This document shows positions 1 through 64,000 of a stretch of 64,000 bases of DNA, one piece after another. Under the pieces are notes generated by a model. The model ran no database searches. It was not told the DNA's origin and worked only from the letters and a program-made list of their open reading frames with translations. Every line of letters starts with the position of its first letter. Within the stretch, counting starts at the first letter, position 1. The position numbers and the translations under genes are program-made. Origin of the DNA: Thermotoga profunda AZM34c06 (lineage in GTDB: Bacteria; Thermotogota; Thermotogae; Thermotogales; DSM-5069); contig NZ_AP014510.1 of assembly GCF_000828675.1 (NCBI RefSeq), positions 575,413 to 639,412 on the forward strand, in the 5' to 3' direction.

Positions 1-15
1 TGAAAGGAGATATAT

Positions 16-315
16 ATGATAACAAAAGATGATGTTTTGAAGGCTTTGGGGAATGTCATAGATTTTGAACTGGGATTGGACGTTGTGAGTTTAGGACTTG
101 TCTACGATATAGATATCGATCAACAGAATAATGTGACCGTTACAATGACTATGACAACACCTGCTTGTCCACTTGCTGGGATGATTCTGCAAGATGCCGA
201 AGACAAGATTCGCGAGATAGAAGGCGTCAAAGATGTCAAAATCAACTTGACCTTTGATCCACCATGGACACCTGACAGAATGAATGAGGAGTTGCGAAAA
301 AGATTTGGGATATGA
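16..315 (+). CDS. DUF59/MIP18-family Fe-S cluster assembly protein (SufT-like)
   Basis: 99 aa with the TPACPLAG motif typical of DUF59 metal-sulfur cluster proteins. AGGAGA RBS upstream. Stop overlaps the next start (ATGA). Confidence 0.7.
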   Translation: MITKDDVLKALGNVIDFELGLDVVSLGLVYDIDIDQQNNVTVTMTMTTPACPLAGMILQDAEDKIREIEGVKDVKINLTFDPPWTPDRMNEELRKRFGI

Positions 316-1124
316 CTTTTAGAGAACTGTACATATTGTTGAAGAATATACTCAGTAGTGCCTCTGAATCACCAGGGACAGAGGCACTTTTGATTTTGTC
401 AACCATCACTGGCATGACAAAAGAAAGGATACTGCTTTCATTTGAAAATAAGATCGATGATGAACTTTCAAAGCAAACACTTGAATCTGCAACACTTAGA
501 TCAAATGGTTTTCCTTTGCAGTACATAACAAAAAAATGCTATTTCTATGGGTTGGAATTTTATATAGAAGAAGGTGTCTTCATACCGAGGATCGAAACGG
601 AAACTTTAGTTGATCTTGCTTTAGAGTTAATCGATCGCGAGAACCTAAGGACTGTTGTTGATATAGGGACAGGTTCGGGAGCAATAGCCATCGCCATCGC
701 GTTGAACAGTGATTGTGAAGTCTACGCGACTGATATTAATGAAAAAGCCATTTCAATAGCTCAGAAAAATGCTCAAAAACAGGGGGCAAGAATAAACTTT
801 CTCAGAGGTGCATTTTTGGAACCCGTCAAGCCATTTATTCATAAAATCGATTTGATCATTTCAAATCCTCCATATATCCCTACAACTGCAACTCTTCCAA
901 AAGATGTTTTGGCGGAACCTCATGACGCGTTATTTGCAGGAGAAGACGGTCTTGATTTCTACAAACAATTTTTCAAGGAAATAGAATTCATTAAAGGAAA
1001 ACATGTTATGATGGAGTTTTCTTTAGAACAAAGGGATCAATTGAAAGAACTCTGTTATTTTGGAAATATTTCATTTTTTCATGATCAATTTGGAAAAATC
1101 AGGTTTTTTCATATAAAGATATAG
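312..1124 (+). CDS. prmC: release factor glutamine N5-methyltransferase (HemK/PrmC)
   Basis: SAM-binding DIGTGSGAIA motif and the substrate-binding NPPY motif (IISNPPYIP). 270 aa. Confidence 0.8.
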   Translation: MTFRELYILLKNILSSASESPGTEALLILSTITGMTKERILLSFENKIDDELSKQTLESATLRSNGFPLQYITKKCYFYGLEFYIEEGVFIPRIETETLVDLALELIDRENLRTVVDIGTGSGAIAIAIALNSDCEVYATDINEKAISIAQKNAQKQGARINFLRGAFLEPVKPFIHKIDLIISNPPYIPTTATLPKDVLAEPHDALFAGEDGLDFYKQFFKEIEFIKGKHVMMEFSLEQRDQLKELCYFGNISFFHDQFGKIRFFHIKI

Positions 1125-1168
1125 TAGTAAAATAATTCGTGAGTCTAACAACATTGAGGTGAAAGAAT

Positions 1169-2896
1169 TTGAAAAGACTCTTGGGTTATGCAAAGCCTTA
1201 TTTTTGGTTTTTCGTGCTTGCAATACTCATAGTTCTTGTATCTGCAGTTGTTGATCTTTTGCCACCACAAATTGTAAGAAGAGCAATTGATGGATATATG
1301 AATAACACGACATTGAGTATTGAACAACGCATTAATGGTGTATCAGTGATGGCGTTTGTATTGCTGGGTGTGGTAGGTCTCCAATTTTTGTTGGGATATT
1401 TGAGTACTTATATAACATCTTTTCTTGGAAACAAGATAGTCTATGACGTGAGGAGCGAGCTTTATAGGAAAGTGTTAGATCTACCAATGTCATTTTTCGA
1501 TAAGAACCCCTCCGGAAGAATAAATACAAGAATAGTCAACGACACACAGAACATTCAGGAATTTTTCTCGAGCGTTATAACTTCCATGGTAAAAGATATC
1601 TTCTTGCTGGCAGGAGTAATTTATTTCATGTTGAAAATAAGTACAAGACTTTTTGCAAATGTGAGCTTTGTATTCCCCATAATCGTTGTTGCAATGGTTT
1701 TATTCAGATATTTCGATTTAAAAGTCTATAAAGAAGTCAGAACAAATCTCGCTCGTGTTAATGCATACCTTGCAGAGCACATAAGTGGAATAAATGTGAT
1801 CAAACTATTTTTAGCTGAAGGTTATAAAGCAAAGGAATTTGACTCGGTGAACAAAGATTTGTATAAATCCCTGGTGAACCAACTCTACGTCTTTGGCATC
1901 TTCAGACCTTTTATAGACTTGATCCATTACTTTGCCCTGAGTGCGATAATTTGGTTTGGTTCGAAATACATAATAGGTGGATCAATTCACTTTGGTGAAC
2001 TTTATGCCTTTGTTGCTTATGTAGATACATTCATGAGACCTCTCGGTGATATATCAGAAAAATACGATATCATTCAAAACACAGCGGCTTCTTGTGAGAA
2101 GATCTTTACATTGATGGATGAGAAACCAGAAGTATTGGGTAATCCAAAAGATGACAGCAAGATAACCACAGGAGAGCTCGTCTTTAAAGATGTCTGGTTC
2201 AGTTACGATTCAGAAAGGTGGATTCTCAAAAACATAAACATTTCTTTCAAGCCAGGGGAATTGACGGCCATTGTCGGAGAAACTGGAGCGGGTAAGACTT
2301 CGTTGATGAATCTGATCAATGGAATGTATGTTCCTCAAAAGGGAGAGATCTTAATAGATGGAAAGAATATGTTCGGTTATGATTTAAGAAAGATAAGAAA
2401 ACAAATCGCAACCGTTCCACAAGATGTGATACTCTTCTCCGGGACGATTTTTGATAATATCAGGCTGTTTCATGAGCAATACACTGAGCAACAAGTTATT
2501 GCGGCACTTGAAAAGGTATACGCATACGATGTCATAGAAAAGCTCAGCAACGGGATATATACAAAGATAATTGAGCGTGGATCGACACTCTCCGCTGGGG
2601 AAAGGCAGCTCATAGCTTTAGCTCGAGCGGTTCTGTTTGATGCGAAGATACTGATCTTGGATGAAGCAACCAGTAATATAGACGTTGATACAGAATCCAG
2701 AATCGAGACAGCCGTCAGAGAATTATCCAAAGACAAGACTGTTATCATGATTGCGCATAGACTCTCGACTGTAAAAGGTGCAGACAGAATAGTAGTTGTT
2801 CATGATGGCAAGGTTGCAGAAGAAGGTCGACACGCAGATTTGCTCTCTAAAAAGGGCGTCTATTACAAACTCTATCAGATACAGTTTGCTTCCTGA
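1169..2896 (+). CDS. ABC exporter, fused permease/ATPase (MsbA/multidrug type)
   Basis: Six N-terminal TM segments followed by Walker A (GETGAGKTS), ABC signature (LSAGERQ) and Walker B (ILILDEATS). TTG start with GAGGTGA RBS. Confidence 0.85.
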   Translation: MKRLLGYAKPYFWFFVLAILIVLVSAVVDLLPPQIVRRAIDGYMNNTTLSIEQRINGVSVMAFVLLGVVGLQFLLGYLSTYITSFLGNKIVYDVRSELYRKVLDLPMSFFDKNPSGRINTRIVNDTQNIQEFFSSVITSMVKDIFLLAGVIYFMLKISTRLFANVSFVFPIIVVAMVLFRYFDLKVYKEVRTNLARVNAYLAEHISGINVIKLFLAEGYKAKEFDSVNKDLYKSLVNQLYVFGIFRPFIDLIHYFALSAIIWFGSKYIIGGSIHFGELYAFVAYVDTFMRPLGDISEKYDIIQNTAASCEKIFTLMDEKPEVLGNPKDDSKITTGELVFKDVWFSYDSERWILKNINISFKPGELTAIVGETGAGKTSLMNLINGMYVPQKGEILIDGKNMFGYDLRKIRKQIATVPQDVILFSGTIFDNIRLFHEQYTEQQVIAALEKVYAYDVIEKLSNGIYTKIIERGSTLSAGERQLIALARAVLFDAKILILDEATSNIDVDTESRIETAVRELSKDKTVIMIAHRLSTVKGADRIVVVHDGKVAEEGRHADLLSKKGVYYKLYQIQFAS

Positions 2897-3029
2897 GTCC
2901 TTGGCAAGAGAGTTTTGTTCATTGGTTTTCTGGTAAAATTTAAAAATAATCCCTACCGATTGTTTTTATACAAAAAGATCGTTTTCTTTATCCTTCAATT
3001 TTGGTATTGTATTCTATGAGGTGATCAAT

Positions 3030-3821
3030 TTGGTTCTTGAAAGAATCCAGCTCTTTTTATTGGATATGGATGGTACCTTTTATTTGGGTGATGATCTTCT
3101 TCCTGGTGCGCTGGATTTTGTAGAGACGATAAGAGAACAAGGAAAGAGATTCCTTTTTTTGACAAACAATTCTTCCAAAGACAGCAGACAATATGTTGCT
3201 AAATTGAGAAGACTTGGCGTTCACGTTGATATAGAAGATGTTTTCACATCTGGTGAGGCTACTGCCATTTTCACGAAGTACAGATATGGGAATGCGAGGG
3301 TCTTTGTTATAGGTACACAGTCGCTTGTTAAGACCTTCGAAGAATATGGTCATATTGTCACTAATGTAGATCCGCAGGTCGTAATCCTTGGTTATGATAC
3401 AGAAATTAATTATGAAAAACTATCCTTAGGATGTCTTTTCATAAGAAAAGGATTAGACTACATAGCTACACACCCAGATATAAACTGCCCATCGTCTCAA
3501 GGTCCGTTGCCTGATGCTGGTTCATTCATTGCGTTGATAGAAAAGTCCACAGGTAGAAAACCAGATTTCATCATTGGTAAACCAAATCCTTTGATGCTGC
3601 AAATGATCGTGGAGAAGACTGGCGTTAAGCCAGAACAAATAGCAATGGTTGGCGATAGGCTCTACACCGATATGGAATTTGCTAAAAGATCTGGTATTCT
3701 TTCAATACTCGTTCTTTCTGGTGAGAGTAGCTTAGACGATTTGGCAAAGGTTGAACAAAAGCCAGATTTGGTTTTACAGAACATAGGAGAACTTGCTTCA
3801 ATACTCAAAAGGAAGGTTTGA
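3030..3821 (+). CDS. HAD-IIA family hydrolase (NagD-like sugar phosphatase)
   Basis: LLDMDGT catalytic motif, LTNNSS, GDRLYTDM. The ORF track begins at GTG 3021, but a GAGGTGA RBS sits 6 nt before TTG 3030. Confidence 0.75.
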   Translation: MVLERIQLFLLDMDGTFYLGDDLLPGALDFVETIREQGKRFLFLTNNSSKDSRQYVAKLRRLGVHVDIEDVFTSGEATAIFTKYRYGNARVFVIGTQSLVKTFEEYGHIVTNVDPQVVILGYDTEINYEKLSLGCLFIRKGLDYIATHPDINCPSSQGPLPDAGSFIALIEKSTGRKPDFIIGKPNPLMLQMIVEKTGVKPEQIAMVGDRLYTDMEFAKRSGILSILVLSGESSLDDLAKVEQKPDLVLQNIGELASILKRKV

Positions 3822-3824
3822 ATC

Positions 3825-4448
3825 TTGAACATAAAGTATCGTTTAAGAACTAAGAAGGTTGAGGAACTTGTCAACCTTGCACAAGCTGGTTTGAAAGAGG
3901 CTCTCGATCTTTTGGTTGAGAAATATTACCCAATGGTCATGAAAATATCATCAAAATACTATGCACCTTGGGCTGACTTTCAAGATCTTGTGCAGAATGG
4001 GTTAGTTGGTTTGATCAAAGCGGTTTATTATTACCAACCCGATAAAAGTGGTTTTTCCTCGTTCGCCTGGAGAAGTATTGAATCTGAATTGAAATCTTTT
4101 TTGACATTTTTGAACAGGAAGAAAAACAGGATGCTCACAGATGCGGTCAGTGTAGATCTTTTGACCAGTGAAGATTCCGAAGAAACGGGATATTCATTTC
4201 AAGACATTTCATTTTCTACAGCGCGTCAAGCTATTGCCAGTATAATCATGGAAAAGATTTACGAGCTTTTATCTGATTTAGAAGTTCAAATAATCCAAAT
4301 GTGGATAGATGGAGTGAGTTATGAACAAATAGAGCAAGAGTTAGGCGTGAATTTCAAGAAAGTCGATAACACTGTACAAAAACTCAAAAGATTGTTGAAG
4401 GAGAAAATAAATCCAGTACTTTTGAGAATGTTCTTCGATGAACTCTAA
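3825..4448 (+). CDS. sigma-70 family RNA polymerase sigma factor (small, group 3/4-like)
   Basis: Region 2-like segment (DLVQNGLVGLIKAVYYY) and a C-terminal region 4-like HTH. 207 aa. TTG start. Confidence 0.6.
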   Translation: MNIKYRLRTKKVEELVNLAQAGLKEALDLLVEKYYPMVMKISSKYYAPWADFQDLVQNGLVGLIKAVYYYQPDKSGFSSFAWRSIESELKSFLTFLNRKKNRMLTDAVSVDLLTSEDSEETGYSFQDISFSTARQAIASIIMEKIYELLSDLEVQIIQMWIDGVSYEQIEQELGVNFKKVDNTVQKLKRLLKEKINPVLLRMFFDEL

Positions 4449-4924
4449 GACTTTCTCCAACTTTTTCTGAGATCTTCGAGCTGTTCAAGAACACCATATT
4501 CATTCAATTCTTCAAGAAGTATCTCATCATGCATATTTGAAATGTACAGATCCACCGCTTGAATGAATTCTTCTAAGGCAAGATGGCAGGCTATGAGCAT
4601 AGCTACAATTCTTTGATCTTTCATACCAAGTTGGATGGCTCTCAAGAGTAAAAGTTTGGTGTTGTCGTACCTTTCAAGGTTGAAAAGCGTAGATGCCAGA
4701 TTTACATAGGCTGGTACATAATCTCTATCAAGCTCAATTGCTTTTTGATAGCATTCAATTGCCCTTGCAACCTTTTCCATTCTTCTGTAGACATTACCAA
4801 GGTTGTTCCAAATCTCTGGAGTTTGTCGCAGGCTTAGACACTGTTTATAAAAATCTTCAGCCTTTTCAAATTCACCTTTTTCAGCTGCCTTGTATGCTTC
4901 TCTGAATAACTCCTCAAAGTTCAT
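4445..4924 (-). CDS. TPR repeat protein
   Basis: 159 aa with three to four tetratricopeptide-like repeats (W..LG..Y, A...Y..A). Convergent 4-nt overlap with the sigma factor gene. Confidence 0.6.
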   Translation of the reverse strand: MNFEELFREAYKAAEKGEFEKAEDFYKQCLSLRQTPEIWNNLGNVYRRMEKVARAIECYQKAIELDRDYVPAYVNLASTLFNLERYDNTKLLLLRAIQLGMKDQRIVAMLIACHLALEEFIQAVDLYISNMHDEILLEELNEYGVLEQLEDLRKSWRKS

Positions 4925-6534
4925 TTGATCAGTCCTCGTGTGTAATAAATAGTGTCAGAGTAAAGCTCATCTGCAAATCTAATCTGCACTGTAACGGGCG
5001 TTATATCAGATGGAAGCGGTCTTGTGCGATTGAAAGTGATTTTCCATATGGGTTGCCATATATCAACAGGTGATGCGACTAAACCAGTACCACCACTGAA
5101 CAAAACAAATTCTGAGGTTGGTGAACTCGTAAAGATCTTTACATTTTTTCCACGCAATGTCACGATGTCCGTCTTTCTGAAGTTATTCGGCAGGTCTTGG
5201 AAGAAAACGCCATATGCCGAACCTCTTTTTATGAAGGAAAGAGTTTTTTCAAAAAAGCTTTGATCGGCTTTCAACCACTGTAATTTCACATGGTTTAATG
5301 AGATATTGAAAAAAACCGGTCCGCCGCCTTCACGTACCTCTAAGAAATCTCTTACATACGGCACAGCCTCTCCGAGAATATTTTCTACTCTGACAAGTAG
5401 ATTGATATTATCATTCTCAAGGTTGAGATTATCGATCTTCACTATGAGTGGCTCTTGGGATTTCATGGGGTGTATCGTTACTGTGTCTGTCTTCCAGTTC
5501 ATGAAAATCAGATATGGATATAGATACTCAAAAAGCATCGTACCGTCTGATGGTGTATAGAATTCGTAAAGTTTATCATCTCGAATGAAGGCGAGCTTTC
5601 GATCTTTCGTCAATATAATTGGGTCACCGTGAATACTCACTTCGAAAGACCAGGCATTGTAAGAAGGAAGAGATTTGATTTTCTTGAAAGAGAAATCGTA
5701 GTATAAAAGTTGATTTTTCATTACATCGAGAATCCAAAAGCCATATGGGGTTAATTCAATATCGTTGATGATATAGAAATCATCAAGCGAAAAGAAATCG
5801 ACAGATTTGCCATCGTACACGAAGACCCTATCGACGTCACTACCCCAAAGCCTTCCAATTCTGTCAAAACCCGCAAGTATAGGATTTATGAAACCTTCAT
5901 GAATGATCTTTTCAGATTCATTTTTCAAGTCGTACTCAATCAACTTCCCATCACCACTGATATACAACAAACCTGAATGAGAAATGGCTAAGCTATTTGG
6001 TGATGTATTGGTTTTTAAAATTTTGTAATTTCCTTCAAAAGTCAATATCAGTCTTTTGTTTGCTTTATCGGCGATGATTAGAGAATTCCCCCAAAAAGTA
6101 GCGGCATTTGGTGTATAAAAATATTCTGTGCCTTTCTGAAAACCAGAGAATACTATTGATTCGTCGAAAACAGTTGGTGTGGAAAACTCGAGTGGTTTTT
6201 GAAGTGTTTCAATCTCCTTGAGTAATGAGATAACTTCAGACTTACCGGGGCTGATGACAAGAATGGTTTTGAGATCCTCTTGTGCTCTTTCCACTGCACG
6301 CATGTCTATGTCTATTTTGGAAGTGAAAAACCAAAATTCGGGTATGTCGGAAACATAAATCAAGCCTGATAAGGCTTCATCCATGAGAGATCTTGCTTTA
6401 CTGACATCTCCATCATACCAGAGAGAAAGCGCTTGAGAAAAAAGGTCTCGCGCTTGTTCTTCGTTGATTATTGAAAAACTCGTAATTGAGATAATAGACA
6501 CCAACAACAAGCAAAATGCTTTTTTCACCATCAA
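4921..6534 (-). CDS. secreted hypothetical protein (signal peptide, TPR-like N-terminus, repeat/beta-rich body)
   Basis: N-terminal hydrophobic signal peptide MMVKKAFCLLLVSIISI. No recognisable catalytic motif. Co-directional and overlapping with plsY and the TPR gene. Confidence 0.5.
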   Translation of the reverse strand: MMVKKAFCLLLVSIISITSFSIINEEQARDLFSQALSLWYDGDVSKARSLMDEALSGLIYVSDIPEFWFFTSKIDIDMRAVERAQEDLKTILVISPGKSEVISLLKEIETLQKPLEFSTPTVFDESIVFSGFQKGTEYFYTPNAATFWGNSLIIADKANKRLILTFEGNYKILKTNTSPNSLAISHSGLLYISGDGKLIEYDLKNESEKIIHEGFINPILAGFDRIGRLWGSDVDRVFVYDGKSVDFFSLDDFYIINDIELTPYGFWILDVMKNQLLYYDFSFKKIKSLPSYNAWSFEVSIHGDPIILTKDRKLAFIRDDKLYEFYTPSDGTMLFEYLYPYLIFMNWKTDTVTIHPMKSQEPLIVKIDNLNLENDNINLLVRVENILGEAVPYVRDFLEVREGGGPVFFNISLNHVKLQWLKADQSFFEKTLSFIKRGSAYGVFFQDLPNNFRKTDIVTLRGKNVKIFTSSPTSEFVLFSGGTGLVASPVDIWQPIWKITFNRTRPLPSDITPVTVQIRFADELYSDTIYYTRGLIK

Positions 6535-7133
6535 CGCCTCTTTCTAAATATTTCAATCAAATCAGTCTTTCTTTCAGAATGTTTCATCAGCCTCTCTATA
6601 TTATCGGCATGTCTCAGTGTAGATAATGTTGCAAGTAGCAAGAAGAGCACGGCAAAATCTTTGTTAAAAAAGTATGTCACCAGAGATGCGATATACATAC
6701 CAATTATCGACCCAAGTGAGACATATTTTGTCCAAAGGATGATCGACAACCAACTTGCAAGAAACACAAAACCAGAAACTGGAACCAATGCGAAGAAGGC
6801 ACCAGTTGTACTCGCAACACCCTTTCCACCTTTGAATTTCAAGAAGATCGGAAAATCATGTCCTAACACTGCGCATATTGCTGCAACACCAACATAATAT
6901 GGATTTTGATTGAAAATCTTTGAAGTTATAAGTATTGGGACGAAAGATTTGACACCGTCAAGAATCATCGAAGCCACACCAATTATGGGACCTGCTGCCC
7001 TTAAAGCATTTGTACCTCCAACATTGCCACTTCCTACATTCCTGACATCCACCTTTTTCAGCCTTGGGAGCAAATAACTGAATGGTATCGATCCACAGAG
7101 ATAACAGATCAATCCAACAAGAAGATAATTCAT
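6531..7133 (-). CDS. plsY: glycerol-3-phosphate acyltransferase PlsY
   Basis: GSGNVGGTNALR motif and a multi-TM body typical of PlsY. 200 aa. Confidence 0.85.
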   Translation of the reverse strand: MNYLLVGLICYLCGSIPFSYLLPRLKKVDVRNVGSGNVGGTNALRAAGPIIGVASMILDGVKSFVPILITSKIFNQNPYYVGVAAICAVLGHDFPIFLKFKGGKGVASTTGAFFALVPVSGFVFLASWLSIILWTKYVSLGSIIGMYIASLVTYFFNKDFAVLFLLLATLSTLRHADNIERLMKHSERKTDLIEIFRKRR

Positions 7134-8446
7134 CTTTTCTCCCTACCTTTGAAGTTTATGATCAAAGGTGTACCTGTGAAAGGATCTACTCTTTCCCTGA
7201 GTAATCTTTGTAGAGTTTTTTCAATACCTTCATTCGTGAGTTCTTTTTTGTTGACTTGGACGAGGAACTTTGGTGGCTTTGTCTTAATTTGTCTAATGGA
7301 ATATATTTTAAGATCACCCCTTGAAAGGTTTGGTGAGAGTAAGGAAAGCTGCGACACGAGTCTACTCAGTTGTTCTTGCTGAATTTTTCTTGAATAAGAT
7401 TCGTAAGCCTCCAAAATCGCATCAGTTAGTTGTTTCAGCCCGGTTTTCTTTGTCGCGCTGGTAAAGATAAGACGGCAAAAACTCGCAAACGGCATCTCAT
7501 TCAGATACATTGCTTCGTGATCTTTTTTAGAGATATTACTCAGATCGAACTTGTTCATCACACAAACCATGGCTTTGCCGTTGCTCAAGATTAAATCTGC
7601 GATCTTTTTGTCTTGTTGTGTAATGCCTTCTGTTGCATCCATGATTAGCAAAACTATATCAGCCGACTCTATTGCGTCGATTGTCCTACTAACACTGAAG
7701 TATTCAACGGTTTTTCTCTGTATTCTACTTTTGCGTCTCATACCCGCGGTATCCACAAAGGTGAATTTCTTACCTGAAATAAGGATAGTTTCGTCAATAG
7801 AATCTCTGGTTGTACCTGGTATAGGAGTGACTGTTGAACGCTCTTGACCTATCAATGCGTTGAATAACGAAGACTTCCCAACATTTGGCTTACCAACTAA
7901 GGCAATGGCAGGTGGAGAATCTTCCGAGAATTTTTCAAAAGTAACGCCTTCAGCTTTGAGAATTTTCAGAATTTTTTCGAGTAATTCGTCTATGTTGTTC
8001 CCGTGTTGCGCCGAGACAAGTACATAGTCATCAAAACCCAATCTGAGAATATCAGAGATATTCTTCTCAACCGCAGAGATGTTTTCTGCTTTGTTTATTA
8101 CCAAAATGATTTTTTTACCGAGTTTTCTGAGTTGAGCTGCTATGTATTCGTCATCAGAGGTGATACCATTTCTGCCATCCACGACAAAGAGTATTAGATC
8201 TGCCTGTTGAAAAGTCTCAAAGGCTTTATTCTTCATAGCGGATAGGATCAGATCATTAGTTGTCTCAAAGATGCCACACGTGTCGTACAAAGTAAAAGCG
8301 GTCTCGTCATACATGACGAGACCTTTTATAGAATCGCGCGTAACACCTTCGACTTTTTCTGTTATCGCTTTACGTTTACCAATTAATCTGTTGAAGAGAG
8401 TAGATTTTCCAACATTTGTTCTGCCTGCGATAACGACAACAGCCAT
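7130..8446 (-). CDS. der: ribosome-biogenesis GTPase Der (EngA)
   Basis: Two tandem G domains (GRTNVGKSTLFN and GKPNVGKSSLFN) plus a C-terminal KH-like domain. 438 aa. Confidence 0.9.
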   Translation of the reverse strand: MAVVVIAGRTNVGKSTLFNRLIGKRKAITEKVEGVTRDSIKGLVMYDETAFTLYDTCGIFETTNDLILSAMKNKAFETFQQADLILFVVDGRNGITSDDEYIAAQLRKLGKKIILVINKAENISAVEKNISDILRLGFDDYVLVSAQHGNNIDELLEKILKILKAEGVTFEKFSEDSPPAIALVGKPNVGKSSLFNALIGQERSTVTPIPGTTRDSIDETILISGKKFTFVDTAGMRRKSRIQRKTVEYFSVSRTIDAIESADIVLLIMDATEGITQQDKKIADLILSNGKAMVCVMNKFDLSNISKKDHEAMYLNEMPFASFCRLIFTSATKKTGLKQLTDAILEAYESYSRKIQQEQLSRLVSQLSLLSPNLSRGDLKIYSIRQIKTKPPKFLVQVNKKELTNEGIEKTLQRLLRERVDPFTGTPLIINFKGREKR

Positions 8447-10065
8447 CAGCCTTTCATCCTATCACCAAGAGTTCTTTGGTTGTGTTTTTCATCTATCTTG
8501 CTTTTGTATTCTTCGTATGCTCTTTTTTCCTCGAGCTTCTTCTGACTGACCAACACTTTTCTTCTTTCAGGGATCAATCTCAAAACGAGAACTTCCAGTT
8601 CATCTCCTTCTTTGATATCCTCATGAGCATGACCAGATGGCATGAGTCCCTCAACAAAGAAGTCTTTCAAGAACACTATGAATCCAGAATTCACCTTTGA
8701 CTTCACTGTCGCTTTTACAACAGTATTCTCAGTTAACTTGGTCAAGACTTCTTCCCACGGGTCTTGTACTAATTGTTTCACGCTCAATCTCATTCGTCTC
8801 TGTTGTTGGTCAACCGAAAGAACCTTGACCTGAACCTTTTGTTTTTCTTTGAAGAGCTCAGAAGGATCTTTTATCCTGTTCCAAGAAAGTTCTGATTTTG
8901 GTACAAAACCACTTACACCGTCTTCTATCTCAACTATGATTCCCGTCGACAGGATTCTCTGTACAACTCCATCTACAACACTGCCTTCGGGATATTTCTG
9001 GGCTATGTTTTCCCAAGGATCTCCTTTTGCTCTTTTGTAGCTCAGTGATATTCTGCGTTTTTCACAATCTAATTCAACTACTTCTGCTTGAACGACCTGT
9101 CCAACTTTGAAATACTTGTGCAGATCGGTTTTCTTGCTTCCCCAGAAAATCTCCGAGATATGTATCAGACCGTCAAGGCCTGGCTCGAGATTCACAAATA
9201 TTCCAAAAGGCAAAATACTCTTTACAGTACCTTGGACTGTTGTTCCAACTGGATACTTTTCCATTACCCTTGACCAAGGATCTGGTTCTAATGCCTTTAA
9301 ACTGACGGTGATTGAAGATTTTGCCTGATCCATTTCAATTATCTTGACTTTTACCTTCTCTCCCTTTTTGATCACATCCTTTACAGAAAGCGAAGGATCA
9401 TGAGAGATTTCTGATTTTGGCAGAAAGGCTTTGACTACACCAAAGTTGATTATTGCGTGTGTATCTGTGATTTGTTCAACAGCACCCTCGATTTGATCTC
9501 CTACTTTGTGCGCTTTAAAGAACTCCTCTTTCATTTGATCTATCAAAGCTCTTCTTGAAACAACGATTCTCTGCCGCTTGCGATCTACAGAATACTCTGT
9601 AACCAGAAAATCCATTTCCTTATCTGGAATTGGTTGCTCTCTTCTCAACATCGATTGAGAACCTGGTAGGAAGGCATCAAAGACCCCATAGATCGTGACT
9701 TGATATCCTCCAGGTACCGCTTGAGTTATTCTCCCTTTGATTGGCGTCTTTGATTCATAGGCTTTTTTCAATTGATTTCTCATCTCTCTTGCGTACGGTC
9801 TTTTTTCTGAAAGTACTGCGTATCCTTCCTCATCGTTGATCTTCAGGATCTGTGCTTTGATCTTCTGACCTACGGTATAGTTGGTTGCTGGGTTTACTAA
9901 CTCGGTCTGAGGTATCATCCCCTCGCCTTTGCCACCAAAGTCAACGGAAATACCTTCGGCAGGATTTATTCTCGTTACAGTTGCTTCCACAACTTGACCC
10001 GGTGTGTTCTCGACAAAATCCAGATACTCTTGGAAGTTCTCCATCTTTTCGTTTTTCTCACTCAT
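8446..10065 (-). CDS. rpsA: 30S ribosomal protein S1
   Basis: 539 aa of repeated S1 RNA-binding domains (recurring G..V.G.V pattern). Conserved cmk-ispH-rpsA neighbourhood. Confidence 0.85.
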   Translation of the reverse strand: MSEKNEKMENFQEYLDFVENTPGQVVEATVTRINPAEGISVDFGGKGEGMIPQTELVNPATNYTVGQKIKAQILKINDEEGYAVLSEKRPYAREMRNQLKKAYESKTPIKGRITQAVPGGYQVTIYGVFDAFLPGSQSMLRREQPIPDKEMDFLVTEYSVDRKRQRIVVSRRALIDQMKEEFFKAHKVGDQIEGAVEQITDTHAIINFGVVKAFLPKSEISHDPSLSVKDVIKKGEKVKVKIIEMDQAKSSITVSLKALEPDPWSRVMEKYPVGTTVQGTVKSILPFGIFVNLEPGLDGLIHISEIFWGSKKTDLHKYFKVGQVVQAEVVELDCEKRRISLSYKRAKGDPWENIAQKYPEGSVVDGVVQRILSTGIIVEIEDGVSGFVPKSELSWNRIKDPSELFKEKQKVQVKVLSVDQQQRRMRLSVKQLVQDPWEEVLTKLTENTVVKATVKSKVNSGFIVFLKDFFVEGLMPSGHAHEDIKEGDELEVLVLRLIPERRKVLVSQKKLEEKRAYEEYKSKIDEKHNQRTLGDRMKG

Positions 10066-10895
10066 TCCTTTTCCCTCCTATTGAGAATTTTTTCGGTGAG
10101 TGTTTTCACATCTTCTTGTGGTGTCGAAGTGCCAGTAACTATACCTATTGTTTTTATAGCACTTAAATCGATTTCATCAACTTCAGATGGTTCTTCTATA
10201 TGTACAGTTTTCGTTATCTGTGAAGCTATCTTAGCAAGTTTTGAAGTGTTTGAACTGTTTTTACCACCAAGAACAATTACAAGGTCACTCTTTCGTGCCA
10301 CTTCTTGCGTTTGAGATTCTCTTTTTGCAGTCACGTCACATATAGTGTTTATCACTCTGAGTTCTTTAAAATTCGAAATATCGATTGACTTTTCTAAGAA
10401 TTTATAGAATTCATACGTCGACATCGTTGTTTGAGATAGAACACAACTTTTAATATGTAAGGGGATTGGTTCTGTCGTTACTATAACATCTTGGACATAA
10501 CCCATTAATGCGATCATCTCTGGGTGATTCTTTTTCCCAAACACTATGATTTTATATCCCTGTTTATGCATTTGTTCTGCTGTCATAAATAATTTCATGA
10601 CGATAGGACAGGTTGTGTCCACGACATCCTTGAAGATCCTTTTCATTTCTTGAAGCTGTTTTCTCGGTATACCATGTGCACGTATTACCAAAACAGAATC
10701 CGCTGCATCTTGTGGAATATCTTCTTGTAATATCTTGATACCTTTTTGCTCAAGCGATCTGATGACGGATTTATTGTGGACGACATCGCCAAGCGTGTAG
10801 ATCTTTTCATGGTTCGCAACTTTTGAATCAATCATTTGTAAAGCTCGCTGAACACCAAAACAGAATCCTGTATCATCAGCAACGATTATTTTCAC
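10062..10895 (-). CDS. ispH: 4-hydroxy-3-methylbut-2-enyl diphosphate reductase IspH/LytB
   Basis: N-terminal MKIIVADDTGFCFGVQRA with the conserved Cys, and a later TICDVT motif. 277 aa. Confidence 0.85.
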   Translation of the reverse strand: MKIIVADDTGFCFGVQRALQMIDSKVANHEKIYTLGDVVHNKSVIRSLEQKGIKILQEDIPQDAADSVLVIRAHGIPRKQLQEMKRIFKDVVDTTCPIVMKLFMTAEQMHKQGYKIIVFGKKNHPEMIALMGYVQDVIVTTEPIPLHIKSCVLSQTTMSTYEFYKFLEKSIDISNFKELRVINTICDVTAKRESQTQEVARKSDLVIVLGGKNSSNTSKLAKIASQITKTVHIEEPSEVDEIDLSAIKTIGIVTGTSTPQEDVKTLTEKILNRREKE

Positions 10896-11547
10896 AGTCC
10901 ATCCTCCTGAGTGCGATCTGACAAATTTCTTCTACAACTTGATCGATATTCTTGCCTGTTGTGTCGATAACTAAAGCATCCTCAGCAGGCTTCATTGGAG
11001 CAAGTGATCTTTTTGAGTCCTGTTCATCTCTGAGTCTTATCTGATTTGCAATTTCCTCAAATGTGAGATGAATCCCCTTTTCTTGTAATTCTTTGAGCCT
11101 TCTTCTCACCCTTTCATCGAATGAAGCTGTTAAAAAAATTTTAACCTGCGCATTAGGCAAAACAACCGTTCCTATATCTCTTCCTTCAACCACGAACTTG
11201 CCATCTTTACATATATCTCTTTGAAGTTGAGTTAATCTCGATCGCACAGCTGGATTAACGGCAAAGTCCGACGCGAGCTTTCCAGCTTGAGCAGATCGTA
11301 TTTGCTCAGAAACCCTTGCACCATTTATGTACAGTTCACCATCTTTATAACATAGATCTATGTGGTCGAGCTCATTAGATAAATCATCTGAAGGCGATAG
11401 ATTTTTTGAATGCAAATACAAAGCAACCGCTCTGTACATAGCCCCTGTATCAAGATAATTCATTCCAAGTCTTTCTGCCACAAGTTTCGCAACAGTGGAT
11501 TTTCCAGAACCAGCAGGTCCATCTATTGCTATAAGAAAATGTCTCAA
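10876..11547 (-). CDS. cmk: cytidylate kinase
   Basis: IAIDGPAGSGKST P-loop and YLDTGAMYR. Start moved from TTG 11574 to TTG 11547, which has a GGAGGAAG RBS and lies 1 nt after the STAS gene stop. Confidence 0.8.
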   Translation of the reverse strand: MRHFLIAIDGPAGSGKSTVAKLVAERLGMNYLDTGAMYRAVALYLHSKNLSPSDDLSNELDHIDLCYKDGELYINGARVSEQIRSAQAGKLASDFAVNPAVRSRLTQLQRDICKDGKFVVEGRDIGTVVLPNAQVKIFLTASFDERVRRRLKELQEKGIHLTFEEIANQIRLRDEQDSKRSLAPMKPAEDALVIDTTGKNIDQVVEEICQIALRRMDCENNRC

Positions 11548-11548
11548 C

Positions 11549-11887
11549 TCACGCTTCCTCCGGAATATCGACAATTTTGAAAACTTTGTCCAGTCTGGTC
11601 ATTTCAAAGATTCGCTTCACATTTTGCCTTAGAGAAGCTAACACAAGCTCTTTTTGGAGGTTTCTCGCATCTTTTAAAAGCGACACCATCGTGCCAAGCC
11701 CAGCACTGTCAATGTATGGAACGTTTGACATATCTAAAACTATTTTTGTATCTTTTGATTTCTCAAGTTGTTCTTTGATAGTTTTTTTAATTTCTGCCGA
11801 GTGATACGCATCAAAATCTCCTTCGATTTTGCAGATCAACTTAGATTTTGCCTGTTCAAATTTCACAGTTACATCATTCATTATCAA
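11549..11887 (-). CDS. STAS-domain anti-sigma factor antagonist (SpoIIAA-like)
   Basis: 112 aa with the conserved phosphorylatable-Ser region (YIDSAGLG). Confidence 0.7.
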
Positions 11888-13632
11888 TCGCCTCCAAGTT
11901 TTATTTTGAGTTCTTTTAATTGTCTCTCACTGACAACATCTGGAGCTCCAGTGAGCGGACAGACTCCACTTGAAGTTTTTGGAAACGCTATCACATCCCT
12001 TATCGAAGAAACGTCACAGATTATTGCAACCAATCTGTCCAAACCAAGCGCTATGCCACCATGAGGTGGTGCACCATATTGAAATGCTTCCAACAAGAAG
12101 CCAAACTTTACCTTGATTTCATCTTCAGACAGCTGCATGAGTTTGAAAACTTCCCTTTGAAGTTCTGCATTGTGAATTCTAACACTTCCAGATCCAACTT
12201 CAAAACCATTTATAACAATGTCATAAGATTGTGCCCTAATTTTTGAAAGATCGCTGTCTCTGTATTTCTCAAGGTCTTCCAAATTTGGCATCGTGAAGGG
12301 ATGATGCTGTGCCACAAACCTGTTTTCTTCTTCGCTGTACTCGAACATGGGAAAGTCTATGACCCAGAAGATATCAAAACCTGTTTTCAAGTGAGAGAAG
12401 AATCTCTCTCCAAGGAGCTTTCTAATTTCGCCGAGTGTGCTGTTTACAATATTGTTCTTGCCAACTGCGAAAATAAAAACATCCTTTGGTTGCATCGAGA
12501 GTTTCTCAACGACTGTTTTGTAATTTTTCTCAAGATATCTCAAAGCCGAACCTCGTAATACGTTGTTTTGATCAACTGCAAACCACAAGATCCCACCAAG
12601 TCCAAGAGATTTGGCCAGTTCATCTAATTCATCCGCAAGTTTTCGTGTCATCTTTTCCGAAAAATTCTTCAGTGTAAAACCTTTGATAACACCATTTTGT
12701 GCCAGTACATTCGATATCACATGATACTCTGATTCCATGAAACAATCGCTCACATCTTTGAACTCCATGCCTATTCTTCTATCTGGTTTGTCTGAGCCAT
12801 ATGTATTCATACAATAATCATAAGTGAGATGATCTAATTTGTCTGGAAGTTCGACATCTAACACCTGTTTAAAAACAAATTTAAGCATATTCTCAGTAAC
12901 TTGCAACACATCTTCTCTTGTGTTGAAAGACATCTCTATGTCAATTTGGGTAAATTCCGGCTGTCTATCTGCCCTGAGATCTTCATCGCGAAAACACCTT
13001 ACAATTTGAAAATACCTGTCCAAGCCACTAACCATCAACAATTGTTTGAAAAGTTGTGGTGATTGTGGCAAGGCGTAGAATGTACCGGGTTTTAATCTCG
13101 ATGGTACTAAGAAATCTCTTGCACCTTCTGGTGTGCTTTTTGTTAAAAAGGGAGTCTCGACTTCTACAAAACCCTGAGAAGTCAGATAATTTCTCACAGC
13201 TTGAGCGACCTTGTGCCTTATTATTATTTTGTCCATTGCTTCTTTTCTTCTCAGATCGATATAACGATATTTCAACCTGACATCTTCTGAAGGAAGTTTC
13301 GTCTCCCCAGGATAGAATGGAAGATCTTTGAGTGGAGATGAAAGAACGATAATCTTTTCAGCCACAACCTCTACTTCGCCTGTCGCGAGATCTTTGTTTA
13401 TTGTCTCTTTTGGTCTTTCTCTAACGACACCTTCAACTTGGACAACTGATTCTCTACGCAGGTCTGCATGATTATCAGAGGACAAAACAACTTGTGTCAA
13501 ACCATACCTGTCTCTGAGCATTATGAACTTCACACCACCAAGATCCCTGATTCTGTCTACCCAACCTGCTAAAACGACTTTTTTACCGACATCTTGAATT
13601 CTAAGCTCACCACATGTGTGGGTTCTAAGCAT
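11884..13632 (-). CDS. aspS: aspartate--tRNA ligase
   Basis: N-terminal OB anticodon-binding domain ([11 protein letters not shown]...VVLAGWV), class II motifs and the insertion domain typical of bacterial AspRS. 582 aa. Confidence 0.9.
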
Positions 13633-13744
13633 CTGTCATCCTCCTATTTCTCACCTTGAATACTATATCATCGTTCTTGAGAATAATATATCACGCGTGT
13701 GCGATCTTAAGGATATAAAATATAAATAACAAGGAGGTGTTTGT

Positions 13745-15433
13745 GTGAAATTTTCGCAGTTTGAGTACAAAAGGCCAAATCTAAACACAATTCAAAGTGA
13801 ATTCAAAGAGTACGTTGAACAATTGAAAAGAGCAAACAGCGTTGAAAAAGCAAAGAATTGTGTAGAAAAAATCAACAGGATCAGGGAGGATTTTTCCACT
13901 GCGTCATCCATTTGCATGATTCGCTTTTGTATGAACACAAAGGATGAATTCTACAAGAAAGAGAAAGATTATTTTGACAGCGCAAATCCAGTGATGGAAG
14001 GTCTTGTCAATGATTACTACAAGGCACTGATCGATTCGAAATTCAAAGAAGAACTTGAAGAAGTATTTGGTGAGCAACTTTTCAACATTGCAAATCTCGC
14101 TGTTAAAACTTTCAAACCAGAAATTTTGGAAGATCTCATTCAGGAAAACAAACTTGCAACTCAATATGCCGAATTGGTCTCGTCTGCCCAGATTCAGTTC
14201 AATGGCAAGAGATTAACAATTCCTCAATTGCGTGCGTTCATGCTTTCACCAGACCGAAGTATTCGAAGGCAAGCTGCGGAAACTTTGTATTCTTTCTTTT
14301 CATCTAACCAAGAAAGATCCGATGAAATATACGATCAACTTGTAAAACTCAGAACAAAGATCGCACATAAACTCGGTTATGGATCTTTTACTCAACTTGG
14401 TTACGATAGACTCGGTCGTTCAGATTACAATCCGAAGATGGTCAATGCCTTGCGAGAGGCTATTAAAAAATATGTAGTTCCCGTTGTAACCGAACTTCGA
14501 GAAAGACAAACCGAACAACTTGGTCTGGATAAATTGAAATATTACGATCTTTCAATCATCCTGAAAGAAGGGAATCCAAGACCAAAAGGAGATGAAGATG
14601 AGATAGTTTCGAAGGCAAAGAAAATGTATCAAGAAATGTCAGATGAAACCGCTGAGTTTTTCAATTTCATGCTTGAAAATGAGTTGTTGGATCTCAAATG
14701 TCGCGATGGTAAATATCCCGGCGGTTTTTGCAACTTCGTAGCTAATTACAGATCTCCTTTTATCTTTGCGAATTTCAATGGAACCGAACATGACGTTGAA
14801 GTGTTAACCCACGAGGCAGGTCATGCCTTTCAAGTTTACAGAAGTAGAGATTTCAAGATCCCCGAATATCATTGGCCTACACTTGAAGCATGTGAAATAC
14901 ATTCTATGAGCATGGAATTCTTCGCATGGCCGTGGATGGAGTATTTTTATCAAGATCAAGCAGAGAAAGCAAAGCTCGTTCATTTATGGGGGACTTTGAA
15001 TTTCATTCCTTATGGAACGTGTGTAGATGAATTTCAACACTGTGTTTATGAAAACCCAAATATCACACCAAAAGAGAGAAGAAAACTGTGGCGGGAGATA
15101 GAGAAAACTTATATGCCAGAAATAGACTATGATGGCAACCAGTTTTTGGAGAATGGCGGCAGATGGCACCAACAAGGGCACATCTTTGAAGATCCTTTCT
15201 ATTATATAGACTATGTTCTCGCACAAATTTGCGCGTTTCAATTTTGGATGAGATCTGTTAATGATAGAGAAAATGCTTTCAAAGATTATGTAAAACTCTG
15301 TGATATGGGAGGAAGCCTGCCTTTTACCAAACTCTTAGCCGTTGCGAAACTGTCTTCGCCGTTTGAGAAAAGAACAATTGAATCGGTGGCGAGATATGTT
15401 TCAAATTGGATTCACATGCACAGTAATGTGTAA
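13745..15433 (+). CDS. M3B-family oligoendopeptidase (PepF-like)
   Basis: HEAGHAFQ zinc-binding HExxH motif, 562 aa. GTG start with AAGGAGGTG RBS. Confidence 0.8.
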   Translation: MKFSQFEYKRPNLNTIQSEFKEYVEQLKRANSVEKAKNCVEKINRIREDFSTASSICMIRFCMNTKDEFYKKEKDYFDSANPVMEGLVNDYYKALIDSKFKEELEEVFGEQLFNIANLAVKTFKPEILEDLIQENKLATQYAELVSSAQIQFNGKRLTIPQLRAFMLSPDRSIRRQAAETLYSFFSSNQERSDEIYDQLVKLRTKIAHKLGYGSFTQLGYDRLGRSDYNPKMVNALREAIKKYVVPVVTELRERQTEQLGLDKLKYYDLSIILKEGNPRPKGDEDEIVSKAKKMYQEMSDETAEFFNFMLENELLDLKCRDGKYPGGFCNFVANYRSPFIFANFNGTEHDVEVLTHEAGHAFQVYRSRDFKIPEYHWPTLEACEIHSMSMEFFAWPWMEYFYQDQAEKAKLVHLWGTLNFIPYGTCVDEFQHCVYENPNITPKERRKLWREIEKTYMPEIDYDGNQFLENGGRWHQQGHIFEDPFYYIDYVLAQICAFQFWMRSVNDRENAFKDYVKLCDMGGSLPFTKLLAVAKLSSPFEKRTIESVARYVSNWIHMHSNV

Positions 15434-16092
15434 AGTTCATCGAAATTTTTAACAATTTTGAAATCATTGTTTTTATTGACGCCGGATGGATCAAAGAGTA
15501 TGAAATCCATTCCGGCGTTTTTTGTTGCTTGATAATCTACCACAGGATCATCTCCAACATAAACTGAATCTTTGAGGTTCACGTTACTCATTTTGGAAGC
15601 CTGAATGAACATCGCAGGATCTGGTTTTGGTTTTTTCACTTGCTCGGAGGTGAGAATAAATTCTACGTAATTTTCCAATTTGAGTATCTTTGATCTGCCG
15701 TGTTGGACTTTCTGTACACCATTTGTGAGTACTGCCATTCTCTGACCTTGGGATTTCATTTTTTCAAGAAATTCCTTAGCTCCTGGCATGAAATAGGCGG
15801 TCTTTGAGAGTTTATCGAGGTATTCTTGAGCGACTTTTTCTGCAGATATATTCAGTAAACCAATTTTTTCAAGAAATTCTTTAAATCTCGCCACAACTAT
15901 GTGATCCTTGCTGTACAAGCCTTTGGAAAAATCTTGCCACCATTTTTTATTTATCTGAATATACAATTCGACTTGCTCATCGCTGAGCTCAAAACCATAC
16001 TTTGAAAACACATAGCATAGCGACTCTTTCTCGGAACGAGAAAAATCAAGTAGAGTATTATCTAAATCAAAATAGACCATTTCATATTTCAT
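15412..16092 (-). CDS. HAD-IA family hydrolase (YjjG-like phosphatase/nucleotidase)
   Basis: N-terminal DLDNTLLDF motif and a C-terminal GDD motif. 226 aa. Confidence 0.7.
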   Translation of the reverse strand: MKYEMVYFDLDNTLLDFSRSEKESLCYVFSKYGFELSDEQVELYIQINKKWWQDFSKGLYSKDHIVVARFKEFLEKIGLLNISAEKVAQEYLDKLSKTAYFMPGAKEFLEKMKSQGQRMAVLTNGVQKVQHGRSKILKLENYVEFILTSEQVKKPKPDPAMFIQASKMSNVNLKDSVYVGDDPVVDYQATKNAGMDFILFDPSGVNKNNDFKIVKNFDELYTLLCM

Positions 16093-17080
16093 CTTTCGAA
16101 CTCCTCACAATCTCTAAAATAGTTTCCCATGTCTTTTTTGCGTCATCTGGAGAGATACTGCTTATATGTTCACAAGCATATACACCCCAGAAAAGTATCT
16201 TTTCTATTTGATTATCTTTCATTGTTTTGAAACCTTCTATCAATTCTTTTTCTCTGTTTGAAGGAACCTTAAAACCTTGGAGCCACATGTGGTTTGTCTT
16301 GGTGTACTTTTTCGAGAGTTCTTTTATAGTATTTGCGGCATTCTCAACGAAGGGATTTGCAGGCAGTCCAAAAGCGAACCAATAAGGGTCTGTGCCAATG
16401 TCATCTATCGATGAAAGTTTAGCTATACTCTCAAAATCTCTGATGCCAAAAAGCTCTGTCTCAAAAGGAAGAAAACACACGATGTTTTTTAGACCTTTTT
16501 GTTTCGCGTATTCAGTCATTTGCCTGAAAAATTCTATTGCCGTATCATTTCTAAAATCTGAGACATCTTGGTTGTACTCGATAGGCATTTCATAACCATA
16601 TTTCTCCTCAAAGGCAGATCTGCATCTTTCGCACCTACAAGTCCACTTTTGTGGAAAATCGGTGATAGGTGTTGGTATGTGAAAGTGTGGTTCATCCCAG
16701 AATACTGCATCAAATTTCGCTTCTTTTACACTATCGATCCACTGTTTCATGTATTCTTTAAAAACTTCAGATCTCAAACAAACTGATCCCTTCAGTTTTC
16801 CATCGTTACCCACCTGAGCTTCACTCATGTTATTTTGAAGAAAGCCACTGAAGGCTTCTCCACCAAAAATTCCACCCCAACCCCATGGATCTGCCCATAT
16901 CTCAAAACCCATGTCTTTACTCATCTTTGCTATTTGTCTCATAGTTTTTTCATAGAATTTGAAATCATTTTCGCTGTATGTGTGTACCAAGATGTCAAAA
17001 CCAACTTCTTTAAGTGTTTGAAGGTCTTTCCCAACATACCAAGGCATTCTATTTCCAAAGTAGCTTACACCGAATTTCAT
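16082..17080 (-). CDS. hypothetical TIM-barrel-like protein (possible clan GH-A-like glycosidase relative)
   Basis: 332 aa. WDEPH segment resembles the GH-A strand-4 NEP motif and FETELFG resembles the strand-7 nucleophile motif. Also a CRCERC cysteine cluster. No firm family assignment. Confidence 0.35.
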   Translation of the reverse strand: MKFGVSYFGNRMPWYVGKDLQTLKEVGFDILVHTYSENDFKFYEKTMRQIAKMSKDMGFEIWADPWGWGGIFGGEAFSGFLQNNMSEAQVGNDGKLKGSVCLRSEVFKEYMKQWIDSVKEAKFDAVFWDEPHFHIPTPITDFPQKWTCRCERCRSAFEEKYGYEMPIEYNQDVSDFRNDTAIEFFRQMTEYAKQKGLKNIVCFLPFETELFGIRDFESIAKLSSIDDIGTDPYWFAFGLPANPFVENAANTIKELSKKYTKTNHMWLQGFKVPSNREKELIEGFKTMKDNQIEKILFWGVYACEHISSISPDDAKKTWETILEIVRSSKDEI

Positions 17081-17979
17081 ATGGATTGCCCCCTTTCTTT
17101 CAAAAATTCCACGACTTCATCTTGAGTTGGTATTGAACTTTGCGCCCCTTTTCTTGTAACACTGATAGCAGCTGCCGCACTTGCAAAGATCAATGCTTTT
17201 TGGAGGTCTTTTGTTCTATCGAATTCGGCAGCAAAACCTGCATTGAAGATATCTCCTGCAGCAGTTGTGTCTATTGGTTTTACTTTGAAAGCCTCTGTTT
17301 TTACCTGTCCAAACTCTCCTTTAAAGAAAGAACCCCTTTCCCCCATTTTCACAAGTACATTCCTGCAGCCGGCTTTTAAGAGTTTTTCAACAGCCAGATC
17401 AATCTCTTTGATCTCTGTCAAAGTAAAGATCTCCGATTCATTTGGAGTTATGATATCAACGTATTTGAAAATTTCTTTGTCTATATTTTGAGCCGGTGCA
17501 GGATCAAAGATCACTAATTTACCATGTTTCTTGAAAAGCCTTGCTACCTCAAATGTGGTTTCAAAAGGTATCTCGTTTTGAAGAAGTACCATATGTGCCT
17601 TGAGTAATTCTTGTGATCTTTCATGGATAAGATCTTTTGTCAATAAACCATTTGATCCTGGATATATTATTATTCTGTTTTCACCATCTTTCGTGATCTC
17701 TATCAAAGCAAAACCATTTGGAAGATTTGTTTTTACTGCAAATTTCTCAACACCTGCTTGGGATAGTTTTTCAAATGCAAATTGACCATTTCCATCATTT
17801 CCGACACAGGTGAGAAAAGCGACTTCTGTTCCTAATTTTTTACACGCAACCGCTTGATTTGCCCCTTTACCACCTGCAAATCTTTCGAAAGAAAGACATC
17901 TTTGTGTTTCACCTGGTTTTGTAAAATGATCAACGGTGACAACAAGATCAACATTGTTGCTACCAACAATCGCAACCAT
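17077..17979 (-). CDS. rbsK: ribokinase (PfkB family)
   Basis: N-terminal GSNNVDL, NGFAL, and the DTTAAGDIFNAGFA anion-hole motif near the C-terminus. 300 aa. Confidence 0.85.
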   Translation of the reverse strand: MVAIVGSNNVDLVVTVDHFTKPGETQRCLSFERFAGGKGANQAVACKKLGTEVAFLTCVGNDGNGQFAFEKLSQAGVEKFAVKTNLPNGFALIEITKDGENRIIIYPGSNGLLTKDLIHERSQELLKAHMVLLQNEIPFETTFEVARLFKKHGKLVIFDPAPAQNIDKEIFKYVDIITPNESEIFTLTEIKEIDLAVEKLLKAGCRNVLVKMGERGSFFKGEFGQVKTEAFKVKPIDTTAAGDIFNAGFAAEFDRTKDLQKALIFASAAAAISVTRKGAQSSIPTQDEVVEFLKERGQSI

Positions 17980-18082
17980 TTATTCGCCTCCTAAAAATGG
18001 AGTTTAACACAGATTTTGTATCAAAGAAGCTTGATTGTGATTAAATACTAATTGGTAGGCACCTTATTAGGAGGGGTAAAAA

Positions 18083-20122
18083 TTGAACAACGAGACAATA
18101 GAACTCACTTTATCTGATATCTTTAAAATCTTCAAAAGACGTTTTTGGTGGTTTTTGATGGTCTTTCTTGTGGTGTCTTTTGGAACTTTGATCTATCTTT
18201 TGTTTTTTACAAAACCTATTTATCAAGCAAGCGCACAGCTTCTCATGCAAACCAGCCAACCGACGATAAGTATCCCAAGCGCTGTGACCCAATTAATGGG
18301 TGTCAGCAGTCTGGGTGGGGGCACTGATGTCCAGACAGAGATCGAACTGATGAAAAGTCGACAAAACATAGAAAAATTGATTAATCAACTTAATTTGATG
18401 GAATTGTTCAAAGATAAGCAAGTGTCACTCGAAGATGTTGTGAATGTAATCAGTGAAAAATGGTTGAAGATAGAAAGTGTTAAGAACACAAGAGTAATAC
18501 AAGTATCAGCTGAACATGAGAATCCAGAAGTCGCAGCAAAAGTTGTGAATTCTTTGATCGATATTTATTTAGACATGAGAAGTCGGTTGATTGTGAATGA
18601 ATACAGCGCTCGTGTTGATTTCATAGAAAGGCAATTACCTGGTATTGAGCAGGAATTGAAAGATGTCGAAGATAGATTGAGAAAATTTAAAGAGGAAAAC
18701 CAGATTTATTCGCTGAGTGATCAAACGGCAAAACTCGTTGAAGGTGTAGCACAGTTTGATGCGAAGGTTTATGAAGCAAAAGTGTCCATAGAACAAGTCA
18801 AGACTGGGATCAAGGCAGCAGAAGATATGTTGAAAAAGGTTGATCAAAAGATTGTATCGTCTGAAACAATTAGCACGAATCCCGTTGTTCAACAACTTCG
18901 ATCTAAACTCGTTGATCTTCAGGTAGAGCTTTCTGCTTTGCTCCAGACATATTCAGAAACCGATAGAAGGGTTGTCTCGTTGAAGAAACAAATCGAAGAA
19001 ACACAAGATCTTTTGCAAAAAGAGATTAGTAAGGTTATAAGTGCAGAGATTCAAACGATAAATCCCGCTTATTCTGAACTTTATACTACCTGGATTTTAA
19101 AGCAAACAGAGCTTCAAGTTCAGCAAGCAACTTTAGTTGCCGTGGAGAAAATCAGAGATGAATATCTAAAGAAAGTTTCAACAATTCCATCGATTGAACA
19201 AAAGCTTTTCGAATTAGAGAGACAAAAACAGGCAAAACAAACTACCTATTTAGCTCTTTTGAGCCAGTACGAACAGGCAAAAATAGGTGCTGTTGGTACC
19301 GTTAGTAATGTGCGTGTTATCACAAGCGCTGTTATACCAAATAGACCTTCAAAACCGAATAAAAAACTCACACTTGCCATAGGCGGTGTACTGGGGATCT
19401 TTCTTGGGATTGTCGTGGTTTTCATCAGAGAAGTGACAGATAAGAAATTCAGAGCACCAGATGAATTAGAAAGAATCTTTCCAAAGATACCAATCTTGGG
19501 AACGATATCGCATGACAAAACTGCGAAGGGTAAAGATCTTTTGGTCACATTTGAATGTGAAAAAGAAGAGATCTGCAGTGATTTCAAATACGCAGCCGCA
19601 ATGGTATTGGATATGCCTATAAAAATTTTTGGCTTGACGAGTGCAGGTGAAAAGGAAGGGAAGACCTTTGTTGCTTCCAATCTTGCATATATTCTTTCAA
19701 AAATGGCTCAAAAAACTTTGTTGATCGATATGAGTACAAACTCACCCATGCTTTCAGAGGTTTTCTCTCTTGAAAATAATGGTGATATCAGAGATTTGAT
19801 CAATGGATTGCCTTTAGAAAACTGTATCACGAAATTTTCTGATAATCTCCACATCTTACCACTTAACGAAAAAGATAGTTGGTTTCTCAGCAATCCAAAA
19901 CTTGTCGACTCTCTTGGAAAACTCGTTGGATTATACGACAAGATCATCGTAGATATGCCGTCGCTCAATAGTGCAGAGGGTATTCTTGCAAGCAAAGCTG
20001 TTGAAAAATTTGCTCTGGTGATTTGTCTTGGCAAGAGTAATAAGAGCTTAATCACTTCGTTTGTCAATTCAAACACTGCAAATAAATTGATTGGTATTAT
20101 TGTAAACGGGATTAATCGATGA
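18083..20122 (+). CDS. polysaccharide co-polymerase (Wzz/GumC-like) fused to a CpsD/BY-kinase-like P-loop domain
   Basis: N-terminal TM and a long coiled-coil periplasmic region. A second TM near residue 430. The C-terminal domain has a Walker A-like AGEKEGKT, LLIDMSTNSP (Walker A'-like) and IIVDMPS (Walker B-like). No C-terminal tyrosine cluster. TTG start with GGAGGGG RBS. Confidence 0.65.
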   Translation: MNNETIELTLSDIFKIFKRRFWWFLMVFLVVSFGTLIYLLFFTKPIYQASAQLLMQTSQPTISIPSAVTQLMGVSSLGGGTDVQTEIELMKSRQNIEKLINQLNLMELFKDKQVSLEDVVNVISEKWLKIESVKNTRVIQVSAEHENPEVAAKVVNSLIDIYLDMRSRLIVNEYSARVDFIERQLPGIEQELKDVEDRLRKFKEENQIYSLSDQTAKLVEGVAQFDAKVYEAKVSIEQVKTGIKAAEDMLKKVDQKIVSSETISTNPVVQQLRSKLVDLQVELSALLQTYSETDRRVVSLKKQIEETQDLLQKEISKVISAEIQTINPAYSELYTTWILKQTELQVQQATLVAVEKIRDEYLKKVSTIPSIEQKLFELERQKQAKQTTYLALLSQYEQAKIGAVGTVSNVRVITSAVIPNRPSKPNKKLTLAIGGVLGIFLGIVVVFIREVTDKKFRAPDELERIFPKIPILGTISHDKTAKGKDLLVTFECEKEEICSDFKYAAAMVLDMPIKIFGLTSAGEKEGKTFVASNLAYILSKMAQKTLLIDMSTNSPMLSEVFSLENNGDIRDLINGLPLENCITKFSDNLHILPLNEKDSWFLSNPKLVDSLGKLVGLYDKIIVDMPSLNSAEGILASKAVEKFALVICLGKSNKSLITSFVNSNTANKLIGIIVNGINR

Positions 20123-20847
20123 TCAGGGAGATAACGGCTAAAACAGCCATTACTCGCACTAAGATCCCCGTTGCAAAATATGTGATCAACCCATACATCG
20201 GTTGCACTTTTGGATGTTTATATTGTTATGCCCGTTTCATAGGACCTTTCAAATACACTGGTTACAAATGGGGAAAAGATGTTTTGGTCAAAACCAACGT
20301 TGCACAACTGGTTGAAAAAGAATTGATCAAAACTAAAGGTGATTTCTTCCTGTCGAGTATTTGCGATCCATACCAACACATGGAAAAAAAGTATGAAATG
20401 ACACGAAAGATCATTCAGATTCTAACTTCACATTTCAGAAAAGCTCACATCATGACCAAATCAAATCTCATTTTGAGAGATATCGATCTTCTGAAAGACC
20501 TTTCTGTAACACTTACAATTACTACAGACCGCGAAGATGTTAGAAAGATTCTTGAGCCAGGTGCTCCTTCCGTTGAAGAGAGATTTGAAACACTCAGAAA
20601 ACTCAAGGAAGCTGGTATTGATGTCTCTGTCTTTGTAGGACCTGTTATTGTTATGGATGCAGAGCATCTTGCCTATATGCTTTCAAAGTATGTAGATAGA
20701 GTAATGCTCGATGCACTCAATTACCATAGGCAAGTGCAAATGGTGTATGAAAAATATGGTTGGACGGATTGGCTGACCAAAGACAAGTTTCTTGAAGTAG
20801 TTGAAAGATTTGAGAGAGTTTTTGGAAAAGGTTCTGTTAGATATTGA
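20119..20847 (+). CDS. radical SAM protein, SplB/COG1533-like (spore-photoproduct-lyase/DNA-photolyase family)
   Basis: CTFGCLYC = CxxxCxxC radical-SAM cluster motif close to the N-terminus. 242 aa. Start overlaps the wzz-like stop (ATGA). Confidence 0.65.
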   Translation: MIREITAKTAITRTKIPVAKYVINPYIGCTFGCLYCYARFIGPFKYTGYKWGKDVLVKTNVAQLVEKELIKTKGDFFLSSICDPYQHMEKKYEMTRKIIQILTSHFRKAHIMTKSNLILRDIDLLKDLSVTLTITTDREDVRKILEPGAPSVEERFETLRKLKEAGIDVSVFVGPVIVMDAEHLAYMLSKYVDRVMLDALNYHRQVQMVYEKYGWTDWLTKDKFLEVVERFERVFGKGSVRY

Positions 20848-21172
20848 ATATACTGTTTTCTATCAAATATTCTGCTGCACCTGTTAATATTGCATCGGGG
20901 TTGTTGAGAGATTTTCTTATGAAAACTTCAAATCCATAAAATCTTTCCCTGGCTAATCTTTCAACTTCCAGAAGGTATTTTTCATCAAAGATGGCATATC
21001 TTCCGCCAACGACAAAATGACAGATATCTGTTATTGAGAGAACATTCTGTACAATGCTGAAGAGTAAACTGACTAAGGTTTTGATTGAGATTTCTCCTTT
21101 TGTTGAATACTCACTCAAGATTTGAGGATAAACATCACCAACAGTTGTGAATGGTTCGCAGTTGTAAATCAT
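20837..21172 (-). pseudogene. ROK-family sugar kinase/regulator C-terminal fragment (likely gene remnant)
   Basis: Ends VVGGRYA...NPDAILTGAAEYLIE, matching the ROK C-terminal pattern (GGG...GAA). No ATPase N-terminal half and no CxCGxxGC zinc motif. The six-frame ORF extends upstream (to 21298) only by overlapping the purD 3' end. Confidence 0.4.
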
Positions 21173-21182
21173 CCTACCGATC

Positions 21183-22436
21183 TCACCTGTATAGGTTAAG
21201 AGCGATATCTTTTCGATAATACATGTTCTCAAAATAAATGTTTTTGATTGCATCATAAACGACTTTTCTTGCTTGTTCATAACTCTGTGATTTCGCACAG
21301 ATATTCAAAACTCTGCCACCGTTTGTTAGAATTTTTTCGTCGACCTTTTTTGTGCCTGCGTGAAAGATGACCACATCTTTTTCTATACTTTTCAAGCCAG
21401 AGATTTCAAATCCCGTCTTGTAAGAATCTGGATATCCACCGCTTACCAACACTACACAAACGGCTTTTTCGTCTGACCATTTTATTGAACGATTATTCAG
21501 ACTTCCTTCTACCGTGGCTTGTAAAATCTCTACAAGATTATTTTTCAACAGCATCAATATCACCTGTGTTTCTGGATCTCCAAATCTACAATTGAATTCC
21601 AATACTTTTGGTCCATCTTTTGTGATCATCAACCCTGCGTAGAGCACACCTTTGTACTCGATTCCTTCATCTTGTAGGGCTTTAACAGTTTTAGTGAGAA
21701 TCCGATGATAGACATATTCCGCCGTCTCTTTTGAGTAATATGGGCACGGTGCAATTGCCCCCATTCCACCGGTGTTAGGACCACGATCATTATCACAGGC
21801 TCTCTTGTAGTCCATACTGCTAACCATGGGAATCACGGTTTTTCCATCACAAAAAGCCAGAACAGAGACTTCCTTTCCTTGGAGAAATTCTTCGATTATC
21901 ACCTTATTTCCTGCTTCGCCAAAGATTTTTTTGTTCATAATATCATCTATTGCTTTGTATGCATCCTTTTTTGATTTTGCAACAATAGCACCCTTTCCCG
22001 CGGCAAGTCCGTCGGCCTTCACAACAATTGGTGTGTCGATTTTACAAAGATATTTTTGAGCATCTATTTGATTGTCAAAGACTTCAAACTTAGCCGTTGG
22101 TATATTGTACTTTGACATGAGAAGTTTTGCAAAGACTTTGCTACTTTCTATCATTGCAGCCTTTTTGTTCGGTCCAAAGACCTTTAAACCATGTTTTTCA
22201 AATTCATCAACGATACCATTCGCAAGGTAGATCTCTGGACCCACTACTGTAAGATCTATCTTTTCTCGAACAGCAAAGTTTAATATATCTTGGATATTTG
22301 TCAAAACAGAGCATTTTGCGTCTTCACAGATTCCACCATTTCCAGGAGTGCAGAAAAGCTCTATTTCTTTATCAAAAGACAGTTTCCAAACCAGCGCGTG
22401 TTCCCTTCCGCCTTGTCCAACCACCAAGATTTTCAC
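21183..22436 (-). CDS. purD: phosphoribosylamine--glycine ligase
   Basis: MKILVVGQGGREHAL N-terminus and an ATP-grasp body. 417 aa. Confidence 0.9.
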   Translation of the reverse strand: MKILVVGQGGREHALVWKLSFDKEIELFCTPGNGGICEDAKCSVLTNIQDILNFAVREKIDLTVVGPEIYLANGIVDEFEKHGLKVFGPNKKAAMIESSKVFAKLLMSKYNIPTAKFEVFDNQIDAQKYLCKIDTPIVVKADGLAAGKGAIVAKSKKDAYKAIDDIMNKKIFGEAGNKVIIEEFLQGKEVSVLAFCDGKTVIPMVSSMDYKRACDNDRGPNTGGMGAIAPCPYYSKETAEYVYHRILTKTVKALQDEGIEYKGVLYAGLMITKDGPKVLEFNCRFGDPETQVILMLLKNNLVEILQATVEGSLNNRSIKWSDEKAVCVVLVSGGYPDSYKTGFEISGLKSIEKDVVIFHAGTKKVDEKILTNGGRVLNICAKSQSYEQARKVVYDAIKNIYFENMYYRKDIALNLYR

Positions 22437-22445
22437 AAAACCACC

Positions 22446-23966
22446 TCAGTGTTTGAAATGTCTTGTGCCCGTGAAGATCATTGCAATATTGTATTGATTT
22501 GCAATTTCAATAACCTGTTGATCTCTTATCGATCCTCCTGGCTGAATCACCGCGGAAATACCACTTTTTGCTGCAACTTCGAGTGCATCTGGAAATGGGA
22601 AAAAGGCATCTGAAGCAAGAACCGATCCCTTTGCTTTTTCACCTGCCATTCTCACACAATGCTCAGTCGGCCACAATCTGTTTACTTGACCCGTACCTAT
22701 TCCAAGAGTACATAGATCTTTGGCAACTACGATTGCATTTGATTTTGCGTGCTTAACTACTTTCCAGGCGAAGATGAGATCTCTCATTTCACTACTTGTT
22801 GGAGCTCTCTTGGTCACTACTTTGAGTTCTTCATAATCGAGATTGTCTTTTGTTTGTAAAAGAATACCTCCGCTGATCTTTTTGAAATCAAATGGTTCAT
22901 CTTCTGCTGAAAAGTCGATTTTCAGAATTCTCAGATTTTTCTTTTTCGATAAAACCATCAATGCATCTTGTGTGTAGTCGGGTGCAAGTGTTACTTCAAG
23001 AAAGATCTCTGAGAGTTTAGCGGCCAATGTCTTGTCAACAGTTCTGTTGAATGCGACGATACCACCAAAGATAGAGATAGGATCAGCTTGATATGTTTTT
23101 TCAAATGCCACCGAGATATCTTCATCGCATGCAACTCCACAGGGATTGGTGTGTTTTATGGCCACGGCACATGGCATATCAAATTCTTTTACAAGTTCAA
23201 AGGCGGCATCTGCATCGCATAGATTGTTGAAGGAAAGTTCCTTTCCTTGTAATTGCTGAGCATTCACTATCGCTGAAGATTTTGAGAAAGGGTTCTTGTA
23301 AAGTACAGCCTTTTGGTGAGGATTTTCTCCATATCTAAGGTCGTAGAGTTTCTCAAATGTTGGTGTAAATGTTTTCGGAAATTCTTCCATATTTAATTTT
23401 TCTCTGAAAAACTGGGAAATCATTGCATCATAATGTGCGGTATGCTCAAAGGATTTTAAAGCAAGCTTCATTCTCTCGTTTTCTGTAATAGTTTCTCTCT
23501 TAGAAAGTTTATCGATGAGCCATTCGTAATCAGATGGATCACACACCACAAGAACATCTTTATAATTTTTTGCAGCCGAACGGAGCATCGATGGCCCACC
23601 TATGTCTATGTTTTCCAATATTTGTTCCAAGTCATTTGTCTTTTGGACAGTTTCTTTGAATGGATAGAGATTGACAACCACGATATCGATCGGTGTAATT
23701 GAGAATTTTTTGAGTTCTTCCAGGTGTTCTTTTTTGTCTCTCTTCGCGAGAATCGCCCCATGAATTGATGGATGCAATGTCTTCACTCTTCCATTCAATA
23801 TTTCTGGGAATGATGTTATTTGCTGTACTTCTAAGACTTCAAGGCCGTTTTCTTTCAAATATCTTGCGGTACCACCTGTACTAACAATCTCCACGTTCAA
23901 TTCAGACAATTTTTTTGCAAAACTGACAAGACCTTCTTTGTTCGAAACAGATATCAACGCTCGCAT
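22446..23966 (-). CDS. purH: bifunctional AICAR formyltransferase/IMP cyclohydrolase
   Basis: MGS-like N-terminus [11 protein letters not shown] and a formyltransferase C-terminus. 506 aa. Confidence 0.9.
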
Positions 23967-23970
23967 TTTT

Positions 23971-24597
23971 TCACTCCTCTATAAAAACCTTTCGCCCGAC
24001 AATTTTGAGTTTTCCTTCGGCAAACAATCTGATCGCCTCTGGTAATATTTGGTGTTCTATTTGATGAACTTTCAAAGCCACTGTTTCTGCAGTATCGTTA
24101 TCTTTGACTTCGATTGCCTTTTGAATTATTATTGGACCTGCATCGACATTTTCATCTACAAAATGAACCGTTGCACCAGTGATCTTAACTCCACTATCGA
24201 TAACTGCTTGGTGTACCTTCATACCGTAAAAATCTTTACCACAAAAGGCTGGTATCAGAGATGGATGTATATTGATGATTCTGTTCCTGAAAGCTCCAAT
24301 GAAATGTGGTGAGAGGATCTTCATGAAACCAGCCAAAACAACCAATTCGACATCATGAGATTTCAATATGTCGATCATCTTTTGCTCATAAGACACTTTA
24401 TCAGCAAAATCTCTTGGCTTTACGACAAAAGTTGGTATAGAATGCTTGCTTGCCCTTTGCAAAGCATAAGCATCTGGTTTATCACTTATCACTACGACTA
24501 CGCGGACGGGCAGTTCTTTTTTCTCGGATTTATCTATTATCGTTTGAAGGTTTGTTCCATTTCCAGATGCGAGGATTCCAACTTTTAAGATATTCAA
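23971..24597 (-). CDS. purN: phosphoribosylglycinamide formyltransferase
   Basis: 208 aa formyl-transferase fold ([15 protein letters not shown]). Confidence 0.85.
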
Positions 24598-25610
24598 ACC
24601 ATTACACCTCTTTCACCTTTAAAGATCTGACCAATAATCCATGCATTTTGCCCTTGAATTTGTAATTTTTTGATAATAGTATCTGCGCTATCTTTCTCGA
24701 CAACTAAAATAAAGCCTATTCCCATGTTGAAGGTCCTAAACATTTCTTTCTCTTCCATTTTTCCCATACTTTGAATTAGATGAAAGATCACAGGCACTTC
24801 CCATGATTTTTTATCCAATCTCGCTTCAAGGCCCTCTGGTATGACTCTTGGAAGGTTCTCCACGATCCCTCCACCGGTTATATGAGCCATTGCATGAACA
24901 TTTTCATCGAGTATCTCGAGAATTGGTTTGACATAAATCTTCGTCGGAATCAATAACTCTTCACCGAGGGTTTTTTTAAGATCATCTATGTATGTATTTA
25001 GTTTCATATCTTTCAGAAGTAATTTTCTAACCAGGGAGAATCCATTGCTGTGAAGACCACTTGAAGCAAGACCAATAACAACATCACCTTCTTTGACCTT
25101 TGAGCCATCCAATAATCTTTCTTTTTCGACTATACCAACCGCAAAGCCTGCGAGGTCATACTCATCTTCTTTGTACATATCTGGCATCTGTGCCGTTTCG
25201 CCACCTATTAGGGCACATCTGGCTTGAATGCAACCATCGCAAATACCTTTAACTATCTGAGCAACTTTTTCGGGAATGAGCTTTCCAACGGCGATATAAT
25301 CAAGAAAGAAAAGTGGTACCGCACCGTGGACTAATACGTCGTTCACACACATTGCAACACAATCAATTCCAACTGTATCGTGCTTATCCATCATAAAAGC
25401 TATCTTTAGTTTTGTGCCAACTCCATCGGTTCCTGCGACTAATACAGGATTTTTGTGTGAATTGTCTATTTGAAAAAAACCACCAAAACTTCCTATATCT
25501 CCAAGAACGCCTTTTGTATAGGTCGATTGAACATATTTTCTGATCATTTTTACGGCAGCGTCTGCAGCATCTATGTCGACTCCACTGTCTTTGTATGTGA
25601 TAGACATCAC
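24594..25610 (-). CDS. purM: phosphoribosylformylglycinamidine cyclo-ligase (AIR synthetase)
   Basis: 338 aa. YKDSGVDIDA N-terminus and the GGETAQMP motif. Confidence 0.9.
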   Translation of the reverse strand: MMSITYKDSGVDIDAADAAVKMIRKYVQSTYTKGVLGDIGSFGGFFQIDNSHKNPVLVAGTDGVGTKLKIAFMMDKHDTVGIDCVAMCVNDVLVHGAVPLFFLDYIAVGKLIPEKVAQIVKGICDGCIQARCALIGGETAQMPDMYKEDEYDLAGFAVGIVEKERLLDGSKVKEGDVVIGLASSGLHSNGFSLVRKLLLKDMKLNTYIDDLKKTLGEELLIPTKIYVKPILEILDENVHAMAHITGGGIVENLPRVIPEGLEARLDKKSWEVPVIFHLIQSMGKMEEKEMFRTFNMGIGFILVVEKDSADTIIKKLQIQGQNAWIIGQIFKGERGVMV

Positions 25611-25616
25611 ATCACC

Positions 25617-27008
25617 TCATCTTTTTTCAAAAAGATACTTTCTACCTTCTCTTGGTATTTCAATGGGGTATTCGCCTGTAAAGCAGGCTAAACATAGATT
25701 TTGTTTACTTAGGCCAGTTGCTTTGACTAAACCCTCAATACTCAGATAACCAAGACTATCTGCGCCGATAAACTCTTTGATCATCTCAAGATTGTTATCT
25801 GACGCGATCAATTCTTTTCTTGTTGAAGTGTCTATTCCAAAATAGCAACTGTGAGTTATTGGAGGAGAACTTATCCTCACATGTACTTCTCTTGCACCGC
25901 AATCTTTCAACATTCTAACGATCTGTCCCATGGTCGTTCCACGAACAATCGAATCATCTACCAAAACAATCCGTTTACCTTTGATTAAGTCTCTAAGTGG
26001 GCTGAGTTTCAATCTCACACCAAGACTTCTCATTCTTTGAGATGGTTGAATGAAGGTTCTTCCTATATAACGATTCTTGATCAATCCCATGCCCATTGGT
26101 ATATGAGATGCGTCTGAAAATCCTATAGCCGCAACATTTCCTGAATCAGGTACAGCAACAACAAGGTCTGCATCAACAGGATGCTCTCTTGCCAATATTG
26201 TGCCTGCTTCCCATCTTGTTTGATATACACTCACTTGGTCTATCGTGCTATCTGGTCTTGCAAAATAGACAAATTCAAAGACACATAGCGATTTCTTTGA
26301 GCTTTTTTTCTTGAAAGATTTAAGGCCATCCTCATCAAATACAACGATTTCTCCAGGTTCAACATCTCTAATGAATGTAGCACCTATGGTATCAAATGCG
26401 GCACTTTCCGATGCTATTACATAAGAACCGTTATAAGAACCAATGCACAACGGGCGAAAACCATGAGAATCTCTAACTGCAATGAGTTTGTCTTTGGACA
26501 TTATCAAAAGCGAATAAGCACCGTGCACTTTTTCAACACATTCAAATATTGCGTCGATCAATGATTTACGTGATTTTGCAATCAAAGCTGCAACTACTTC
26601 ACTGTCTGTGGTTGTATGAAACATTATGCCGTTTTGTTCAAGTTCATTTCTCAATTCGTACGCATTGACGATGTTTCCATTGTGAGCCACAGCCAATTCA
26701 CCTGAGTGATATTTCACAACCAGTGGTTGTGCATTGCTCAAAGAATTACTTCCCGTTGTTGAATATCTGACATGCCCAATAGCCATCTTTCCACCGAGTA
26801 GATCGAGGTCTTCTTCGTTAAAAACTTCAGACACCAAACCCAGACCTTTGTGGTATCTAATCGAATTCTGATCACTCACCGCTATGCCGGCGCTTTCTTG
26901 TCCTCTGTGCTGCAGAGCAAAAAGTCCATAATACACAGTCTTTGCTATTGATTCATCATATTGCGAAGAAAAAACACCCAGTAAACCACAGGCTTCTTTC
27001 AATGGCAT
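25617..27008 (-). CDS. purF: amidophosphoribosyltransferase
   Basis: N-terminal propeptide followed by catalytic Cys ([13 protein letters not shown]) and a PRTase domain. 463 aa. Confidence 0.9.
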   Translation of the reverse strand: MPLKEACGLLGVFSSQYDESIAKTVYYGLFALQHRGQESAGIAVSDQNSIRYHKGLGLVSEVFNEEDLDLLGGKMAIGHVRYSTTGSNSLSNAQPLVVKYHSGELAVAHNGNIVNAYELRNELEQNGIMFHTTTDSEVVAALIAKSRKSLIDAIFECVEKVHGAYSLLIMSKDKLIAVRDSHGFRPLCIGSYNGSYVIASESAAFDTIGATFIRDVEPGEIVVFDEDGLKSFKKKSSKKSLCVFEFVYFARPDSTIDQVSVYQTRWEAGTILAREHPVDADLVVAVPDSGNVAAIGFSDASHIPMGMGLIKNRYIGRTFIQPSQRMRSLGVRLKLSPLRDLIKGKRIVLVDDSIVRGTTMGQIVRMLKDCGAREVHVRISSPPITHSCYFGIDTSTRKELIASDNNLEMIKEFIGADSLGYLSIEGLVKATGLSKQNLCLACFTGEYPIEIPREGRKYLFEKR

Positions 27009-29185
27009 TATTGATTCACCAGCTTTTCGAGTGAATGATCGTATATACTTTGTATCTCATTTACAGTCGTGTCTATAACTCGATTGTCATTGATTTTGAT
27101 GATGAAATCTTGTTTTATTACTTCTCCAATTACAGTTGCTGGAAGGTCTTCTTGTTGAACAATTTCCCAGAAAGACGAGATTTTTTCCTTTGAAACACTG
27201 ATTAAAATTCTCGACTGATCCTCGCCGAAAAGTACAAAATCTGGTCTCTTATTGGTTTTCAGTTCACACGACACTCCAAGATTTCCCAGAATGCACGATT
27301 CTGCAAGGGAAATTGCTAAACCGCCTTCTGAAAGATCGTGCGCTGAATTTACGATCTTTTCTCGTATCAATCTTAAACAAGTCTTTTGGAGTCTTTTTTC
27401 CATCTCAAGATCGACACATGGTGGTTTACCTGATTCGACTTTGAAGATGAATCTCGTGTATTCACAGGCGAACTCTTCGCTACGGTTGTTTCCCAATAGT
27501 ATCACAACATCTCCTGGATTTTTAAAACCTGCCGTACACAAAGATGAAAGATCCTCTATCAAACCAACCATACCAATCACTGGAGTTGGATATATCTTTC
27601 TTTGAGGACTTTCATTGTAAAGGCTCACATTTCCACTCACAACTGGTATCTCCAGATATTTAGCGGCATCAGCTATACCCTGTATGGCTCTTTGAAGTTG
27701 ATAAGCTATCTTTGGATCGTCTGGATTTGCAAAATTCAAGCAATCCGTTATACCAACTGGTTCTGCGCCGGTTACGACTAAATTTCTTGCGGCTTCACAA
27801 ACCGCGATCTTTGTACCTTCGTATGGATCTAAATAGCAATAAAAACTATTACAGTCTGTTGTTACCGCGATTGCTTTGTTCAAATCTTTTATTCTCAAAA
27901 CTGCTGCATCTGAACCAGGTAATACAACCGTGTTTGTCCCAACTCTGTGATCATACCTTTCATAGACAAATCTCCTACTGCAGATATTCTCGCTTCTAAG
28001 GAGTTCAAAGAAGATCTCTTGCAGATTATCTAATTGTGGAAAATTTGTCTGGCAAGAATCTGTCCATGGAATTGCTTCGAGATCAACGATCGGTACCTTA
28101 TCGGTGAGAGCTTTCACTGGTATCTGAGCGACAACCTGGTCCTTCATTTTCACAGTGAAAAGACCATCATCTGTTATCTTTCCTATGATCTGTGCATGGA
28201 GGTCCCACTTTTCAAAGATCTCCTTGACTATTTTCTCAGATCCCGGTTTGATAATGAGAAGCATTCTCTCTTGGGATTCTGAAAGAACAATTTCGTAAGG
28301 AGTCATTCCCTCTTCTCTTTGTGGCACGAGTGAAAGTTCTATTTCTATACCTTTGTTTCCTTTTGAAGCAACTTCTGAGCATGCAGATGTCAAACCCGCA
28401 GCACCAAGATCTTGAATCGCCAATACACAATCGAGTTTGCTTGCCTCGAGGCATGCCTCAATGAGTAGTTTTTCTGTGAAAGGATCTCCTATTTGAACAG
28501 ATGGTCTTTTCTTTTCAGATTGTTCGGTGAGGTTTTCTGAGGCAAAACTCGCGCCGTGTATACCATCTCTTCCTGTAGAACTACCAACGAGCATCACGAG
28601 ACTACTCGACTCAGTCGCTTTTGAAAGTTTTATTTCTTTTTTTCTGGCTATACCAACGCACATCACATTAACCAAAGGATTGTCATCGTAACAATCATTG
28701 AAATATATCTCACCAGCAACTGTGGGAACTCCTATACAATTTCCATAATGTGCTATACCTGAAATCACACCCGAGAATAGGTATTTTGTCTTTGGATCCT
28801 TGAGATCGCCAAACCTGAGAGAATCGAGTAAAGCTATCGGTCGTGCGCCCATTGCAAAGATGTCTCTCACGATACCACCAATTCCGGTCGCAGCGCCTTG
28901 GAATGGTTCCACAGCCGATGGGTGGTTGTGACTCTCCATTTTAAAGACAACAACCAGATCATCACCTATATCAACTACACCTGCGTTTTCTCCAGGTCCT
29001 TGGATAACTCTTTTGCCCTTTGTTGGGAATTCCTTGAGAAGTTTTTTCGTGTGTTTGTAACTGCAATGTTCAGACCACATGACTGAAAACATTCCAAGCT
29101 CAATTTCATTTGGTTCTCTTTGTAATATTTCAACGATCTTTTTGTATTCTTTCTCGCTCAGTCCGAGTTCTTTATATGAGTGCAT
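27008..29185 (-). CDS. purL: phosphoribosylformylglycinamidine synthase subunit PurL (FGAM synthase II)
   Basis: 725 aa, duplicated AIRS-like domains. Coupled to purQ and purS. Confidence 0.9.
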
Positions 29186-29876
29186 GAGATTTCCTCCGTT
29201 CTATGTACAAAGCGATTGATTCAAAGATCTTTTTCCCGTCTATTGAACCAAGGATATCTTCGGTACATCTTTCTGGGTGGGGCATTAAACCGAACACGTT
29301 GTTATTTTGATTGATAATACCCGCTATGTTTGAAACAGATCCATTTGGGTTGGATCTTTCATCGATCTTTCCGCTCCTGTCACAATATCGCAGAACAACT
29401 TGAGATTCTACTTTCTTTGGATTTTGAATAAAATAATTTCCCTCACCATGTGCAATGCTCATCTTTACAATTTCTCCCATAGAATACATGAGCGTGAAAG
29501 GTGTGGAATTATTCTCAACACGCAAATACACATCATGACAGTGAAATCTCAGATCTTTGTTTTTCATCAGCACACCGGGAAGAAGGCCTGCCTCGGTCAG
29601 TATCTGAAAACCATTACAGATACCGAGTACCAAAGTGCCATTTTGCGCCGAATCAACGACACTTTTCATAACTGGTGAAAATCTTGCTATTGCACCAGCT
29701 CTCAGGTAATCTCCATAAGAAAACCCACCTGGTAAGACTATCAAGTCGAACTCATTTGGTGCAAAATTCTCCTTGTGAAAAACATATTGGCAGTCAAAGC
29801 CAAGGACGTACTTCAAGACATAGTAAGCATCTGAGTCGCAATTTGACCCAGGAAAGACTATGACTGCCGATCTCAT
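29172..29876 (-). CDS. purQ: phosphoribosylformylglycinamidine synthase subunit PurQ (glutaminase)
   Basis: Class I glutamine amidotransferase with the catalytic GICNGFQ Cys. 234 aa. Confidence 0.9.
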
Positions 29877-30127
29877 CTTATCTCCTCCACAGACAAAATT
29901 AGATATTTTTCTATAACTGGATTGGCAAGTAGCTTTTCACACATTTGTTCAATCTCAGATTTCAACTTTGTCTGATTTTTCACATCGATATCGATTTCGA
30001 TTATTTTACCCATCCTCACATCTTTAACATTTTCAAATCCAAGATGATGCAATGCCTGTTTAACGGCATTACCTTGGGGATCGAGTACACCATCTTTAAA
30101 CATGATTTCGATCTTTGCTCTATACAC
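29873..30127 (-). CDS. purS: phosphoribosylformylglycinamidine synthase subunit PurS
   Basis: 84 aa small subunit located between purQ and purC. Confidence 0.85.
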
Positions 30128-30137
30128 AAAATCACTC

Positions 30138-30845
30138 CTAACTGCTTACCCTTTTGTATATTTCCCAATAAGCTTCCTCGATTTTGCCAAGGTCTCTTCT
30201 GAATCTATCTTTGTCAAGTTTCTCCTTTGTTGAGCTATCCCAGAACCTACAGGTATCCGGTGAAATTTCGTCGGCAAGCAATATTTGTCCATCCATTCTT
30301 CCAAATTCGAGCTTGAAATCAACCAGGACTATGTTCCTGCTTTCTAAAAAGTTCTTCAGGATTTCATTAACCTTTAGCGCTGTTTGCTCGATCCTTCCAA
30401 TCTCTTCCTCTGACGCCAAATTCAATGCGAGTACATGATAGTGATTTATCATCGGGTCTCCTAATTCATCGCTCTTGTAGCAAAGTTCGAGAACGGTTTT
30501 TTTGAGAGTAGTTCCTTCGGCTAAACCCAATCTTTTTGAAAGGCTTCCGGCAACGATATTTCTCACAATGACCTCTATGGGTATTATCTTCACTGCTTTG
30601 ACGAGCATTTCTCTATCGTTCAGTAGTTTGATGAAATGGGTTTGAATGCCATTCTTCTCGAGTAATTCGAAAAAGATCGCTGAGATTTTGTTGTTCAAGA
30701 TACCTTTGTTTGGGATCGTTCCTTTTTTCTTACCATCAAAAGCCGTTGCATCGTCTTTGTATTCGATTATCAAAAGATTTGGGTCACTTGTTTGATATAC
30801 CCTTTTTGCTTTTCCTTCGTAAATCATCTGCTTTTTTTCCATCAT
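30138..30845 (-). CDS. purC: phosphoribosylaminoimidazole-succinocarboxamide synthase
   Basis: 235 aa SAICAR synthetase ([16 protein letters not shown]). Confidence 0.9.
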
Positions 30846-30846
30846 C

Positions 30847-31323
30847 TCACCCTTCCCTTAGTTTTTTGTTTTTATCCAATACGGCTTTTCTGAGATCATC
30901 TTTGTACTTTGCGAGTTTTTCCCTGAGATTTTGATTGTTCAAAGACAAAATCTCTATTGCAAATAATGCGGCATTCTTGGCTCCATCTATGGTCATCGTT
31001 GCAACAGGTACACCAGTTGGCATCTGGCAGATTGACAAAAGTGAGTCAAGTCCGTTTAAAGAAGCAGAAATTGGTACACCGATCACTGGTAATGTGGTCA
31101 CAGATGCTATGATTCCTGGTAGATGTGCAGCCTTACCAGCCATGGCAATGATCACCGAATATTCTTTTTCTGCGTTTTTTGCAAGATCGATCGTTTCATA
31201 TGGTGTCCGATGGGCAGAGAGGATGAAAATCTCGTGTGGAATGTCAAAAGATTTGAGCACCTCAGACGCTTCTTGAGCGTACTTTAAATCGCTATCGCTT
31301 CCCACGACAATGGCAATTTTCAT
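30847..31323 (-). CDS. purE: 5-(carboxyamino)imidazole ribonucleotide mutase
   Basis: [14 protein letters not shown]-terminus. True start is ATG 31323, 7 nt downstream of GGAGGTG. The ORF-track TTG 31338 lies inside the RBS/terminator tail. Confidence 0.9.
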
Positions 31324-31336
31324 GCAAAGCACCTCC

Positions 31337-31460
31337 AAAAAATAAAAAATCGGTAGTGAAAGTCTCTACCGAAAAGAAATTAGCCCTTGTAGCCAGGACA
31401 GTTTACGGCTGTCCGGTAGAGACTTCCGAGCCCTATTCTCGGAATTATACAAGGGCATTT
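31337..31460 (-). ncRNA. purine (guanine-class) riboswitch with terminator/antiterminator expression platform, leader of the pur operon
   Basis: Minus-strand RNA GCCCUUGUAUAAUUCCGAGAAUAGGGCUCGGAAGUCUCUACCGGACAGCCGUAAACUGUCCUGGCUACAAGGGC matches the B. subtilis xpt G-box almost element by element. P1 is GCCCUUGUA/UACAAGGGC. J1/2 is UAUAAU. P2 and L2 are UCCGAG-AAUAGGGC-CUCGGA. J2/3 is AGUCUCUACC. P3 and L3 are GGACAG-CCGUAAA-CUGUCC. A C immediately precedes the 3' strand of P1 (the guanine-specifying position). Downstream hairpin UCGGUAG-AGACUUUCA-CUACCGA plus UUUUUUAUUUUUU forms an intrinsic terminator. Its 5' arm CGGUAGAGACU is complementary to aptamer J2/3 AGUCUCUACCG (antiterminator). Confidence 0.9.
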
Positions 31461-31582
31461 CCCCGTGGGAGGGAAATATTCACTTGTACAGTTTAATAAT
31501 ATCATGAAGCTTAATCAGAGATATATTTTCAAAATGAATAAAAATACTTTACAAAATTTTGTGCCCAAAGATCTCAACTGTC

Positions 31583-31605
31583 AAAAAACCCCCGTAAGGG
31601 GGATT
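31583..31605 (-). terminator. intrinsic terminator after the encapsulin gene (bidirectional-looking)
   Basis: CCCCC-GUAA/UUAC-GGGGG hairpin flanked by A6 on one side and a T-rich run on the other. It sits directly after the encapsulin stop at 31607. Confidence 0.7.
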
Positions 31606-31606
31606 A

Positions 31607-32395
31607 TTATTTTGTACTCAATATGCACACAGAGGAGGGTGTATTCAAAAATAATGTGAGACTTTCAGAAATTGAAAATTCAAGTTTCTCTCCAACAGGT
31701 CCTATGAAACCTATTGACATGTCTTGACCGATTATTATCGAAGCGAATACATCTGATTCATGTATGAGAACACCGCAGTCTTTCAAAATGGGAGCTTTAT
31801 AGACATTTTTTACAAAAGCTTTCATGTGCTCGAGTTCAGTTTGATTTCCACTTTCGTATCTCCTGAAGAGCAAGTTATATCTTTCAGGTGATAGAGCCAA
31901 TAGATAAGGACCATGGAAACCCGCTTCATCAAGGCGGGTGACTGCTTCGATCACATTATTAACTGCTTGCCCGACGTTTTTCCAGGACTTCAATTCAACG
32001 CTGAGTACACCGTCTGAATTGAGTAAACCCTTAGAAGATATTCCTTCAAAGATCAATTTATCTTCGATTTTTGCGCATTCTTTTGTAGCTTCGATTAGTG
32101 AAGAAAGATCGATCGTAATTCCTTCTTTTTCATAAGCTGCAAGGTCTCTTTTTGAGATCAGAAAGGTCTTGTGTATATAAGTCAACGGGAGTGTCTTAGA
32201 TGAAAAAACTCCCGGTTCGATCTCGATATCTGCCAAAGATATCTGTTTCAAACCAATGCCAAAAGGTCCTTTTGTTGGAAGAATCTTTCTTCCTGTGAGA
32301 TAACTTTTTGCGATCTCGACCATTGTGTTATTGAAGAGTTGCCAAAGCTCCGGTGATAGTGGTGCATCTTCTTGCATTAAATATTTATTCGCCAT
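31607..32395 (-). CDS. family 1 encapsulin nanocompartment shell protein (HK97-fold, linocin M18-like)
   Basis: 262 aa. Strong similarity to the remembered T. maritima encapsulin: [21 protein letters not shown] vs [33 protein letters not shown] vs [22 protein letters not shown] vs ILGQDLSIGY. The true ATG ([19 protein letters not shown]) lies 1 nt after the cargo gene's TGA. Confidence 0.85.
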   Translation of the reverse strand: [262 protein letters not shown]

Positions 32396-32396
32396 G

Positions 32397-32738
32397 TCAC
32401 TCACCATCCTTGAGAGAACCAACTGTCGGTTCTTCATCGCCTATCTCTTTGATGATATCTTCAACTTCCTTAGCTCCTTGCGCCATGAATTGCGCTTCGT
32501 CTTTCGTGAGTATTTCCAAAAGCTTTGTGAATTCTCCGATGTGAACTCTTTCTTCATTTGCGATCTCGGTGAGTACCTTTTTTGCCAATGGATGATCTGT
32601 TGCATCGGCATGAGATAAATATTGATGAACGGCCTCGTGTTCCGCGGCAATGTTAAGTCTAATAGCCCTGATTAATTCTGTAAGAGTCAACTTTCTCTCG
32701 GGGACTTTGCCACTGAATGGATTAACAAATTCTGGCAT
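32397..32738 (-). CDS. encapsulated ferritin-like protein (EncFtn/Flp) cargo
   Basis: 113 aa. Ferritin-like ExxH motifs (AAEHEAVHQY, NEERVHIGEF). C-terminal GSLK-containing tail fits a family-1 cargo-loading peptide. AGGAGGTG RBS 6 nt before ATG 32738. Translationally coupled to the shell gene. Confidence 0.8.
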   Translation of the reverse strand: MPEFVNPFSGKVPERKLTLTELIRAIRLNIAAEHEAVHQYLSHADATDHPLAKKVLTEIANEERVHIGEFTKLLEILTKDEAQFMAQGAKEVEDIIKEIGDEEPTVGSLKDGE

Positions 32739-32757
32739 ATTTCCACCTCCTAACATT

Positions 32758-32766
32758 ATTTTATCA
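32758..32766 (-). promoter_or_regulatory. candidate extended -10 (TGATAAAAT) promoter element for the flp-encapsulin operon
   Basis: TGnTAAAAT lies 20 nt upstream of the flp ATG, immediately followed by the SD. The -35 is weak. Inference only. Confidence 0.3.
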
Positions 32767-32799
32767 CCAAAACATTGATATCAGGTCTCTGTTTGCTTA

Positions 32800-33603
32800 C
32801 TATTTTTCTTTTAGTATGAATTCAACATTTTTATGCCAAGTGAAAAGTGGGTCAGTGGAAGGAAGAAATTTTCTTTTTTCGTTGCTCACCACCCAGATGT
32901 AATACACTAATGTTCCCGGGGCAGCTACTACTGGATGGTAACCTGTCTTGGTTATAACTGTGTCACCATCTCTTATTACATATGATTCATCGATATTTTT
33001 ATTATAAATCCTTTGTAAAGCAAAGCTGTAGGTTGGTTCTATTCTAAAATGATATAGCTCATCGGCTTTTAGTTCATTTGGAAAATCGTCTATATCGTGT
33101 TTATGAGGTGGCCAACTTGACCAACATCCAGGAAGATTAATCGTCTCACCCACTATTAACCTTTGAGCGGGAACTGAGCTATCAACGACATCTCTCACTA
33201 ACCTTTTCCAGTTTGATTCACCAACGTATTTATTCTTGACTTTTTCAGCAGGTATAAAGTATTCACTTCCAGAATCTATACAAAATGCCTTTGCTACAGC
33301 TATTTCCGAATCGGTTACAGCCTTTATGAGTAAATCAAGGTTTTTGGGTACATAGAGAGCGCTTGGACTGTCGACAAAGACATCTCTTCTGAGATTGGTT
33401 GTGTATTCTTTGCCGTTGACCTTGAAGATCACCTGTCCTTTTATCAATATAAAAACACTCTCTTTTTCTTCTTCCTTGTACATAAAATCCTGCGATTGCT
33501 TCAATAACAACAGGCCGAAGGTTAGGTTATCAAAGATTTCTGTTGAGACAATTTGCTTGTATCCTGTTTCGATGAAAGGTTTTCCGATTATCGTATGATT
33601 CAC
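32800..33603 (-). CDS. kduI: KduI/IolB-family cupin isomerase (5-keto-4-deoxyuronate isomerase-like), paralog 1
   Basis: WSSWPPHKHD...DDFPNE and GYHPVVAAPG motifs of the KduI/IolB family. 267 aa. Confidence 0.7.
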   Translation of the reverse strand: MNHTIIGKPFIETGYKQIVSTEIFDNLTFGLLLLKQSQDFMYKEEEKESVFILIKGQVIFKVNGKEYTTNLRRDVFVDSPSALYVPKNLDLLIKAVTDSEIAVAKAFCIDSGSEYFIPAEKVKNKYVGESNWKRLVRDVVDSSVPAQRLIVGETINLPGCWSSWPPHKHDIDDFPNELKADELYHFRIEPTYSFALQRIYNKNIDESYVIRDGDTVITKTGYHPVVAAPGTLVYYIWVVSNEKRKFLPSTDPLFTWHKNVEFILKEK

Positions 33604-34995
33604 CTACCTTAAAAATCTTGATCCAAGGAACATGGTGAACCATGGTACGTAAGTGACGAGTAGCAAAACGATAATCATCGCTATGTAAAATGGTACGGAA
33701 GCCCTCGTCACCTTTTCGATACTGCATTTACCAATGGCGCAACCGACAAACAGTGTGGTACCAACCGGTGGTGTGCACAAACCAATACCCAAATTGATCA
33801 TCATTATGATGCCAAATTGAATTGGTGACCAACCCAATGAGATAACAATTGGTAAAAAGATTGGAGTTGTTATCAAGATGAGCGGAGCCATATCCATGAT
33901 CATTCCAAGAAACAATAGAATTAGGTTAATCATTAGCATTAAAAGATACTTGTTTGTTGTTACAGATAGCAAACCTCCCGCAACCAGGGCTGGAATCTTA
34001 AGATAAGCGAGTAAGTATCCAAAAGCAGACGAACTTGCAATCACAAACATTACCATCGCAACAATGATAGTTGTGTTTTTAAAAGTCTCCAAGATTTTTT
34101 TGAGATTCATAGTTTTGTACACGAATGTGGTGATTATCAGAGCATAAACTGCCGCTATGACTGATGCTTCTGTTGCTGTGAAAACACCAAATGCTATACC
34201 AAATATGATTATAAGGGCAACAAACAAACCGAGTATGGAATCTCTTGTTATTATCAATGCCTCTTTGAATCCAACCTTACCAGCTTTTGGATAATTTCTC
34301 TTCTTTGAAATGAAATAAGCCACTATCATCTGTGATATTCCAACCATTATACCAGGTATATATCCTGCCATGAACAAAGCACCCACCGATACCCCACCGG
34401 CGGCAAGTGAGTAAATGATCATGTTATGACTCGGAGGTATGATGATACCTTGCGTTGAAGATGTAATCGTCACAGCAACAGAAAAGTCTCTGTCATATCC
34501 TTGATCAACCATCATTGGTATCAAAAATGCACCAATTGAAGAAGTATCAGCAACAGAAGAACCACTCACTCCACCAAAAAACATACTCGCAAGAATGTTT
34601 ACCATGGCAAGTCCGCCACGAACACGACCAATCAATATATTCGAAAATTCCACAATTTTTCTTGCTATCCCACCGTCAGCCATTATCTGTCCTGCCAAAA
34701 TAAAAAAGGGAATTGCGATCAGAGAAAAGGCATTTATTCCGGCACTCATTCTTTGAAACACAACCATTGCAGGCAATTTGAGATAAATTATTGTCAAAAG
34801 CGACGAAATACTCAAACAAAATGCTATTGGCGTGCCCAAAAATAACATCAATGCAAAAGAGGCAAATAAGATTGTAATTGCTGAATTGTCTCGTGAGATA
34901 TGAGAGACAATCGGTAATTTGAGGAAAAACACTAAAATCAAACCAACCAAGAATATAGCTATCCCACCTGTGATCAATCTCAAAGTATTTTTCAT
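33604..34995 (-). CDS. dctM: TRAP transporter large permease DctM
   Basis: Typical DctM multi-TM body. Start moved to ATG 34995 (MKNTLRLITGG), 1 nt after the dctQ stop. The 32-aa N-terminal extension in the ORF track overlaps dctQ. Confidence 0.8.
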   Translation of the reverse strand: MKNTLRLITGGIAIFLVGLILVFFLKLPIVSHISRDNSAITILFASFALMLFLGTPIAFCLSISSLLTIIYLKLPAMVVFQRMSAGINAFSLIAIPFFILAGQIMADGGIARKIVEFSNILIGRVRGGLAMVNILASMFFGGVSGSSVADTSSIGAFLIPMMVDQGYDRDFSVAVTITSSTQGIIIPPSHNMIIYSLAAGGVSVGALFMAGYIPGIMVGISQMIVAYFISKKRNYPKAGKVGFKEALIITRDSILGLFVALIIIFGIAFGVFTATEASVIAAVYALIITTFVYKTMNLKKILETFKNTTIIVAMVMFVIASSSAFGYLLAYLKIPALVAGGLLSVTTNKYLLMLMINLILLFLGMIMDMAPLILITTPIFLPIVISLGWSPIQFGIIMMINLGIGLCTPPVGTTLFVGCAIGKCSIEKVTRASVPFYIAMIIVLLLVTYVPWFTMFLGSRFLR

Positions 34996-35474
34996 CGTTT
35001 TTCTCCCCCAAAGATATCGATAATTATTCTTATGATCACACTGAAAACGACCAGTATCCCACATATCGCTGCCGGTAGATACATCCACCACACTGGTATT
35101 CCGGTAGCTGCCATTCTATTAGGCAATCTCTTGACGAGTAAAAAAGTGTAATAGGACATTCCTACACCAAAAGATGCTATGAGTAAAAGGATGCAAGTGT
35201 CAATGATTTTACAAATTAATTTGGGGAAAATGTTGATAAAAACTTCAACTCTGACATGAATACCCGTTCTAACGCCAACACCTGCACCAAGCATTGAAAT
35301 CCATATCAATGTTATCAAGGCGATTTCCTCGGTCCACATAGGAGGCTTGTTGAAAACATATCTCGCAATCACCTGGTAAAAGACAATGCCCGTCGTGAAA
35401 AAAAGAGCAATCGCTGAAAACCATAGAACAGTTTTATTGATCAAATCGAAAATTTTGTTGAGTACTTTTCTCAT
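34992..35474 (-). CDS. dctQ: TRAP transporter small permease DctQ
   Basis: 160 aa, four TM segments, directly between dctP and dctM. Confidence 0.8.
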   Translation of the reverse strand: MRKVLNKIFDLINKTVLWFSAIALFFTTGIVFYQVIARYVFNKPPMWTEEIALITLIWISMLGAGVGVRTGIHVRVEVFINIFPKLICKIIDTCILLLIASFGVGMSYYTFLLVKRLPNRMAATGIPVWWMYLPAAICGILVVFSVIIRIIIDIFGGEKR

Positions 35475-35517
35475 TTAATTCACCTCAACTATGGGCGCCC
35501 GAAGGCGCCCATCTTTT

Positions 35518-36480
35518 TCATTTAGTTGCCTGGATTTTTTGGATCAATTCTTTGTATTGTGGATATTTATCATACATCGACTGAACGGCTTTTTGGAATG
35601 CGGAAACATCGGGAACAAAGACCTGTGCTCCTGCCTTCTTAACTGCTTCGAGAGCCGATTCTTCCCATTGATTCCACAGGAGTCTCTCATATTGTACAGA
35701 AGCAATTGCGGCTGTTTTGAAGATGAGTTTTTCCTCGGCTGTGAGTTTATCCCAGAAGGCTTTATTGATGAGCACTATCTCGGGTATTCTCGTGTGACCA
35801 TCTAAACAATAATATGGAGCGACTTCAAAGTGCCTGAATTCATAGTATGAAGGTGGATTATTTTCAGCACCGTCGACAATTCCAGTTTGGATAGCCGTGT
35901 ATATCTCTTCTGGTCCCATCGGTACACCGGTGGCACCAAGCGCACCCATTAGAGCGATCATTATGGCATTTTGCTGGACTCTTATTTTCATTCCTTTTAG
36001 ATCTTCAGGTTTTTGAACAGGTTTTTTCGTGTAAAAGCTTCTTGCACCTGCGTCGTAATAGCACAATCCTATCAATCCTATTTTCTCCATGTCTTTCAGG
36101 AGCTGTTCGCCTACTGGCCCTTCCAAAACTTTCCAATAATGTTCTGCATCTCTAAAAAGGTAAGGCATGGCATATACACCAATTGGGTCGTAGAATGGCT
36201 GTAATGGAGCGACAGACACTCTCGCAATATGAATTGCTCCCATGATGGTTTGTTCGATGACCTCTTTCTCTGAACCAAGCTGTCCGCCTACATATACTTC
36301 GATCTTGTACTTTCCATTAGTCATCAGTTCAATAGTCTTACCCATCATTTTAATTGCTTCAACTGTTGGATACCCCTCGTTGTGTACGTCAGATGCCTTT
36401 AAGACAATAGGTGCACAGAAAGTCACCAGAACAAAAGATACCAAGATTGCAAAAACGAAAAACTTTCTCACCTCTAACAC
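35518..36480 (-). CDS. dctP: TRAP transporter substrate-binding protein DctP
   Basis: Signal peptide plus a DctP-family periplasmic binding domain. 320 aa. Confidence 0.8.
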   Translation of the reverse strand: MLEVRKFFVFAILVSFVLVTFCAPIVLKASDVHNEGYPTVEAIKMMGKTIELMTNGKYKIEVYVGGQLGSEKEVIEQTIMGAIHIARVSVAPLQPFYDPIGVYAMPYLFRDAEHYWKVLEGPVGEQLLKDMEKIGLIGLCYYDAGARSFYTKKPVQKPEDLKGMKIRVQQNAIMIALMGALGATGVPMGPEEIYTAIQTGIVDGAENNPPSYYEFRHFEVAPYYCLDGHTRIPEIVLINKAFWDKLTAEEKLIFKTAAIASVQYERLLWNQWEESALEAVKKAGAQVFVPDVSAFQKAVQSMYDKYPQYKELIQKIQATK

Positions 36481-36544
36481 CTCCCTTGAGTGGTGGTTTT
36501 TCCAAAAGACTTTTTTGAATTGATTTAATTTCTCACCCCCTCAC

Positions 36545-37294
36545 TTAGCGGTGATTACACCCCAATTTTTTTGATATTTTCTCGGCACACTCAACAACCT
36601 TTTTTGAAAAATTCTCGATGGTATCGTCCAATAATACCGACACCGCACCAGATATGCTGACAGCGGCTATAGGGTAACATTCATGGTTCAATATGGCAGC
36701 TCCTATACACCTTATACCGATTTCACTTTCTTCGTCATCTATTGCATATCCACTCTGCCTGATTTTGCTGATTTCTTTGCGAAGTTGTTCGGCATCTGTT
36801 ATTGTCTTCTCGGTTCTTTTTGTTAGTTTTACTGTTCTTAAGTATTCTTCGAATTCTTTATCGGGTAAATAAGCCAAAATTGCTTTGCCAGCCGAAGTGG
36901 AATAGAACGGTGCACGCATACCAATCTTTGAAACCATGGGGATGCTGTTAATTCCTTCGACTTTATCGAGATAAACCCCCTCAAATCCATCTTTGATTAT
37001 CAAATGAACTGTCTGACCAGTTTTTGCCATCAAATCCACCAGATCTTTGTGTGCGATATCTCTGATATCGAATTTTCTGAGGATGATTGAGCTGTATTCC
37101 AGTAATTTGAATCCAGGATAATACATCTTGTCATTGTGTCTTGTGAGATAACCGCATTCTGTAAAAACAGCTAAATATTTACATGCATTGGAAATACTCA
37201 TGGAAAATTTCTTAGATATCTCACTTGCAGTTACACCATTTGGAGCTTTTACAATATAATCGAGTATTTCTAAACCTCTTTTGAGTGTGTGCAA
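36545..37294 (-). CDS. IclR-family transcriptional regulator (KdgR-like)
   Basis: N-terminal wHTH (LEILDYIV...GVTASEISKKFSMS) and a C-terminal IclR effector domain. 249 aa. Sits inside the uronate cluster. Confidence 0.75.
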   Translation of the reverse strand: MHTLKRGLEILDYIVKAPNGVTASEISKKFSMSISNACKYLAVFTECGYLTRHNDKMYYPGFKLLEYSSIILRKFDIRDIAHKDLVDLMAKTGQTVHLIIKDGFEGVYLDKVEGINSIPMVSKIGMRAPFYSTSAGKAILAYLPDKEFEEYLRTVKLTKRTEKTITDAEQLRKEISKIRQSGYAIDDEESEIGIRCIGAAILNHECYPIAAVSISGAVSVLLDDTIENFSKKVVECAEKISKKLGCNHR

Positions 37295-37297
37295 GGT

Positions 37298-37636
37298 CTA
37301 ATCTCCCTTCTTCAGAAAATCCTCTCTGATCGGTGTGAAAACATCGACGAGGATACCGTCGGTTATTGCTTCTACCCAATGTGGTACATTTGGCGGAATA
37401 TAGATACTATGTCCTTGTTTCACTTCGTATCGCTTATCATCAATGATGTATGTGAAATCACCCTTGACAACATAAGATAACTGTTCGTGTTTGTGTGAAT
37501 GTGGATCACTTGCTGTACCTTTTTTGAAAAAGACCTGGGTCATCATCAGAGATCCACCCCAAGCTAAAACACACATTTCAATTCCTTCCTTGACCTTTCT
37601 TTTTTGCACCTCGTTGACATTGACGATATTCTTCAT
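37298..37636 (-). CDS. cupin-2 domain protein
   Basis: 112 aa single cupin with metal-binding His residues (PHSHKHEQ...H). Confidence 0.6.
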   Translation of the reverse strand: MKNIVNVNEVQKRKVKEGIEMCVLAWGGSLMMTQVFFKKGTASDPHSHKHEQLSYVVKGDFTYIIDDKRYEVKQGHSIYIPPNVPHWVEAITDGILVDVFTPIREDFLKKGD

Positions 37637-38409
37637 CTACACAACCACCCTCCATCTACAGGAATCACTGCACCAGTGATGTAATCAGATGCCGAACTTG
37701 CTAAGAAGACAACCACTCCCTTCAAATCCTGTGGGTCACCCCACCTTCCCATGGGAATCCTTGAAAGAATCTCTTTGTTTCTGTTTTCATCCATTCTCAA
37801 GGGTTCGGTATTCTTTGTCGCCATATACCCTGGCGCTATGGCATTCACATTTATCCCATATGGTGCCAATTCATTTGCAAAGATTCTTGTCAATCCTACA
37901 ATTCCATGTTTTGAAACTGTGTATGCCGTTGTGAAGATACCACCTTGAAATGACAACATCGAGGCGATGTTGATTATCTTTCCCTTTACCTTTCTCTCTA
38001 TCACATGCTGGGCAAATTTTTGCGATAGCAAGAAAACCGATTTAAGGTTTACAGTCATTACTTCGTCCCAATCTTTTTCGCTGTATTGTGTTACAGGTGC
38101 TCTGCGAATTATCCCGGCATTGTTGATCAGAATATCGACTTTGCCAAATTTCTCGATTGACTTTTCAATAACTGAATGAGTCTTGGTTGAATCTCTTAAA
38201 TCTATTGTTAATTCTAAATATTCTCTACCGAGTTTCTCTATGATTTTTTTGGTCTCTATCTGATCAGAAGAGCTACTCACACCGATTATGTTTGCACCTG
38301 CTTCGGCTAATGCAATAGCCATAGCCTGACCAAGTCCACGTGAGGCTCCAGTTACTATAGCGACCTTTCCTGACAAAGAAAAACTCTCCAGGACACTCAT
38401 TTTTGCCAC
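37633..38409 (-). CDS. kduD: 2-dehydro-3-deoxy-D-gluconate 5-dehydrogenase (SDR)
   Basis: Collinear with E. coli KduD as recalled: GKVAIVTGASRGLGQAMAIALAEAGANIIGV, KIINIASMLSFQGG, NVNAIAPGYMATKNT, FLASSASDYITG...VDGGWL. Confidence 0.85.
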   Translation of the reverse strand: MAKMSVLESFSLSGKVAIVTGASRGLGQAMAIALAEAGANIIGVSSSSDQIETKKIIEKLGREYLELTIDLRDSTKTHSVIEKSIEKFGKVDILINNAGIIRRAPVTQYSEKDWDEVMTVNLKSVFLLSQKFAQHVIERKVKGKIINIASMLSFQGGIFTTAYTVSKHGIVGLTRIFANELAPYGINVNAIAPGYMATKNTEPLRMDENRNKEILSRIPMGRWGDPQDLKGVVVFLASSASDYITGAVIPVDGGWLCR

Positions 38410-38412
38410 CTC

Positions 38413-39255
38413 TCAAACCGAAAGATTGTTCTCTATATTTCTGATCATGTTAGTAGCCAGGTCTACAAACCTCAGATCTGGATCGACGTATGGTGCTTGG
38501 ACTCTCTTTGGACCAGCCAAGAACCACAAATAATACACGGTGAAACCAGGCGCAGCAACAACTGTGTGATACCCTTTTGGCATTAAGTGGAGTGTGTTGT
38601 CTTCTACTACATAGCAAGCGTTCATATCTCTTGAATCGGTGTAATGTCTCGCGAGTCCAAAGCCTTTTGGATGATCAGTTTTGTAAAAATAAATTTCTTC
38701 CAAGTAGCTTTCCTCTGGAAGGTTATCGTTTTCATGCCTATGTGGTGGGTACGTTGACCAGTTCCCAGATGGGGTGAAAGTTTCGCCTATCATCAATTTC
38801 ACCGCCGGATGAGTTTGATCGACGGCTATTTGGTGATATACCCTTGAATAGTTAGAAATGCCCCATTTTCCTGAAGCAACCTCTTCTGGTTTTATCAAAT
38901 ATGGTTCTATTAAGCACTCCTCATCGACTTTTGCTTTTGCCAATGCAACTTCTACACCCTCTTGTTGATTTGTTCGAATGGTGAAAGAAGATTTCGGTGG
39001 TATGTAAACTGAAAAAGGTTTGCCTTGAAATACATTTTTCCTTCCACCTATGTTTTTGAATTCTCTGTCTTTGACAGAAACATCACATCTTCCAGAAAGA
39101 ATGACTAAGAAGATCTCGAAATCTTTGCTTTCCGAGCTGTATTCTTGTGAAGAAGATAATAAAATTCTTTCAAAGCCAAGGTAACGCATTCCATTCTCAT
39201 TCGGTTCACACTTGAATATTTTTTCCTGTTTTGGAAGATGTAAGAAGTACTGCAT
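38413..39255 (-). CDS. kduI: KduI/IolB-family cupin isomerase, paralog 2
   Basis: WSTYPPHRHEND.LPEE.YLEEIYFY and GYHTVVAAPG. Start set at ATG 39255 (MQYFLH), which has a GGGGTGAT RBS. The ORF-track start at 39342 has none. Confidence 0.7.
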   Translation of the reverse strand: MQYFLHLPKQEKIFKCEPNENGMRYLGFERILLSSSQEYSSESKDFEIFLVILSGRCDVSVKDREFKNIGGRKNVFQGKPFSVYIPPKSSFTIRTNQQEGVEVALAKAKVDEECLIEPYLIKPEEVASGKWGISNYSRVYHQIAVDQTHPAVKLMIGETFTPSGNWSTYPPHRHENDNLPEESYLEEIYFYKTDHPKGFGLARHYTDSRDMNACYVVEDNTLHLMPKGYHTVVAAPGFTVYYLWFLAGPKRVQAPYVDPDLRFVDLATNMIRNIENNLSV

Positions 39256-39309
39256 GTTGATCACCCCGCTTTTATTTTGTGAAAGTAGCTTTCTTTTTAT
39301 GACACTACA

Positions 39310-39331
39310 GATAGTGTAATGATTTCTTATC
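39310..39331. promoter_or_regulatory. candidate Fur-box-like imperfect palindrome in the kduI2 / mbfA-like divergent region
   Basis: GATAGTGTAATGATTTCTTATC is dyad-symmetric at GATA...TATC and AATGATT/AATCATT. It resembles the GATAATGATAATCATTATC ferric-uptake-regulator consensus. It lies about 145 nt upstream of the ferritin-VIT gene. Confidence 0.25.
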
Positions 39332-39477
39332 GTCAATGTCAAATTCGGAAAAATTCGATGAACGTTGAAAATACGCCGAAAGATCTCGTATGTTGGATTT
39401 TATTAGGAAAAATCTTTTTAGATCTCTTGTTTGCTCTCTTTTTCTAAGATATACTATTGTAAAAAGGAGGAAAGAAT

Positions 39478-40314
39478 GTGCTAACTGAATTTCAAAGAAA
39501 TGAAATCACCGAACACGTTGTTTATAAAATACTTGCCAAGCATGATAAATCTGAGAATTCAAAGATCTTAAGCAGGATATCTCAAGAAGAGCTCTCACAC
39601 TACGAAAGGATTCGTTCATTGACTAAGGTTGATGTGAAGCCAAATTGGTTCAAGGTCTTTTGGTATGTTGTCCTTGCAAGAATTCTTGGGTTGACTTTCG
39701 CATTGAAATTAATGGAAAGAGGAGAGGAAAAAGCCCAAAAGAATTATTCATCGGCTCAAGAAAATCTGTTTAGAGAATTAATCAGCGATGAAAAGGATCA
39801 TGAAGAGGAGTTACTTAAATTGATAGACGAAGAGAAACTCGATTATATAGGCTCGATGGTCCTTGGATTGAACGACGCGCTTGTTGAACTGACCGGAGCA
39901 CTTGCTGGTTTGACTTTGGCGATACAAAAGACATCGATCGTAGCTCTTTCTGGAATAATCACTGGTATAGCAGCTGCCCTTTCTATGGCTGCATCTGATT
40001 ATCTGTCCAGAAAATCAGAAGGTGGCGAGAAAAAACCACTCAAATCTGCTTTATATACGGGAGTTGCCTATATATTCACCGTTTTATTTTTAACATTTCC
40101 TTATCTTTTGTTCAATAATCCATTCGTTGCGCTATCTTTGACGGTTATAAATGCGATCTTTGTGATTTTCATCTTTACCTTTTTTGTGTCTGTTGTGAAA
40201 GACCAGAGTTTTAGGAGAAATTTCTTGGAAATGTTTTCAATAAGTATAGGGGTGGCGGCAGTTTCATTTTTCATAGGTCTTTTTGTCAGAAAGTTCTTTA
40301 ACATCGATATTTGA
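39478..40314 (+). CDS. membrane-bound ferritin-like/VIT1 fusion protein (MbfA/CCC1-like Fe/Mn transporter)
   Basis: N-terminal erythrin/ferritin-like domain with ExxH (ITEHVVY, QEELSHYERI). C-terminal VIT1 domain (GSMVLGLNDALVELTGALAG, multiple TM). GTG start 8 nt after AGGAGG. Confidence 0.75.
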   Translation: MLTEFQRNEITEHVVYKILAKHDKSENSKILSRISQEELSHYERIRSLTKVDVKPNWFKVFWYVVLARILGLTFALKLMERGEEKAQKNYSSAQENLFRELISDEKDHEEELLKLIDEEKLDYIGSMVLGLNDALVELTGALAGLTLAIQKTSIVALSGIITGIAAALSMAASDYLSRKSEGGEKKPLKSALYTGVAYIFTVLFLTFPYLLFNNPFVALSLTVINAIFVIFIFTFFVSVVKDQSFRRNFLEMFSISIGVAAVSFFIGLFVRKFFNIDI

Positions 40315-41682
40315 CACAGTTTTGTCCTCAGATTGATCGATCTTGCTTTGCCTTTCTTGAACAAAAGCGATCATGTTCTCGTAAAACAATTTCATTTCCT
40401 GTTCAGATAGATTTTTTCGCGCGTATCTCAATCTTACATACACATCTGTTGCAACAGAAAGATTTTCTTGATTTTCAGCAATTTTGAGTATTTCAATTGG
40501 TGTTAAGTGATGATATTGGGCGAAGTATTTTCTTCTCAACCACCAATAAGCACCAAGGATGAATTTCTCGCTCGGTTCATATTCAGGAATAACCTCAATG
40601 GGATAGAGTTCGATATCTTTCGGTATATTTCCTTCTGCATTTTGTTCATGGTATGTTTTTAATCGCAAGCCTTTGAGTAATGAATAAATCAGAGTGATAA
40701 TCATCAATAAAAGAGCCAACATACTTATAATATCGAGTATCAGTGTTACGTTCATCTTTGATTGCTTTGTTTGTGAGTTCTCGATTACAATCGTAGCTGT
40801 ACTCGACGGTTGATAAAATTGCTGACTTTGTCCTGTTTTTTCCTCGTATTGAAAAGTTTCTTGAATGGTATTCTCAGATGGCTTGATGAATCTGAAAAAG
40901 AGCGACAAAGAGCATATGGCAATTGTAAAGGTCAGTATTCCAAGCATGAGTAATTTTAGTGTTCCTCTTACGCCAAAATTGCTAATAGAAAAGGTAAACA
41001 GTAATGATCCAAAGAGAATGAGTACCGCTGGAAACCATATCTTGTCTATGAAATCCGTCAAAAAACTCTTTTTTGAGTTCTGGGATCTTTCAGATGGCTG
41101 CATTAGAATGACCTGTTCCTCTTGTTGCTCCTTTTGGGTTTGTTGTTCTTGATGTGCGGGGATCAACGACAAGATTGGTTTGAGTGGAACAAAATCGATT
41201 CGCGAAAAGACTGTGGCAACTATTAGGATTGATAGTATGTATACTAAGGCGATTTTGAGGTTTAAAAGTTTTGACTTGTTCAAATACCATGTTCCCAGCA
41301 GGAACCCAAAAAATAAAAGATCGGCAACCGTTCCATGTGGCTTTGCCAAGCTTAGGTACACACCAAGAAAGATCAAAGAAAATACAGAAGACAGTCCACT
41401 TGAAACGAATATCATAATGAGCGCCGTTGCTACAAGAGTGAACATCACGGAGGTGAAAAATTCTATTTTGATAATGCCAGCCAATACGAAGTTAATGATT
41501 AAGATAGCAGGAAAGATGAAGATCATTGAACAACCCAGATCCGAGACCAAAAGAATAAATGAAAACACCATCAGACCAGCGAGTACCAGAGTTGCCCAGA
41601 TCGGTAATGAACTGAACAGATAAAAGCCCATCAATACGAGTAAGGCAACAGTTAGCAGTTTTTCAAAAGCCTTGAATTTCAT
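40264..41682 (-). CDS. polytopic membrane protein with a C-terminal DUF4129-like domain (MoxR-system partner)
   Basis: 472 aa with about 8 predicted TM helices and a soluble C-terminus (WWLRRKYF...TPIEIL). Last gene of the MoxR-DUF58 operon. Its 3' end overlaps the convergent mbfA-like gene by about 51 nt. Confidence 0.5.
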   Translation of the reverse strand: MKFKAFEKLLTVALLVLMGFYLFSSLPIWATLVLAGLMVFSFILLVSDLGCSMIFIFPAILIINFVLAGIIKIEFFTSVMFTLVATALIMIFVSSGLSSVFSLIFLGVYLSLAKPHGTVADLLFFGFLLGTWYLNKSKLLNLKIALVYILSILIVATVFSRIDFVPLKPILSLIPAHQEQQTQKEQQEEQVILMQPSERSQNSKKSFLTDFIDKIWFPAVLILFGSLLFTFSISNFGVRGTLKLLMLGILTFTIAICSLSLFFRFIKPSENTIQETFQYEEKTGQSQQFYQPSSTATIVIENSQTKQSKMNVTLILDIISMLALLLMIITLIYSLLKGLRLKTYHEQNAEGNIPKDIELYPIEVIPEYEPSEKFILGAYWWLRRKYFAQYHHLTPIEILKIAENQENLSVATDVYVRLRYARKNLSEQEMKLFYENMIAFVQERQSKIDQSEDKTVSNIDVKELSDKKTYEK

Positions 41683-42943
41683 CGAATACCTCCTGCAATG
41701 TTTGACTTGGTTTAACTATCCTGATAATTATCTGCTCTTTTTCGAGTAATCTTGCCCTTTCATTTAATCTTTGCATGTCCAATGGATACATTTCATATGT
41801 TCTTGTCGGTTTATATCTCGGGTCTCTAAATCCATACGGGATTAAAAGTACAATCACTCGAGAAACCTTTGCCCTTGCATTAATCAATAATGGGAGCAAT
41901 GAGTCAGTTAGGTACATGGATATTATCACCAAAGTATTTGATGGATTCAGAACATATAGATCTTTGGCTAATTCATCGGCGAGTTGTGGTCCATTTTCAT
42001 CGCCCTCTGCCATCGCGAGAAGTTCTACTGCGTTTACCCAATCGGAAGTAGAGCCGTAGTTTCTTCTCAAGACCTCTCTTGCTACAACAACGATGTCTAT
42101 GAAATTCCCTTGTTGTGTCAACCAATAAATAATTGATGATGTTGCAAGTACTGCTTCTTCTTCGTAATTTTTCCTTATCTGTGCCCAGACATTCTTTGCG
42201 AAAATATCTTTTGATAGATTCAGATCCAGATAAATTATGGTATTACTGACGGCAGTGAAATCGAGTTCTTTGACATACAGTTCACCCAATTTGGCTGATA
42301 TCTTCCAATGGATCTTATTCAAAGGTTCGTTGGAGTATTCTCTAACACCTTTTATCTGTGTTGTATCTTCGAGTAATTTGAAGTCTGATCTGATCCCTGG
42401 GAGGAGTTCTCTGAGTCGTGATGGAAAGGATTCCAGGTACATTATTTTCGGTAAGACGAGTATCTGTTGTTCAGCAGAGTAATGAGCCCAGTGCTTGAAA
42501 AATCCGAGCGGATGTTCGTAAACAACGACAAGATCGGTGAGAACCTTTTTGCCTCTGGTTGAGAAAGTTGTCTTGGCTTGCAAGATAATTGGTTGTGATT
42601 TTTGTAAATGTACAGGTTGATCTAAAAGGTTATAGGTCAAAAGACCGGCGACTTTTATCTGTGACAGGATATTTATGTTCATATTTCCCGAGGAACAACA
42701 GAGCCTATGGTGAATTATCACATCTTCATTTGTGAAAGATCGTGTTCTGTTAGCCCACCTTTCAATATCAAGGTTGCCTATCTTTTGTTTTGTCGAGAAA
42801 TAATTGAACCATAAGAAACCACAGCAAATACACAAAATTACCGAAAAACCATTGAAATTTGCCAAAAGCCAAAGCGCAGACAAAGTTGTGAACAAAGAGA
42901 GTATGCCACTCGAAGAAGAGATTTTTTGTAGTTTAAGTTTCAC
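41663..42943 (-). CDS. DUF58 domain protein (vWA-like, MoxR partner)
   Basis: 426 aa with two N-terminal TM helices and the DUF58 core around IKGVREYSNEPLNKIHWK. Overlaps moxR by 11 nt. Confidence 0.7.
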   Translation of the reverse strand: MKLKLQKISSSSGILSLFTTLSALWLLANFNGFSVILCICCGFLWFNYFSTKQKIGNLDIERWANRTRSFTNEDVIIHHRLCCSSGNMNINILSQIKVAGLLTYNLLDQPVHLQKSQPIILQAKTTFSTRGKKVLTDLVVVYEHPLGFFKHWAHYSAEQQILVLPKIMYLESFPSRLRELLPGIRSDFKLLEDTTQIKGVREYSNEPLNKIHWKISAKLGELYVKELDFTAVSNTIIYLDLNLSKDIFAKNVWAQIRKNYEEEAVLATSSIIYWLTQQGNFIDIVVVAREVLRRNYGSTSDWVNAVELLAMAEGDENGPQLADELAKDLYVLNPSNTLVIISMYLTDSLLPLLINARAKVSRVIVLLIPYGFRDPRYKPTRTYEMYPLDMQRLNERARLLEKEQIIIRIVKPSQTLQEVFDEIQGF

Positions 42944-43880
42944 TCTTTATCGGTGCCTCCTCTGTTTGAAGAATATAGTTGAGTATTTCTTGCTTGGTTT
43001 TTCTCATGAGTCTTGCTTCAGGTTTTAAGATTATCCTGTGTGCCAGTACATCTATCACTATCTCTTTGACGTCATCTGGCAAGACATAATCTCTACCCCT
43101 CAAACCAGCCAGAGATCTTGAGATTTCCATAAGAGCGATAGCACCCCTTGGACTTGCACCAAGGGCTATGTCCTCGTGTTCTCTGGTTCTTGAAACAATT
43201 CTTATTATGTAATCCAATATGGAGTCGTCAATGTAAATCTGTTTGACATTTTGTTTGGCTTCATCGAGTTCTTGTATATCACAAACAGGTTTCAGTGAAT
43301 CTATAGGATGAATTTTCTCGAGTTTGCGAAGCATTCTCATCTCGTCATCTCTACCAAGATAGCCGAGTGACACGCAGATGGAAAATCTATCGAGTTGTGC
43401 TTCAGGTAAAGGAAAGGTTCCTTCGAATTCCACAGGATTTTGCGTTGCTATTACAAAAAAGTGCTTACTCAATGAATAGGTGGTTCCGTCAACTGTAACT
43501 TGTCTCTCTGCCATAGCTTGAAGCAATGCCGACTGTGTTCGTGGAGTTGCCCTATTTATCTCATCTGCAAGAAGGATATCGGTGAAAATAGGACCTTTTT
43601 TGAAAACAAATTCGTTGTGTCTGACGTCCAAGATATTCAATCCCGTTATATCAGATGGTAACAAGTCTGGTGTGCATTGGACTCTGTTGAAATTCAAACC
43701 TACGGAAACAGATAGAGCCCTTGCGAGCATAGTCTTACCAACACCAGGAACATCGTTCAAAAGTACATGTCCGTCACTGAGCATAGAGGCTAATATTTTT
43801 TCCACGACGGTCTCTTTTCCAACGATCACCTTTGAGACGTTCTCGATTATCTTTCTCGCGAAATTCTCCAGAATTGCCAT
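42933..43880 (-). CDS. MoxR-family AAA+ ATPase
   Basis: Walker A LLNDVPGVGKT and Walker B ILLADEINRA. 315 aa. Confidence 0.85.
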   Translation of the reverse strand: MAILENFARKIIENVSKVIVGKETVVEKILASMLSDGHVLLNDVPGVGKTMLARALSVSVGLNFNRVQCTPDLLPSDITGLNILDVRHNEFVFKKGPIFTDILLADEINRATPRTQSALLQAMAERQVTVDGTTYSLSKHFFVIATQNPVEFEGTFPLPEAQLDRFSICVSLGYLGRDDEMRMLRKLEKIHPIDSLKPVCDIQELDEAKQNVKQIYIDDSILDYIIRIVSRTREHEDIALGASPRGAIALMEISRSLAGLRGRDYVLPDDVKEIVIDVLAHRIILKPEARLMRKTKQEILNYILQTEEAPIKSET

Positions 43881-44503
43881 TTGTGATTCCTCCTGTTATC
43901 CAAATTCGTTGGCTGTGATATCAATTTACCAACTGATCTGTACGCAGTTGCCTCTTTGCCAATAGATTCCTTGTTTCGATAATCGTGTTTTTTGATGAAT
44001 ATTGACAGTTGATCTTTCAGATAGTTCAATTTCTCAGTCTGAATTTCCTTAAAACGATCTTTTGTAGTATCATTCAATAATCTGTATATCTTGCCGAAAT
44101 GATATAGACAAAAAACTGAATCGCTTTGTGAAAAGAGTATCATACCATCAGTTTCACTGAGGATTTTACCAAAGGAACTTGTGTAAACTTCCTCGAGTTG
44201 AGACTCATGATTGCACAAATAGCAGCTACACGAGTATATATCTGATTCATTTTGTTTTATGGTTTTCAATTTGTGGTCGAGTATGTCTTCGTATATAATC
44301 GCTATACCTAACAGTCCAAGTTCAGGATGATGATGGAGGTATCTCTCGATAATTTCTACGTGTTTTCTACACAATCCCATGGTTCTCAAGTTCGATCTGA
44401 CTTGAGGGTCATTGACGAGCTCATACAAGATAGTGTCTATGAGTTTTTCCATGCTTTCATTGATCAATTTGCAAATAGGACAAGATTGATCTTTCTCAGA
44501 CAT
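43847..44503 (-). CDS. Cys-rich hypothetical protein, first gene of the MoxR operon
   Basis: 218 aa from ATG 44503 (MSEKDQSCPICK...). Motifs CPIC, CRKH and CSCYLCNH suggest metal binding. The 31 extra N-terminal residues in the ORF track are a terminator hairpin read as protein. Confidence 0.5.
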   Translation of the reverse strand: MSEKDQSCPICKLINESMEKLIDTILYELVNDPQVRSNLRTMGLCRKHVEIIERYLHHHPELGLLGIAIIYEDILDHKLKTIKQNESDIYSCSCYLCNHESQLEEVYTSSFGKILSETDGMILFSQSDSVFCLYHFGKIYRLLNDTTKDRFKEIQTEKLNYLKDQLSIFIKKHDYRNKESIGKEATAYRSVGKLISQPTNLDNRRNHKWQFWRISRER

Positions 44504-44557
44504 GATATCGATAATCTTGATTTCCACAAAATCTCTTGGTTTCAAATCTCTCACCTC

Positions 44558-44593
44558 GAAAAGAAAAAAACTCCTACTCTTTCGAGTAGGAGT
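44558..44593 (-). terminator. intrinsic terminator downstream of the GH38 mannosidase gene
   Basis: Minus-strand ACUCCUACUC-gaaa-GAGUAGGAGU hairpin followed by UUUUUUUCUUUUC, about 50 nt after the stop at 44645. Confidence 0.75.
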
Positions 44594-44644
44594 CATCAGC
44601 CTCTATGGGCAAGTATGGCAGACCCCATTGCCAAAATCATTATA

Positions 44645-47104
44645 TCATATTTTTATCAACCAACTTCGAACATTTTTGAGTTTTTCCTCTGGTTTAATTG
44701 GCTTTTCGGCGAGATTAACCTCGATTATCTCCTTAGATCGATATTTGATCTTTGGCTCATTTCCTTGTGGGTCGAAAGCTCGAATTATCACACCTTCACC
44801 ATTTTCAGAAGGTTTGAGAGTATTCAAGAAACCTCTTTCTATCTCCAGTTCTATCTTTGGAAGCTTTTCAAACTTTCCCTGGACTGCTATAGGTGGTATT
44901 TGATAATTTCTAACACTTCTATAGACATCTTCGATATTCCATTTGTCATGGAGGATAATCGAAAACTCGGCAACATGTTCGCCAATTCCCTGAGCTTCAG
45001 GTGTTCTAATACCAGGACCGGCATGATCTGGTCTTGTGACAAGATCGTTTCTTGAAAGCCACTCTACACATCTGAGCAAGGTTATCTTTAAACCATCGTG
45101 ATCGACCCGCACCTCCCTGAGTCCTTTTGTTGAGATCGTCACGCCAATCTCGGGAAGCGTCGCAAACCAGTACATTGCAAAATTGTTATCTGGCAATTCT
45201 GCCCATTTTGAATAATCCTCATCAAAATTTTCTATTGTATGTTCTACAGGGCCAAAATATCCATCGGTGATGAGTTTTGAAAGATTTTTGAATGGAAAGA
45301 CAATGGATAATCTGTGATCTTTTACGTAATTAATGAACTGGATTTTCACATCTATTCTTGGTGTGTCTCTGTAAAATGTATATTCGATTTCAAATGGTAA
45401 ATCTACCAATTTCTCTGAACGTTTTTTTCTGTTTATGGCTATTGATTCTGGTATTTGCATAGTATTTGTGACAACTATCTTCTTCATAAAAGATGAATCA
45501 ATGCAATTATTGATAGTGGCATTGGTTTTAAGTGAATTGAAAATCTCTTTTGATACCCAGCTGTAATTGTACTCATCACCGATATCTTCTACATCTTCAA
45601 GATAGCACAGATTTTCAAAAGTTCTTTCTTTGCATTTCAATGTTAAAGTTCCATTTTCGTTTACCCGATGAGGCTGATCGAAAGATCCATTTTTTCCTTT
45701 CGAACGAACTATGTTGATAGTTTTGAAAGAAAGACTTGGTGCTGAAACGTTCAGAAAGCATCTGTATGTTTTTCTCTGGTCATTCTCAATAGCTTTTGTA
45801 GTATTACTTTCGAAAAATCTTATTAGTGTACTCATATCATTTTGTAAATCTTCTGCAGATTCTATTATGACCGTTTCTATTTCATTTCCATCTTCATCGA
45901 TGAATTTATATTCACCCTCTTCCAATTTTGCACAAACTTCAACAACGCCTTGGAAATTGCTTTCAAGTGGGTTAAAGAGTGTGATACCCATATCATCAAC
46001 GCGTTTATCGACAATTTCAAGAAAAGTTTTTGCAAATAAAGCCCTCCCATGGTCTATCGCATTCTTCAGTCTTACTTGTATGACTTTGTGTACAGCGTCA
46101 ATACTACATCCACAGATACTGTCGTGTGGTTGACACTGTAGAATTTGTTTCCACCCGTACCAGATAGAATTAACTGGAGTTGGATTACCTGTTATTCTCG
46201 AGATGGCAAGAATCGGTTCCAAATAATGAATGTAGAATTTCTCAGCTTGGTAATGCAATATCTTTTCCCAGATTCTTGTCGAAGTCACGTCCTTCAATAC
46301 CGGAACGATTCTTGGCGATCTCAATTCTCCAGTAATATGAGATCGAGGTCTTTCAAGTTCTGCGACGTATTGCTCAAATCCAGCATGAACGAATTTAATT
46401 TCGTTTGTAGAGATTTCCTCAAGAATTTTACCTATATTGAAATAAGGAATCTCATGATCTGTCCCATTCATTAAAAGCGGTGGATTGTGCGAGGATATGT
46501 TTGAAAGTTTCTCTGATTCTTCGATCAATTTTCTTTTCAGTGCTTGCTCATTGATGCCAAAGTGTGCTGCATTCGAATAACTGTGAATGAGATAAATTGC
46601 ATCTACTTGATCACCAAAAGGTGTTGACCAAATAAATGTTGCATCTTCGAGTTTATCAACGCCGCGCCATATGACAGCCCACCTCAATCCAAGTCCTTTA
46701 ACTACTGTTGGCATATATGCGTTATGCCCAAACATATCTGGCAGATAGGCAATGTTTGAAAGTTTCACACCGTATCTTTCGGCAATTTTCTCGCTGTAGA
46801 GATAGTTTCTAACCCAAGATTCTGAAGCTACGAGAAACTCATCTGGCAGTACATACCATGGACCAACGCTGATCTTGCCATTTCTTATTAGATCGAGAAA
46901 ATCCTGTCTTATACCCATAGTTTCTTCGGAATCTTCGAGTACAATCGTTTGCCCGTCTAAGTGGAAATGCTTGAACGAATCATCTTTTTTCATATGATCA
47001 GTGAGTTTCTCGAGTAAGAGTGTCAATCTTTCTCTGAAAATTTCAAAAGTTGTGTACCATTCTCTATCCCAATGTGTGTGAGTCACTACAAAAGCCTTTT
47101 TCAA
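44645..47104 (-). CDS. GH38 alpha-mannosidase
   Basis: N-terminal HTHWDREW motif and a length of 819 aa fit bacterial GH38 enzymes. Confidence 0.85.
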   Translation of the reverse strand: MKKAFVVTHTHWDREWYTTFEIFRERLTLLLEKLTDHMKKDDSFKHFHLDGQTIVLEDSEETMGIRQDFLDLIRNGKISVGPWYVLPDEFLVASESWVRNYLYSEKIAERYGVKLSNIAYLPDMFGHNAYMPTVVKGLGLRWAVIWRGVDKLEDATFIWSTPFGDQVDAIYLIHSYSNAAHFGINEQALKRKLIEESEKLSNISSHNPPLLMNGTDHEIPYFNIGKILEEISTNEIKFVHAGFEQYVAELERPRSHITGELRSPRIVPVLKDVTSTRIWEKILHYQAEKFYIHYLEPILAISRITGNPTPVNSIWYGWKQILQCQPHDSICGCSIDAVHKVIQVRLKNAIDHGRALFAKTFLEIVDKRVDDMGITLFNPLESNFQGVVEVCAKLEEGEYKFIDEDGNEIETVIIESAEDLQNDMSTLIRFFESNTTKAIENDQRKTYRCFLNVSAPSLSFKTINIVRSKGKNGSFDQPHRVNENGTLTLKCKERTFENLCYLEDVEDIGDEYNYSWVSKEIFNSLKTNATINNCIDSSFMKKIVVTNTMQIPESIAINRKKRSEKLVDLPFEIEYTFYRDTPRIDVKIQFINYVKDHRLSIVFPFKNLSKLITDGYFGPVEHTIENFDEDYSKWAELPDNNFAMYWFATLPEIGVTISTKGLREVRVDHDGLKITLLRCVEWLSRNDLVTRPDHAGPGIRTPEAQGIGEHVAEFSIILHDKWNIEDVYRSVRNYQIPPIAVQGKFEKLPKIELEIERGFLNTLKPSENGEGVIIRAFDPQGNEPKIKYRSKEIIEVNLAEKPIKPEEKLKNVRSWLIKI

Positions 47105-47106
47105 AA

Positions 47107-48357
47107 TCAGTCACCTCTCTTTACAAAAACTGGATTTGTAATGACAAGTGGGAGGTTATCTTTTCCAAGAACGATTAGTAAAGCAAAGTCATCTGGTTCC
47201 ATATCGATTTTCATTTCTAATTCACCGATTTCACCAAGTTTCTTTGCAGTCTTCTTGGTGATCACGATCACATTTTTCTGACCAAGTTGACCAAATGAGG
47301 CTTTGATCTTTACTTTATCTTTCGCAATGACCGTTTCTCCACTTGTTTTATCCTCAACTGTAAAAGAAACATCATCTGTATAGCTTAAGATCACCTTACC
47401 ATTTTTGATCGCGAATAATACTTCTGAAAGGCTTAGTTCTCTCGCAAAAACAACTGTTTTTAGCCAATCAATTTCAGATTTCTTGTGCAAATCTCTACCA
47501 GCAGTAGCTGTGATTCTTCTGCCTTTCCTGAGATTTTCTATCCATTTTCCAATAGCTTCAAAATTCAGTTCAGTTCTACTCAAATCTGCGTTCCAAACTT
47601 CTACAAAATCTGTCTTAAATGGATCAAAATCATACATCCATTTACAGCCAACGCATAGAGGATCCCCTAACGCAAATGGATGGGCAACACCCATTAATCC
47701 ATATTGTTGATGCACTTCATTCATTACCTGAGTTATCTCTTTCTCTTGTCCATCGAGATTTTTCCAATCTATGAACGTATTACATCCCAAAACAAGTCCA
47801 TGTCCATTAAAGGTATTCAATTCTTGTCCCTGAAAACAAACTATATCTTTGATGGTTGATATTTCTCTCCAGCCAGTCACGTTACTATGATCGGTCAGGA
47901 AGAAAAAGTCAAATCCAAGTTCTTTCAGGTAATCTGCGAGTTCTTTCACGGTAAAAGTACCATCGCTGTGAACTGTATGAGTGTGAAGCTCTCCAATATA
48001 GGTTCTGTATTTCGAGTTGTTTTCAAACTCAATGATTAGTTTATAATTCACATCTGTGAAAAGATAATGATTTTCAAAACAAATTTTCCATCTCCCTGGC
48101 AGTGGCAGAGTCCTCTGCGCAGCGACGCTTGCGTGTTCTGCAATTGTAAACTGCTTTGTTCCCCGGTCATATCTTCCCATGAACCTACCCATAGAGTCAT
48201 AGATAAGCAGGTTTACGTGGTTCTGAATGAGCCCGATTGAGGTTGGGGCATATTCAAATTCAATCTTCAAAGCACTTGTATCTTGCGGAACATCAAATTC
48301 CTTGAACGATAATTTTTTTGAGTCTTCTGTGCTTAATTTTCCCTCAATAATTATCAA
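47107..48357 (-). CDS. PHP-domain metal-dependent phosphoesterase-like protein (CehA/McbA-like), function unknown
   Basis: HTHTVHSDG and LTDH motifs of the PHP fold, preceded by a roughly 140-aa beta-rich domain. Start proposed at TTG 48357, which has an AAGGAAGTGA RBS and overlaps the ATPase stop by 14 nt. The ORF-track start at 48471 would overlap that gene by 128 nt. Confidence 0.5.
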   Translation of the reverse strand: MIIIEGKLSTEDSKKLSFKEFDVPQDTSALKIEFEYAPTSIGLIQNHVNLLIYDSMGRFMGRYDRGTKQFTIAEHASVAAQRTLPLPGRWKICFENHYLFTDVNYKLIIEFENNSKYRTYIGELHTHTVHSDGTFTVKELADYLKELGFDFFFLTDHSNVTGWREISTIKDIVCFQGQELNTFNGHGLVLGCNTFIDWKNLDGQEKEITQVMNEVHQQYGLMGVAHPFALGDPLCVGCKWMYDFDPFKTDFVEVWNADLSRTELNFEAIGKWIENLRKGRRITATAGRDLHKKSEIDWLKTVVFARELSLSEVLFAIKNGKVILSYTDDVSFTVEDKTSGETVIAKDKVKIKASFGQLGQKNVIVITKKTAKKLGEIGELEMKIDMEPDDFALLIVLGKDNLPLVITNPVFVKRGD

Positions 48358-49420
48358 TTTGTTCACTTCCTTGTATTCTTTTACCGCTTTTTTCGAATAT
48401 GTGTATTTTGTCTCTTTTGAGCTTAATCCAAATTTTATCACCCGCCGTGTATGGGACATCTTCAAAGACAAGACATTTGATTTGGTAATTATCGATATTC
48501 AGCGTAATTATTGTTTCAACTCCAAGCGGTTCTATCACAAAGATTTGTGCGCAGAGATCTCCTTTTGTGCGATCTATTTGGATATTCTCTGGCCTTATCC
48601 CCAGATAAACATCCTGATATGTCTTTGCCAGAGGTATTTGTAGTTGAAATCTTTGCTCTCCAATATAACAATATCCATCTGAGATCCTACAGGGAATAAT
48701 ATTCATTGGTGGGTTTCCTATGAACGAAGCAACAAAGGTGTCTACAGGTTGATCATAAATTTGTTTTGGAGTTCCTATTTGTTTGATGATTCCACTGTCC
48801 ATAACGGCAATTTTTGTTGATAGCGCCATTGCTTCTGCTTGATCGTGTGTGACATAGACCACAGCCGTACCAAGTTCCATATGCAAGTGCTTCAGAAAAC
48901 TTCTTGCCTCGAGTCTGAGTTTTGCATCCAAATTGGATAAAGGTTCATCGAGCAGAAATACACTCGGGGTTTGTATCATTGCCCGCGCTAAGGCAACTCT
49001 TTGCTGCTGGCCACCGCTTATTTGCTGTGGATATCTGTCAAGTAGTTGGTTTATTTGAAGGCTTTCAGCTACAAAATTGACTCTTTTTTCTATTTCCTGC
49101 TTGTGAATCTTTCTCACAACGAGTGGGTATGAAATATTTTCTTTCACAGTCATATGAGGATAAAGAGCGTAATTCTGAAACACCATTGCAACGTTTCTTT
49201 CTTTCGGGAGTTTATATGTGACATCCTGATTTGCTATGAAGATTCTTCCTTCATCTGGTAATTCAAGTCCTGCTATAAGCCTTAACGTAGTTGTTTTGCC
49301 ACAGCCCGAAGGCCCAAGTAGTGTGAAAAAATCATGTTTTTCTATAGAAAAACTCACATTGTTGACTGCCATGATATTGGAGAATCTTTTGACAACATTT
49401 GTGAATTCTACCCAGGGCAC
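48344..49420 (-). CDS. sugar ABC transporter ATP-binding protein (MalK/MsmX-like)
   Basis: GPSGCGKTT Walker A, LSGGQQQRVALARA signature, LLDEPLSNLD Walker B and a C-terminal MalK-type regulatory domain. Start moved to GTG 49420 (MPWVEFTNVVKRF), which has an AAGGAGG RBS. The ORF-track start overlaps the permease gene. Confidence 0.8.
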   Translation of the reverse strand: MPWVEFTNVVKRFSNIMAVNNVSFSIEKHDFFTLLGPSGCGKTTTLRLIAGLELPDEGRIFIANQDVTYKLPKERNVAMVFQNYALYPHMTVKENISYPLVVRKIHKQEIEKRVNFVAESLQINQLLDRYPQQISGGQQQRVALARAMIQTPSVFLLDEPLSNLDAKLRLEARSFLKHLHMELGTAVVYVTHDQAEAMALSTKIAVMDSGIIKQIGTPKQIYDQPVDTFVASFIGNPPMNIIPCRISDGYCYIGEQRFQLQIPLAKTYQDVYLGIRPENIQIDRTKGDLCAQIFVIEPLGVETIITLNIDNYQIKCLVFEDVPYTAGDKIWIKLKRDKIHIFEKSGKRIQGSEQIDNY

Positions 49421-49433
49421 GGTACAACCTCCT

Positions 49434-50255
49434 TCAACCTTTGATGCCGCCGTAGAATGAGAAACCGAATTTTCGCTCAACGATAAAGTACATAACTATG
49501 ACTGGTGTTGTGTAAAGTAATGCGTATGCGGATATCATACCTATATCGGGTACACCAACTTCGGTGAAAAATGTATATATAGCTATGGAAACCGGGTATT
49601 TTGTATGTGACCTTAATAAAACAAAAGGAATTAGAAAATTACTCCAAGATTGAGCAAAAACAAGCATAGCTACTACAATTATTCCCTTGCTTGAGAGTGG
49701 TAAAAAGATTTTAAACATGACTTGTAAGGGTGAGCTTCCATCGACAAGTGCTGCTTCTTCAAAGGTCCTCGGGATCGAGTCGAAAAAATCTCTCAGGATG
49801 AATATCGACGTTGGTAACATACCACCTGCGATTGTCAGAATAACTCCGAGCTCCTTGTTTATCAAACCAAGTCTTAGATTCAGCATGAATATTGGAACCA
49901 TTGCTGCTACACCAGTGACTATGCTCGAAAAAAGAACCAAAACATACAACAAGACATCTCTGCCTTTAAAATAATGCCTCGAGAGAACATAAGCTGCAAA
50001 AAGTGCACATACAGTGACGAGTAATACCACACCCACGGAAATGATCAGACTGTTCTTGAATGCATTGATCGCTGTCTTGTTATGAAAGACTCTTACAAAA
50101 TTATTCAATGTTGGAGTTGAGATCGATATGAACAATGATGGCCTCGAGCTAAATGGTGTCACTAACAACCATAAGATGGGCGCAACGAAAAAAGCCAATA
50201 TAGGTGTAAGTATTATATAATTCGTGATTTTACTCATTCTTCTGGGGTCCTTCAT
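49434..50255 (-). CDS. carbohydrate ABC transporter permease (MalG/UgpE-like)
   Basis: 273 aa, six TM helices, EAA-loop region (FDSIPRTFEEAALVDG). Confidence 0.8.
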   Translation of the reverse strand: MKDPRRMSKITNYIILTPILAFFVAPILWLLVTPFSSRPSLFISISTPTLNNFVRVFHNKTAINAFKNSLIISVGVVLLVTVCALFAAYVLSRHYFKGRDVLLYVLVLFSSIVTGVAAMVPIFMLNLRLGLINKELGVILTIAGGMLPTSIFILRDFFDSIPRTFEEAALVDGSSPLQVMFKIFLPLSSKGIIVVAMLVFAQSWSNFLIPFVLLRSHTKYPVSIAIYTFFTEVGVPDIGMISAYALLYTTPVIVMYFIVERKFGFSFYGGIKG

Positions 50256-51181
50256 GTTTTTTTCCTCCGTGACAGTGTTATGTAAAAGATTGCCAAAAGA
50301 AGATTTATAAGCAAAACAATTGTTGATATTGCTGATCCATAGCCTATCTTGAAATATTTGAATGCATTCCTATATATATAGATTGGTAGAAGTTCTGTTT
50401 TGAATGAAGGTCCTCCTCCCGTTAAAAGATAAGGCGTGAAAACATTGAAAGTCCAAAGTGTTATTAGAATAAAATCAGTGAAGATATAACCCTTTATGTT
50501 TGGTAAAACTATGTCTTTGAATTTTCTCCAAGATGTTGTTCCTATTATGTCGGCGGTCTCAAGATAAGAAGGTGGAATTGTCTCAAGAGCCGCAGAAAAC
50601 AACAACATGGAATAAGCAGTTCCTCTCCAAGTATTGAATAAGACAATAGTCAAAATGGGATGGTTGTAAAACCAGTTGATTTTCTCAAAACCAAGCCAAG
50701 ACAATGTCACATTTAGTGTTCCAAAATCTTTGTCCAAGAATGCGATCCAAAGATATGCAACGACTACTTCCGGGATGATCCATGCGAGTATCACGATGGA
50801 CTGAACAATAGTCTTTAACCTGCGGCTTCTTCTATAAGTGAGTAACGCCAGAATCATCCCAAGTCCTGCTTGACCAACTATTGCGGAACCAAAGACAAAC
50901 AGAAGACTTATCTTCAAAGCGTTGTAGAAAAAACGATCAGAAAAAACCCTTGAAAAATTTTCGAAACCCACAAAATCAGGCTCTCTTGCCTTAATACCTG
51001 TGAGTGTTTCATTCGTCATACCTAGCTTCAAAACCCAAATAGCTGGAAAGATGAGAAAGACCGATATAAGAATCAAAGCAGGAATTAACAGCAACACAAC
51101 GGCTTTTTTGCCTATTAAATACTTTTTTTGCAAAATACTCACCGCCCAAGAAGAGGGGGCAAAACGCCCCCTTTTGTTCAT
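50252..51181 (-). CDS. carbohydrate ABC transporter permease (MalF/UgpA-like)
   Basis: 309 aa, six TM helices. Overlaps the downstream permease gene by 4 nt. Confidence 0.8.
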   Translation of the reverse strand: MNKRGRFAPSSWAVSILQKKYLIGKKAVVLLLIPALILISVFLIFPAIWVLKLGMTNETLTGIKAREPDFVGFENFSRVFSDRFFYNALKISLLFVFGSAIVGQAGLGMILALLTYRRSRRLKTIVQSIVILAWIIPEVVVAYLWIAFLDKDFGTLNVTLSWLGFEKINWFYNHPILTIVLFNTWRGTAYSMLLFSAALETIPPSYLETADIIGTTSWRKFKDIVLPNIKGYIFTDFILITLWTFNVFTPYLLTGGGPSFKTELLPIYIYRNAFKYFKIGYGSAISTIVLLINLLLAIFYITLSRRKKT

Positions 51182-52503
51182 GGTTTCTCAATAACGTTTT
51201 GTTTTCCGACTATGTGTGTGACTTCGGTTGCAAATTCTTTAAGAGCTTGTTCAACGGTCATTTGTTTTGTAACGACTCTTTCGGTTAATAATTGTGCTTG
51301 GAATGAGATCTCCGGATAAACTGGAAATGCAGGTCTGAAGGTGGTGTATTTCACCAGTACTCTACTTGTTTCGGCTATGAATCTATCTTTGTTGACAGTC
51401 CAACATGAGTCTGCAAGATCAGATCTTGGAGAGACGAATGGTTTAAGCGTAAAATAACTGAGTTGTGGTTCGACATAAAGGATTCTTTTCAAGACTTCCG
51501 CTACAAGTTTTGGATTTTTGGTATTTGGATTTACGGCAAAGCCTGTTCCACCGGAGATGGAAACAAATTCTGGATCGCCAGGTTTGCCTCTCCCAGGCAT
51601 TGCAGCCCAGCCAATTCTCTCATCTCTGTCTGGAAAGCCCCAAGATGGGTTATTTGGGTTTAGAACAGATGTATACATCCAAGTTCCTTCAACATACATT
51701 GCAATCTTTTCCTGTCTGAACAAATCAAATGTCTTTTCTCGAGCACCAGGTGATACCTGAAGTTCTGCATCGCCTAATTTTTCATCGACATAAATCTGTT
51801 TGTAGAAATTCAGAGTGTCTCTTAATGCGCTGCTATTTACAATCCACTTTCCAGTCTCCCAATCATAGAGATTTCCACCAGCTCCAAGTAAGACCATGAA
51901 AAACCCCTGCATGGTTGTTGCTTCACCCATTTCCGTACCTGCGTTGATTTGTAGTGGTATTACACCAGGTAATTTTTCTTTGATGATTCTTGCTGTTTTG
52001 ATAATATCTTCCCAATTCTTTGGTTGCCATGGAAGTGGTATCCCAGCCTTTTTGAAGAGTTCTTTGTTGTAGTAAATCATTCTCACATCTGTAGAAGCCG
52101 GTACAAGATAAGTCTTTCCTTTGTAGCTCCCCATGGCTTTCATCGAATCATAGTAGTATTTCCAGGCAGGGACTGTTTCCAAAATGTCATCGATAGGCCT
52201 GAGATACCCAGCTTCAGCGAATTCAGGTACCCAGAAACCATCAATCCAAAGTATGTCTGCTCCTCCGCCACCTTTGATATCAAGCACAATTCTGGCTTTG
52301 AAGTCTTCGTCCTTGATACCAGTTTGAATTAGTTCAACTTGAATACCCAGTTCTTTTTCAATATCTGGAAGGAATTTCTCGAACCACTCAACAACTTGTG
52401 TGTTCTTTCCACCTTTAATGGCATTTGCGATGATCGATATTTTTTCAGCAACTACAAAAATAGCCAATAAAAGGACAATTAGTAAACAGATCCACCTTTT
52501 CAC
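51178..52503 (-). CDS. extracellular solute-binding protein family 1 (sugar ABC substrate-binding protein)
   Basis: Signal peptide MKRWICLLIVLLLAIFVVA and a 441-aa periplasmic binding fold. Adjacent to the permeases and the mannosidase. Confidence 0.75.
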   Translation of the reverse strand: MKRWICLLIVLLLAIFVVAEKISIIANAIKGGKNTQVVEWFEKFLPDIEKELGIQVELIQTGIKDEDFKARIVLDIKGGGGADILWIDGFWVPEFAEAGYLRPIDDILETVPAWKYYYDSMKAMGSYKGKTYLVPASTDVRMIYYNKELFKKAGIPLPWQPKNWEDIIKTARIIKEKLPGVIPLQINAGTEMGEATTMQGFFMVLLGAGGNLYDWETGKWIVNSSALRDTLNFYKQIYVDEKLGDAELQVSPGAREKTFDLFRQEKIAMYVEGTWMYTSVLNPNNPSWGFPDRDERIGWAAMPGRGKPGDPEFVSISGGTGFAVNPNTKNPKLVAEVLKRILYVEPQLSYFTLKPFVSPRSDLADSCWTVNKDRFIAETSRVLVKYTTFRPAFPVYPEISFQAQLLTERVVTKQMTVEQALKEFATEVTHIVGKQNVIEKP

Positions 52504-52527
52504 AAAAACACCTCCCCCTATGAAGTT

Positions 52528-53577
52528 TTATTTACATCCACAAGAATTTCTAACAACGAGCTTTGTTGGGACATAATGTACCTGTTCGTCGACATTGTTC
52601 CATGCCAGTAAGGAGATAAGAACAGCGGCTGCCTTTTCACCAATCTTCTCAGGATACTGTCTCACAGTTGTGAGTTTCGGTTGGATAAACTCGCTGAATG
52701 GTCTGTCATCAAAGCCAACGACTGCTATATCTTCTGGTATTCTTATGTTGTATGACTGTAAATGTGAGATGATTTCAACTGCGAGCAAATCCGTGCAGGC
52801 AAATATCGCATCGAATTTTTTGGTAAGCAGATGTAGTTCTTTTATTTGAGGCTTTTCTATTTGAACGAGTTGAATAGTTCCCCCAAATTCATCACAGGCC
52901 TTTTTGGCACCGTGAAATCTCTCTCTAACGCTGCTTACCTTTGTGCTCTCCCAAGAAACAAAAGCTATATTCTTGTAATGATGTATCTCTAAAAGATGCC
53001 TTGCTATATCATAAGCTCCTTTTTGATTATCAGATTGAACACTGTGGTATCCCAAACCTTCGATTGTTCTGTCGACAAAGACCACAGGTTTTTTCTGCTT
53101 CACCAGATCCAAAAGCGTCTGATCTGAAAGTGAACAAAGATGTGGAAGGATTATGAATCCTGCCACTTGAAGTTGAAGTAATCTATCGAGTTTCTCTTTT
53201 TCTGAATTTTCATCATTGTCAGAAAATTGAACTACCGGGTGGAAACCAATCGTGGATAAATATTCCTCTAAACCTCTTAAAATTCCAACGCTAAGTATAT
53301 CAGAAGCAGTTGTTAGAAAGACTCCGACTAATTTTGAGGAGACTATTTGTGCCTTTTGTGGTGGTTTTTGTACAAAAGTACCGATTCCTTGGAGCCTGTA
53401 AATATAACCTTCAATAGCCAGTTCATCTATAGCCTTTCTAACCGTAATTCTACTGACTTGGAACAAATCCATCAATTCTTTCTCCGATGGTATGCGATCT
53501 TCTGGGGAAAGTTCACCTTTTTTGATTCTCGAGAGGATATATTCTTTTACGATCATGTACATGGGTTTGTTTTTCAT
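52528..53577 (-). CDS. GntR-HTH / LacI-type periplasmic-binding-fold transcriptional regulator (AraR-like architecture)
   Basis: N-terminal GntR wHTH (YMIVKEYILSRI...FQVSRITVRKAIDEL) fused to a sugar-binding PBP domain. Start set at ATG 53577, preceded by GGGGGA. Confidence 0.7.
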   Translation of the reverse strand: MKNKPMYMIVKEYILSRIKKGELSPEDRIPSEKELMDLFQVSRITVRKAIDELAIEGYIYRLQGIGTFVQKPPQKAQIVSSKLVGVFLTTASDILSVGILRGLEEYLSTIGFHPVVQFSDNDENSEKEKLDRLLQLQVAGFIILPHLCSLSDQTLLDLVKQKKPVVFVDRTIEGLGYHSVQSDNQKGAYDIARHLLEIHHYKNIAFVSWESTKVSSVRERFHGAKKACDEFGGTIQLVQIEKPQIKELHLLTKKFDAIFACTDLLAVEIISHLQSYNIRIPEDIAVVGFDDRPFSEFIQPKLTTVRQYPEKIGEKAAAVLISLLAWNNVDEQVHYVPTKLVVRNSCGCK

Positions 53578-53742
53578 ATCATCCCCCACTTGTCATAACA
53601 TGTTATATCATATTATTTTGCTGCTGTCAACAATATTTATAGAAAAAATAAATGAGAGCATCATATCATTCAAATCTATTCATTATTGTTTTTTAGAGCC
53701 TATAATAACATAATTTGCTACAGCAAGTGTTTCTTTGATAAA

Positions 53743-54930
53743 ATGTCAGAAGAGAGATTTGATCTCATCGAAAGGTGTGAGGATATCTTGGATTGTATCG
53801 ATAGAAAGAACACAGATTGTGTGAAGTATGATTCTATCATCAACAAATATGGTGAAGATGTGATTCCAGCTTGGATAGCAGACATGGATTTCAAAACTGC
53901 TCCTAAGATACTTGAGGCATTTGTCAAAAGAATCGAACATGGGGTTTTTGGATACACCTTTCGTTCCAAAAATTATTACGAAGCGATAGTGAAATGGTAT
54001 GAAAAGCGACATAACTGCAAAATCAATTCAGAGTGGATTGTCGATGGTCCTGGTGTTGTCCCAATGATTGCGATCTTGGTCAACACACTCACACAACCAG
54101 GTGATAAAGTCATAATTCAGCCACCTGTTTATCCGCCGTTTTTTGCGGCTATTGAGAAAAACGAAAGAACGATTGTCGAGAACAGGCTCAGAAGAACACA
54201 AAATTCTTACCAAATGGATTTTGAGAACTTAGAGAAAGTGATCGATGAAAAGACAAAATTGATGATCATATCGAATCCTCACAATCCTGTTGGTAGAGTA
54301 TGGACTTATCAAGAACTTGAAAGACTTTATTCCATCGCTTTGAAATACGGTTTGATAATCATCAGCGATGAAATTCATGCCGATATAATTTACAAGCCCA
54401 ATGAATTTACTTCATTGCTCAAGGTTGCCCAAAGAAATGTTATTGTGCTCAACTCTCCGGGGAAGACCTTCAATGTACCTGGTTTGACAAATTCATATGG
54501 AATAATACCAGACAAGGAGCTGAGAACTTTTTACAACAAAGCCATTGAGAAACTCGAATTGACGACAGGGAACATATTCGGCATAACTGCCCTTTGTGCA
54601 GCCTATTCTCAAGGAGAACAATGGCTAACTGAGTTGATAGATTTTCTACAGTCAAACAGAGATTATGTATATGATTTTGTGAAAAAGAACATGCCTTTGA
54701 TAGATATGACACTTCCGGAAGGAACTTTTCTGATGTGGTTGGACTGTTCCAAATTGAGATTAGAAAATCCCCAAAAGTTTTTCTTGCAGAACGCAAGAGT
54801 TTATCTCAACAACGGCGCAGATTTTGGAGACCCAAATTCAGTGAGGTTAAATATTGCATGCTCGAGAAAAACTCTCGAGCAGATAATGGAAAGAATGAAA
54901 GTGGCTTATGATTCTCTGAATCACAGATAA
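53743..54930 (+). CDS. PLP-dependent C-S lyase (MalY/PatB-type aminotransferase class I/II)
   Basis: N-terminus MSEERFDLIERCED...KYDSI and a fold-type I aminotransferase body. Start at ATG 53743 (internal Met 20 of the ORF-track ORF). Confidence 0.7.
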   Translation: MSEERFDLIERCEDILDCIDRKNTDCVKYDSIINKYGEDVIPAWIADMDFKTAPKILEAFVKRIEHGVFGYTFRSKNYYEAIVKWYEKRHNCKINSEWIVDGPGVVPMIAILVNTLTQPGDKVIIQPPVYPPFFAAIEKNERTIVENRLRRTQNSYQMDFENLEKVIDEKTKLMIISNPHNPVGRVWTYQELERLYSIALKYGLIIISDEIHADIIYKPNEFTSLLKVAQRNVIVLNSPGKTFNVPGLTNSYGIIPDKELRTFYNKAIEKLELTTGNIFGITALCAAYSQGEQWLTELIDFLQSNRDYVYDFVKKNMPLIDMTLPEGTFLMWLDCSKLRLENPQKFFLQNARVYLNNGADFGDPNSVRLNIACSRKTLEQIMERMKVAYDSLNHR

Positions 54931-54960
54931 AATAATTCACGATTGAACGCAAAATACAGT

Positions 54961-55935
54961 TTATTGATAAACAGAGTTGTGGTATAAGAAACAGGCAACA
55001 AGATGGTCTTTCTTCACTTCAATTAAGGCAGGTCGTGTGTCTTTACATTCGATCATTCTGAATTGACAGCGATCGAAAAATGGACATCCTGCCGGTAGGT
55101 TAATTAAAGATGGGATCTCACTTACATCCATAATGAGCTTCATCTTTCTTGTTGGATCTGGTATGGGTATAGAGCTAAATAACAACTGTGTATATGGATG
55201 AAGCATATCGGTGACTACTGAATCTGTTTTCCCCATCTCAACTATCTGTCCAAGGTACATAACTGCTATTCTATCGCTCAAGAATTTAATCACAGACAGA
55301 TCATGAGATATGAACATATAGGTGAGTTTCAGTTCTTGTTTCAACTTTTTCAGTAGGTTCATTATCTGTGCTTGAACTGAGACATCGAGAGCCGATGTTG
55401 GCTCATCAAGGACAATGAATTTTGGTTTTGTTATTATAGCGCGAGCTATTGCTATTCTCTGTCTCTGTCCACCTGAGAATTCATGCGGAAATCTACCAAC
55501 ATGCTCAGATTTTAAGCCGACGCTTTCCAGAGTGCTCATGATTAATGATCTTTCCTCGGATCTTGGAAATTTCTGGTGGATTCGTATCGGTCGTGCGAGG
55601 ATATCGTAAACAGTCATGCGCGGATTTAATGAAGAAAATGGATCTTGAAAGACTATTTGCATATTACGCCGAAAGTGACGGAATTCCTTTTCTGGTATAT
55701 TTGTTATATTGATTCCATCGAAATTTATTTCACCACCATCGGGTTGCTGCAATCTTATCACGGTTCGCCCCAGAGTTGTCTTGCCACAACCAGACTCACC
55801 AACGACACCTAATGTTTCACCCTCATTCAAATCAAACGAAACTTCATTTAGAGGTTTAATAACGAAGTGTTTGCCAAAAAATCCTTTTTTAACCCAGAAA
55901 GTTTTCACGAGTTTTCTCACTTTCAGGATTTCCAA
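54961..55935 (-). CDS. Opp/Dpp-type ABC transporter ATP-binding protein (OppF-like)
   Basis: GESGCGKTT Walker [14 protein letters not shown] signature and a C-terminal oligopeptide-ABC extension. Confidence 0.85.
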
Positions 55936-56912
55936 CTTTGGTCACCACCGTTATAAGGATTGAAGCAAGCGACTTTATGATTTGAACCAACAAGCTCTGG
56001 AACTTTCTTATCACATAGATCTTTTATGAACCTTTCGCAACGAGGATGAAAGCGGCAACCACTTGGAGGATCTATCAAATTTGGTACACTACCCTCGATT
56101 ACTCTGAGTTTTTCTATTTTACTATCAACAGGTGGTATGGCATTTAAGAGACCTCGTGTATATGGATGTAGAGGTCTTTGAAATATCTCTTTAACTTCAG
56201 CAAATTCAATGACATATCCTGCATACATTACTGCGACCTTATCACAGATCTGTGCCACAACGCCGAAATTATGTGTGATGATCAAAACACTCAGACCAAG
56301 CTCTTGGTTCATTCTTTTCAACAAACTCAAAATCTGGGCTTGAATCGTAACATCGAGTGCAGTTGTCGCTTCATCGGCAATCAATAACTTCGGATTACAT
56401 ACCAGTGCCATAGCGATCATCACTCTTTGTCTCATGCCTCCAGATAATTGATGTGGGTACTTAGTCAAAAGAGACTCAGGGTCTTGCATTCTCACAAGTT
56501 TGAATGTCTCTATAGCCTTTGAAATCGCTTCTTGTTTACTGATACCTGTGTGGGTCATAATAACATCACAGATCTGCTCACCAATTGTAAATGTAGGATT
56601 GAGCGAAGTCATAGGCTCCTGAAAGATCATCGATATCTTTTTACCACGAATACTGGTCATCTCATCTTCTGAAAATTTACTTATCTCTTGACCTTCGAAC
56701 CAAATTTTTCCATTGAGATACCTTGCAGGTGGTGTCGGTATCAACTTGAGTATACTCATTGCTGTAATAGATTTGCCACTTCCTGTTTCACCAACTATAC
56801 CGACTATTTCACCTTTTCCAACTGTTATATTGACATCTTCTATAGCCTTTACGGTACCTTCTTCAGTATCAAAATAAAGTCGCAGGTTTTCTATTTTCAA
56901 TAAATCTTCCAT
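55923..56912 (-). CDS. Opp/Dpp-type ABC transporter ATP-binding protein (OppD-like)
   Basis: GETGSGKS Walker [15 protein letters not shown] signature and a C-terminal Cys-containing extension. Confidence 0.85.
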
Positions 56913-56921
56913 ATTCTCATT

Positions 56922-57773
56922 TCACCTATCCTTCAATCTTGGGTTTAAGGCATCATTGAGACCATCCCCGAAAAGATTGGAACCCATCACAGTCAAAAAC
57001 AGTGCAATGCCAGGGAATATACCCAAGTGAGGTGCTATCTCTAAATAAACTCTTGCCATTGCAAGATCTGTTCCCCATTCTGCTTCTGGAGGCTTAACCC
57101 CTAATCCAAGAAAACTCAAGCCAGATATTGTCAATATCGCTGTAGCCATCCTGAGAGTGGCTTGAACTATTATTGGCGCTAATGCATTTGGCACAACATA
57201 TCTGACAATTACAGATATGTGTGATTCACCAATGGCTTTGGCTGCTTCGATGTATTCATTATTTTTGATTGTCAAAACAGATGCTCTCATTACTCTTGCG
57301 AACTGTGGAAATGAATAGATGGCAATGGCTATGATCAAGTTTGATTTGCCGGGACCCAAAGCTGCAACAATCGCTATAGCCAATAATATGTCCGGAAATG
57401 CCATTAGTATATCCAAAAACCTCATCAGAATTTCGTCAACAACACCACCAAAGTAACCTGCAATTGTTCCAGCTATTATACCCATGAGAATTGCGATGAT
57501 CACAGCTAAAAAAGAAATGGATACAGATGTCCTTGCACCATAGATAACCCTGCTCAAAACATCCCTTCCGAAGATGTCGGTACCAAAGATATGATTTTTT
57601 GATGGTCCCTCAAGACTCGAGAGTAGATCCTGTTTGTATGGATCATATGGTGCAATTAAAGGGGCTGTGAGAGCAATTACCACAATCGCAATCACTATGA
57701 ACATACCAATCAATGCACCTTTGTTTTTACTTATTCGTTTAAATATGATCGTCGTTGAACTCTTTTTTGGCAT
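56922..57773 (-). CDS. Opp/Dpp-type ABC permease (OppC-like)
   Basis: 283 aa, six TM helices, BPD-transporter EAA region. Confidence 0.85.
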   Translation of the reverse strand: MPKKSSTTIIFKRISKNKGALIGMFIVIAIVVIALTAPLIAPYDPYKQDLLSSLEGPSKNHIFGTDIFGRDVLSRVIYGARTSVSISFLAVIIAILMGIIAGTIAGYFGGVVDEILMRFLDILMAFPDILLAIAIVAALGPGKSNLIIAIAIYSFPQFARVMRASVLTIKNNEYIEAAKAIGESHISVIVRYVVPNALAPIIVQATLRMATAILTISGLSFLGLGVKPPEAEWGTDLAMARVYLEIAPHLGIFPGIALFLTVMGSNLFGDGLNDALNPRLKDR

Positions 57774-57775
57774 AT

Positions 57776-58693
57776 CTAACCCCGCCTTAGTCTTGGATCA
57801 ATCAACGCATAGAAAATATCTACAACCAGATTTACTAAGACGAAAGACATGGCTATCACCATTATTCCAACTTGAACGGCTATGTAATCACGATTGAAAA
57901 TGGAGTCCACAACGTATCTTCCAAGCCCAGGCCAGCCGAATACACTCTCGGTTAACACAGCTCCACCAAGGAGATAGCCAAATTGCAATCCAATAACTGT
58001 TACAATGGGAATCAAGGCATTTCTCAAAACGTATTTGTATACAACTTTTCTCTTTGGTAATCCAAAGGCTTTGGCTGTTCTCACATAATCTTGACTGAGA
58101 ACTTCAAGCATGCTTGCACGCGTCATCCTCGCTATTATGGCTGATGTCGCAAGACCGAGTGTAATGGCAGGAAGGATTATGTGTTCGATACCACCTTTGC
58201 CACCCGATGGCAACCAGCTTAGTATCACTGCAAAAATAATGATCAGAAGAATTCCCAACCAAAAAATTGGCATAGAAACACCTATTAAAGAGAAAAACAT
58301 AGCAAAATTATCGACCCAAGTATTTCTTTTCACAGCGGAAATTATGCCAAGAGATATACCTATGATCGAAGAAATCAGTATACTGACCATAGCAAGTTGG
58401 ACAGTGTTGAGAAATCTTGGGGAGATTTCTTTCAAGATAGGTCTCTCGGTTTTGATCGATCTGAGATCATTTGTGAGAATCCCTTTCATGAATCTAAAAT
58501 ACTGTTCGATCAGAGGTTTATCCAGCCCATATTTTGAGCGTATCGCTTCTATATCTTGTTTTGTTGCGCCTTCACCTGCAATTATGCGCGCAGGATCACC
58601 TGGTATCATGTGCATTATTGAAAATGATATGATTGAAACTCCAATTATCACTGGGATTAGAAGTAATAATCTCCTTGAAATGAATTTGATCAC
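57776..58693 (-). CDS. Opp/Dpp-type ABC permease (OppB-like)
   Basis: 305 aa. N-terminal IPGDPA motif typical of OppB/DppB. Confidence 0.85.
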   Translation of the reverse strand: MIKFISRRLLLLIPVIIGVSIISFSIMHMIPGDPARIIAGEGATKQDIEAIRSKYGLDKPLIEQYFRFMKGILTNDLRSIKTERPILKEISPRFLNTVQLAMVSILISSIIGISLGIISAVKRNTWVDNFAMFFSLIGVSMPIFWLGILLIIIFAVILSWLPSGGKGGIEHIILPAITLGLATSAIIARMTRASMLEVLSQDYVRTAKAFGLPKRKVVYKYVLRNALIPIVTVIGLQFGYLLGGAVLTESVFGWPGLGRYVVDSIFNRDYIAVQVGIMVIAMSFVLVNLVVDIFYALIDPRLRRG

Positions 58694-58741
58694 TCACAAC
58701 ACCCCACAAACCATGGGGTGTGTCGACACACCCCATAAAAC

Positions 58742-60292
58742 TTACTTATCAATCCAAGTATACGTCATGTTAAAGCGTTCAGTAGGATATATCTTTAGAT
58801 CTTTGACTTCTTTTCGCATGACTGTGGCAATTTTCATTTCATACAAAAATAATGCTGGAGCGTCCTGAAGAATCATCTTTTGCGCTTGAGCGTAATAATC
58901 CATCAATCGCTTTTCGTCGAGTTCTGTACCGATTTTATCTATGAGTTCATCGACCTTGGGGTTGCTGTAGAAGAAGTTGTTATACCTCGCGGTACCCTGT
59001 GGATTACCCATTTGGTTTATCGAATGGAAAAGAGGAAATAGTACCCAATGACCTTCGGCGGTACCGGGAGCCCAACCAAGCAGGAACAATTGATAATCCC
59101 AGTCCTCTGGTTTATTTGAGAGTATCTTTGCCACATAAGTTCCCCACTCCATAGGTTTGACATCAAGTGTGACTCCTATTTCTTTGAACATTCCTTGCAA
59201 TGCCACGGCTGTTTCATAATCGTTCAGATACCTACCTTTTGGAGTAATGAGTTCAAGCTTTAAGCCGTTGTACCCAGCTTCTTTCAATAGTTGTTTAGCC
59301 TTTTGGGGGTCATATGGGTACAGACCTGTAGAAACATAGCCATAAGTAATACTTGACAAAGGTGAGTCAGATGGTCTTGCCATATCCCTCATGATGACTT
59401 TACACAGTTTTTCCCTGTCAATGGCATAATTGAGCGCTTGTCTGACTCTCACATCATTCAATGGGGTTGTACGGCTGTTGATGCCTATGTAGATAACTCT
59501 CACTGTTGGTATGGTTTTTACAACAAGTCGTGAGTCTTGCTCCAAAGCCGGTATCAAGGCAGGAGGTGGATTGTACATAATATCTGCATCGGCAGCTCTA
59601 ACCTGCGTAACACGAGAGACGTCTTCTGATACCACAGAGAATGTTATCCCATCGAGATAAGGCAGACCTTGTTGCCAGTAATTTGGGTTCTTAACCAATT
59701 CAATTTTTTCGCCCACCTTCCATTCTTTGAAGATAAAAGGTCCGGTTCCAACTGGATTTCTTCCAAAAGTAGCCGGATCGTTGCCGTACTTTTCGATCGC
59801 CTTTGGTGAGAGAATCCATGCTGCAGACGAAGTTGCCAAACGGTACAGTATGGGAGTATAAGGTTGGAAAAGTTTAAATTTGACTGTGTAATCATTGAGC
59901 ACTTGGACTTCTTTGACTATACCTTTGAACATACCAACATTTCTCAGAGATGAATTTAAAACATAATCAAAATGTTTCTTAACTGCGTAGGCGTTGAAAT
60001 CTTCTCCATCGTGAAACTTAACACCTTTTCTCAGATAAAACACGTAGGCGGTTCCACCTTCTTGAATTTCCCACTGCTCGGCGAGGCACGGTATGATCCT
60101 TAGGTTTTCGTCGACATCGATTAAACCTTCCAAAATATGACTTGCAACTATGTTGCTTATTGAGTCTGGAATGTTTGGCCCGAGCAATGTTGTTGCGTCC
60201 ACTCCAATTAGAAACCTCAAGGTTCCACCGTACTTTGCCGCGAAAAGAGAGACTACAAAAACCAATAAAGCAATTAATAGGACCTTTCTCAC
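58742..60292 (-). CDS. family 5 extracellular solute-binding protein (OppA-like), paralog 1
   Basis: 516 aa with signal peptide. GTG start with AGGAGGTG RBS. Highly similar to the upstream paralog. Confidence 0.85.
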   Translation of the reverse strand: MRKVLLIALLVFVVSLFAAKYGGTLRFLIGVDATTLLGPNIPDSISNIVASHILEGLIDVDENLRIIPCLAEQWEIQEGGTAYVFYLRKGVKFHDGEDFNAYAVKKHFDYVLNSSLRNVGMFKGIVKEVQVLNDYTVKFKLFQPYTPILYRLATSSAAWILSPKAIEKYGNDPATFGRNPVGTGPFIFKEWKVGEKIELVKNPNYWQQGLPYLDGITFSVVSEDVSRVTQVRAADADIMYNPPPALIPALEQDSRLVVKTIPTVRVIYIGINSRTTPLNDVRVRQALNYAIDREKLCKVIMRDMARPSDSPLSSITYGYVSTGLYPYDPQKAKQLLKEAGYNGLKLELITPKGRYLNDYETAVALQGMFKEIGVTLDVKPMEWGTYVAKILSNKPEDWDYQLFLLGWAPGTAEGHWVLFPLFHSINQMGNPQGTARYNNFFYSNPKVDELIDKIGTELDEKRLMDYYAQAQKMILQDAPALFLYEMKIATVMRKEVKDLKIYPTERFNMTYTWIDK

Positions 60293-60328
60293 CGATTTTC
60301 ACCTCCTTTGTGTGATGTATTTGGGTGA

Positions 60329-60357
60329 GATTTTATCATGATCAAGAACTTGTGTCA
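60329..60357 (-). promoter_or_regulatory. sigma70-like promoter for the OppA paralog 1 gene (TTGACA-17-TAAAAT)
   Basis: Minus strand: TTGACA caagttcttgatcatga TAAAAT. Located about 40 nt upstream of AGGAGGTG and the GTG start. Confidence 0.6.
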
Positions 60358-60450
60358 AGGAGGTTTGTGTGTGTATATTTAAAATAAATGCTAATTCATC
60401 TTTTAAAGAGGCAAGAAATTGCATTGAAGAAAAACATTGGGGGGAAATAT

Positions 60451-60485
60451 GAACAAAAATAATAGGTGTGGCAAAGCCACACCTA
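60451..60485 (-). terminator. intergenic hairpin/attenuator between the two OppA-like genes
   Basis: Perfect 9-bp stem AGGUGUGGC-UUU-GCCACACCU followed by AUUAUUUUUGUU on the minus strand, immediately after the paralog 2 stop. Confidence 0.6.
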
Positions 60486-60489
60486 TTGA

Positions 60490-62028
60490 TTATTTATCAA
60501 ACCAAGCGTATTTGACGATTACAAACTCTGTTGGTAGCACCCAAACATCTTTGAGTTCTTTTCTAAATGCGACGACATTAGCCATGTTATACAAAAAGAT
60601 CCACGGGGCATCTTGAACTATCAATTTCTGTACTTGTGTATAGTATTGCATTAATTTGTTCTTATCGAGCTCAAAACCTATCTTGGTGATTAGATCGTCA
60701 ACGGTGGGATTGCTATACATGGCGTTGTTGTCTCTTGTGCCATTTGGTTTGATATTGTCCGAATGGAACAGTGGGTAAAGTACCCAATGTCCTTCACCGG
60801 TTGATGGAGCCCAACCAAGCAAGAACAGCTCATAATTCCAATCGTCTGGGTTGTCCGACGATAGACGGCTGAGATATGTTGCCCATTCCATTGGCTTGAC
60901 ATCTACCGTGACACCGATTTCTTTGAGCATACCTTGAACTGCAATGGCAACTTCGTAGTCGTTCAAATATCTACCCTTTGGAGTAATCAGTTCCAATTTG
61001 AGATTTTCTTGTCCCGCTTCCTTCAAGAGTTGCTTGGCTTTTTGTGGATCATGTGGATAACCGCCCGTTGATACATAACCAACAGTGTATCTTGAGAGTG
61101 GAGAATCCGATGGGATAGCGAGGTTTTTCATGATAGCAGAACAAAGTTTGCTCTTATCAATTGCATAATTGAGAGCTTGTCTAACACGTACATCATTGAG
61201 TGGTGCTTTTCTGGTGTTCATACCTATGTAGATTACCCTCAGACTTGGTTCGACTCTGACAACGAGCCTATCGTCTTTTTGCAATGTCGGTACCAAAGCT
61301 GGTGGTGGGTTGAACATTACATCTGCATCACCGGCTCTTAACTGGTTCACTCGAGTGACGTCTTCAGGTATTATCGTGAAAATTATTCCATCAAGGTAAG
61401 GTTGTCCTTGTCTCCAATAATTTGGATTTTTCACAAGCTCTATTCTCTCACCTATCTTCCATTCTTTGAGCATAAATGGACCTGTTCCAACGGCAGTCCT
61501 TCCCAATTTACCCGGATCAGAGCCAAGTTCATCTATACTCTTTGGCGATGCAATGAGTGCACCTTCGTGCGCAAGTCGATACAAAAATGGTGAAAATGGT
61601 TTTTCCAATACAAACTTGACTGTGTATTCATCCAGCACTTGGATTTCCTTGATAATTCCCTTGAACAAACCCGTTCTCCTTAAGTTGTTGTTCAATACAT
61701 AATCGTAATACTTCTTAACTGCTTGGGCATTGAAATCAGTGCCGTCATGAAATCTAACGCCTTTTCTCAGGTAGAAAGTGTAGGCAGTCCCATCTGCAGA
61801 AACTTCCCAGTTTTCAGCCAAGGCAGGCATCAAATTGAGTTTTTCATCGAATTCAACAAGACCTTCAAAGACATGCCTACAGACAGTAGCACTTATGTTG
61901 TCGGTTTGGTTGGCAGGTAACAAACTCGCTGCGTCGGCGCCCATCACAAATCTCAGGGTCCCACCATATTTAGCGCCAAAGCATAAAGCAACAGTCACTA
62001 CGAAGAAAAGTACCAAGAACTTTTTCAT
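60490..62028 (-). CDS. family 5 extracellular solute-binding protein (OppA-like), paralog 2
   Basis: Start at ATG 62028 (MKKFLVLFF), preceded by GGGGGTG. Long blocks nearly identical to paralog 1 (GGTLRF, WKIGE+IELVKNPNYW+QG+PYLDGI, PMEW). Confidence 0.85.
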   Translation of the reverse strand: MKKFLVLFFVVTVALCFGAKYGGTLRFVMGADAASLLPANQTDNISATVCRHVFEGLVEFDEKLNLMPALAENWEVSADGTAYTFYLRKGVRFHDGTDFNAQAVKKYYDYVLNNNLRRTGLFKGIIKEIQVLDEYTVKFVLEKPFSPFLYRLAHEGALIASPKSIDELGSDPGKLGRTAVGTGPFMLKEWKIGERIELVKNPNYWRQGQPYLDGIIFTIIPEDVTRVNQLRAGDADVMFNPPPALVPTLQKDDRLVVRVEPSLRVIYIGMNTRKAPLNDVRVRQALNYAIDKSKLCSAIMKNLAIPSDSPLSRYTVGYVSTGGYPHDPQKAKQLLKEAGQENLKLELITPKGRYLNDYEVAIAVQGMLKEIGVTVDVKPMEWATYLSRLSSDNPDDWNYELFLLGWAPSTGEGHWVLYPLFHSDNIKPNGTRDNNAMYSNPTVDDLITKIGFELDKNKLMQYYTQVQKLIVQDAPWIFLYNMANVVAFRKELKDVWVLPTEFVIVKYAWFDK

Positions 62029-62060
62029 GCTACACACCCCCTTGTGAGATCTTGAAGATA

Positions 62061-62091
62061 ATTATAGCACCTGAACATTTGTTCATGTCAA
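62061..62091 (-). promoter_or_regulatory. sigma70-like promoter for OppA paralog 2 (TTGACA-19-TGcTATAAT extended -10)
   Basis: Minus strand: TTGACA tgaacaaatgttcaggtgc TATAAT, with a TG dinucleotide before the -10. About 30 nt upstream of the SD. Confidence 0.55.
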
Positions 62092-62120
62092 GTTAACTGC
62101 CCTTTCAAAGACAAATCAAA

Positions 62121-62156
62121 ATAAAAAAACAGGAGAGTTATCTCTCCTGTTTTTTG
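62121..62156 (-). terminator. intrinsic terminator (bidirectional-looking) downstream of the small zinc-ribbon ORF
   Basis: Perfect 9-bp stem ACAGGAGAG-uuau-CUCUCCUGU flanked by A7 on one side and T6 on the other. Confidence 0.75.
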
Positions 62157-62199
62157 ATAGATATATTCTTTTAAAGGGGATAGAATTCTTGATAGTTCC

Positions 62200-62364
62200 T
62201 TAAGGTTGCTTTCCACGGAGATGTGAATATTCCATACAATGGTATTCAAATCCACAGTTTTTACATTTGTAGTTTCGTCCATTGGGATTATTCTGGATGC
62301 CGTATGCTGCTAACTTTACTTTCATTCCAAACAGTTGTGCTTTGTAGGTTGTCATGTCTATCAT
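62200..62364 (-). CDS. small zinc-ribbon-like protein (54 aa), not in the supplied ORF track
   Basis: MIDMTTYKAQLFGMKVKLAAYGIQNNPNGRNYKCKNCGFEYHCMEYSHLRGKQP has a CxxC....HC motif. Followed 45 nt later by a strong terminator. A plausible TTGAAA-17-TAAGAT promoter lies upstream. No strong SD. Confidence 0.35.
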   Translation of the reverse strand: MIDMTTYKAQLFGMKVKLAAYGIQNNPNGRNYKCKNCGFEYHCMEYSHLRGKQP

Positions 62365-62816
62365 CTATCTGAAAAATCATTGATGGATCTTATGATTTGT
62401 GTTATTGTTTTTCAACGGTCTTGTTGTATATTCTTGCTGCAATTTGGTTTAACTCAAAACACAAAGGAAAGAACTTACAGAACTTAATCTTCTGCCATAA
62501 AAGATTAGACCTATGGCAATATACGATGGGGTATTTTCCCAGGATCCTGGTTGGCGCCTTCCATTATATAGTATACGATTTTTTGTTTGTAACAATTTCT
62601 TGTTTTTGCCTTTCTGATGACACTTTGGTGTAGAAAACTCAATGTATTTTGCTATTCATCGCTATAACAGAACTTTGTTGAGGCTAACTTTTTGGAGAAT
62701 ATCATAAAGGCCTTTGATCGTATATTTTCGATGTGGGTATTTTGATTTTTGGAATGGGATTACTTAACTGACAGATCAGGCGAAAATGGTACAAAATATA
62801 ATTGGAGGTGTTTTAA

Positions 62817-63335
62817 ATGAAAATAATATTGAAAGCCATAATCTATTTGATCGTTTTTTCTGTACTTCATTTTGGTTATGAAGTACTAAAATGGCCTTTA
62901 TTAATTATATTTTGTGGTACAGATGAATCTGTTTTTGAACATCTCAAAATGGGTTTCTGGGCGTATTTGATAGTTAGTGTAATTGAATACTTTCTTGTCA
63001 AAAAGAAAGCTCGACAAGAAAATTTTTGGTACTCACGGATTTTTTCAGCGATACTCGCTCCTTGGTTTATAGTCGTAATATGGTACATGTTACCAGCTAT
63101 CATCGGACATGTCGAGTCACTGACTGTTGAGCTCGTTTGGGCGTTTGTAGTTACTTTTCTTTCGGCGATCATGGCTTGCCATTTAGAGAAGAATACTGAA
63201 AGAATCTCGTTGACCAAATGGATCAAAGTGATAATCATCGTTCTCTTTATTTTGTCAGTCGTATTCTATACGAGATTTTCCATTTCAAAACCATGGATCG
63301 ATCTTTTTATCAACCCGCTAAATGTTCAAATATAG
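62817..63335 (+). CDS. hypothetical integral membrane protein (5 TM)
   Basis: 172 aa, hydrophobic throughout. GGAGGTG RBS 8 nt before the ATG. Confidence 0.5.
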   Translation: MKIILKAIIYLIVFSVLHFGYEVLKWPLLIIFCGTDESVFEHLKMGFWAYLIVSVIEYFLVKKKARQENFWYSRIFSAILAPWFIVVIWYMLPAIIGHVESLTVELVWAFVVTFLSAIMACHLEKNTERISLTKWIKVIIIVLFILSVVFYTRFSISKPWIDLFINPLNVQI

Positions 63336-63447
63336 ATTAATAGTATTTTTTGTTCAACTAATTGTTTCATGCAAGGTGTAGATGTTTTAAAGCTTTGTTG
63401 TGTAATATTTTTGTGTGTTTTTTAATTTTTTCGTGGGAGGGAGAAGT

Positions 63448-64000
63448 GTGGACAGATTCTTTCGCTTGAAAGAAAATGGTACTACTGTGCGTCGAGAAGT
63501 CGTTGCAGGAATCACGACATTCCTAACTATGGCTTACATCGTTTTCGTGAATCCTTCCATTCTCATCAACGTTATTCCTGGTGCCACACCTGGTAGTGCT
63601 CTTTATACTCAATTCTTTGGAGCCTTTATGGTGGCAACAATCCTTGGCTCTGTGACAGCAACATTGATCATGGGACTATTTGCAAATTATCCATTTGCTC
63701 TCGCACCAGGAATGGGTTTGAATGCATATTTTGCTTTCACGGTATGTTTGAAGTTGGGTATCGACTGGAGAGTAGCTCTTGCCGCGGTTTTCGTAGAAGG
63801 TCTTATATTCATCTTTTTGACAATCACCGGTGCTCGTGGTTTTGTTGTGAAAGCCGTACCAGATTCAGTGAAGCTGGCAACAGGCGCAGGTATAGGTCTA
63901 TTCATAGCCTTCATAGGGTTAAAGGGGGCAGGGGTTGTTGTAGCTGATCCTGCAACTTTTGTAAGTTTGGGGCGTCTGAATGACCCAAATGTGATAGTTG
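63448..64000 (+). CDS. pbuG: NCS2-family guanine/hypoxanthine (purine) permease, N-terminal part (runs off the window)
   Basis: GTG start after GGGAGGGAG. N-terminus VDRFFRLKENGTTVRREVVAGITTFLTMAYIVFVNPSIL matches PbuG/GhxP-type permeases. The frame stays open to the window end. Confidence 0.8.
   Translation, partial: MDRFFRLKENGTTVRREVVAGITTFLTMAYIVFVNPSILINVIPGATPGSALYTQFFGAFMVATILGSVTATLIMGLFANYPFALAPGMGLNAYFAFTVCLKLGIDWRVALAAVFVEGLIFIFLTITGARGFVVKAVPDSVKLATGAGIGLFIAFIGLKGAGVVVADPATFVSLGRLNDPNVIV

Follow-up and report, generated by a model that had tools for sequence, protein, structure and literature searches.

The purine riboswitch leader of the pur operon in Thermotoga profunda: a predicted termination switch with a variant junction

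The pur operon and its neighbours

The stretch of DNA analysed here, a window of 64 kb with a G+C content of 38-40%, carries on its minus strand a compact series of genes for the de novo synthesis of purines. The first gene is purE, of the N5-CAIR mutase type (30847..31323, with the ATG at 31323; TIGR01162, 197 bits against a cut-off of 150). It is followed by purC (30138..30845; TIGR00081, 268 bits), purS (29873..30127; NF004630, 111 bits), purQ (29172..29876; NF002957, 309 bits), purL (27008..29185; NF002290, 1026 bits), purF (25617..27008; TIGR01134, 552 bits), purM (24594..25610; TIGR00878, 469 bits), purN (23971..24597; TIGR00639, 230 bits), purH (22446..23966; NF002049, 740 bits) and purD (21183..22436; TIGR00877, 544 bits), the last confirmed gene of the operon. 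These calls are based on NCBIfam equivalog models, and all ten genes score above the curated cut-offs.

Gaps and overlaps among the ten genes do not exceed 14 nt. Internal promoters or terminators that would split the operon were considered and rejected, as such sites are no commoner than in shuffled sequences. Because of the tight spacing and the lack of an excess of promoter- and terminator-like sites, the genes can reasonably be regarded as a single transcription unit, and all ten are probably co-transcribed. The preliminary description had placed the entire de novo pathway under control of the riboswitch discussed below. This is upheld for the ten genes purE-C-S-Q-L-F-M-N-H-D, but purB and purK are missing from the operon. 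A tblastn search with PurB from a related locus (L012) found no purB in the operon or anywhere in the 64 kb, and no purK is present in the operon despite the N5-CAIR mutase type of PurE.

An open reading frame of 111 amino acids without a Pfam match (20840-21172, minus strand) starts 11 nt after the purD stop codon; it may be an eleventh co-transcribed cistron or a gene remnant. On the other side, directly upstream of the pur leader, lie genes for a family-1 encapsulin shell and an EncB/ferritin-like cargo protein (31607-32437 and 32397-32756, minus strand), which end in a strong GC-rich terminator (31589-31602).

Identity of the leader element

When the whole window was scanned with Rfam cmscan, a match to RF00167 (Purine) was found at 31370-31472 on the minus strand, with 76.8 bits and an E-value of 6.2e-12. 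The gathering score of this family is 37 bits, so that the assignment to the purine riboswitches made in the preliminary description is borne out by the covariance model with about 40 bits to spare. The alignment covers the full model (1-102), is untruncated and contains zero non-standard pairs, and RF00167 is the top member of clan CL00123 at the leader site. In a permissive scan of 31250-31650, no Rfam family besides RF00167 appears at E <= 1, and a second leader RNA family, such as PRPP/ykkC or ZTP, was thereby ruled out for this region.

Judged by its sequence, the leader element is an ordinary purine riboswitch of the guanine-I class (RF00167). The riboswitch family, its association with these genes and the orthologous site in the lineage have all been catalogued already, and any Rfam-based annotation pipeline would call it. 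The pur riboswitch is thus a correct routine annotation that leaves existing knowledge unchanged; its use lies in defining where the leader lies, where the attenuated transcript is likely to have its 3' end and which genes make up the purine regulon of a thermophile.

In the RegPrecise survey (Sun et al. 2013, PMC3766115, supplementary file 1), a purine riboswitch is listed on purE together with purCSQLFMNHD in Thermotoga lettingae TMO, on purE and purCSQLF in Petrotoga mobilis, and on purEKBCSQLFMNHD in B. subtilis. The entry for T. lettingae (now Pseudothermotoga) is the closest counterpart, agreeing with the present element in riboswitch family, genus-level lineage and all ten regulated genes. 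It gives the site and the regulon only; the expression platform, the variant aptamer core and the 5' module that are dealt with below are not described there (PMC3766115).

Distribution of related leaders

In a set of species-representative genomes, the closest PurE proteins are those of Pseudothermotoga, with 77-79% identity. RF00167 is found at the same place in four of four Pseudothermotoga loci, at 76-78 bits. The leader is near-invariant in these four genomes from the extended -10 element to the Shine-Dalgarno sequence; beyond the promoter, the upstream sequences have diverged completely.

Further leaders were obtained by scanning a metagenome collection with the pattern TCTACC-N6-CCGTAAA-N6-TGGCTA, which captures the unusual 3' junction of the aptamer. 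The scan returned 23 loci, many of them within the same leader family, and four sequence groups could be distinguished: the Pseudothermotoga-like group A, group B (L008, L028, L025 and L009), group C (L011) and group D (L015 and L017). All conservation counts given here are based on an alignment, A2, of 15 distinct leaders from Pseudothermotoga genomes and metagenomes. The aptamer, the terminator and the complementarity between J2/3 and the terminator are kept in all 15.

Across the groups, the element precedes purE-purC-purS-purQ-purL-purF, and two group B loci have it in front of purC and the genes that follow. At the group B loci L025/L026 and L009/L020, the same riboswitch leader is found with a degenerate or missing purE, and purC is the first intact gene. 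The sequences of these loci suggest that purE has been lost behind a retained riboswitch in some lineages.

The aptamer

From P1 to P1, the aptamer (RF00167) occupies 31383..31456 on the minus strand, and its helices P1, P2 and P3 correspond to the inverted repeats I5, I6 and I9. According to the covariance-model alignment and the sequence itself, P1 is formed by GCCCUUGUA (31456-31448) with UACAAGGGC (31391-31383). It is followed by J1/2, UAA (31447-31445), which lies within the string UAUAAU (31449-31444). P2 pairs 31444-31438 with 31430-31424 and is closed by L2, AAUAGGG. J2/3 is GUCUCUAC (31423-31416), of 8 nt as in the guanine-I class. P3 pairs 31415-31409 with 31401-31394 around L3, CCGUAAA (31408-31402), and J3/1 consists of G31393 and C31392. 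Both loops are seven nucleotides long, and a loop-loop contact between GG in L2 and CC in L3 appears possible from their sequences.

The equivalents of the nucleotides that contact the ligand are U31447 (U22), U31422 (U47), U31418 (U51) and C31392 (C74) in the same alignment, and these four are invariant in 15 of 15 related leaders. At position 74 of RF00167 aptamers, a C specifies guanine or hypoxanthine and a U specifies adenine. With C31392 in this position, the aptamer is of the guanine/hypoxanthine type, and the U74 of adenine riboswitches is not present; guanine or hypoxanthine is thus the presumable ligand of the pur leader.

The preliminary description had credited the leader with every element of the G-box aptamer. 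P1, J1/2, P2 with L2, J2/3, P3 with L3 and C74 are indeed at the places given for them; the core, however, is not the textbook one. Position 73 is a G (G31393) and not an A, and one nucleotide, U31395, is inserted between the last two pairs of P3, at the border of P3 and J3/1. The aptamer therefore departs from the consensus junction lengths and from the A73 of the guanine-I class. Both G73 and the insertion are natural variations within the class (PMC2018637), and so they do not exclude class membership.

The significance of these deviations can be estimated from published variants. The A at position 73 is only about 90% conserved (Mulhbacher and Lafontaine, PMC2018637). Its replacement by G in the B. 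subtilis xpt aptamer abolishes the binding of 2-aminopurine, and the natural aptamer LM-pbuG tolerates G73 (PMC2018637). An additional nucleotide just upstream of position 73 is present in BH-ssnA and FN-purQ, which are the weakest natural binders; the KD for guanine is about 414 nM for BH-ssnA versus 4.7 nM for xpt (PMC2018637). In view of these variants, the affinity and the purine preference of the present aptamer may differ from the textbook case.

It could be imagined, therefore, that the fold is the same and the response to the ligand is shifted, so that G73 and the extra nucleotide make this a sensor of low affinity or narrower specificity, with an otherwise unchanged mechanism; it might, for example, sense guanine only, in the sub-micromolar to micromolar range, and hypoxanthine and xanthine poorly. 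Both deviations, G31393 and the U31395 insertion, are present in the covariance-model alignment, and natural aptamers that carry an additional nucleotide upstream of position 73 have an affinity for guanine about 100-fold lower, and neither xanthine nor hypoxanthine at 1 uM evoked a clear response from them (PMC2018637). One of these aptamers, FN-purQ, has purine-synthesis genes downstream, as the present aptamer has. Moreover, unrelated metagenome lineages also carry the UGGCUA form of the junction, where it lies upstream of pur genes as well as of xanthine dehydrogenase-like genes, the latter recognized by eye and not with an HMM. Against this, G73 is tolerated in LM-pbuG, and the alignment puts U31395 one position further upstream than directly before 73, as a bulged nucleotide between the last two pairs of P3. 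The likeness to BH-ssnA and FN-purQ consists in one extra nucleotide near position 73, at the border of P3 and J3/1; it follows from the published description, so that their equivalence is assumed and weak binding of the present aptamer would be an analogy. A shifted response is possible on this evidence, though we are inclined to doubt it. In either case, a naturally thermostable aptamer with G73 and an insertion could serve as a test case for the way in which junction variants tune affinity.

There is also a likeness to the classes guanine-II and xanthine-II, which share the three-stem junction, a C that pairs with the ligand and a G at the equivalent of A73 (PMC9295807, PMC12445698). These classes have an insertion of 1-2 nt in J2/3 and of 3-4 nt in J3/1; they precede genes for phosphoribosyltransferases or purine oxidation, and guanine-II is an ON switch (PMC9295807, PMC12445698). 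Identity with either class was ruled out, because J2/3 has the canonical 8 nt here and there is a single extra nucleotide on the 3' side. The present element differs from them further in its pur genes and its OFF-type terminator.

Promoter, terminator and antiterminator

The predicted promoter is an extended -10 element, TGATATTAT (31496..31504, minus strand), of the form TGnTAnnAT that is conserved in the relatives. In every related leader, TGnTAnnAT sits 9-11 nt upstream of the AAGTGAATA motif, and the flanks diverge. No -35 hexamer is found 16-18 nt upstream of the extended -10, which is why a simple promoter scan does not list it. The -35/-10 site that the scan does report, TTGACA-17-CAAAAT at 31584-31556, is unconserved in the relatives, and the extended -10 at 31504-31496 is therefore preferred. 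Its position places the likely transcription start near G31489.

Downstream of the aptamer lies an intrinsic terminator (31337..31372, minus strand; inverted repeat I4). Its stem is formed by UCGGUAG (31372-31366) and CUACCGA (31356-31350) and is followed by UUUUUUAUUUUUU, a U tract of the form U6-A-U6 (31349-31337). If one A.A mismatch is included, the arm pair extends to 10 nt with 90% complementarity. A simple terminator scan allows loops of 3-8 nt, and the pur hairpin is missed for that reason only. Its computed energy is -8.7 kcal/mol at 37 C and, with extrapolated parameters, -3.6 kcal/mol at 65 C, which would make it a weak terminator, given a probable growth temperature near 65 C.

The U tract ends at 31337, and the Shine-Dalgarno sequence of purE, GGAGG (31332..31336, minus strand), starts at 31336 and is kept in the relatives; terminator and Shine-Dalgarno sequence adjoin each other, as had been described earlier. 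This arrangement might also allow translational control by masking of the ribosome-binding site, instead of or beside control of transcription, all the more as CCUCC in the 5' hairpin of the leader can pair with GGAGG in the folds computed for 65-80 C. However, hairpin and U6-A-U6 together make up a standard intrinsic terminator, which is conserved with compensatory changes; in addition, the Shine-Dalgarno sequence is unpaired in both main conformers and the candidate anti-Shine-Dalgarno sequence is absent from group D. Translational control is very improbable, and termination of transcription is the reading followed here.

The alternative to the terminator is a helix that involves the aptamer itself. 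Its 5' strand, AGUCUCUACCG (31414..31424, minus strand), runs from the last nucleotide of P2 through J2/3 into the first two nucleotides of P3; its 3' strand, CGGUAGAGACU (31361..31371, minus strand), is composed of the terminator 5' arm and part of the terminator loop. As the preliminary description had claimed for the J2/3-P3 segment and the 5' arm, the two strands (31424-31414 and 31371-31361) are exactly complementary over 11 nt. The longest inverted repeat in the leader, I1, has this pairing at its core. The leader thus contains the parts of an expression platform: an intrinsic terminator and a competing helix whose nucleotides belong partly to the aptamer and partly to the terminator. 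The use of J2/3 itself as the antiterminator strand makes for a compact and conserved platform design.

The folding of the nascent leader was followed in a length series from the deduced transcription start. As long as the transcript reaches no further than the end of P1, the aptamer is the fold of lowest energy. Once the terminator 5' arm is added, the minimum changes to the antiterminator between J2/3 and the 5' arm, with P2 and P3 retained. With the full U tract, at 65 C, aptamer plus terminator are again the minimum; at 37-55 C, the minimum-energy fold of the leader includes the antiterminator helix. The two full-length states have energies of -47.3 versus -44.4 kcal/mol at 37 C and of -20.5 versus -18.0 kcal/mol at 65 C, a gap of about 3 kcal/mol. 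In the absence of ligand, the pair probability of the terminator rises from 0.05 at 37 C to 0.54 at 60 C and 0.65 at 70 C, and that of the antiterminator falls from 0.95 to 0.43 and 0.30 at these temperatures. Because the energy parameters at high temperature are extrapolated, these values support a "poised" switch and nothing beyond that. As the full-length states are nearly equal, a modest contribution of the ligand could decide the outcome.

Comparison of the 15 leaders in A2 points in the same direction. Their consensus fold, computed with RNAalifold, is aptamer plus terminator. The ligand-bound architecture (5' hairpin, P1, P2, P3 and terminator) is 96.8% paired, against 32-57% in slid controls. 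P1 and P3 are invariant and hence uninformative for covariation. P2 has two compensatory pairs, each of them UA in 11 leaders and CG in 4. The terminator stem also has two, one with UA in 9, CG in 3 and AU in 2 leaders, and the other with CG in 13 and UA in 2. The antiterminator is 95.9% paired, and its pair A31424:U31361 is replaced by G:C in four group B leaders, where the change from A to G at 31424 is also matched by a change from U to C at the P2 partner. Covariation of one nucleotide with two alternative partners is the pattern expected of a switch between two helices; for the antiterminator it represents a single compensatory event in one lineage.

The proposed mechanism can be summarized as follows. 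Transcription would probably start near 31489, from the extended -10 promoter, and the aptamer (31456-31383) would fold once it has been transcribed. Guanine or hypoxanthine, when bound, would be held by C31392 together with U31447, U31422 and U31418. Ligand binding is predicted to lock J2/3 and P1, so that the terminator hairpin (31372-31350) can form and RNA polymerase would stop in the U tract (31349-31337), just before the ribosome-binding site of purE. Without ligand, 31424-31414 (J2/3 and the base of P3) would pair with 31371-31361 and block the terminator, and purE-C-S-Q-L-F-M-N-H-D would be transcribed. The OFF-switch logic put forward earlier thus fits the sequence, the computed folding series, and the consensus fold and covariation of the 15 leaders. 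In these models, the pur leader is very probably a switch of the guanine-I class in which guanine or hypoxanthine triggers termination of transcription and thereby turns the operon off.

The classic analogue is the purE leader of B. subtilis, where a G-box aptamer with C74 likewise stands before the de novo purine operon. Mandal et al., in 2003, are said to have described this riboswitch as an OFF switch that acts by intrinsic termination. In B. subtilis, the pur genes are in addition repressed by PurR. The B. subtilis aptamer, BS-purE, binds 2-aminopurine as xpt does (PMC2018637). The present system differs from it in several respects: the operon is without purK and purB, the antiterminator uses J2/3 and leaves P2 and P3 standing, and the leader has G73, an inserted nucleotide and, before P1, a conserved 5' motif and hairpin.

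The conserved 5' module

The leader begins with a 5'-terminal motif, AAGUGAAUA (31477..31485, minus strand), which is invariant in 15 of 15 leaders of A2. Directly before P1 it is followed by a hairpin (31457..31477, minus strand; inverted repeat I7) of the form AUUUCCC(U)/(G)GGGAAAU with the loop CCCAC, which is kept in all four sequence groups with differing stems and loops. This 5' module is seen in the window and in L001-L004, L008, L009, L011, L015, L017, L021, L024, L025, L028 and L029. The putative subclass of leaders that carry it can be placed taxonomically only in the thermophilic Pseudothermotoga, as groups B-D are metagenomic. The module is the only part of the system with some potential for novelty.

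Several simple roles were considered and rejected. AAGUGAAUA is not a repeated operator, as it has 2 copies in the 64 kb and 1.3 would be expected. Among four candidates tested across the leaders, no consistent pairing partner for it was found. A "P0" helix of AAGUGAAUA with the U-rich linker after P1 was discarded, as the duplex energies are no better than with shuffled linkers in 15 of 15 leaders. An anti-P1 helix, GUACAAG:CUUGUAU, is not a conserved feature either: none of its pairs shows a compensatory change, and the helix is disrupted in 6 of the 15 leaders. The pairing AGUGAA:UUCACU, between AAGUGAAUA and the loop and 3' arm of the terminator (inverted repeat I8), is kept only in group A, that is Pseudothermotoga, and an anti-Shine-Dalgarno role for the CCUCC of the 5' hairpin was dismissed on account of group D, in which the hairpin is without CCUCC.

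An upstream alternative helix is not without precedent, as in the add riboswitch of Vibrio vulnificus such a helix tunes the switch for temperature. By the same reasoning, the 5' module (31485-31457) might add a third conformational state or a second input that adjusts the pur switch to temperature, by pairing with the P1 5' strand (GUACAAG:CUUGUAU), the terminator 3' arm (AGUGAA:UUCACU) or the Shine-Dalgarno sequence (CCUCC:GGAGG). The invariance of AAGUGAAUA and the retention of the hairpin in four groups would be in line with such a function. The computed behaviour of the partners is suggestive as well: the anti-P1 helix is in the minimum-energy fold at 37-55 C and has melted by 65-70 C, its pair probability falling from 0.95 at 37 C to 0.05 at 70 C; in eight of eight leaders of the Pseudothermotoga group, wobble changes preserve AGUGAA:UUCRCU; and CCUCC:GGAGG is part of the minimum-energy fold at 65-80 C. 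Nevertheless, not one of the three pairings holds throughout the groups, that with the terminator arm is absent in group B, and pairing with the linker does not exceed that with shuffled linkers. The combination of an invariant sequence with variable partners argues against a role that is purely one of base-pairing, and we regard a third state or second input of this kind as unlikely.

More generally, AAGUGAAUA and the hairpin might constitute an undescribed accessory domain of a guanine-riboswitch subclass, a proposal drawn from sequence conservation that we would likewise call improbable. Such a domain might provide a third state that compensates for temperature, serve as a second anti-terminator or offer a contact site for a protein or RNA polymerase. 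AAGUGAAUA itself may be contacted by a protein or by RNA polymerase, at about +3 to +12, or may have an effect on RNA stability. If the accessory domain were real, the pur operon would integrate a second signal besides the purine level.

A second riboswitch in the window

A fluoride riboswitch (RF01734) is present elsewhere in the window, at 44580-44641 on the minus strand, with 43.7 bits against a threshold of 34. The gene that follows it is not crcB but encodes a DUF6062 protein (43847-44503, minus strand); next come genes for a MoxR-type AAA_3 ATPase (42933-43880, minus strand) and a DUF58 protein (41663-42943, minus strand).

Follow-up and report, generated by a model that had tools for sequence, protein, structure and literature searches.

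The window, a 64,000-nucleotide stretch of DNA from Pseudothermotoga (Thermotoga) profunda, a bacterium of hot springs, carries on its minus strand eight co-directional genes (39255→32800; Table 1) specifying, in this order, an IolB-type cupin (isomerase 1), KduD, a 112 aa cupin, an IclR regulator, DctP, DctQ, DctM and a second IolB-type cupin (isomerase 2). We regard them, with a probability of about 0.6, as a single uronate uptake and breakdown operon built from two modules. Its purpose is ordinary; in place of the usual KduI isomerase it has two distant relatives, which are named IolB in databases. The eight genes have an identical order in near-identical public contigs and in a ~80% identical Pseudothermotoga contig (L095). 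The loci compared are a sample, taken among the matches listed in a genome scan (at least 600 stretches), and the substrates, what isomerase 2 does and how the operon is regulated are predicted below from the identities of the genes, their placement in families and the conservation of their neighbourhoods.

Table 1. Genes and candidate sites of the putative uronate operon, in window coordinates
Feature	Position	Strand	Details
IolB-type bicupin isomerase 1	38413..39255	-	280 aa from ATG; PF04962 KduI/IolB, E 5e-75
KduD, 2-dehydro-3-deoxy-D-gluconate 5-dehydrogenase (DKII to KDG)	37633..38400	-	TIGR01832, 384.9 vs cut-off 338.85
KdgF-like small cupin	37298..37636	-	112 aa; Cupin_2, E 3.9e-17
IclR-family regulator	36545..37294	-	HTH_IclR + IclR_C
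TRAP solute-binding protein, DctP family, hexuronate-type	35518..36471	-	PF03480, E 7e-80
TRAP small membrane subunit DctQ	34992..35474	-	PF04290, E 6e-28
TRAP large membrane subunit DctM	33604..34995	-	463 aa; PF06808, E 3e-119; TIGR00786, 427.7 vs 268
IolB-type bicupin isomerase 2	32800..33603	-	267 aa; PF04962, E 4.8e-63
Promoter-like site, TTGACA-18-TACACT	39313..39342	-	10/12 matches; 5' of isomerase 1
Candidate IclR operator, palindrome ACACTA-N4-TAGTGT	39302..39317		Overlaps the -10 hexamer; read from sequence
Perfect GC-rich hairpin, dctP-dctQ gap	35491..35512		ATGGGCGCC-TTCG-GGCGCCCAT; 9-bp stem

The sequence-only reading had placed the cluster in uronate catabolism with KduD as its anchor, and KduD is genuine: it exceeds the TIGR01832 cut-off, shows 57% identity to E. 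coli KduD over its full length (253 aa) and matches PDB 4z9y (E 2e-92). There is a 4 nt overlap between the start of the 112 aa cupin and the kduD stop. KdgF catalyses the ring opening of 4,5-unsaturated uronates. The PDB matches of the small cupin are BeKdgF (7zyb; 6e-22) and the Yersinia and Halomonas KdgF proteins (5fpx, 5fpz, 5fq0; ~2e-12); its metal motif is H46, H48, H86, and its D98 and R104 align with Asp102 and Arg108 of BeKdgF, which are proposed to be catalytic. This protein is a KdgF homologue, predicted to open the ring of a 4,5-unsaturated monouronate to DKI; the small cupin that had been called extra is indeed present, but as a known pathway enzyme. It has in common with the KdgF proteins of Yersinia enterocolitica, Halomonas sp. 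and Bacteroides eggerthii a size of ~110 aa, a single cupin domain, the aligned Asp/Arg pair and a position next to kduD, and differs from those of 5fpx, 5fq0 and 7zyb in that it comes from a thermophile of the Thermotogota and that its activity is putative.

Canonical kduI-kduD(-kdgF) clusters acting on DKI/DHU have been surveyed in Dickeya, E. coli and Lacticaseibacillus (PMC12838403). The P. profunda operon follows the same pathway logic, with the KduD described above, a KdgF-type cupin, an isomerase adjoining the reductase and KDG as the predicted product, but the isomerase and KduI are not orthologous. The P. profunda protein falls within the IolB branch of PF04962, and its metal motif is HxH-x12-E, in contrast to HxH-x4-E in canonical KduI. 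Only KduI and the non-homologous DhuI are recognised in that survey of 2025 (PMC12838403).

Judged by sequence, the two large cupins are neither canonical KduI proteins nor true IolB. Canonical KduI was ruled out for both: BLASTP against E. coli KduI gave only 28% identity over 74 aa (E 4e-4), and the sole match in a PDB sequence search was the IolB-like 2qjv. The earlier description of these two KduI/IolB (PF04962) cupins as clearly diverged is correct, since they share 32% identity over 234 residues. In a neighbour-joining tree of 325 PF04962 family members (top-hit sequences; deep nodes without resolution) isomerase 1 falls in a 141-member clade (bootstrap 100) and isomerase 2 in a 12-member clade (bootstrap 75), neither being the iol-linked clade of 51 members (bootstrap 84), where iolC, iolD or iolE is present at 48 loci. 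With this low identity and their separate clades, they are not recent duplicates with identical active sites. Clade-specific residues differ between them, e.g. W131 versus V and T231 versus P. Both possess the full set of metal ligands (H172, H174, E187 and H230) kept across the family.

The database name would make one or both of these proteins an IolB of myo-inositol catabolism, and the sequence-only reading had considered this for one of them. A Thermotoga profunda protein 100% identical to isomerase 1 is named 5-deoxy-glucuronate isomerase by NCBI, isomerase 1 scores above the TIGR04378 cut-off (236 versus 205 bits), and its AlphaFold model (pLDDT 89) has 2qjv, the structure of IolB-like STM4420, as top fold match (TM 0.88, 29% identity; KduI structures, TM ~0.66), so that subfamily and fold are those of IolB. 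However, IolB verified by its iol operon scores 368 bits and isomerase 2, at 170, lies under the cut-off; both paralogs have other residues in place of R131, V159 and N244, which do not vary within the iol-linked clade; iolC/D/E occur at none of 21 sampled loci of the isomerase-1 clade; and iolC, iolD, iolE, iolG and iolJ were not found in the scanned part of the window. A role in myo-inositol catabolism is thus highly improbable for either cupin, and the NCBI label on isomerase 1 is probably wrong.

Isomerase 1, whose ORF can be extended upstream to 39342, is likely to be the equivalent of KduI, converting DKI to DKII. This assignment is based on its clade, with the bootstrap value of 100, in which a kduD homologue (54–64% identity) adjoins the isomerase at 18 of the 21 sampled loci, and on the lack of iolC/D/E there. 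Canonical KduI lies within 10 kb at none of the 21, and GH88/105, kdgK, kdgA or GH28 genes are often present as well. Independently of the count of KduD homologues, a Pfam census of same-strand neighbours revealed 14 SDR, 13 GH88/105, 6 PfkB, 5 KDPG aldolase, 3 GH28 and 2 oligogalacturonate lyase ORFs; the same pattern was absent from ten loci of other lineages. One locus (L010) reads IclR, DctPQM, isomerase, KduD, KdgA, KdgK, and another (L020) GH88, isomerase, KduD.

The second module consists of the TRAP transporter and isomerase 2. The sequences closest to DctP are those of proteins that bind glucuronate or galacturonate: 4x8r (glucuronate), 4n8y (galacturonate) and 4mhf (both) are among its top PDB matches (E 3e-79 to 2e-71), against just 1.5e-41 for the KDG-binding 7bbr. 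The earlier reading had correctly noted DctPQM but treated it as an unusual replacement for other uptake systems, which it is not; UxaPQM-type TRAP systems are known from Thermotoga (PMC3750489), and structures of TRAP proteins that bind hexuronates have been determined (PMC7660916, PMC11668362).

The start of isomerase 2 abuts the dctM stop with zero gap, and the gene directly follows dctM in three Pseudothermotoga lineages, the relatives being 77% and 68% identical. Its 12-member clade includes proteins of two loci, L011 and L099, with uxaE-uxaD downstream of the gene. The former contains a GH2 resembling beta-glucuronidase, Gnd, the isomerase and UxaE, together with a D-mannonate oxidoreductase and a protein similar to hexonate epimerases; in the latter an orthologous TRAP system (DctP 67% and DctM 73% identical) is directly followed by a paralog-2-type isomerase, and then come UxaE, an SDR, a 6PGD-like gene and a LarA-like epimerase. 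The two lie on unrelated contigs and are the sole two informative foreign contexts behind the reading of isomerase 2. Its archaeal relatives (L012, L097, L098) are solitary and have no sugar genes in their vicinity. In T. maritima the galacturonate route is gnd-uxaE-uxaD-gntE (PMC3750489). The L011 cluster is this route, with the isomerase at the slot of the missing uronate-isomerase step. In E. coli, KduI reportedly promotes the conversion of hexuronates (PMC3578941).

On these grounds isomerase 2 is tentatively assigned as a hexuronate isomerase. The assignment is weakened by a canonical UxaC (P0315, 63% identity to TM0064) encoded elsewhere in P. profunda, so that this genome has no UxaC gap for isomerase 2 to fill. 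Its substrate is uncertain, and may be either a saturated hexuronate or DKI. Were it DKI, both large cupins would be DKI-to-DKII isomerases, the second redundant or condition-specific (e.g. in its temperature, metal or affinity optimum). The shared metal ligands, the operon shared with KduD and KdgF and the UxaC already present are in keeping with this, as are G157, T159 and W244, common to the paralog-2 and KduD-linked clades (V, V and N in true IolB), and the precedent of two paralogs in PDB titles (Bacteroides ovatus KduI1 and KduI2, 9kcz and 9kd0; "ketol-isomerase 1" of E. faecalis). Yet paralog-2-type genes outside Pseudothermotoga adjoin UxaE and mannonate oxidoreductase, not KduD, the KduD-linked clade loci have a single isomerase only, and the low identity and differing clade-specific residues of the two also make such a shared function rather unlikely. 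Nor are the cupins likely to assemble into a single hetero-oligomeric isomerase. In the Pseudothermotoga operon neither is found without the other, and KduI-family enzymes are oligomeric, that of L. rhamnosus being a hexamer (PMC10792219), but each type is found alone in other lineages and 5 kb separates the two genes, which lie at the two ends of the operon, so that this arrangement is barely credible.

A division of labour between the two isomerases, as had been suggested, is plausible in the form of unsaturated versus saturated uronates. The version with different parent polymers fails, because pectin and glycosaminoglycan both give the identical intermediate DHU/DKI (PMC12838403) and so cannot account for two isomerases; DEH from alginate is reduced straight to KDG without an isomerase (PMC4306948).

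IolB, KduI and UxaC each catalyse a C1/C2 aldose-ketose isomerisation of a six-carbon uronate, and the step predicted here is of the same class as that of IolB. In the proposed pathway the first module (isomerase 1, KduD, KdgF and IclR) would convert a 4,5-unsaturated monouronate to KDG: KdgF would open the ring to give DKI (= DHU), isomerase 1 would carry out the aldose-ketose step to DKII that is normally performed by canonical KduI, and KduD would reduce DKII to KDG, which would then pass to KdgK and KdgA encoded outside the window. In the second, the transporter would take in free uronate monomers and the co-translated isomerase 2 would act on the imported sugar acid, most likely by turning galacturonate or glucuronate, both saturated hexuronates, into the keto-uronate, which would supply a UxaE/UxaD-type route specified by genes elsewhere.

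The scan covered the window apart from ~6 kb at both ends (1–2193, 62530–64000, and the ORFs 20837–21298 and 62817–63335). Pfam and TIGRFAM matches revealed neither kdgK nor kdgA in the scanned part, as the sequence-only reading had stated; the sole PfkB kinase (17077–17979) is a ribokinase (TIGR02152, 324 versus a cut-off of 300), and most other window genes, precomputed or scanned, had no Pfam match to KDPG aldolase. No lyase or GH88/105 able to make unsaturated monomers occurs in the window.

The hexuronate network of T. maritima comprises uxaC-kdgR (TM0065) and gnd-uxaR-uxaE-uxaD-gntE-gntK, with a uxaPQM TRAP system in sister species (PMC3750489). The P. profunda operon resembles it in its TRAP uronate transporter and in its regulator, and relatives of isomerase 2 occur in uxaE-uxaD-gntE-gnd operons. 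In T. maritima, however, the isomerase step belongs to UxaC, of amidohydrolase fold, as opposed to IolB-type cupins, and kduD, kdgF or an IolB-type gene are not described in its hexuronate regulons (PMC3750489).

The IclR regulator, previously noted as KdgR-like, is confirmed by its domains and is a close homologue of TM0065 (PDB 1mkm; E 4.9e-91, full length), itself annotated kdgR (PMC3750489); against the E. coli KdgR model it scores 140.7, with a cut-off of 275. Its gene is embedded in a kduD-type operon, unlike that of uxaC-kdgR. The regulator probably represses the operon at the promoter 5' of isomerase 1, responding to a pathway intermediate. The -35 element of the promoter-like site there is kept in L002 and L095, and promoter-like sites in the region total no more than in shuffled sequence. 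A search for operator motifs, which had been proposed, yielded a palindrome at the -10 hexamer, mostly retained in L095 as AGACTATTGGTAGTGT, though such a pattern is no more frequent than expected by chance. The hairpin between dctP and dctQ is possibly an attenuator or RNA-stability element fixing the DctP to DctQM ratio.

The eight genes of the cluster (see the table) lie head to tail, their spacing ranging from a 4-nt overlap up to 73 nt, and their Pfam and NCBIfam assignments are unambiguous. Since the same gene order is found in near-identical public contigs and in L095, a Pseudothermotoga contig of about 80% identity with the same VIT1 and encapsulin neighbours, the uronate-type island which the sequence-only reading had placed at 32800-39255 is confirmed. 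The cluster is a real, conserved uronate operon with an ordinary purpose; its non-standard feature is the presence of cupins of the IolB branch where KduI is expected. The functions proposed for it are predictions from homology and gene neighbourhood.

Features of the uronate operon, its surroundings and other loci of the window
Feature	Position	Strand	Assignment
Isomerase 1 (280 aa)	39255-38413	minus	PF04962
KduD	38400-37633	minus	TIGR01832
112-aa cupin, KdgF homologue	37636-37298	minus	PDB sequence matches
IclR	37294-36545	minus	
DctP	36471-35518	minus	PF03480
DctQ	35474-34992	minus	PF04290
DctM	34995-33604	minus	PF06808
Isomerase 2 (267 aa)	33603-32800	minus	PF04962
Promoter-like site	39342-39313		
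dctP-dctQ hairpin	35491-35512		
VIT1 iron transporter with ferritin-like domain	39478-40314	plus	
Encapsulin-associated ferritin-like cargo	32397-32738	minus	
Family-1 encapsulin shell	31607-32437	minus	
Purine riboswitch	31370-31472	minus	RF00167 (76.8 bits)
Ribokinase, 332-aa protein and HAD phosphatase	15412-17979	minus	
PfkB gene (ribokinase)	17077-17979	minus	TIGR02152
Fluoride riboswitch	44580-44641	minus	RF01734 (43.7 bits; gathering score 34)
Genes of the fluoride riboswitch region	43847-44596, 42933-43880, 41663-42943, 40264-41682	minus	
Putative strain-variable region (9,041 bp)	44650-53690		

KduD, which had been taken to anchor the cluster, does so: it shows 57% identity to the E. 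coli enzyme, passes the equivalog cut-off of its NCBIfam model (384.9 vs 338.85) and matches PDB entry 4z9y (E 2e-92). The 112-aa cupin, earlier treated as an unassigned extra, is a single-domain protein and, judged by its sequence, a KdgF homologue. Its best solved relative in the PDB is the KdgF of Bacteroides eggerthii (7zyb, E 6e-22), the Yersinia and Halomonas proteins (5fpx, 5fpz, 5fq0) matching at E values of about 2e-12, and the metal-binding histidines H46, H48 and H86 are all present. D98 and R104 align ungapped with BeKdgF Asp102 and Arg108, which are proposed to catalyse and stabilise the ring opening of 4,5-unsaturated monouronates (PMC11381880). The KdgF homologue together with KduD assigns the cluster to unsaturated-uronate metabolism.

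The DctPQM transporter is complete, all three of its Pfam families being matched. The best matches of DctP (E 3e-79 to 2e-71) include 4x8r, 4n8y and 4mhf, which were crystallised with glucuronate or galacturonate (PMC11668362, PMC7660916); the KDG-binding protein 7bbr and the binders of sialic acid and C4-dicarboxylates scored far lower. By sequence, DctP is thus closest to glucuronate- and galacturonate-binding proteins, and a hexuronate-type specificity is predicted. A monomer-sized TRAP system and a KdgF suggest that the operon serves to scavenge free uronate monomers.

The proposal that the two isomerases serve pectin and glycosaminoglycan, respectively, fails since both polymers give the same DHU/DKI as a common intermediate (PMC12838403). 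Alginate fares no better as a separate source, the alginate-derived DEH being reduced directly (PMC4306948). Neither kdgK nor kdgA, whose absence had been noted before, nor a lyase or GH88/105 gene turned up in the scan, which covered the window except for some 6 kb at its ends. A PfkB gene was considered as kdgK and rejected, as it scores above the cut-off of the ribokinase model. It is followed by a gene whose 332-aa product matches nothing in Pfam or NCBIfam and by a HAD phosphatase gene, the three overlapping as in one operon.

Both large cupins match PF04962 over their full length (252.6 and 213.4 bits; gathering cut-off 23.9). The description of them as two diverged KduI/IolB-family paralogs holds as far as family and divergence are concerned, the two showing 32% identity and falling into different clades, so that they are not recent duplicates; it does not hold for canonical KduI. 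BLASTP aligned E. coli KduI only along 74 residues about the metal motif, at 28% identity (E 4e-4), the family profile reached the same protein (1xru) only at E 0.0018, no KduI model was matched in an NCBIfam scan, and phmmer of the PDB returned the IolB-like 2qjv and no KduI. The AlphaFold model of isomerase 1 (pLDDT 89.2) agrees best with 2qjv (TM 0.88), and less with the KduI structures 7yrs and 1xru (TM approximately 0.66). Both paralogs and all their relatives carry the metal ligands H172, H174, E187 and H230, but 12 residues separate the HxH motif from the glutamate in the window proteins and four in canonical KduI. Isomerase 1 does share with canonical KduI its adjacency to kduD, which starts 12 nt after the isomerase 1 stop codon; isomerase 2 lies 4 kb from kduD.

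The chemistry of IolB is a uronate isomerase reaction on a 5-deoxy substrate. The NCBI name of isomerase 1, 5-deoxy-glucuronate isomerase, follows from a TIGR04378 (IolB) score of 236.4 bits, just over the cut-off of 205; isomerase 2 scores 170, and the IolB of a verified iolJ-G-B-C-A-D-E operon from the Bacillus cereus group (L086) scores 368.4. When 325 family members were placed in a neighbour-joining tree (100 bootstraps; deep nodes unresolved), both window paralogs fell outside a 51-member clade (bootstrap 84) in which 48 of the 51 loci carry iolC, iolD or iolE. The scan of the window, again except for some 6 kb at its ends, showed no iolC, iolD, iolE or iolG. The suggestion that one of the cupins is an IolB is considered very unlikely; strictly speaking, neither large cupin is a KduI or an IolB.

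Isomerase 1 falls in a clade of 141 members with a bootstrap of 100. The neighbourhoods of the family were sampled by a scan of species-representative genomes, which gave at least 80 loci; these were labelled by tblastn with a uronate set of reference proteins from the window and the uronate loci L010, L011 and L020, an iol set from L086, and E. coli KduI and KduD. In 18 of the 21 sampled loci of the isomerase 1 clade the isomerase adjoins a KduD homologue (54-64% identity), and the same labelling found iolC, iolD or iolE in 0/21 and canonical KduI in 0/21. A reference-free check, in which the 119 same-strand ORFs lying up to 3.8 kb from these 21 genes were scanned against Pfam, revealed 14 SDR proteins, 13 GH88/105 unsaturated-uronyl hydrolases, 10 ABC permeases, six PfkB kinases, five KDPG aldolases, three UxaC, three GH28 and two oligogalacturonate lyases; no IolD or IolE family was among them. 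The gene order is IclR-DctPQM-isomerase-KduD-KdgA-KdgK in L010, IclR-isomerase-KduD-KdgK-DctPQM in L009, from a Bipolaricaulota genome, and GH88-isomerase-KduD followed by a UxaC-UxaE fusion in L020. This fusion of glucuronate isomerase and tagaturonate epimerase, of 977 aa, adjoins the GH88-isomerase-KduD genes in Chloroflexota loci (L020:13067-16000, also L013 and L015).

From this gene context we conclude that the isomerase 1 clade probably takes over from KduI the conversion of DKI to DKII. The clade is widespread, being seen here in Thermotogota, Bipolaricaulota, Chloroflexota and Actinomycetota, and is probably mis-annotated as an inositol enzyme, its neighbourhoods pointing to catabolism of pectin and unsaturated uronates. 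No paper tying IolB-type proteins to kduD was found in the literature searched. A 2025 survey of isomerase-reductase clusters covers only KduI and DhuI (PMC12838403), and surveys of this kind would count organisms with the isomerase 1 clade as lacking the isomerase step, while metabolic reconstructions would wrongly assign to them a step of the inositol pathway. If correct, this would be a third solution for the DKI isomerase step, with a possible second one for the UxaC step, and a source of thermostable enzymes for pectin and uronate conversion; the importance is modest, as the known pathway chemistry is unchanged.

Isomerase 2 belongs to a different clade, of 12 members (bootstrap 75). Its closest relatives (96, 77 and 68% identity) are all from Pseudothermotoga and lie directly after dctM; identity then falls to 50% or less, and a metagenome scan gave one distant locus, L094 (28%). 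Ten loci of other family lineages showed no coherent neighbourhood pattern and, their context being inconsistent, are uninformative on isomerase 2. At residues 157, 159 and 244 its clade has G157, T159 and W244, as in the KduD-linked clade, and it shares P231 with IolB; residue 131 is W in the KduD-linked clade, an invariant R in IolB and a residue of its own in the isomerase 2 clade.

The closest relatives outside Pseudothermotoga (46-50% identity) are three archaeal-looking members, L012, L097 and L098, which stand alone, no sugar genes having been found near them. Each is flanked by a TauE-like permease on one side and by endonuclease V or riboflavin genes on the other; their contigs hold archaeal-type genes and also encode a class I lysyl-tRNA synthetase and a CTP-dependent riboflavin kinase.

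Only two further loci are informative. L011 encodes a beta-glucuronidase-like GH2, Gnd, the isomerase, UxaE, a D-mannonate oxidoreductase and a LarA homologue resembling hexonate epimerases; L099 encodes a ROK regulator, DctPQM, the isomerase, UxaE, an SDR, a 6PGD-like protein, a LarA-like protein and PFK. The TRAP transporter of the window is orthologous to that of L099 (DctP 67%, DctM 73% identity), but shows only 26-27% identity to those beside the isomerase 1-type genes in L009 and L010, so that the operon resembles two modules joined together, one of isomerase 1, KduD, KdgF and IclR and the other of the TRAP transporter and isomerase 2. Elsewhere the second module heads clusters of the type of the T. 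maritima galacturonate route gnd-uxaE-uxaD-gntE (PMC3750489), and the step missing from such clusters (L011, L099) is the uronate isomerase. A uronate isomerisation of hexuronates has been proposed for E. coli KduI (PMC3578941). On this evidence the isomerase 2 clade might represent a hexuronate isomerase of the cupin type, without structural kinship to UxaC and its amidohydrolase fold. Such an enzyme would convert galacturonate or glucuronate to tagaturonate or fructuronate; we consider this reading less likely than not. Isomerase 2 was also considered as a substitute for a missing UxaC and rejected in that role, since T. profunda (Pseudothermotoga profunda) possesses a canonical glucuronate isomerase, P0315, with 63% identity to T. 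maritima UxaC. With this enzyme present the gap-filling argument fails and a hexuronate isomerase is unneeded, though possible from the gene neighbourhoods; the presence of P0315 also speaks for a serious rival, that isomerase 2 is a second DKI isomerase. Were isomerase 2 a hexuronate isomerase, PF04962 would comprise three uronate specificities, for 5-deoxy-glucuronate (IolB), for DKI (KduI and the KduD-linked IolB-type clade) and for ordinary hexuronates, and the P. profunda operon would pair an isomerase for unsaturated uronate monomers with another for saturated ones.

The IclR protein is closely homologous to T. maritima TM0065 (1mkm, E 4.9e-91), annotated as a KdgR that is predicted to respond to KDG and to control uxaC (PMC3750489); on the E. 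coli KdgR model the window protein scores 140.7 vs a cut-off of 275. The best promoter-like site of the operon lies upstream of isomerase 1. The suggested search of the intergenic regions for operators gave a single 6-4-6 palindrome, partly kept in L095, over the -10 hexamer; the pattern is no better than chance, and no candidate was found in the iclR-dctP spacer. The 43-nt dctP-dctQ spacer contains a perfect 9-bp GC-rich hairpin with a TTCG loop, which may set the ratio of the binding protein to the membrane subunits.

With the encapsulin cargo and shell genes directly downstream and the divergent VIT1 gene immediately upstream, the uronate operon is situated between two iron-handling loci, an arrangement kept in L095. 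No terminator-like site was detected downstream of isomerase 2, in the 61-nt gap before the cargo gene. Any read-through out of the encapsulin genes has its downstream limit at the purine riboswitch, which precedes purE and a long purE-C-S-Q-L-F-M-N-H-D operon (from about 31338 down to 21183).

Elsewhere in the window, a fluoride riboswitch lies directly upstream of a DUF6062 gene, which is followed by genes for a bpMoxR-type AAA ATPase and two proteins (426 and 472 aa) with no Pfam matches; this differs from the usual cargo of fluoride riboswitches, crcB and eriC. A 9,041-bp region is missing from the otherwise 99.9% identical public contig SRR32929653_2820 and resembles a sugar island that varies between strains and was inserted immediately upstream of the fluoride riboswitch. 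It encodes a GH38 mannosylglycerate-hydrolase-like enzyme, a CehA/McbA PHP metallohydrolase, a MalK-type ATPase, two permeases, a sugar-binding protein and a regulator in which a GntR HTH is fused to a LacI-type sensor domain.

Follow-up and report, generated by a model that had tools for sequence, protein, structure and literature searches.

What signal governs a four-gene operon of Thermotoga (Pseudothermotoga) profunda AZM34c06 in which a cysteine-rich protein is paired with a MoxR-type ATPase, and what might its products do? The operon lies in a stretch of 64,000 nucleotides (GCF_000828675.1 NZ_AP014510.1:575413-639412), which we call the window. The original prediction described four overlapping genes at 40264-44503, led by a protein to which it could assign no family, and found the location next to an iron-export gene suggestive. 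Our ORF listing agrees exactly with the overlaps it gave, 34, 11 and 20 nt between consecutive members of the minus-strand series 43847-44596, 42933-43880, 41663-42943 and 40264-41682, and these overlaps are kept in the orthologous loci of the relatives compared. They leave no space for a terminator or promoter inside the operon, a scan of that strand found neither between the four genes, and the arrangement suggests that translation of the four genes is coupled. The 5' limit of the unit now lies at about 44647, which adds a riboswitch and a promoter -10 box. The fluoride riboswitch ahead of the operon is absent from the original prediction.

The riboswitch leader

Using cmscan we found a match to Rfam RF01734, the crcB motif or fluoride riboswitch aptamer, at 44641-44580 on the strand of the four genes. 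The match scores 43.7 bits against a gathering score of 34, spans the full model (positions 1-64 of 64), has an E-value of 6.3e-10 to 8.1e-9 that varies with the sequence searched, and is the single such element in the whole 64-kb window; with a purpose-built covariance model, R1, the aptamer reaches 67.4 bits. Across 24 aptamers upstream of operons that carry DUF6062, the family of gene 1, the helices P1 and P2 and the pseudoknot, in which the P1 loop pairs with the 3' tail of the aptamer, covary. Here 96.8% of cells are paired, nine pairs have changes on both sides, and the pseudoknot is 100% paired with three of its five pairs changed on both sides, compared with at most 53% paired in a control in which the partners were slid. 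Two features of the window aptamer count against the fluoride reading: it scores below most of its relatives' aptamers, and its pseudoknot includes a G-U pair.

Between the end of the aptamer and the TTG start of gene 1 lie 34 nt. Its expression platform is an intrinsic terminator hairpin and T-run (44559-44594, minus strand; terminator scan) with an 11-bp stem and a 4-nt loop, whose 5' arm, GACUCCUACUC, includes the 3' strand of the aptamer pseudoknot (ACUCC), and the minimum-energy fold of the 96-nt leader holds P1 together with this hairpin (-34.5 kcal/mol, z -3.76). Reading the sequence by eye we placed a candidate extended -10 promoter element, TGATATAAT, at 44639-44647 on the minus strand, where it overlaps the stop codon of the upstream GH38 gene; the TATAAT box lies 8-9 nt ahead of P1, the first aptamer helix, and is kept in all aligned Pseudothermotoga loci. 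The consensus promoter scan does not list this element because there is no good -35. A Shine-Dalgarno sequence, GAGGTG (44552-44557, minus strand), stands 6 nt before the TTG and is likewise kept in the alignment of Pseudothermotoga loci.

From this leader anatomy and the known behaviour of this riboswitch class we infer a switch in which, without fluoride, the terminator would form and transcription would halt just ahead of the ribosome-binding site of gene 1, and in which, with fluoride, the pseudoknot would keep the shared strand, block the terminator and let the polymerase continue into the four genes. Terminators often overlap the crcB motif, and ligand binding should raise expression (Weinberg et al. 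2010, PMC2864571); the fluoride riboswitch of Thermotoga petrophila shows antitermination with NaF in vitro (PMC12667848). The four-gene locus is in all likelihood a fluoride-inducible transcription unit, as read from its leader. As a fluoride riboswitch precedes the operon, its physiological context would be fluoride, and the DUF6062 protein and the MoxR chaperone system probably take part in a fluoride-stress response and not in an iron-linked system.

The DUF6062 protein and its loci

Gene 1 had been placed at ATG 44503, giving 218 aa. The start is most likely TTG 44545 instead, giving 232 aa (43847-44545, minus strand), because the 14 added N-terminal residues, KPRDFVEIKIIDI, are conserved, with E11, I12 and D16 invariant among close homologues, because GAGGTG lies 6 nt upstream, and because gene callers put the orthologue starts at the same MKPRDF. 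We rejected a 249-aa ORF from ATG 44596 as gene 1, since the riboswitch and terminator lie within it.

A family can be assigned to the product after all: it belongs to Pfam DUF6062 (PF19538), with an E-value of 2.4e-18 and 66.9-67.7 bits against a gathering score of 27, and the NCBI annotation likewise names it DUF6062. This is an uncharacterised family of about 5,500 representative clusters, and the protein matched no characterised family; its model matched no solved (PDB) fold. The motifs noticed earlier, CPIC, CRKH, CSCYLCNH and FCLYH, are present, as is a D188-Y189 motif. Among 40 diverse homologues, in numbering from the TTG start, C22, C25, C59, H62, C111, C146 and H149 are invariant and C108 is nearly so. 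The N- and C-terminal halves of the protein align with each other (hhalign probability 97%, E 1.7e-11), an internal duplication that yields two CxxC...CxxH sites, a hydropathy scan found no transmembrane segment, and the AlphaFold2 model is all-helical (pLDDT 90.2, pTM 0.83). On these grounds gene 1 encodes a predicted cytoplasmic protein built of a duplicated module, with one putative Cys3His metal site per copy.

An RF01734-type riboswitch lies ahead of DUF6062 operons in 18 of 26 sequence groups from several phyla, in a biased sample collected by the peptide pattern [TSN][LIF][FL]YELVND or picked from match lists, and in three further groups DUF6062 stands directly before crcB or DUF190. 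The aptamer, -10 box, terminator, Shine-Dalgarno and TTG are all kept upstream of DUF6062-MoxR-DUF58-membrane protein operons in relatives within Pseudothermotoga and in a separate clade of uncultured Thermotoga, where the leader shows compensatory base changes. In other lineages DUF6062 is found behind fluoride riboswitches with crcB, enolase, Usp or MFS genes, or alone. In Thermococcus the riboswitch is followed by a 271-aa gene, DUF6062, two small genes, CrcB and DUF190; in Aerophobetes by a histidine phosphatase and DUF6062; in Clostridia, Chloroflexota and Rubrobacter by DUF6062, with or without Usp, and an MFS gene; and at locus L068 by a zinc-finger protein, enolase, a 296-aa gene and DUF6062. 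Judged by these leaders, DUF6062 is a widespread member of a predicted fluoride-riboswitch regulon, whatever its neighbours.

This distribution could also be that of a fluoride-induced regulator, for instance a DNA- or RNA-binding protein, stabilised by zinc, that acts in trans to widen the fluoride regulon, with the Thermotogota MoxR genes merely co-transcribed. Behind the riboswitch DUF6062 usually comes first, and its downstream partners vary as widely (crcB, MFS, MoxR) as is typical for regulators. At L023, L024, L025 and L028 it follows the riboswitch immediately, and in all of these except L024, where the contig ends, the next gene is on the opposite strand, so that DUF6062 is apparently the sole riboswitch-controlled gene. 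The all-helical fold would suit such a protein, and the frequent tandem duplication of DUF6062 or its fusion into double-length proteins suggests a dimer. However, neither a helix-turn-helix nor another nucleic-acid-binding family was detected in DUF6062, the median pI of the family (about 7.9) is not basic, and the gene is an internal or the last member of the operon at L068, L008, L035 and in the Aerophobetes loci. A regulatory role is, in our view, rather unlikely.

Cys3His ligation is found in some iron-sulfur proteins, and most DUF6062 hosts are anaerobic thermophiles, both of which would fit two sites that hold iron-sulfur clusters in place of zinc and a DUF6062 protein that acts as a redox or iron-sulfur sensor. 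Yet every CxxC or CxxH of the model lies at the N-terminus of a helix, the weak local matches of DUF6062 are to zinc motifs (the Rad50 zinc hook, RING and rubredoxin-like domains), and an aerobe, Rubrobacter, has members of the family as well, so we find this reading distinctly unlikely.

The view taken in the original prediction, that DUF6062 serves the MoxR system specifically, as a sensor of zinc or iron, an adaptor or a substrate, and is linked in function to the iron exporter beside it, has the eight conserved Cys/His ligands on its side, as well as the first operon overlap, which suggests translational coupling to MoxR, and the presence of VIT1, a rubrerythrin-like protein and an encapsulin nearby in close relatives. 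DUF6062 also adjoins MoxR-DUF58 in three phyla, namely in Thermotogota, in Dictyoglomota and in one Chloroflexi genome. But the cis-regulator is a fluoride riboswitch and not an iron or zinc sensor, VIT1 is kept only among the closest relatives and is missing at the T. caldifontis, L019 and L020 loci, and most sampled DUF6062 genes have no MoxR gene within the available sequence. Conservation of DUF6062 at position 1 of the MoxR operon does hold in three Thermotogota clades, one of them with entirely different flanking genes; its specificity for MoxR does not, and we consider the iron or zinc view improbable.

The MoxR module

Gene 2 (42933-43880, minus strand, 315 aa) encodes a MoxR-type AAA+ ATPase with Pfam matches to AAA_3 (E 4.2e-62, 208 bits) and AAA_lid_2 (E 1.1e-24, 86 bits), whose translation shows the Walker A (GVGKT), Walker B (LLADE) and sensor 2 (GASPRG) motifs. 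MRP-type MoxR is usually encoded by the first gene of its operon (PMC11834572); here the DUF6062 gene precedes it. Its vWA-domain partner is encoded beside it by gene 3 (41663-42943, minus strand, 426 aa), a DUF58 protein with an N-terminal transmembrane hairpin, a beta-sandwich and a vWA-like domain. The match of gene 3 to DUF58 (PF01882) is marginal, 25.0 bits against a gathering score of 23.4, and many of its orthologues carry PF01882 in precomputed annotation. The gene 3 model adopts a vWA/MIDAS fold, and the vWA domains that it matches include that of NorD from the NorQ-NorD complex; the MIDAS motif is altered to DxNxS.

Gene 4 (40264-41682, minus strand, 472 aa) encodes a polytopic membrane protein with about nine transmembrane segments by hydropathy scan and a DUF4129-like C-terminal domain. 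That label, taken from the original prediction, stands for part of the orthologue set: the window protein itself stays below threshold against PF13559 (13.1-15.3 bits, cut-off 24.8; E 0.02-0.1), and five of nine orthologues match at E-values up to 0.1, the best being 6.7e-5. The Mesoaciditoga orthologue gives a faint match. Profile searches found neither Transglut_core nor TgpA_N in gene 4 and its orthologues; the Dictyoglomota counterpart has both.

The order of AAA_3 MoxR, DUF58 and a polytopic protein with a DUF4129-type tail, weak in the window protein, is shared with MRP MoxR-DUF58-transglutaminase/TgpA clusters, such as the Bifidobacterium PFNA cluster with its aaa-atp/duf58/tgm core (PMC8430577) and the Dictyoglomota locus L037. 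The window operon differs from these in that its membrane protein lacks the transglutaminase core and that MoxR stands behind a fluoride riboswitch and the DUF6062 gene. The Bacteroides aerotolerance (Bat) operon likewise places DUF58 after a MoxR ATPase and has a link to stress tolerance (PMC11834572), but the window operon lacks BatA/BatB-type vWA membrane proteins and TPR proteins, and its predicted inducer differs; we rejected a Bat identity, as a single further gene follows MoxR-DUF58 and no VWA or TPR match was found. The bpMoxR ternary conflict system (MoxR, vWA and beta-propeller) was also rejected, with PF20030 scoring 34 bits against 208 for AAA_3. Pfam found no beta-propeller gene among the operon ORFs, and PADLOC gave no defence-system match.

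Does the riboswitch govern the whole operon, or DUF6062 alone? At L027, a Chloroflexi locus, two divergent fluoride riboswitches, each with its own terminator and covarying pseudoknot, lie between two DUF6062 genes and MoxR-DUF58 (E 3e-5 and 1.6e-4 with R1), and at L071 (Mesoaciditoga) a riboswitch-like element of 18 bits (E 0.002), which differs at two otherwise invariant loop nucleotides, stands with a terminator directly before MoxR-DUF58-DUF4129, with DUF6062 absent. The elements of both loci are below the Rfam gathering score and rest on R1, which gives only approximate E-values, and on visual inspection. Comparison of the leaders indicates that the MoxR-DUF58 module has been put under predicted fluoride control at least twice. 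Several relatives count against the fluoride reading: Kosmotoga carries the MoxR-DUF58-membrane module without DUF6062 and without a riboswitch, Dictyoglomota have the DUF6062/MoxR adjacency without a riboswitch, and in T. caldifontis no riboswitch is detectable ahead of the same four-gene operon. That the three genes are an unrelated envelope or stress module lying downstream of a DUF6062-specific riboswitch by chance is very unlikely, even though Kosmotoga has them alone and MoxR-DUF58-transglutaminase clusters occur in many bacteria with no known fluoride link (PMC8430577, PMC11834572), given that the overlaps exclude an internal terminator or promoter, that the four-gene arrangement persists across clades at 36-38% DUF6062 identity with different flanking genes, that MoxR-DUF58 has fluoride riboswitches or like elements of its own at L027 and L071, and that chance adjacency of DUF6062 and MoxR is estimated at below 1% per lineage (for a neighbourhood of five genes on either side and about two MoxR genes among every 3,000).

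A possible role in fluoride stress

Fluoride resistance operons with crcB or eriC(F) share the RF01734 regulator class and the terminator platform with the window operon, and DUF6062 operons of other lineages share with them crcB, DUF190, enolase, Usp and a phosphoglycerate-mutase-family histidine phosphatase; the Enterobacter cloacae FRM operon, ppaC-uspA-eno-gpmA-crcB-orf5249, confers resistance under fluoride-riboswitch control (PMC5533749). The window operon differs in having neither a fluoride exporter nor a fluoride-sensitive enzyme: it holds no CrcB/Fluc or CLC-F, and tblastn with three CrcB proteins found no CrcB in the 64-kb window. Its cargo is instead an uncharacterised, putative metal-binding protein and an AAA+/vWA remodelling module. 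The literature searched holds no link of DUF6062 or of the MoxR module to fluoride.

NorQ-NorD, CbbQ-CbbO and the chelatases BchI-BchD and CobS-CobT act in metal insertion or in the release of inhibited enzymes. By analogy with these pairs, which belong to other MoxR subfamilies with known clients and differ from the window pair in its altered MIDAS, the four proteins may form a membrane-associated, ATP-driven remodelling system, with DUF58 as the vWA-type partner of MoxR, anchored through its transmembrane hairpin, and DUF6062 as a fluoride-specific adaptor or client. The AAA+ motor might free enzymes that metal-fluoride complexes have trapped, or it might restore metal to damaged proteins at the membrane. 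We advance only tentatively the idea that such a system protects or reactivates fluoride-damaged proteins, for example enzymes trapped in this way or stripped of their metal. It is likewise a tentative idea that DUF6062, MoxR, DUF58 and the DUF4129 protein together make up an unrecognised ATP-driven system of fluoride tolerance or repair or, alternatively, that the nine-segment membrane protein is a new exporter where CrcB is absent. If either is true, an MRP-type MoxR system would for the first time have a defined inducer and a place in physiology, and an orphan family of several thousand sequence clusters would gain a role.

A predicted fluoride riboswitch ahead of the operon

Judged from its leader sequence, the four-gene operon sits behind a fluoride riboswitch. 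An Rfam scan placed RF01734 at 44641-44580 on the minus strand, between the upstream GH38 gene and gene 1, with a score of 43.7 bits (gathering score 34) over the full model; no second RF01734 element was found within the 64-kb window. The riboswitch is preceded by a candidate extended -10 box (TGATATAAT, 44647-44639, minus strand) that is kept in relatives, and a terminator, made of an 11-bp hairpin and then a T-run, occupies 44594-44559 of the same strand. The 5' arm of the terminator hairpin includes the 3' pseudoknot strand of the aptamer (ACUCC), and the minimum-energy fold of the leader consists of P1 and this hairpin. The predicted layout is that of a standard transcriptional ON switch. 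Terminators overlapping the crcB motif have been described (Weinberg et al. 2010, PMC2864571) and the fluoride riboswitch of T. petrophila shows antitermination with NaF in vitro (PMC12667848); by analogy, the P. profunda leader would itself follow ON-switch logic. A riboswitch of another class, the purine riboswitch RF00167 (76.8 bits), lies at 31370-31472 on the minus strand, and this class also precedes pur genes in three loci of relatives (L001, L007 and L014).

The ORF listing of the window contains four minus-strand ORFs with successive overlaps of 34, 11 and 20 nt, exactly as the original prediction had described them, and these overlaps suggest that the four proteins are produced together and physically associate. 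Gene 2 (42933-43880, minus strand) encodes a MoxR-type AAA+ ATPase (AAA_3, E 4.2e-62; AAA_lid_2, E 1.1e-24) and gene 3 (41663-42943, minus strand) a DUF58 protein that narrowly passes the Pfam threshold (25.0 bits vs 23.4). The MIDAS position of gene 3, DxNxS...TD, is kept across 22 orthologues; apart from its extra first gene, the operon is therefore an ordinary MoxR-vWA pair. The product of gene 4 (40264-41682, minus strand) is a polytopic membrane protein; it has about nine hydrophobic segments and lacks a transglutaminase core. Its earlier label, DUF4129-like, is supported by orthologues, five of nine of which match DUF4129 (best E 6.7e-5), whereas the C-terminal domain of the window protein stays below threshold (E 0.02-0.1). 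PADLOC gave no defence-system match, and the idea of an anti-phage system was dropped.

The convergent VIT1 gene (39478-40314, plus strand) encodes an MbfA-like protein with an N-terminal rubrerythrin/ferritin-like domain, and its 3' end overlaps that of gene 4 by 51 nt; in relatives, a rubrerythrin-like gene and an encapsulin gene (Linocin_M18) lie near VIT1. A tie between the operon and iron export had been suggested from this neighbour. We dropped the idea of an iron-linked system, since these three genes are kept only in the closest relatives.

The DUF6062 family

Gene 1 had been regarded as having no assignable family, and that view no longer stands: its product, 100% identical to an NCBI protein of Pseudothermotoga (Thermotoga) profunda, belongs to Pfam DUF6062 (PF19538, E 2.4e-18). 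The start is most likely TTG 44545, because residues upstream of the originally chosen ATG are conserved, a Shine-Dalgarno sequence (GAGGTG) sits 6 nt upstream and the called orthologues also begin with MKPRDF. Across 40 aligned homologues, the most distant at 21% identity, C22, C25, R50, G57, C59, H62, C111, C146, H149 and D188 are invariant and P23, E42, N45, D46, D87, C108 and Y189 nearly so. The N- and C-terminal halves are homologous to each other (hhalign probability 97%, E 1.7e-11) with their CxxC and CxxH motifs mutually aligned; the protein thus consists of two copies of one module and has two Cys3His sites. The AlphaFold2 model of gene 1 is all-helical and confident (pLDDT 90.2, pTM 0.83), with each Cys/His pair at a helix N-terminus. 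We infer that both this protein and the DUF4129 tail of gene 4 are located in the cytoplasm.

No known family or fold beyond DUF6062 was supported for gene 1. NCBIfam gave no match, the best hit of a PDB sequence profile search had an E-value of only 0.068, and Foldseek against the PDB found no similar solved structure for the model (best E only 0.77); scanning 40 DUF6062 members at E-values up to 1 returned local zinc-motif matches only. The family comprises 5,499 representative clusters at E<=0.001, among which many representatives are tandem double copies of 450-520 aa, and no fusion to other domains was found, the longer members being tandem repeats or carrying coiled-coil extensions. DUF6062 genes are also often duplicated, as tandem copies in L027 (Chloroflexi, 3592-4407) and L036 (1201-1704), and in Dictyoglomota (L037, 8596-9033) as a mini-paralogue of 145 aa that retains CPxC, CxxH, CxxC and CxxH. 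The frequent duplication, tandem copies and double-length fusions suggest that DUF6062 works as a dimer.

Riboswitch and MoxR linkage across phyla

RF01734 occurs above its gathering score, and on the same strand, upstream of DUF6062 operons in many groups. All Pseudothermotoga-like loci tested and an uncultured Thermotoga clade carry it ahead of DUF6062, MoxR, DUF58 and the membrane protein gene. It is followed by two small ORFs and DUF6062 in a Thermotogae MAG (L021), by a 271-aa gene, DUF6062, two small genes, CrcB and DUF190 in Thermococcus stetteri, by a histidine phosphatase gene and DUF6062 in Aerophobetes, by DUF6062, a 175-aa ORF and an MFS gene in Chloroflexota, and by a Usp fusion, DUF6062 and MFS in Rubrobacter. 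Clostridia and unclassified MAGs have DUF6062 directly behind the riboswitch, or DUF6062 then MFS; DUF6062 is alone in L023, L025 and L028, and the L024 contig ends after it. The surroundings of the units in L023, L025 and L028, which come from unclassified MAGs, with ArsR regulators, ArsP permease fragments, an ACR3/SBF-type transporter, an ABC-2 transporter and DUF1786, look like a toxic-ion resistance neighbourhood. In L052, a fluoride-riboswitch/DUF6062/MFS operon is followed, a few kb downstream, by two nhaA-I (sodium) riboswitches (5711-5767 and 6079-6130).

We built our own covariance model from 24 aptamers of DUF6062 loci, over which P1, P2 and the pseudoknot covary. With this model a riboswitch was found in L068 before genes for a zinc-finger protein, enolase, a 296-aa protein, DUF6062 and a 165-aa protein; a second fluoride riboswitch on that contig (3470-3531) precedes a dynamin-like GTPase gene. 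Small helical proteins of unassigned family recur in DUF6062 operons as two pairs, L068 8642-9139 with L027 6293-6742 (pairwise BLAST E 3.7e-7) and L008 8979-9392 with L021 695-1120 (E about 0.001-0.016), and may be a further conserved partner missing from the window operon.

Altogether the riboswitch is present in about 18 of 26 sequence groups of sampled DUF6062 loci, or 15 of 23 when the four P. profunda-like groups are merged to one. DUF6062 stands immediately before crcB or DUF190 in three of the riboswitch-less groups. No fluoride marker accompanies T. caldifontis or Dictyoglomota, which both have MoxR, nor the Clostridia-type members that diverge most. Even when E-values up to 1 were allowed or the filters were switched off, no riboswitch was found in T. 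caldifontis, Dictyoglomota, Kosmotoga or the loci L026, L030, L033, L059, L038 and L069. In this sample, which is biased by the fetching route and was retrieved with a narrow alignment, genome sequences place DUF6062 as a recurrent member of the predicted fluoride-riboswitch regulon across phyla, with fluoride response as its dominant genomic context.

The original prediction expected the Cys-rich gene to keep the company of MoxR, DUF58 and the membrane protein, and it does so as an overlapping, co-directional cluster in three Thermotogota clades: P. profunda-like relatives, T. caldifontis (DUF6062 identity 36%, flanking genes wholly different) and the uncultured Thermotoga clade (identity 38% for DUF6062 and 57% for MoxR). 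In Dictyoglomota, DUF6062 and the mini-paralogue abut a convergent MoxR-DUF58-TgpA operon, and in the Chloroflexi locus L027 the two DUF6062 genes are divergent from MoxR-DUF58. The MoxR-linked lineages of Thermotogota, Dictyoglomota and Chloroflexi fall into separate clades of a neighbour-joining tree of DUF6062 proteins. MoxR was not seen near most other members within the sequence available, and DUF58 orthologues of Kosmotoga and Mesoaciditoga lie in MoxR-DUF58-membrane operons without DUF6062.

Two predicted fluoride riboswitches share the intergenic region of L027 from which the two gene sets diverge: one points towards the two DUF6062 genes and the other towards MoxR-DUF58. Each has its own terminator, and in each the pseudoknot covaries (GAGGCU paired with AGCCUC or AGCUUC). 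Both score below the Rfam gathering score because hairpins are inserted; our covariance model gives rough E-values of 3e-5 and 1.6e-4. The hairpin at 2728-2764, inserted in the L027 fluoride aptamer, reaches 43 bits against CRISPR-DR9 (gathering score 45), a resemblance that is probably due to chance. In the Mesoaciditoga locus L071, a riboswitch-like element at 5968-6027 (18 bits, E 0.002), accompanied by a terminator, stands just before MoxR. This element deviates at two otherwise invariant loop positions, its P1 loop being GAGGAGUU where AUGGAGUU is invariant elsewhere, and may be either a degenerate copy or a variant whose properties differ. No such element precedes the Kosmotoga MoxR-DUF58-membrane operon. 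By gene order and the predicted elements, MoxR-DUF58 is linked with DUF6062, and at least one further phylum also ties the module to the riboswitch itself.

A possible role in the fluoride response

NorQ-NorD, CbbQ-CbbO and the chelatases are precedents for a remodelling or re-metallation role, and by analogy we speculate that the module might remodel or re-metallate fluoride-damaged proteins, with DUF6062 as its adaptor or client. A serious rival is that DUF6062 is a regulator; at a median pI of about 7.9, its charge is uninformative on nucleic-acid binding.

Neither the riboswitch class nor the MoxR-DUF58 module is new. The literature searched gave no match for their combination or for DUF6062 in a fluoride regulon, although an earlier listing as a 'hypothetical' riboswitch-associated gene is possible; no paper mentioning DUF6062 was found in it, and a search on DUF4129 found no relevant earlier link. 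MRP-type MoxR ATPases, like their DUF58/vWA partners, occur very widely, yet few have a defined substrate or trigger. A fluoride riboswitch before a MoxR operon would name a specific inducer and make simple experiments feasible, and the fluoride riboswitch regulon would take in, besides exporters and enzymes sensitive to fluoride, a metal-binding protein and an AAA+ remodeller.
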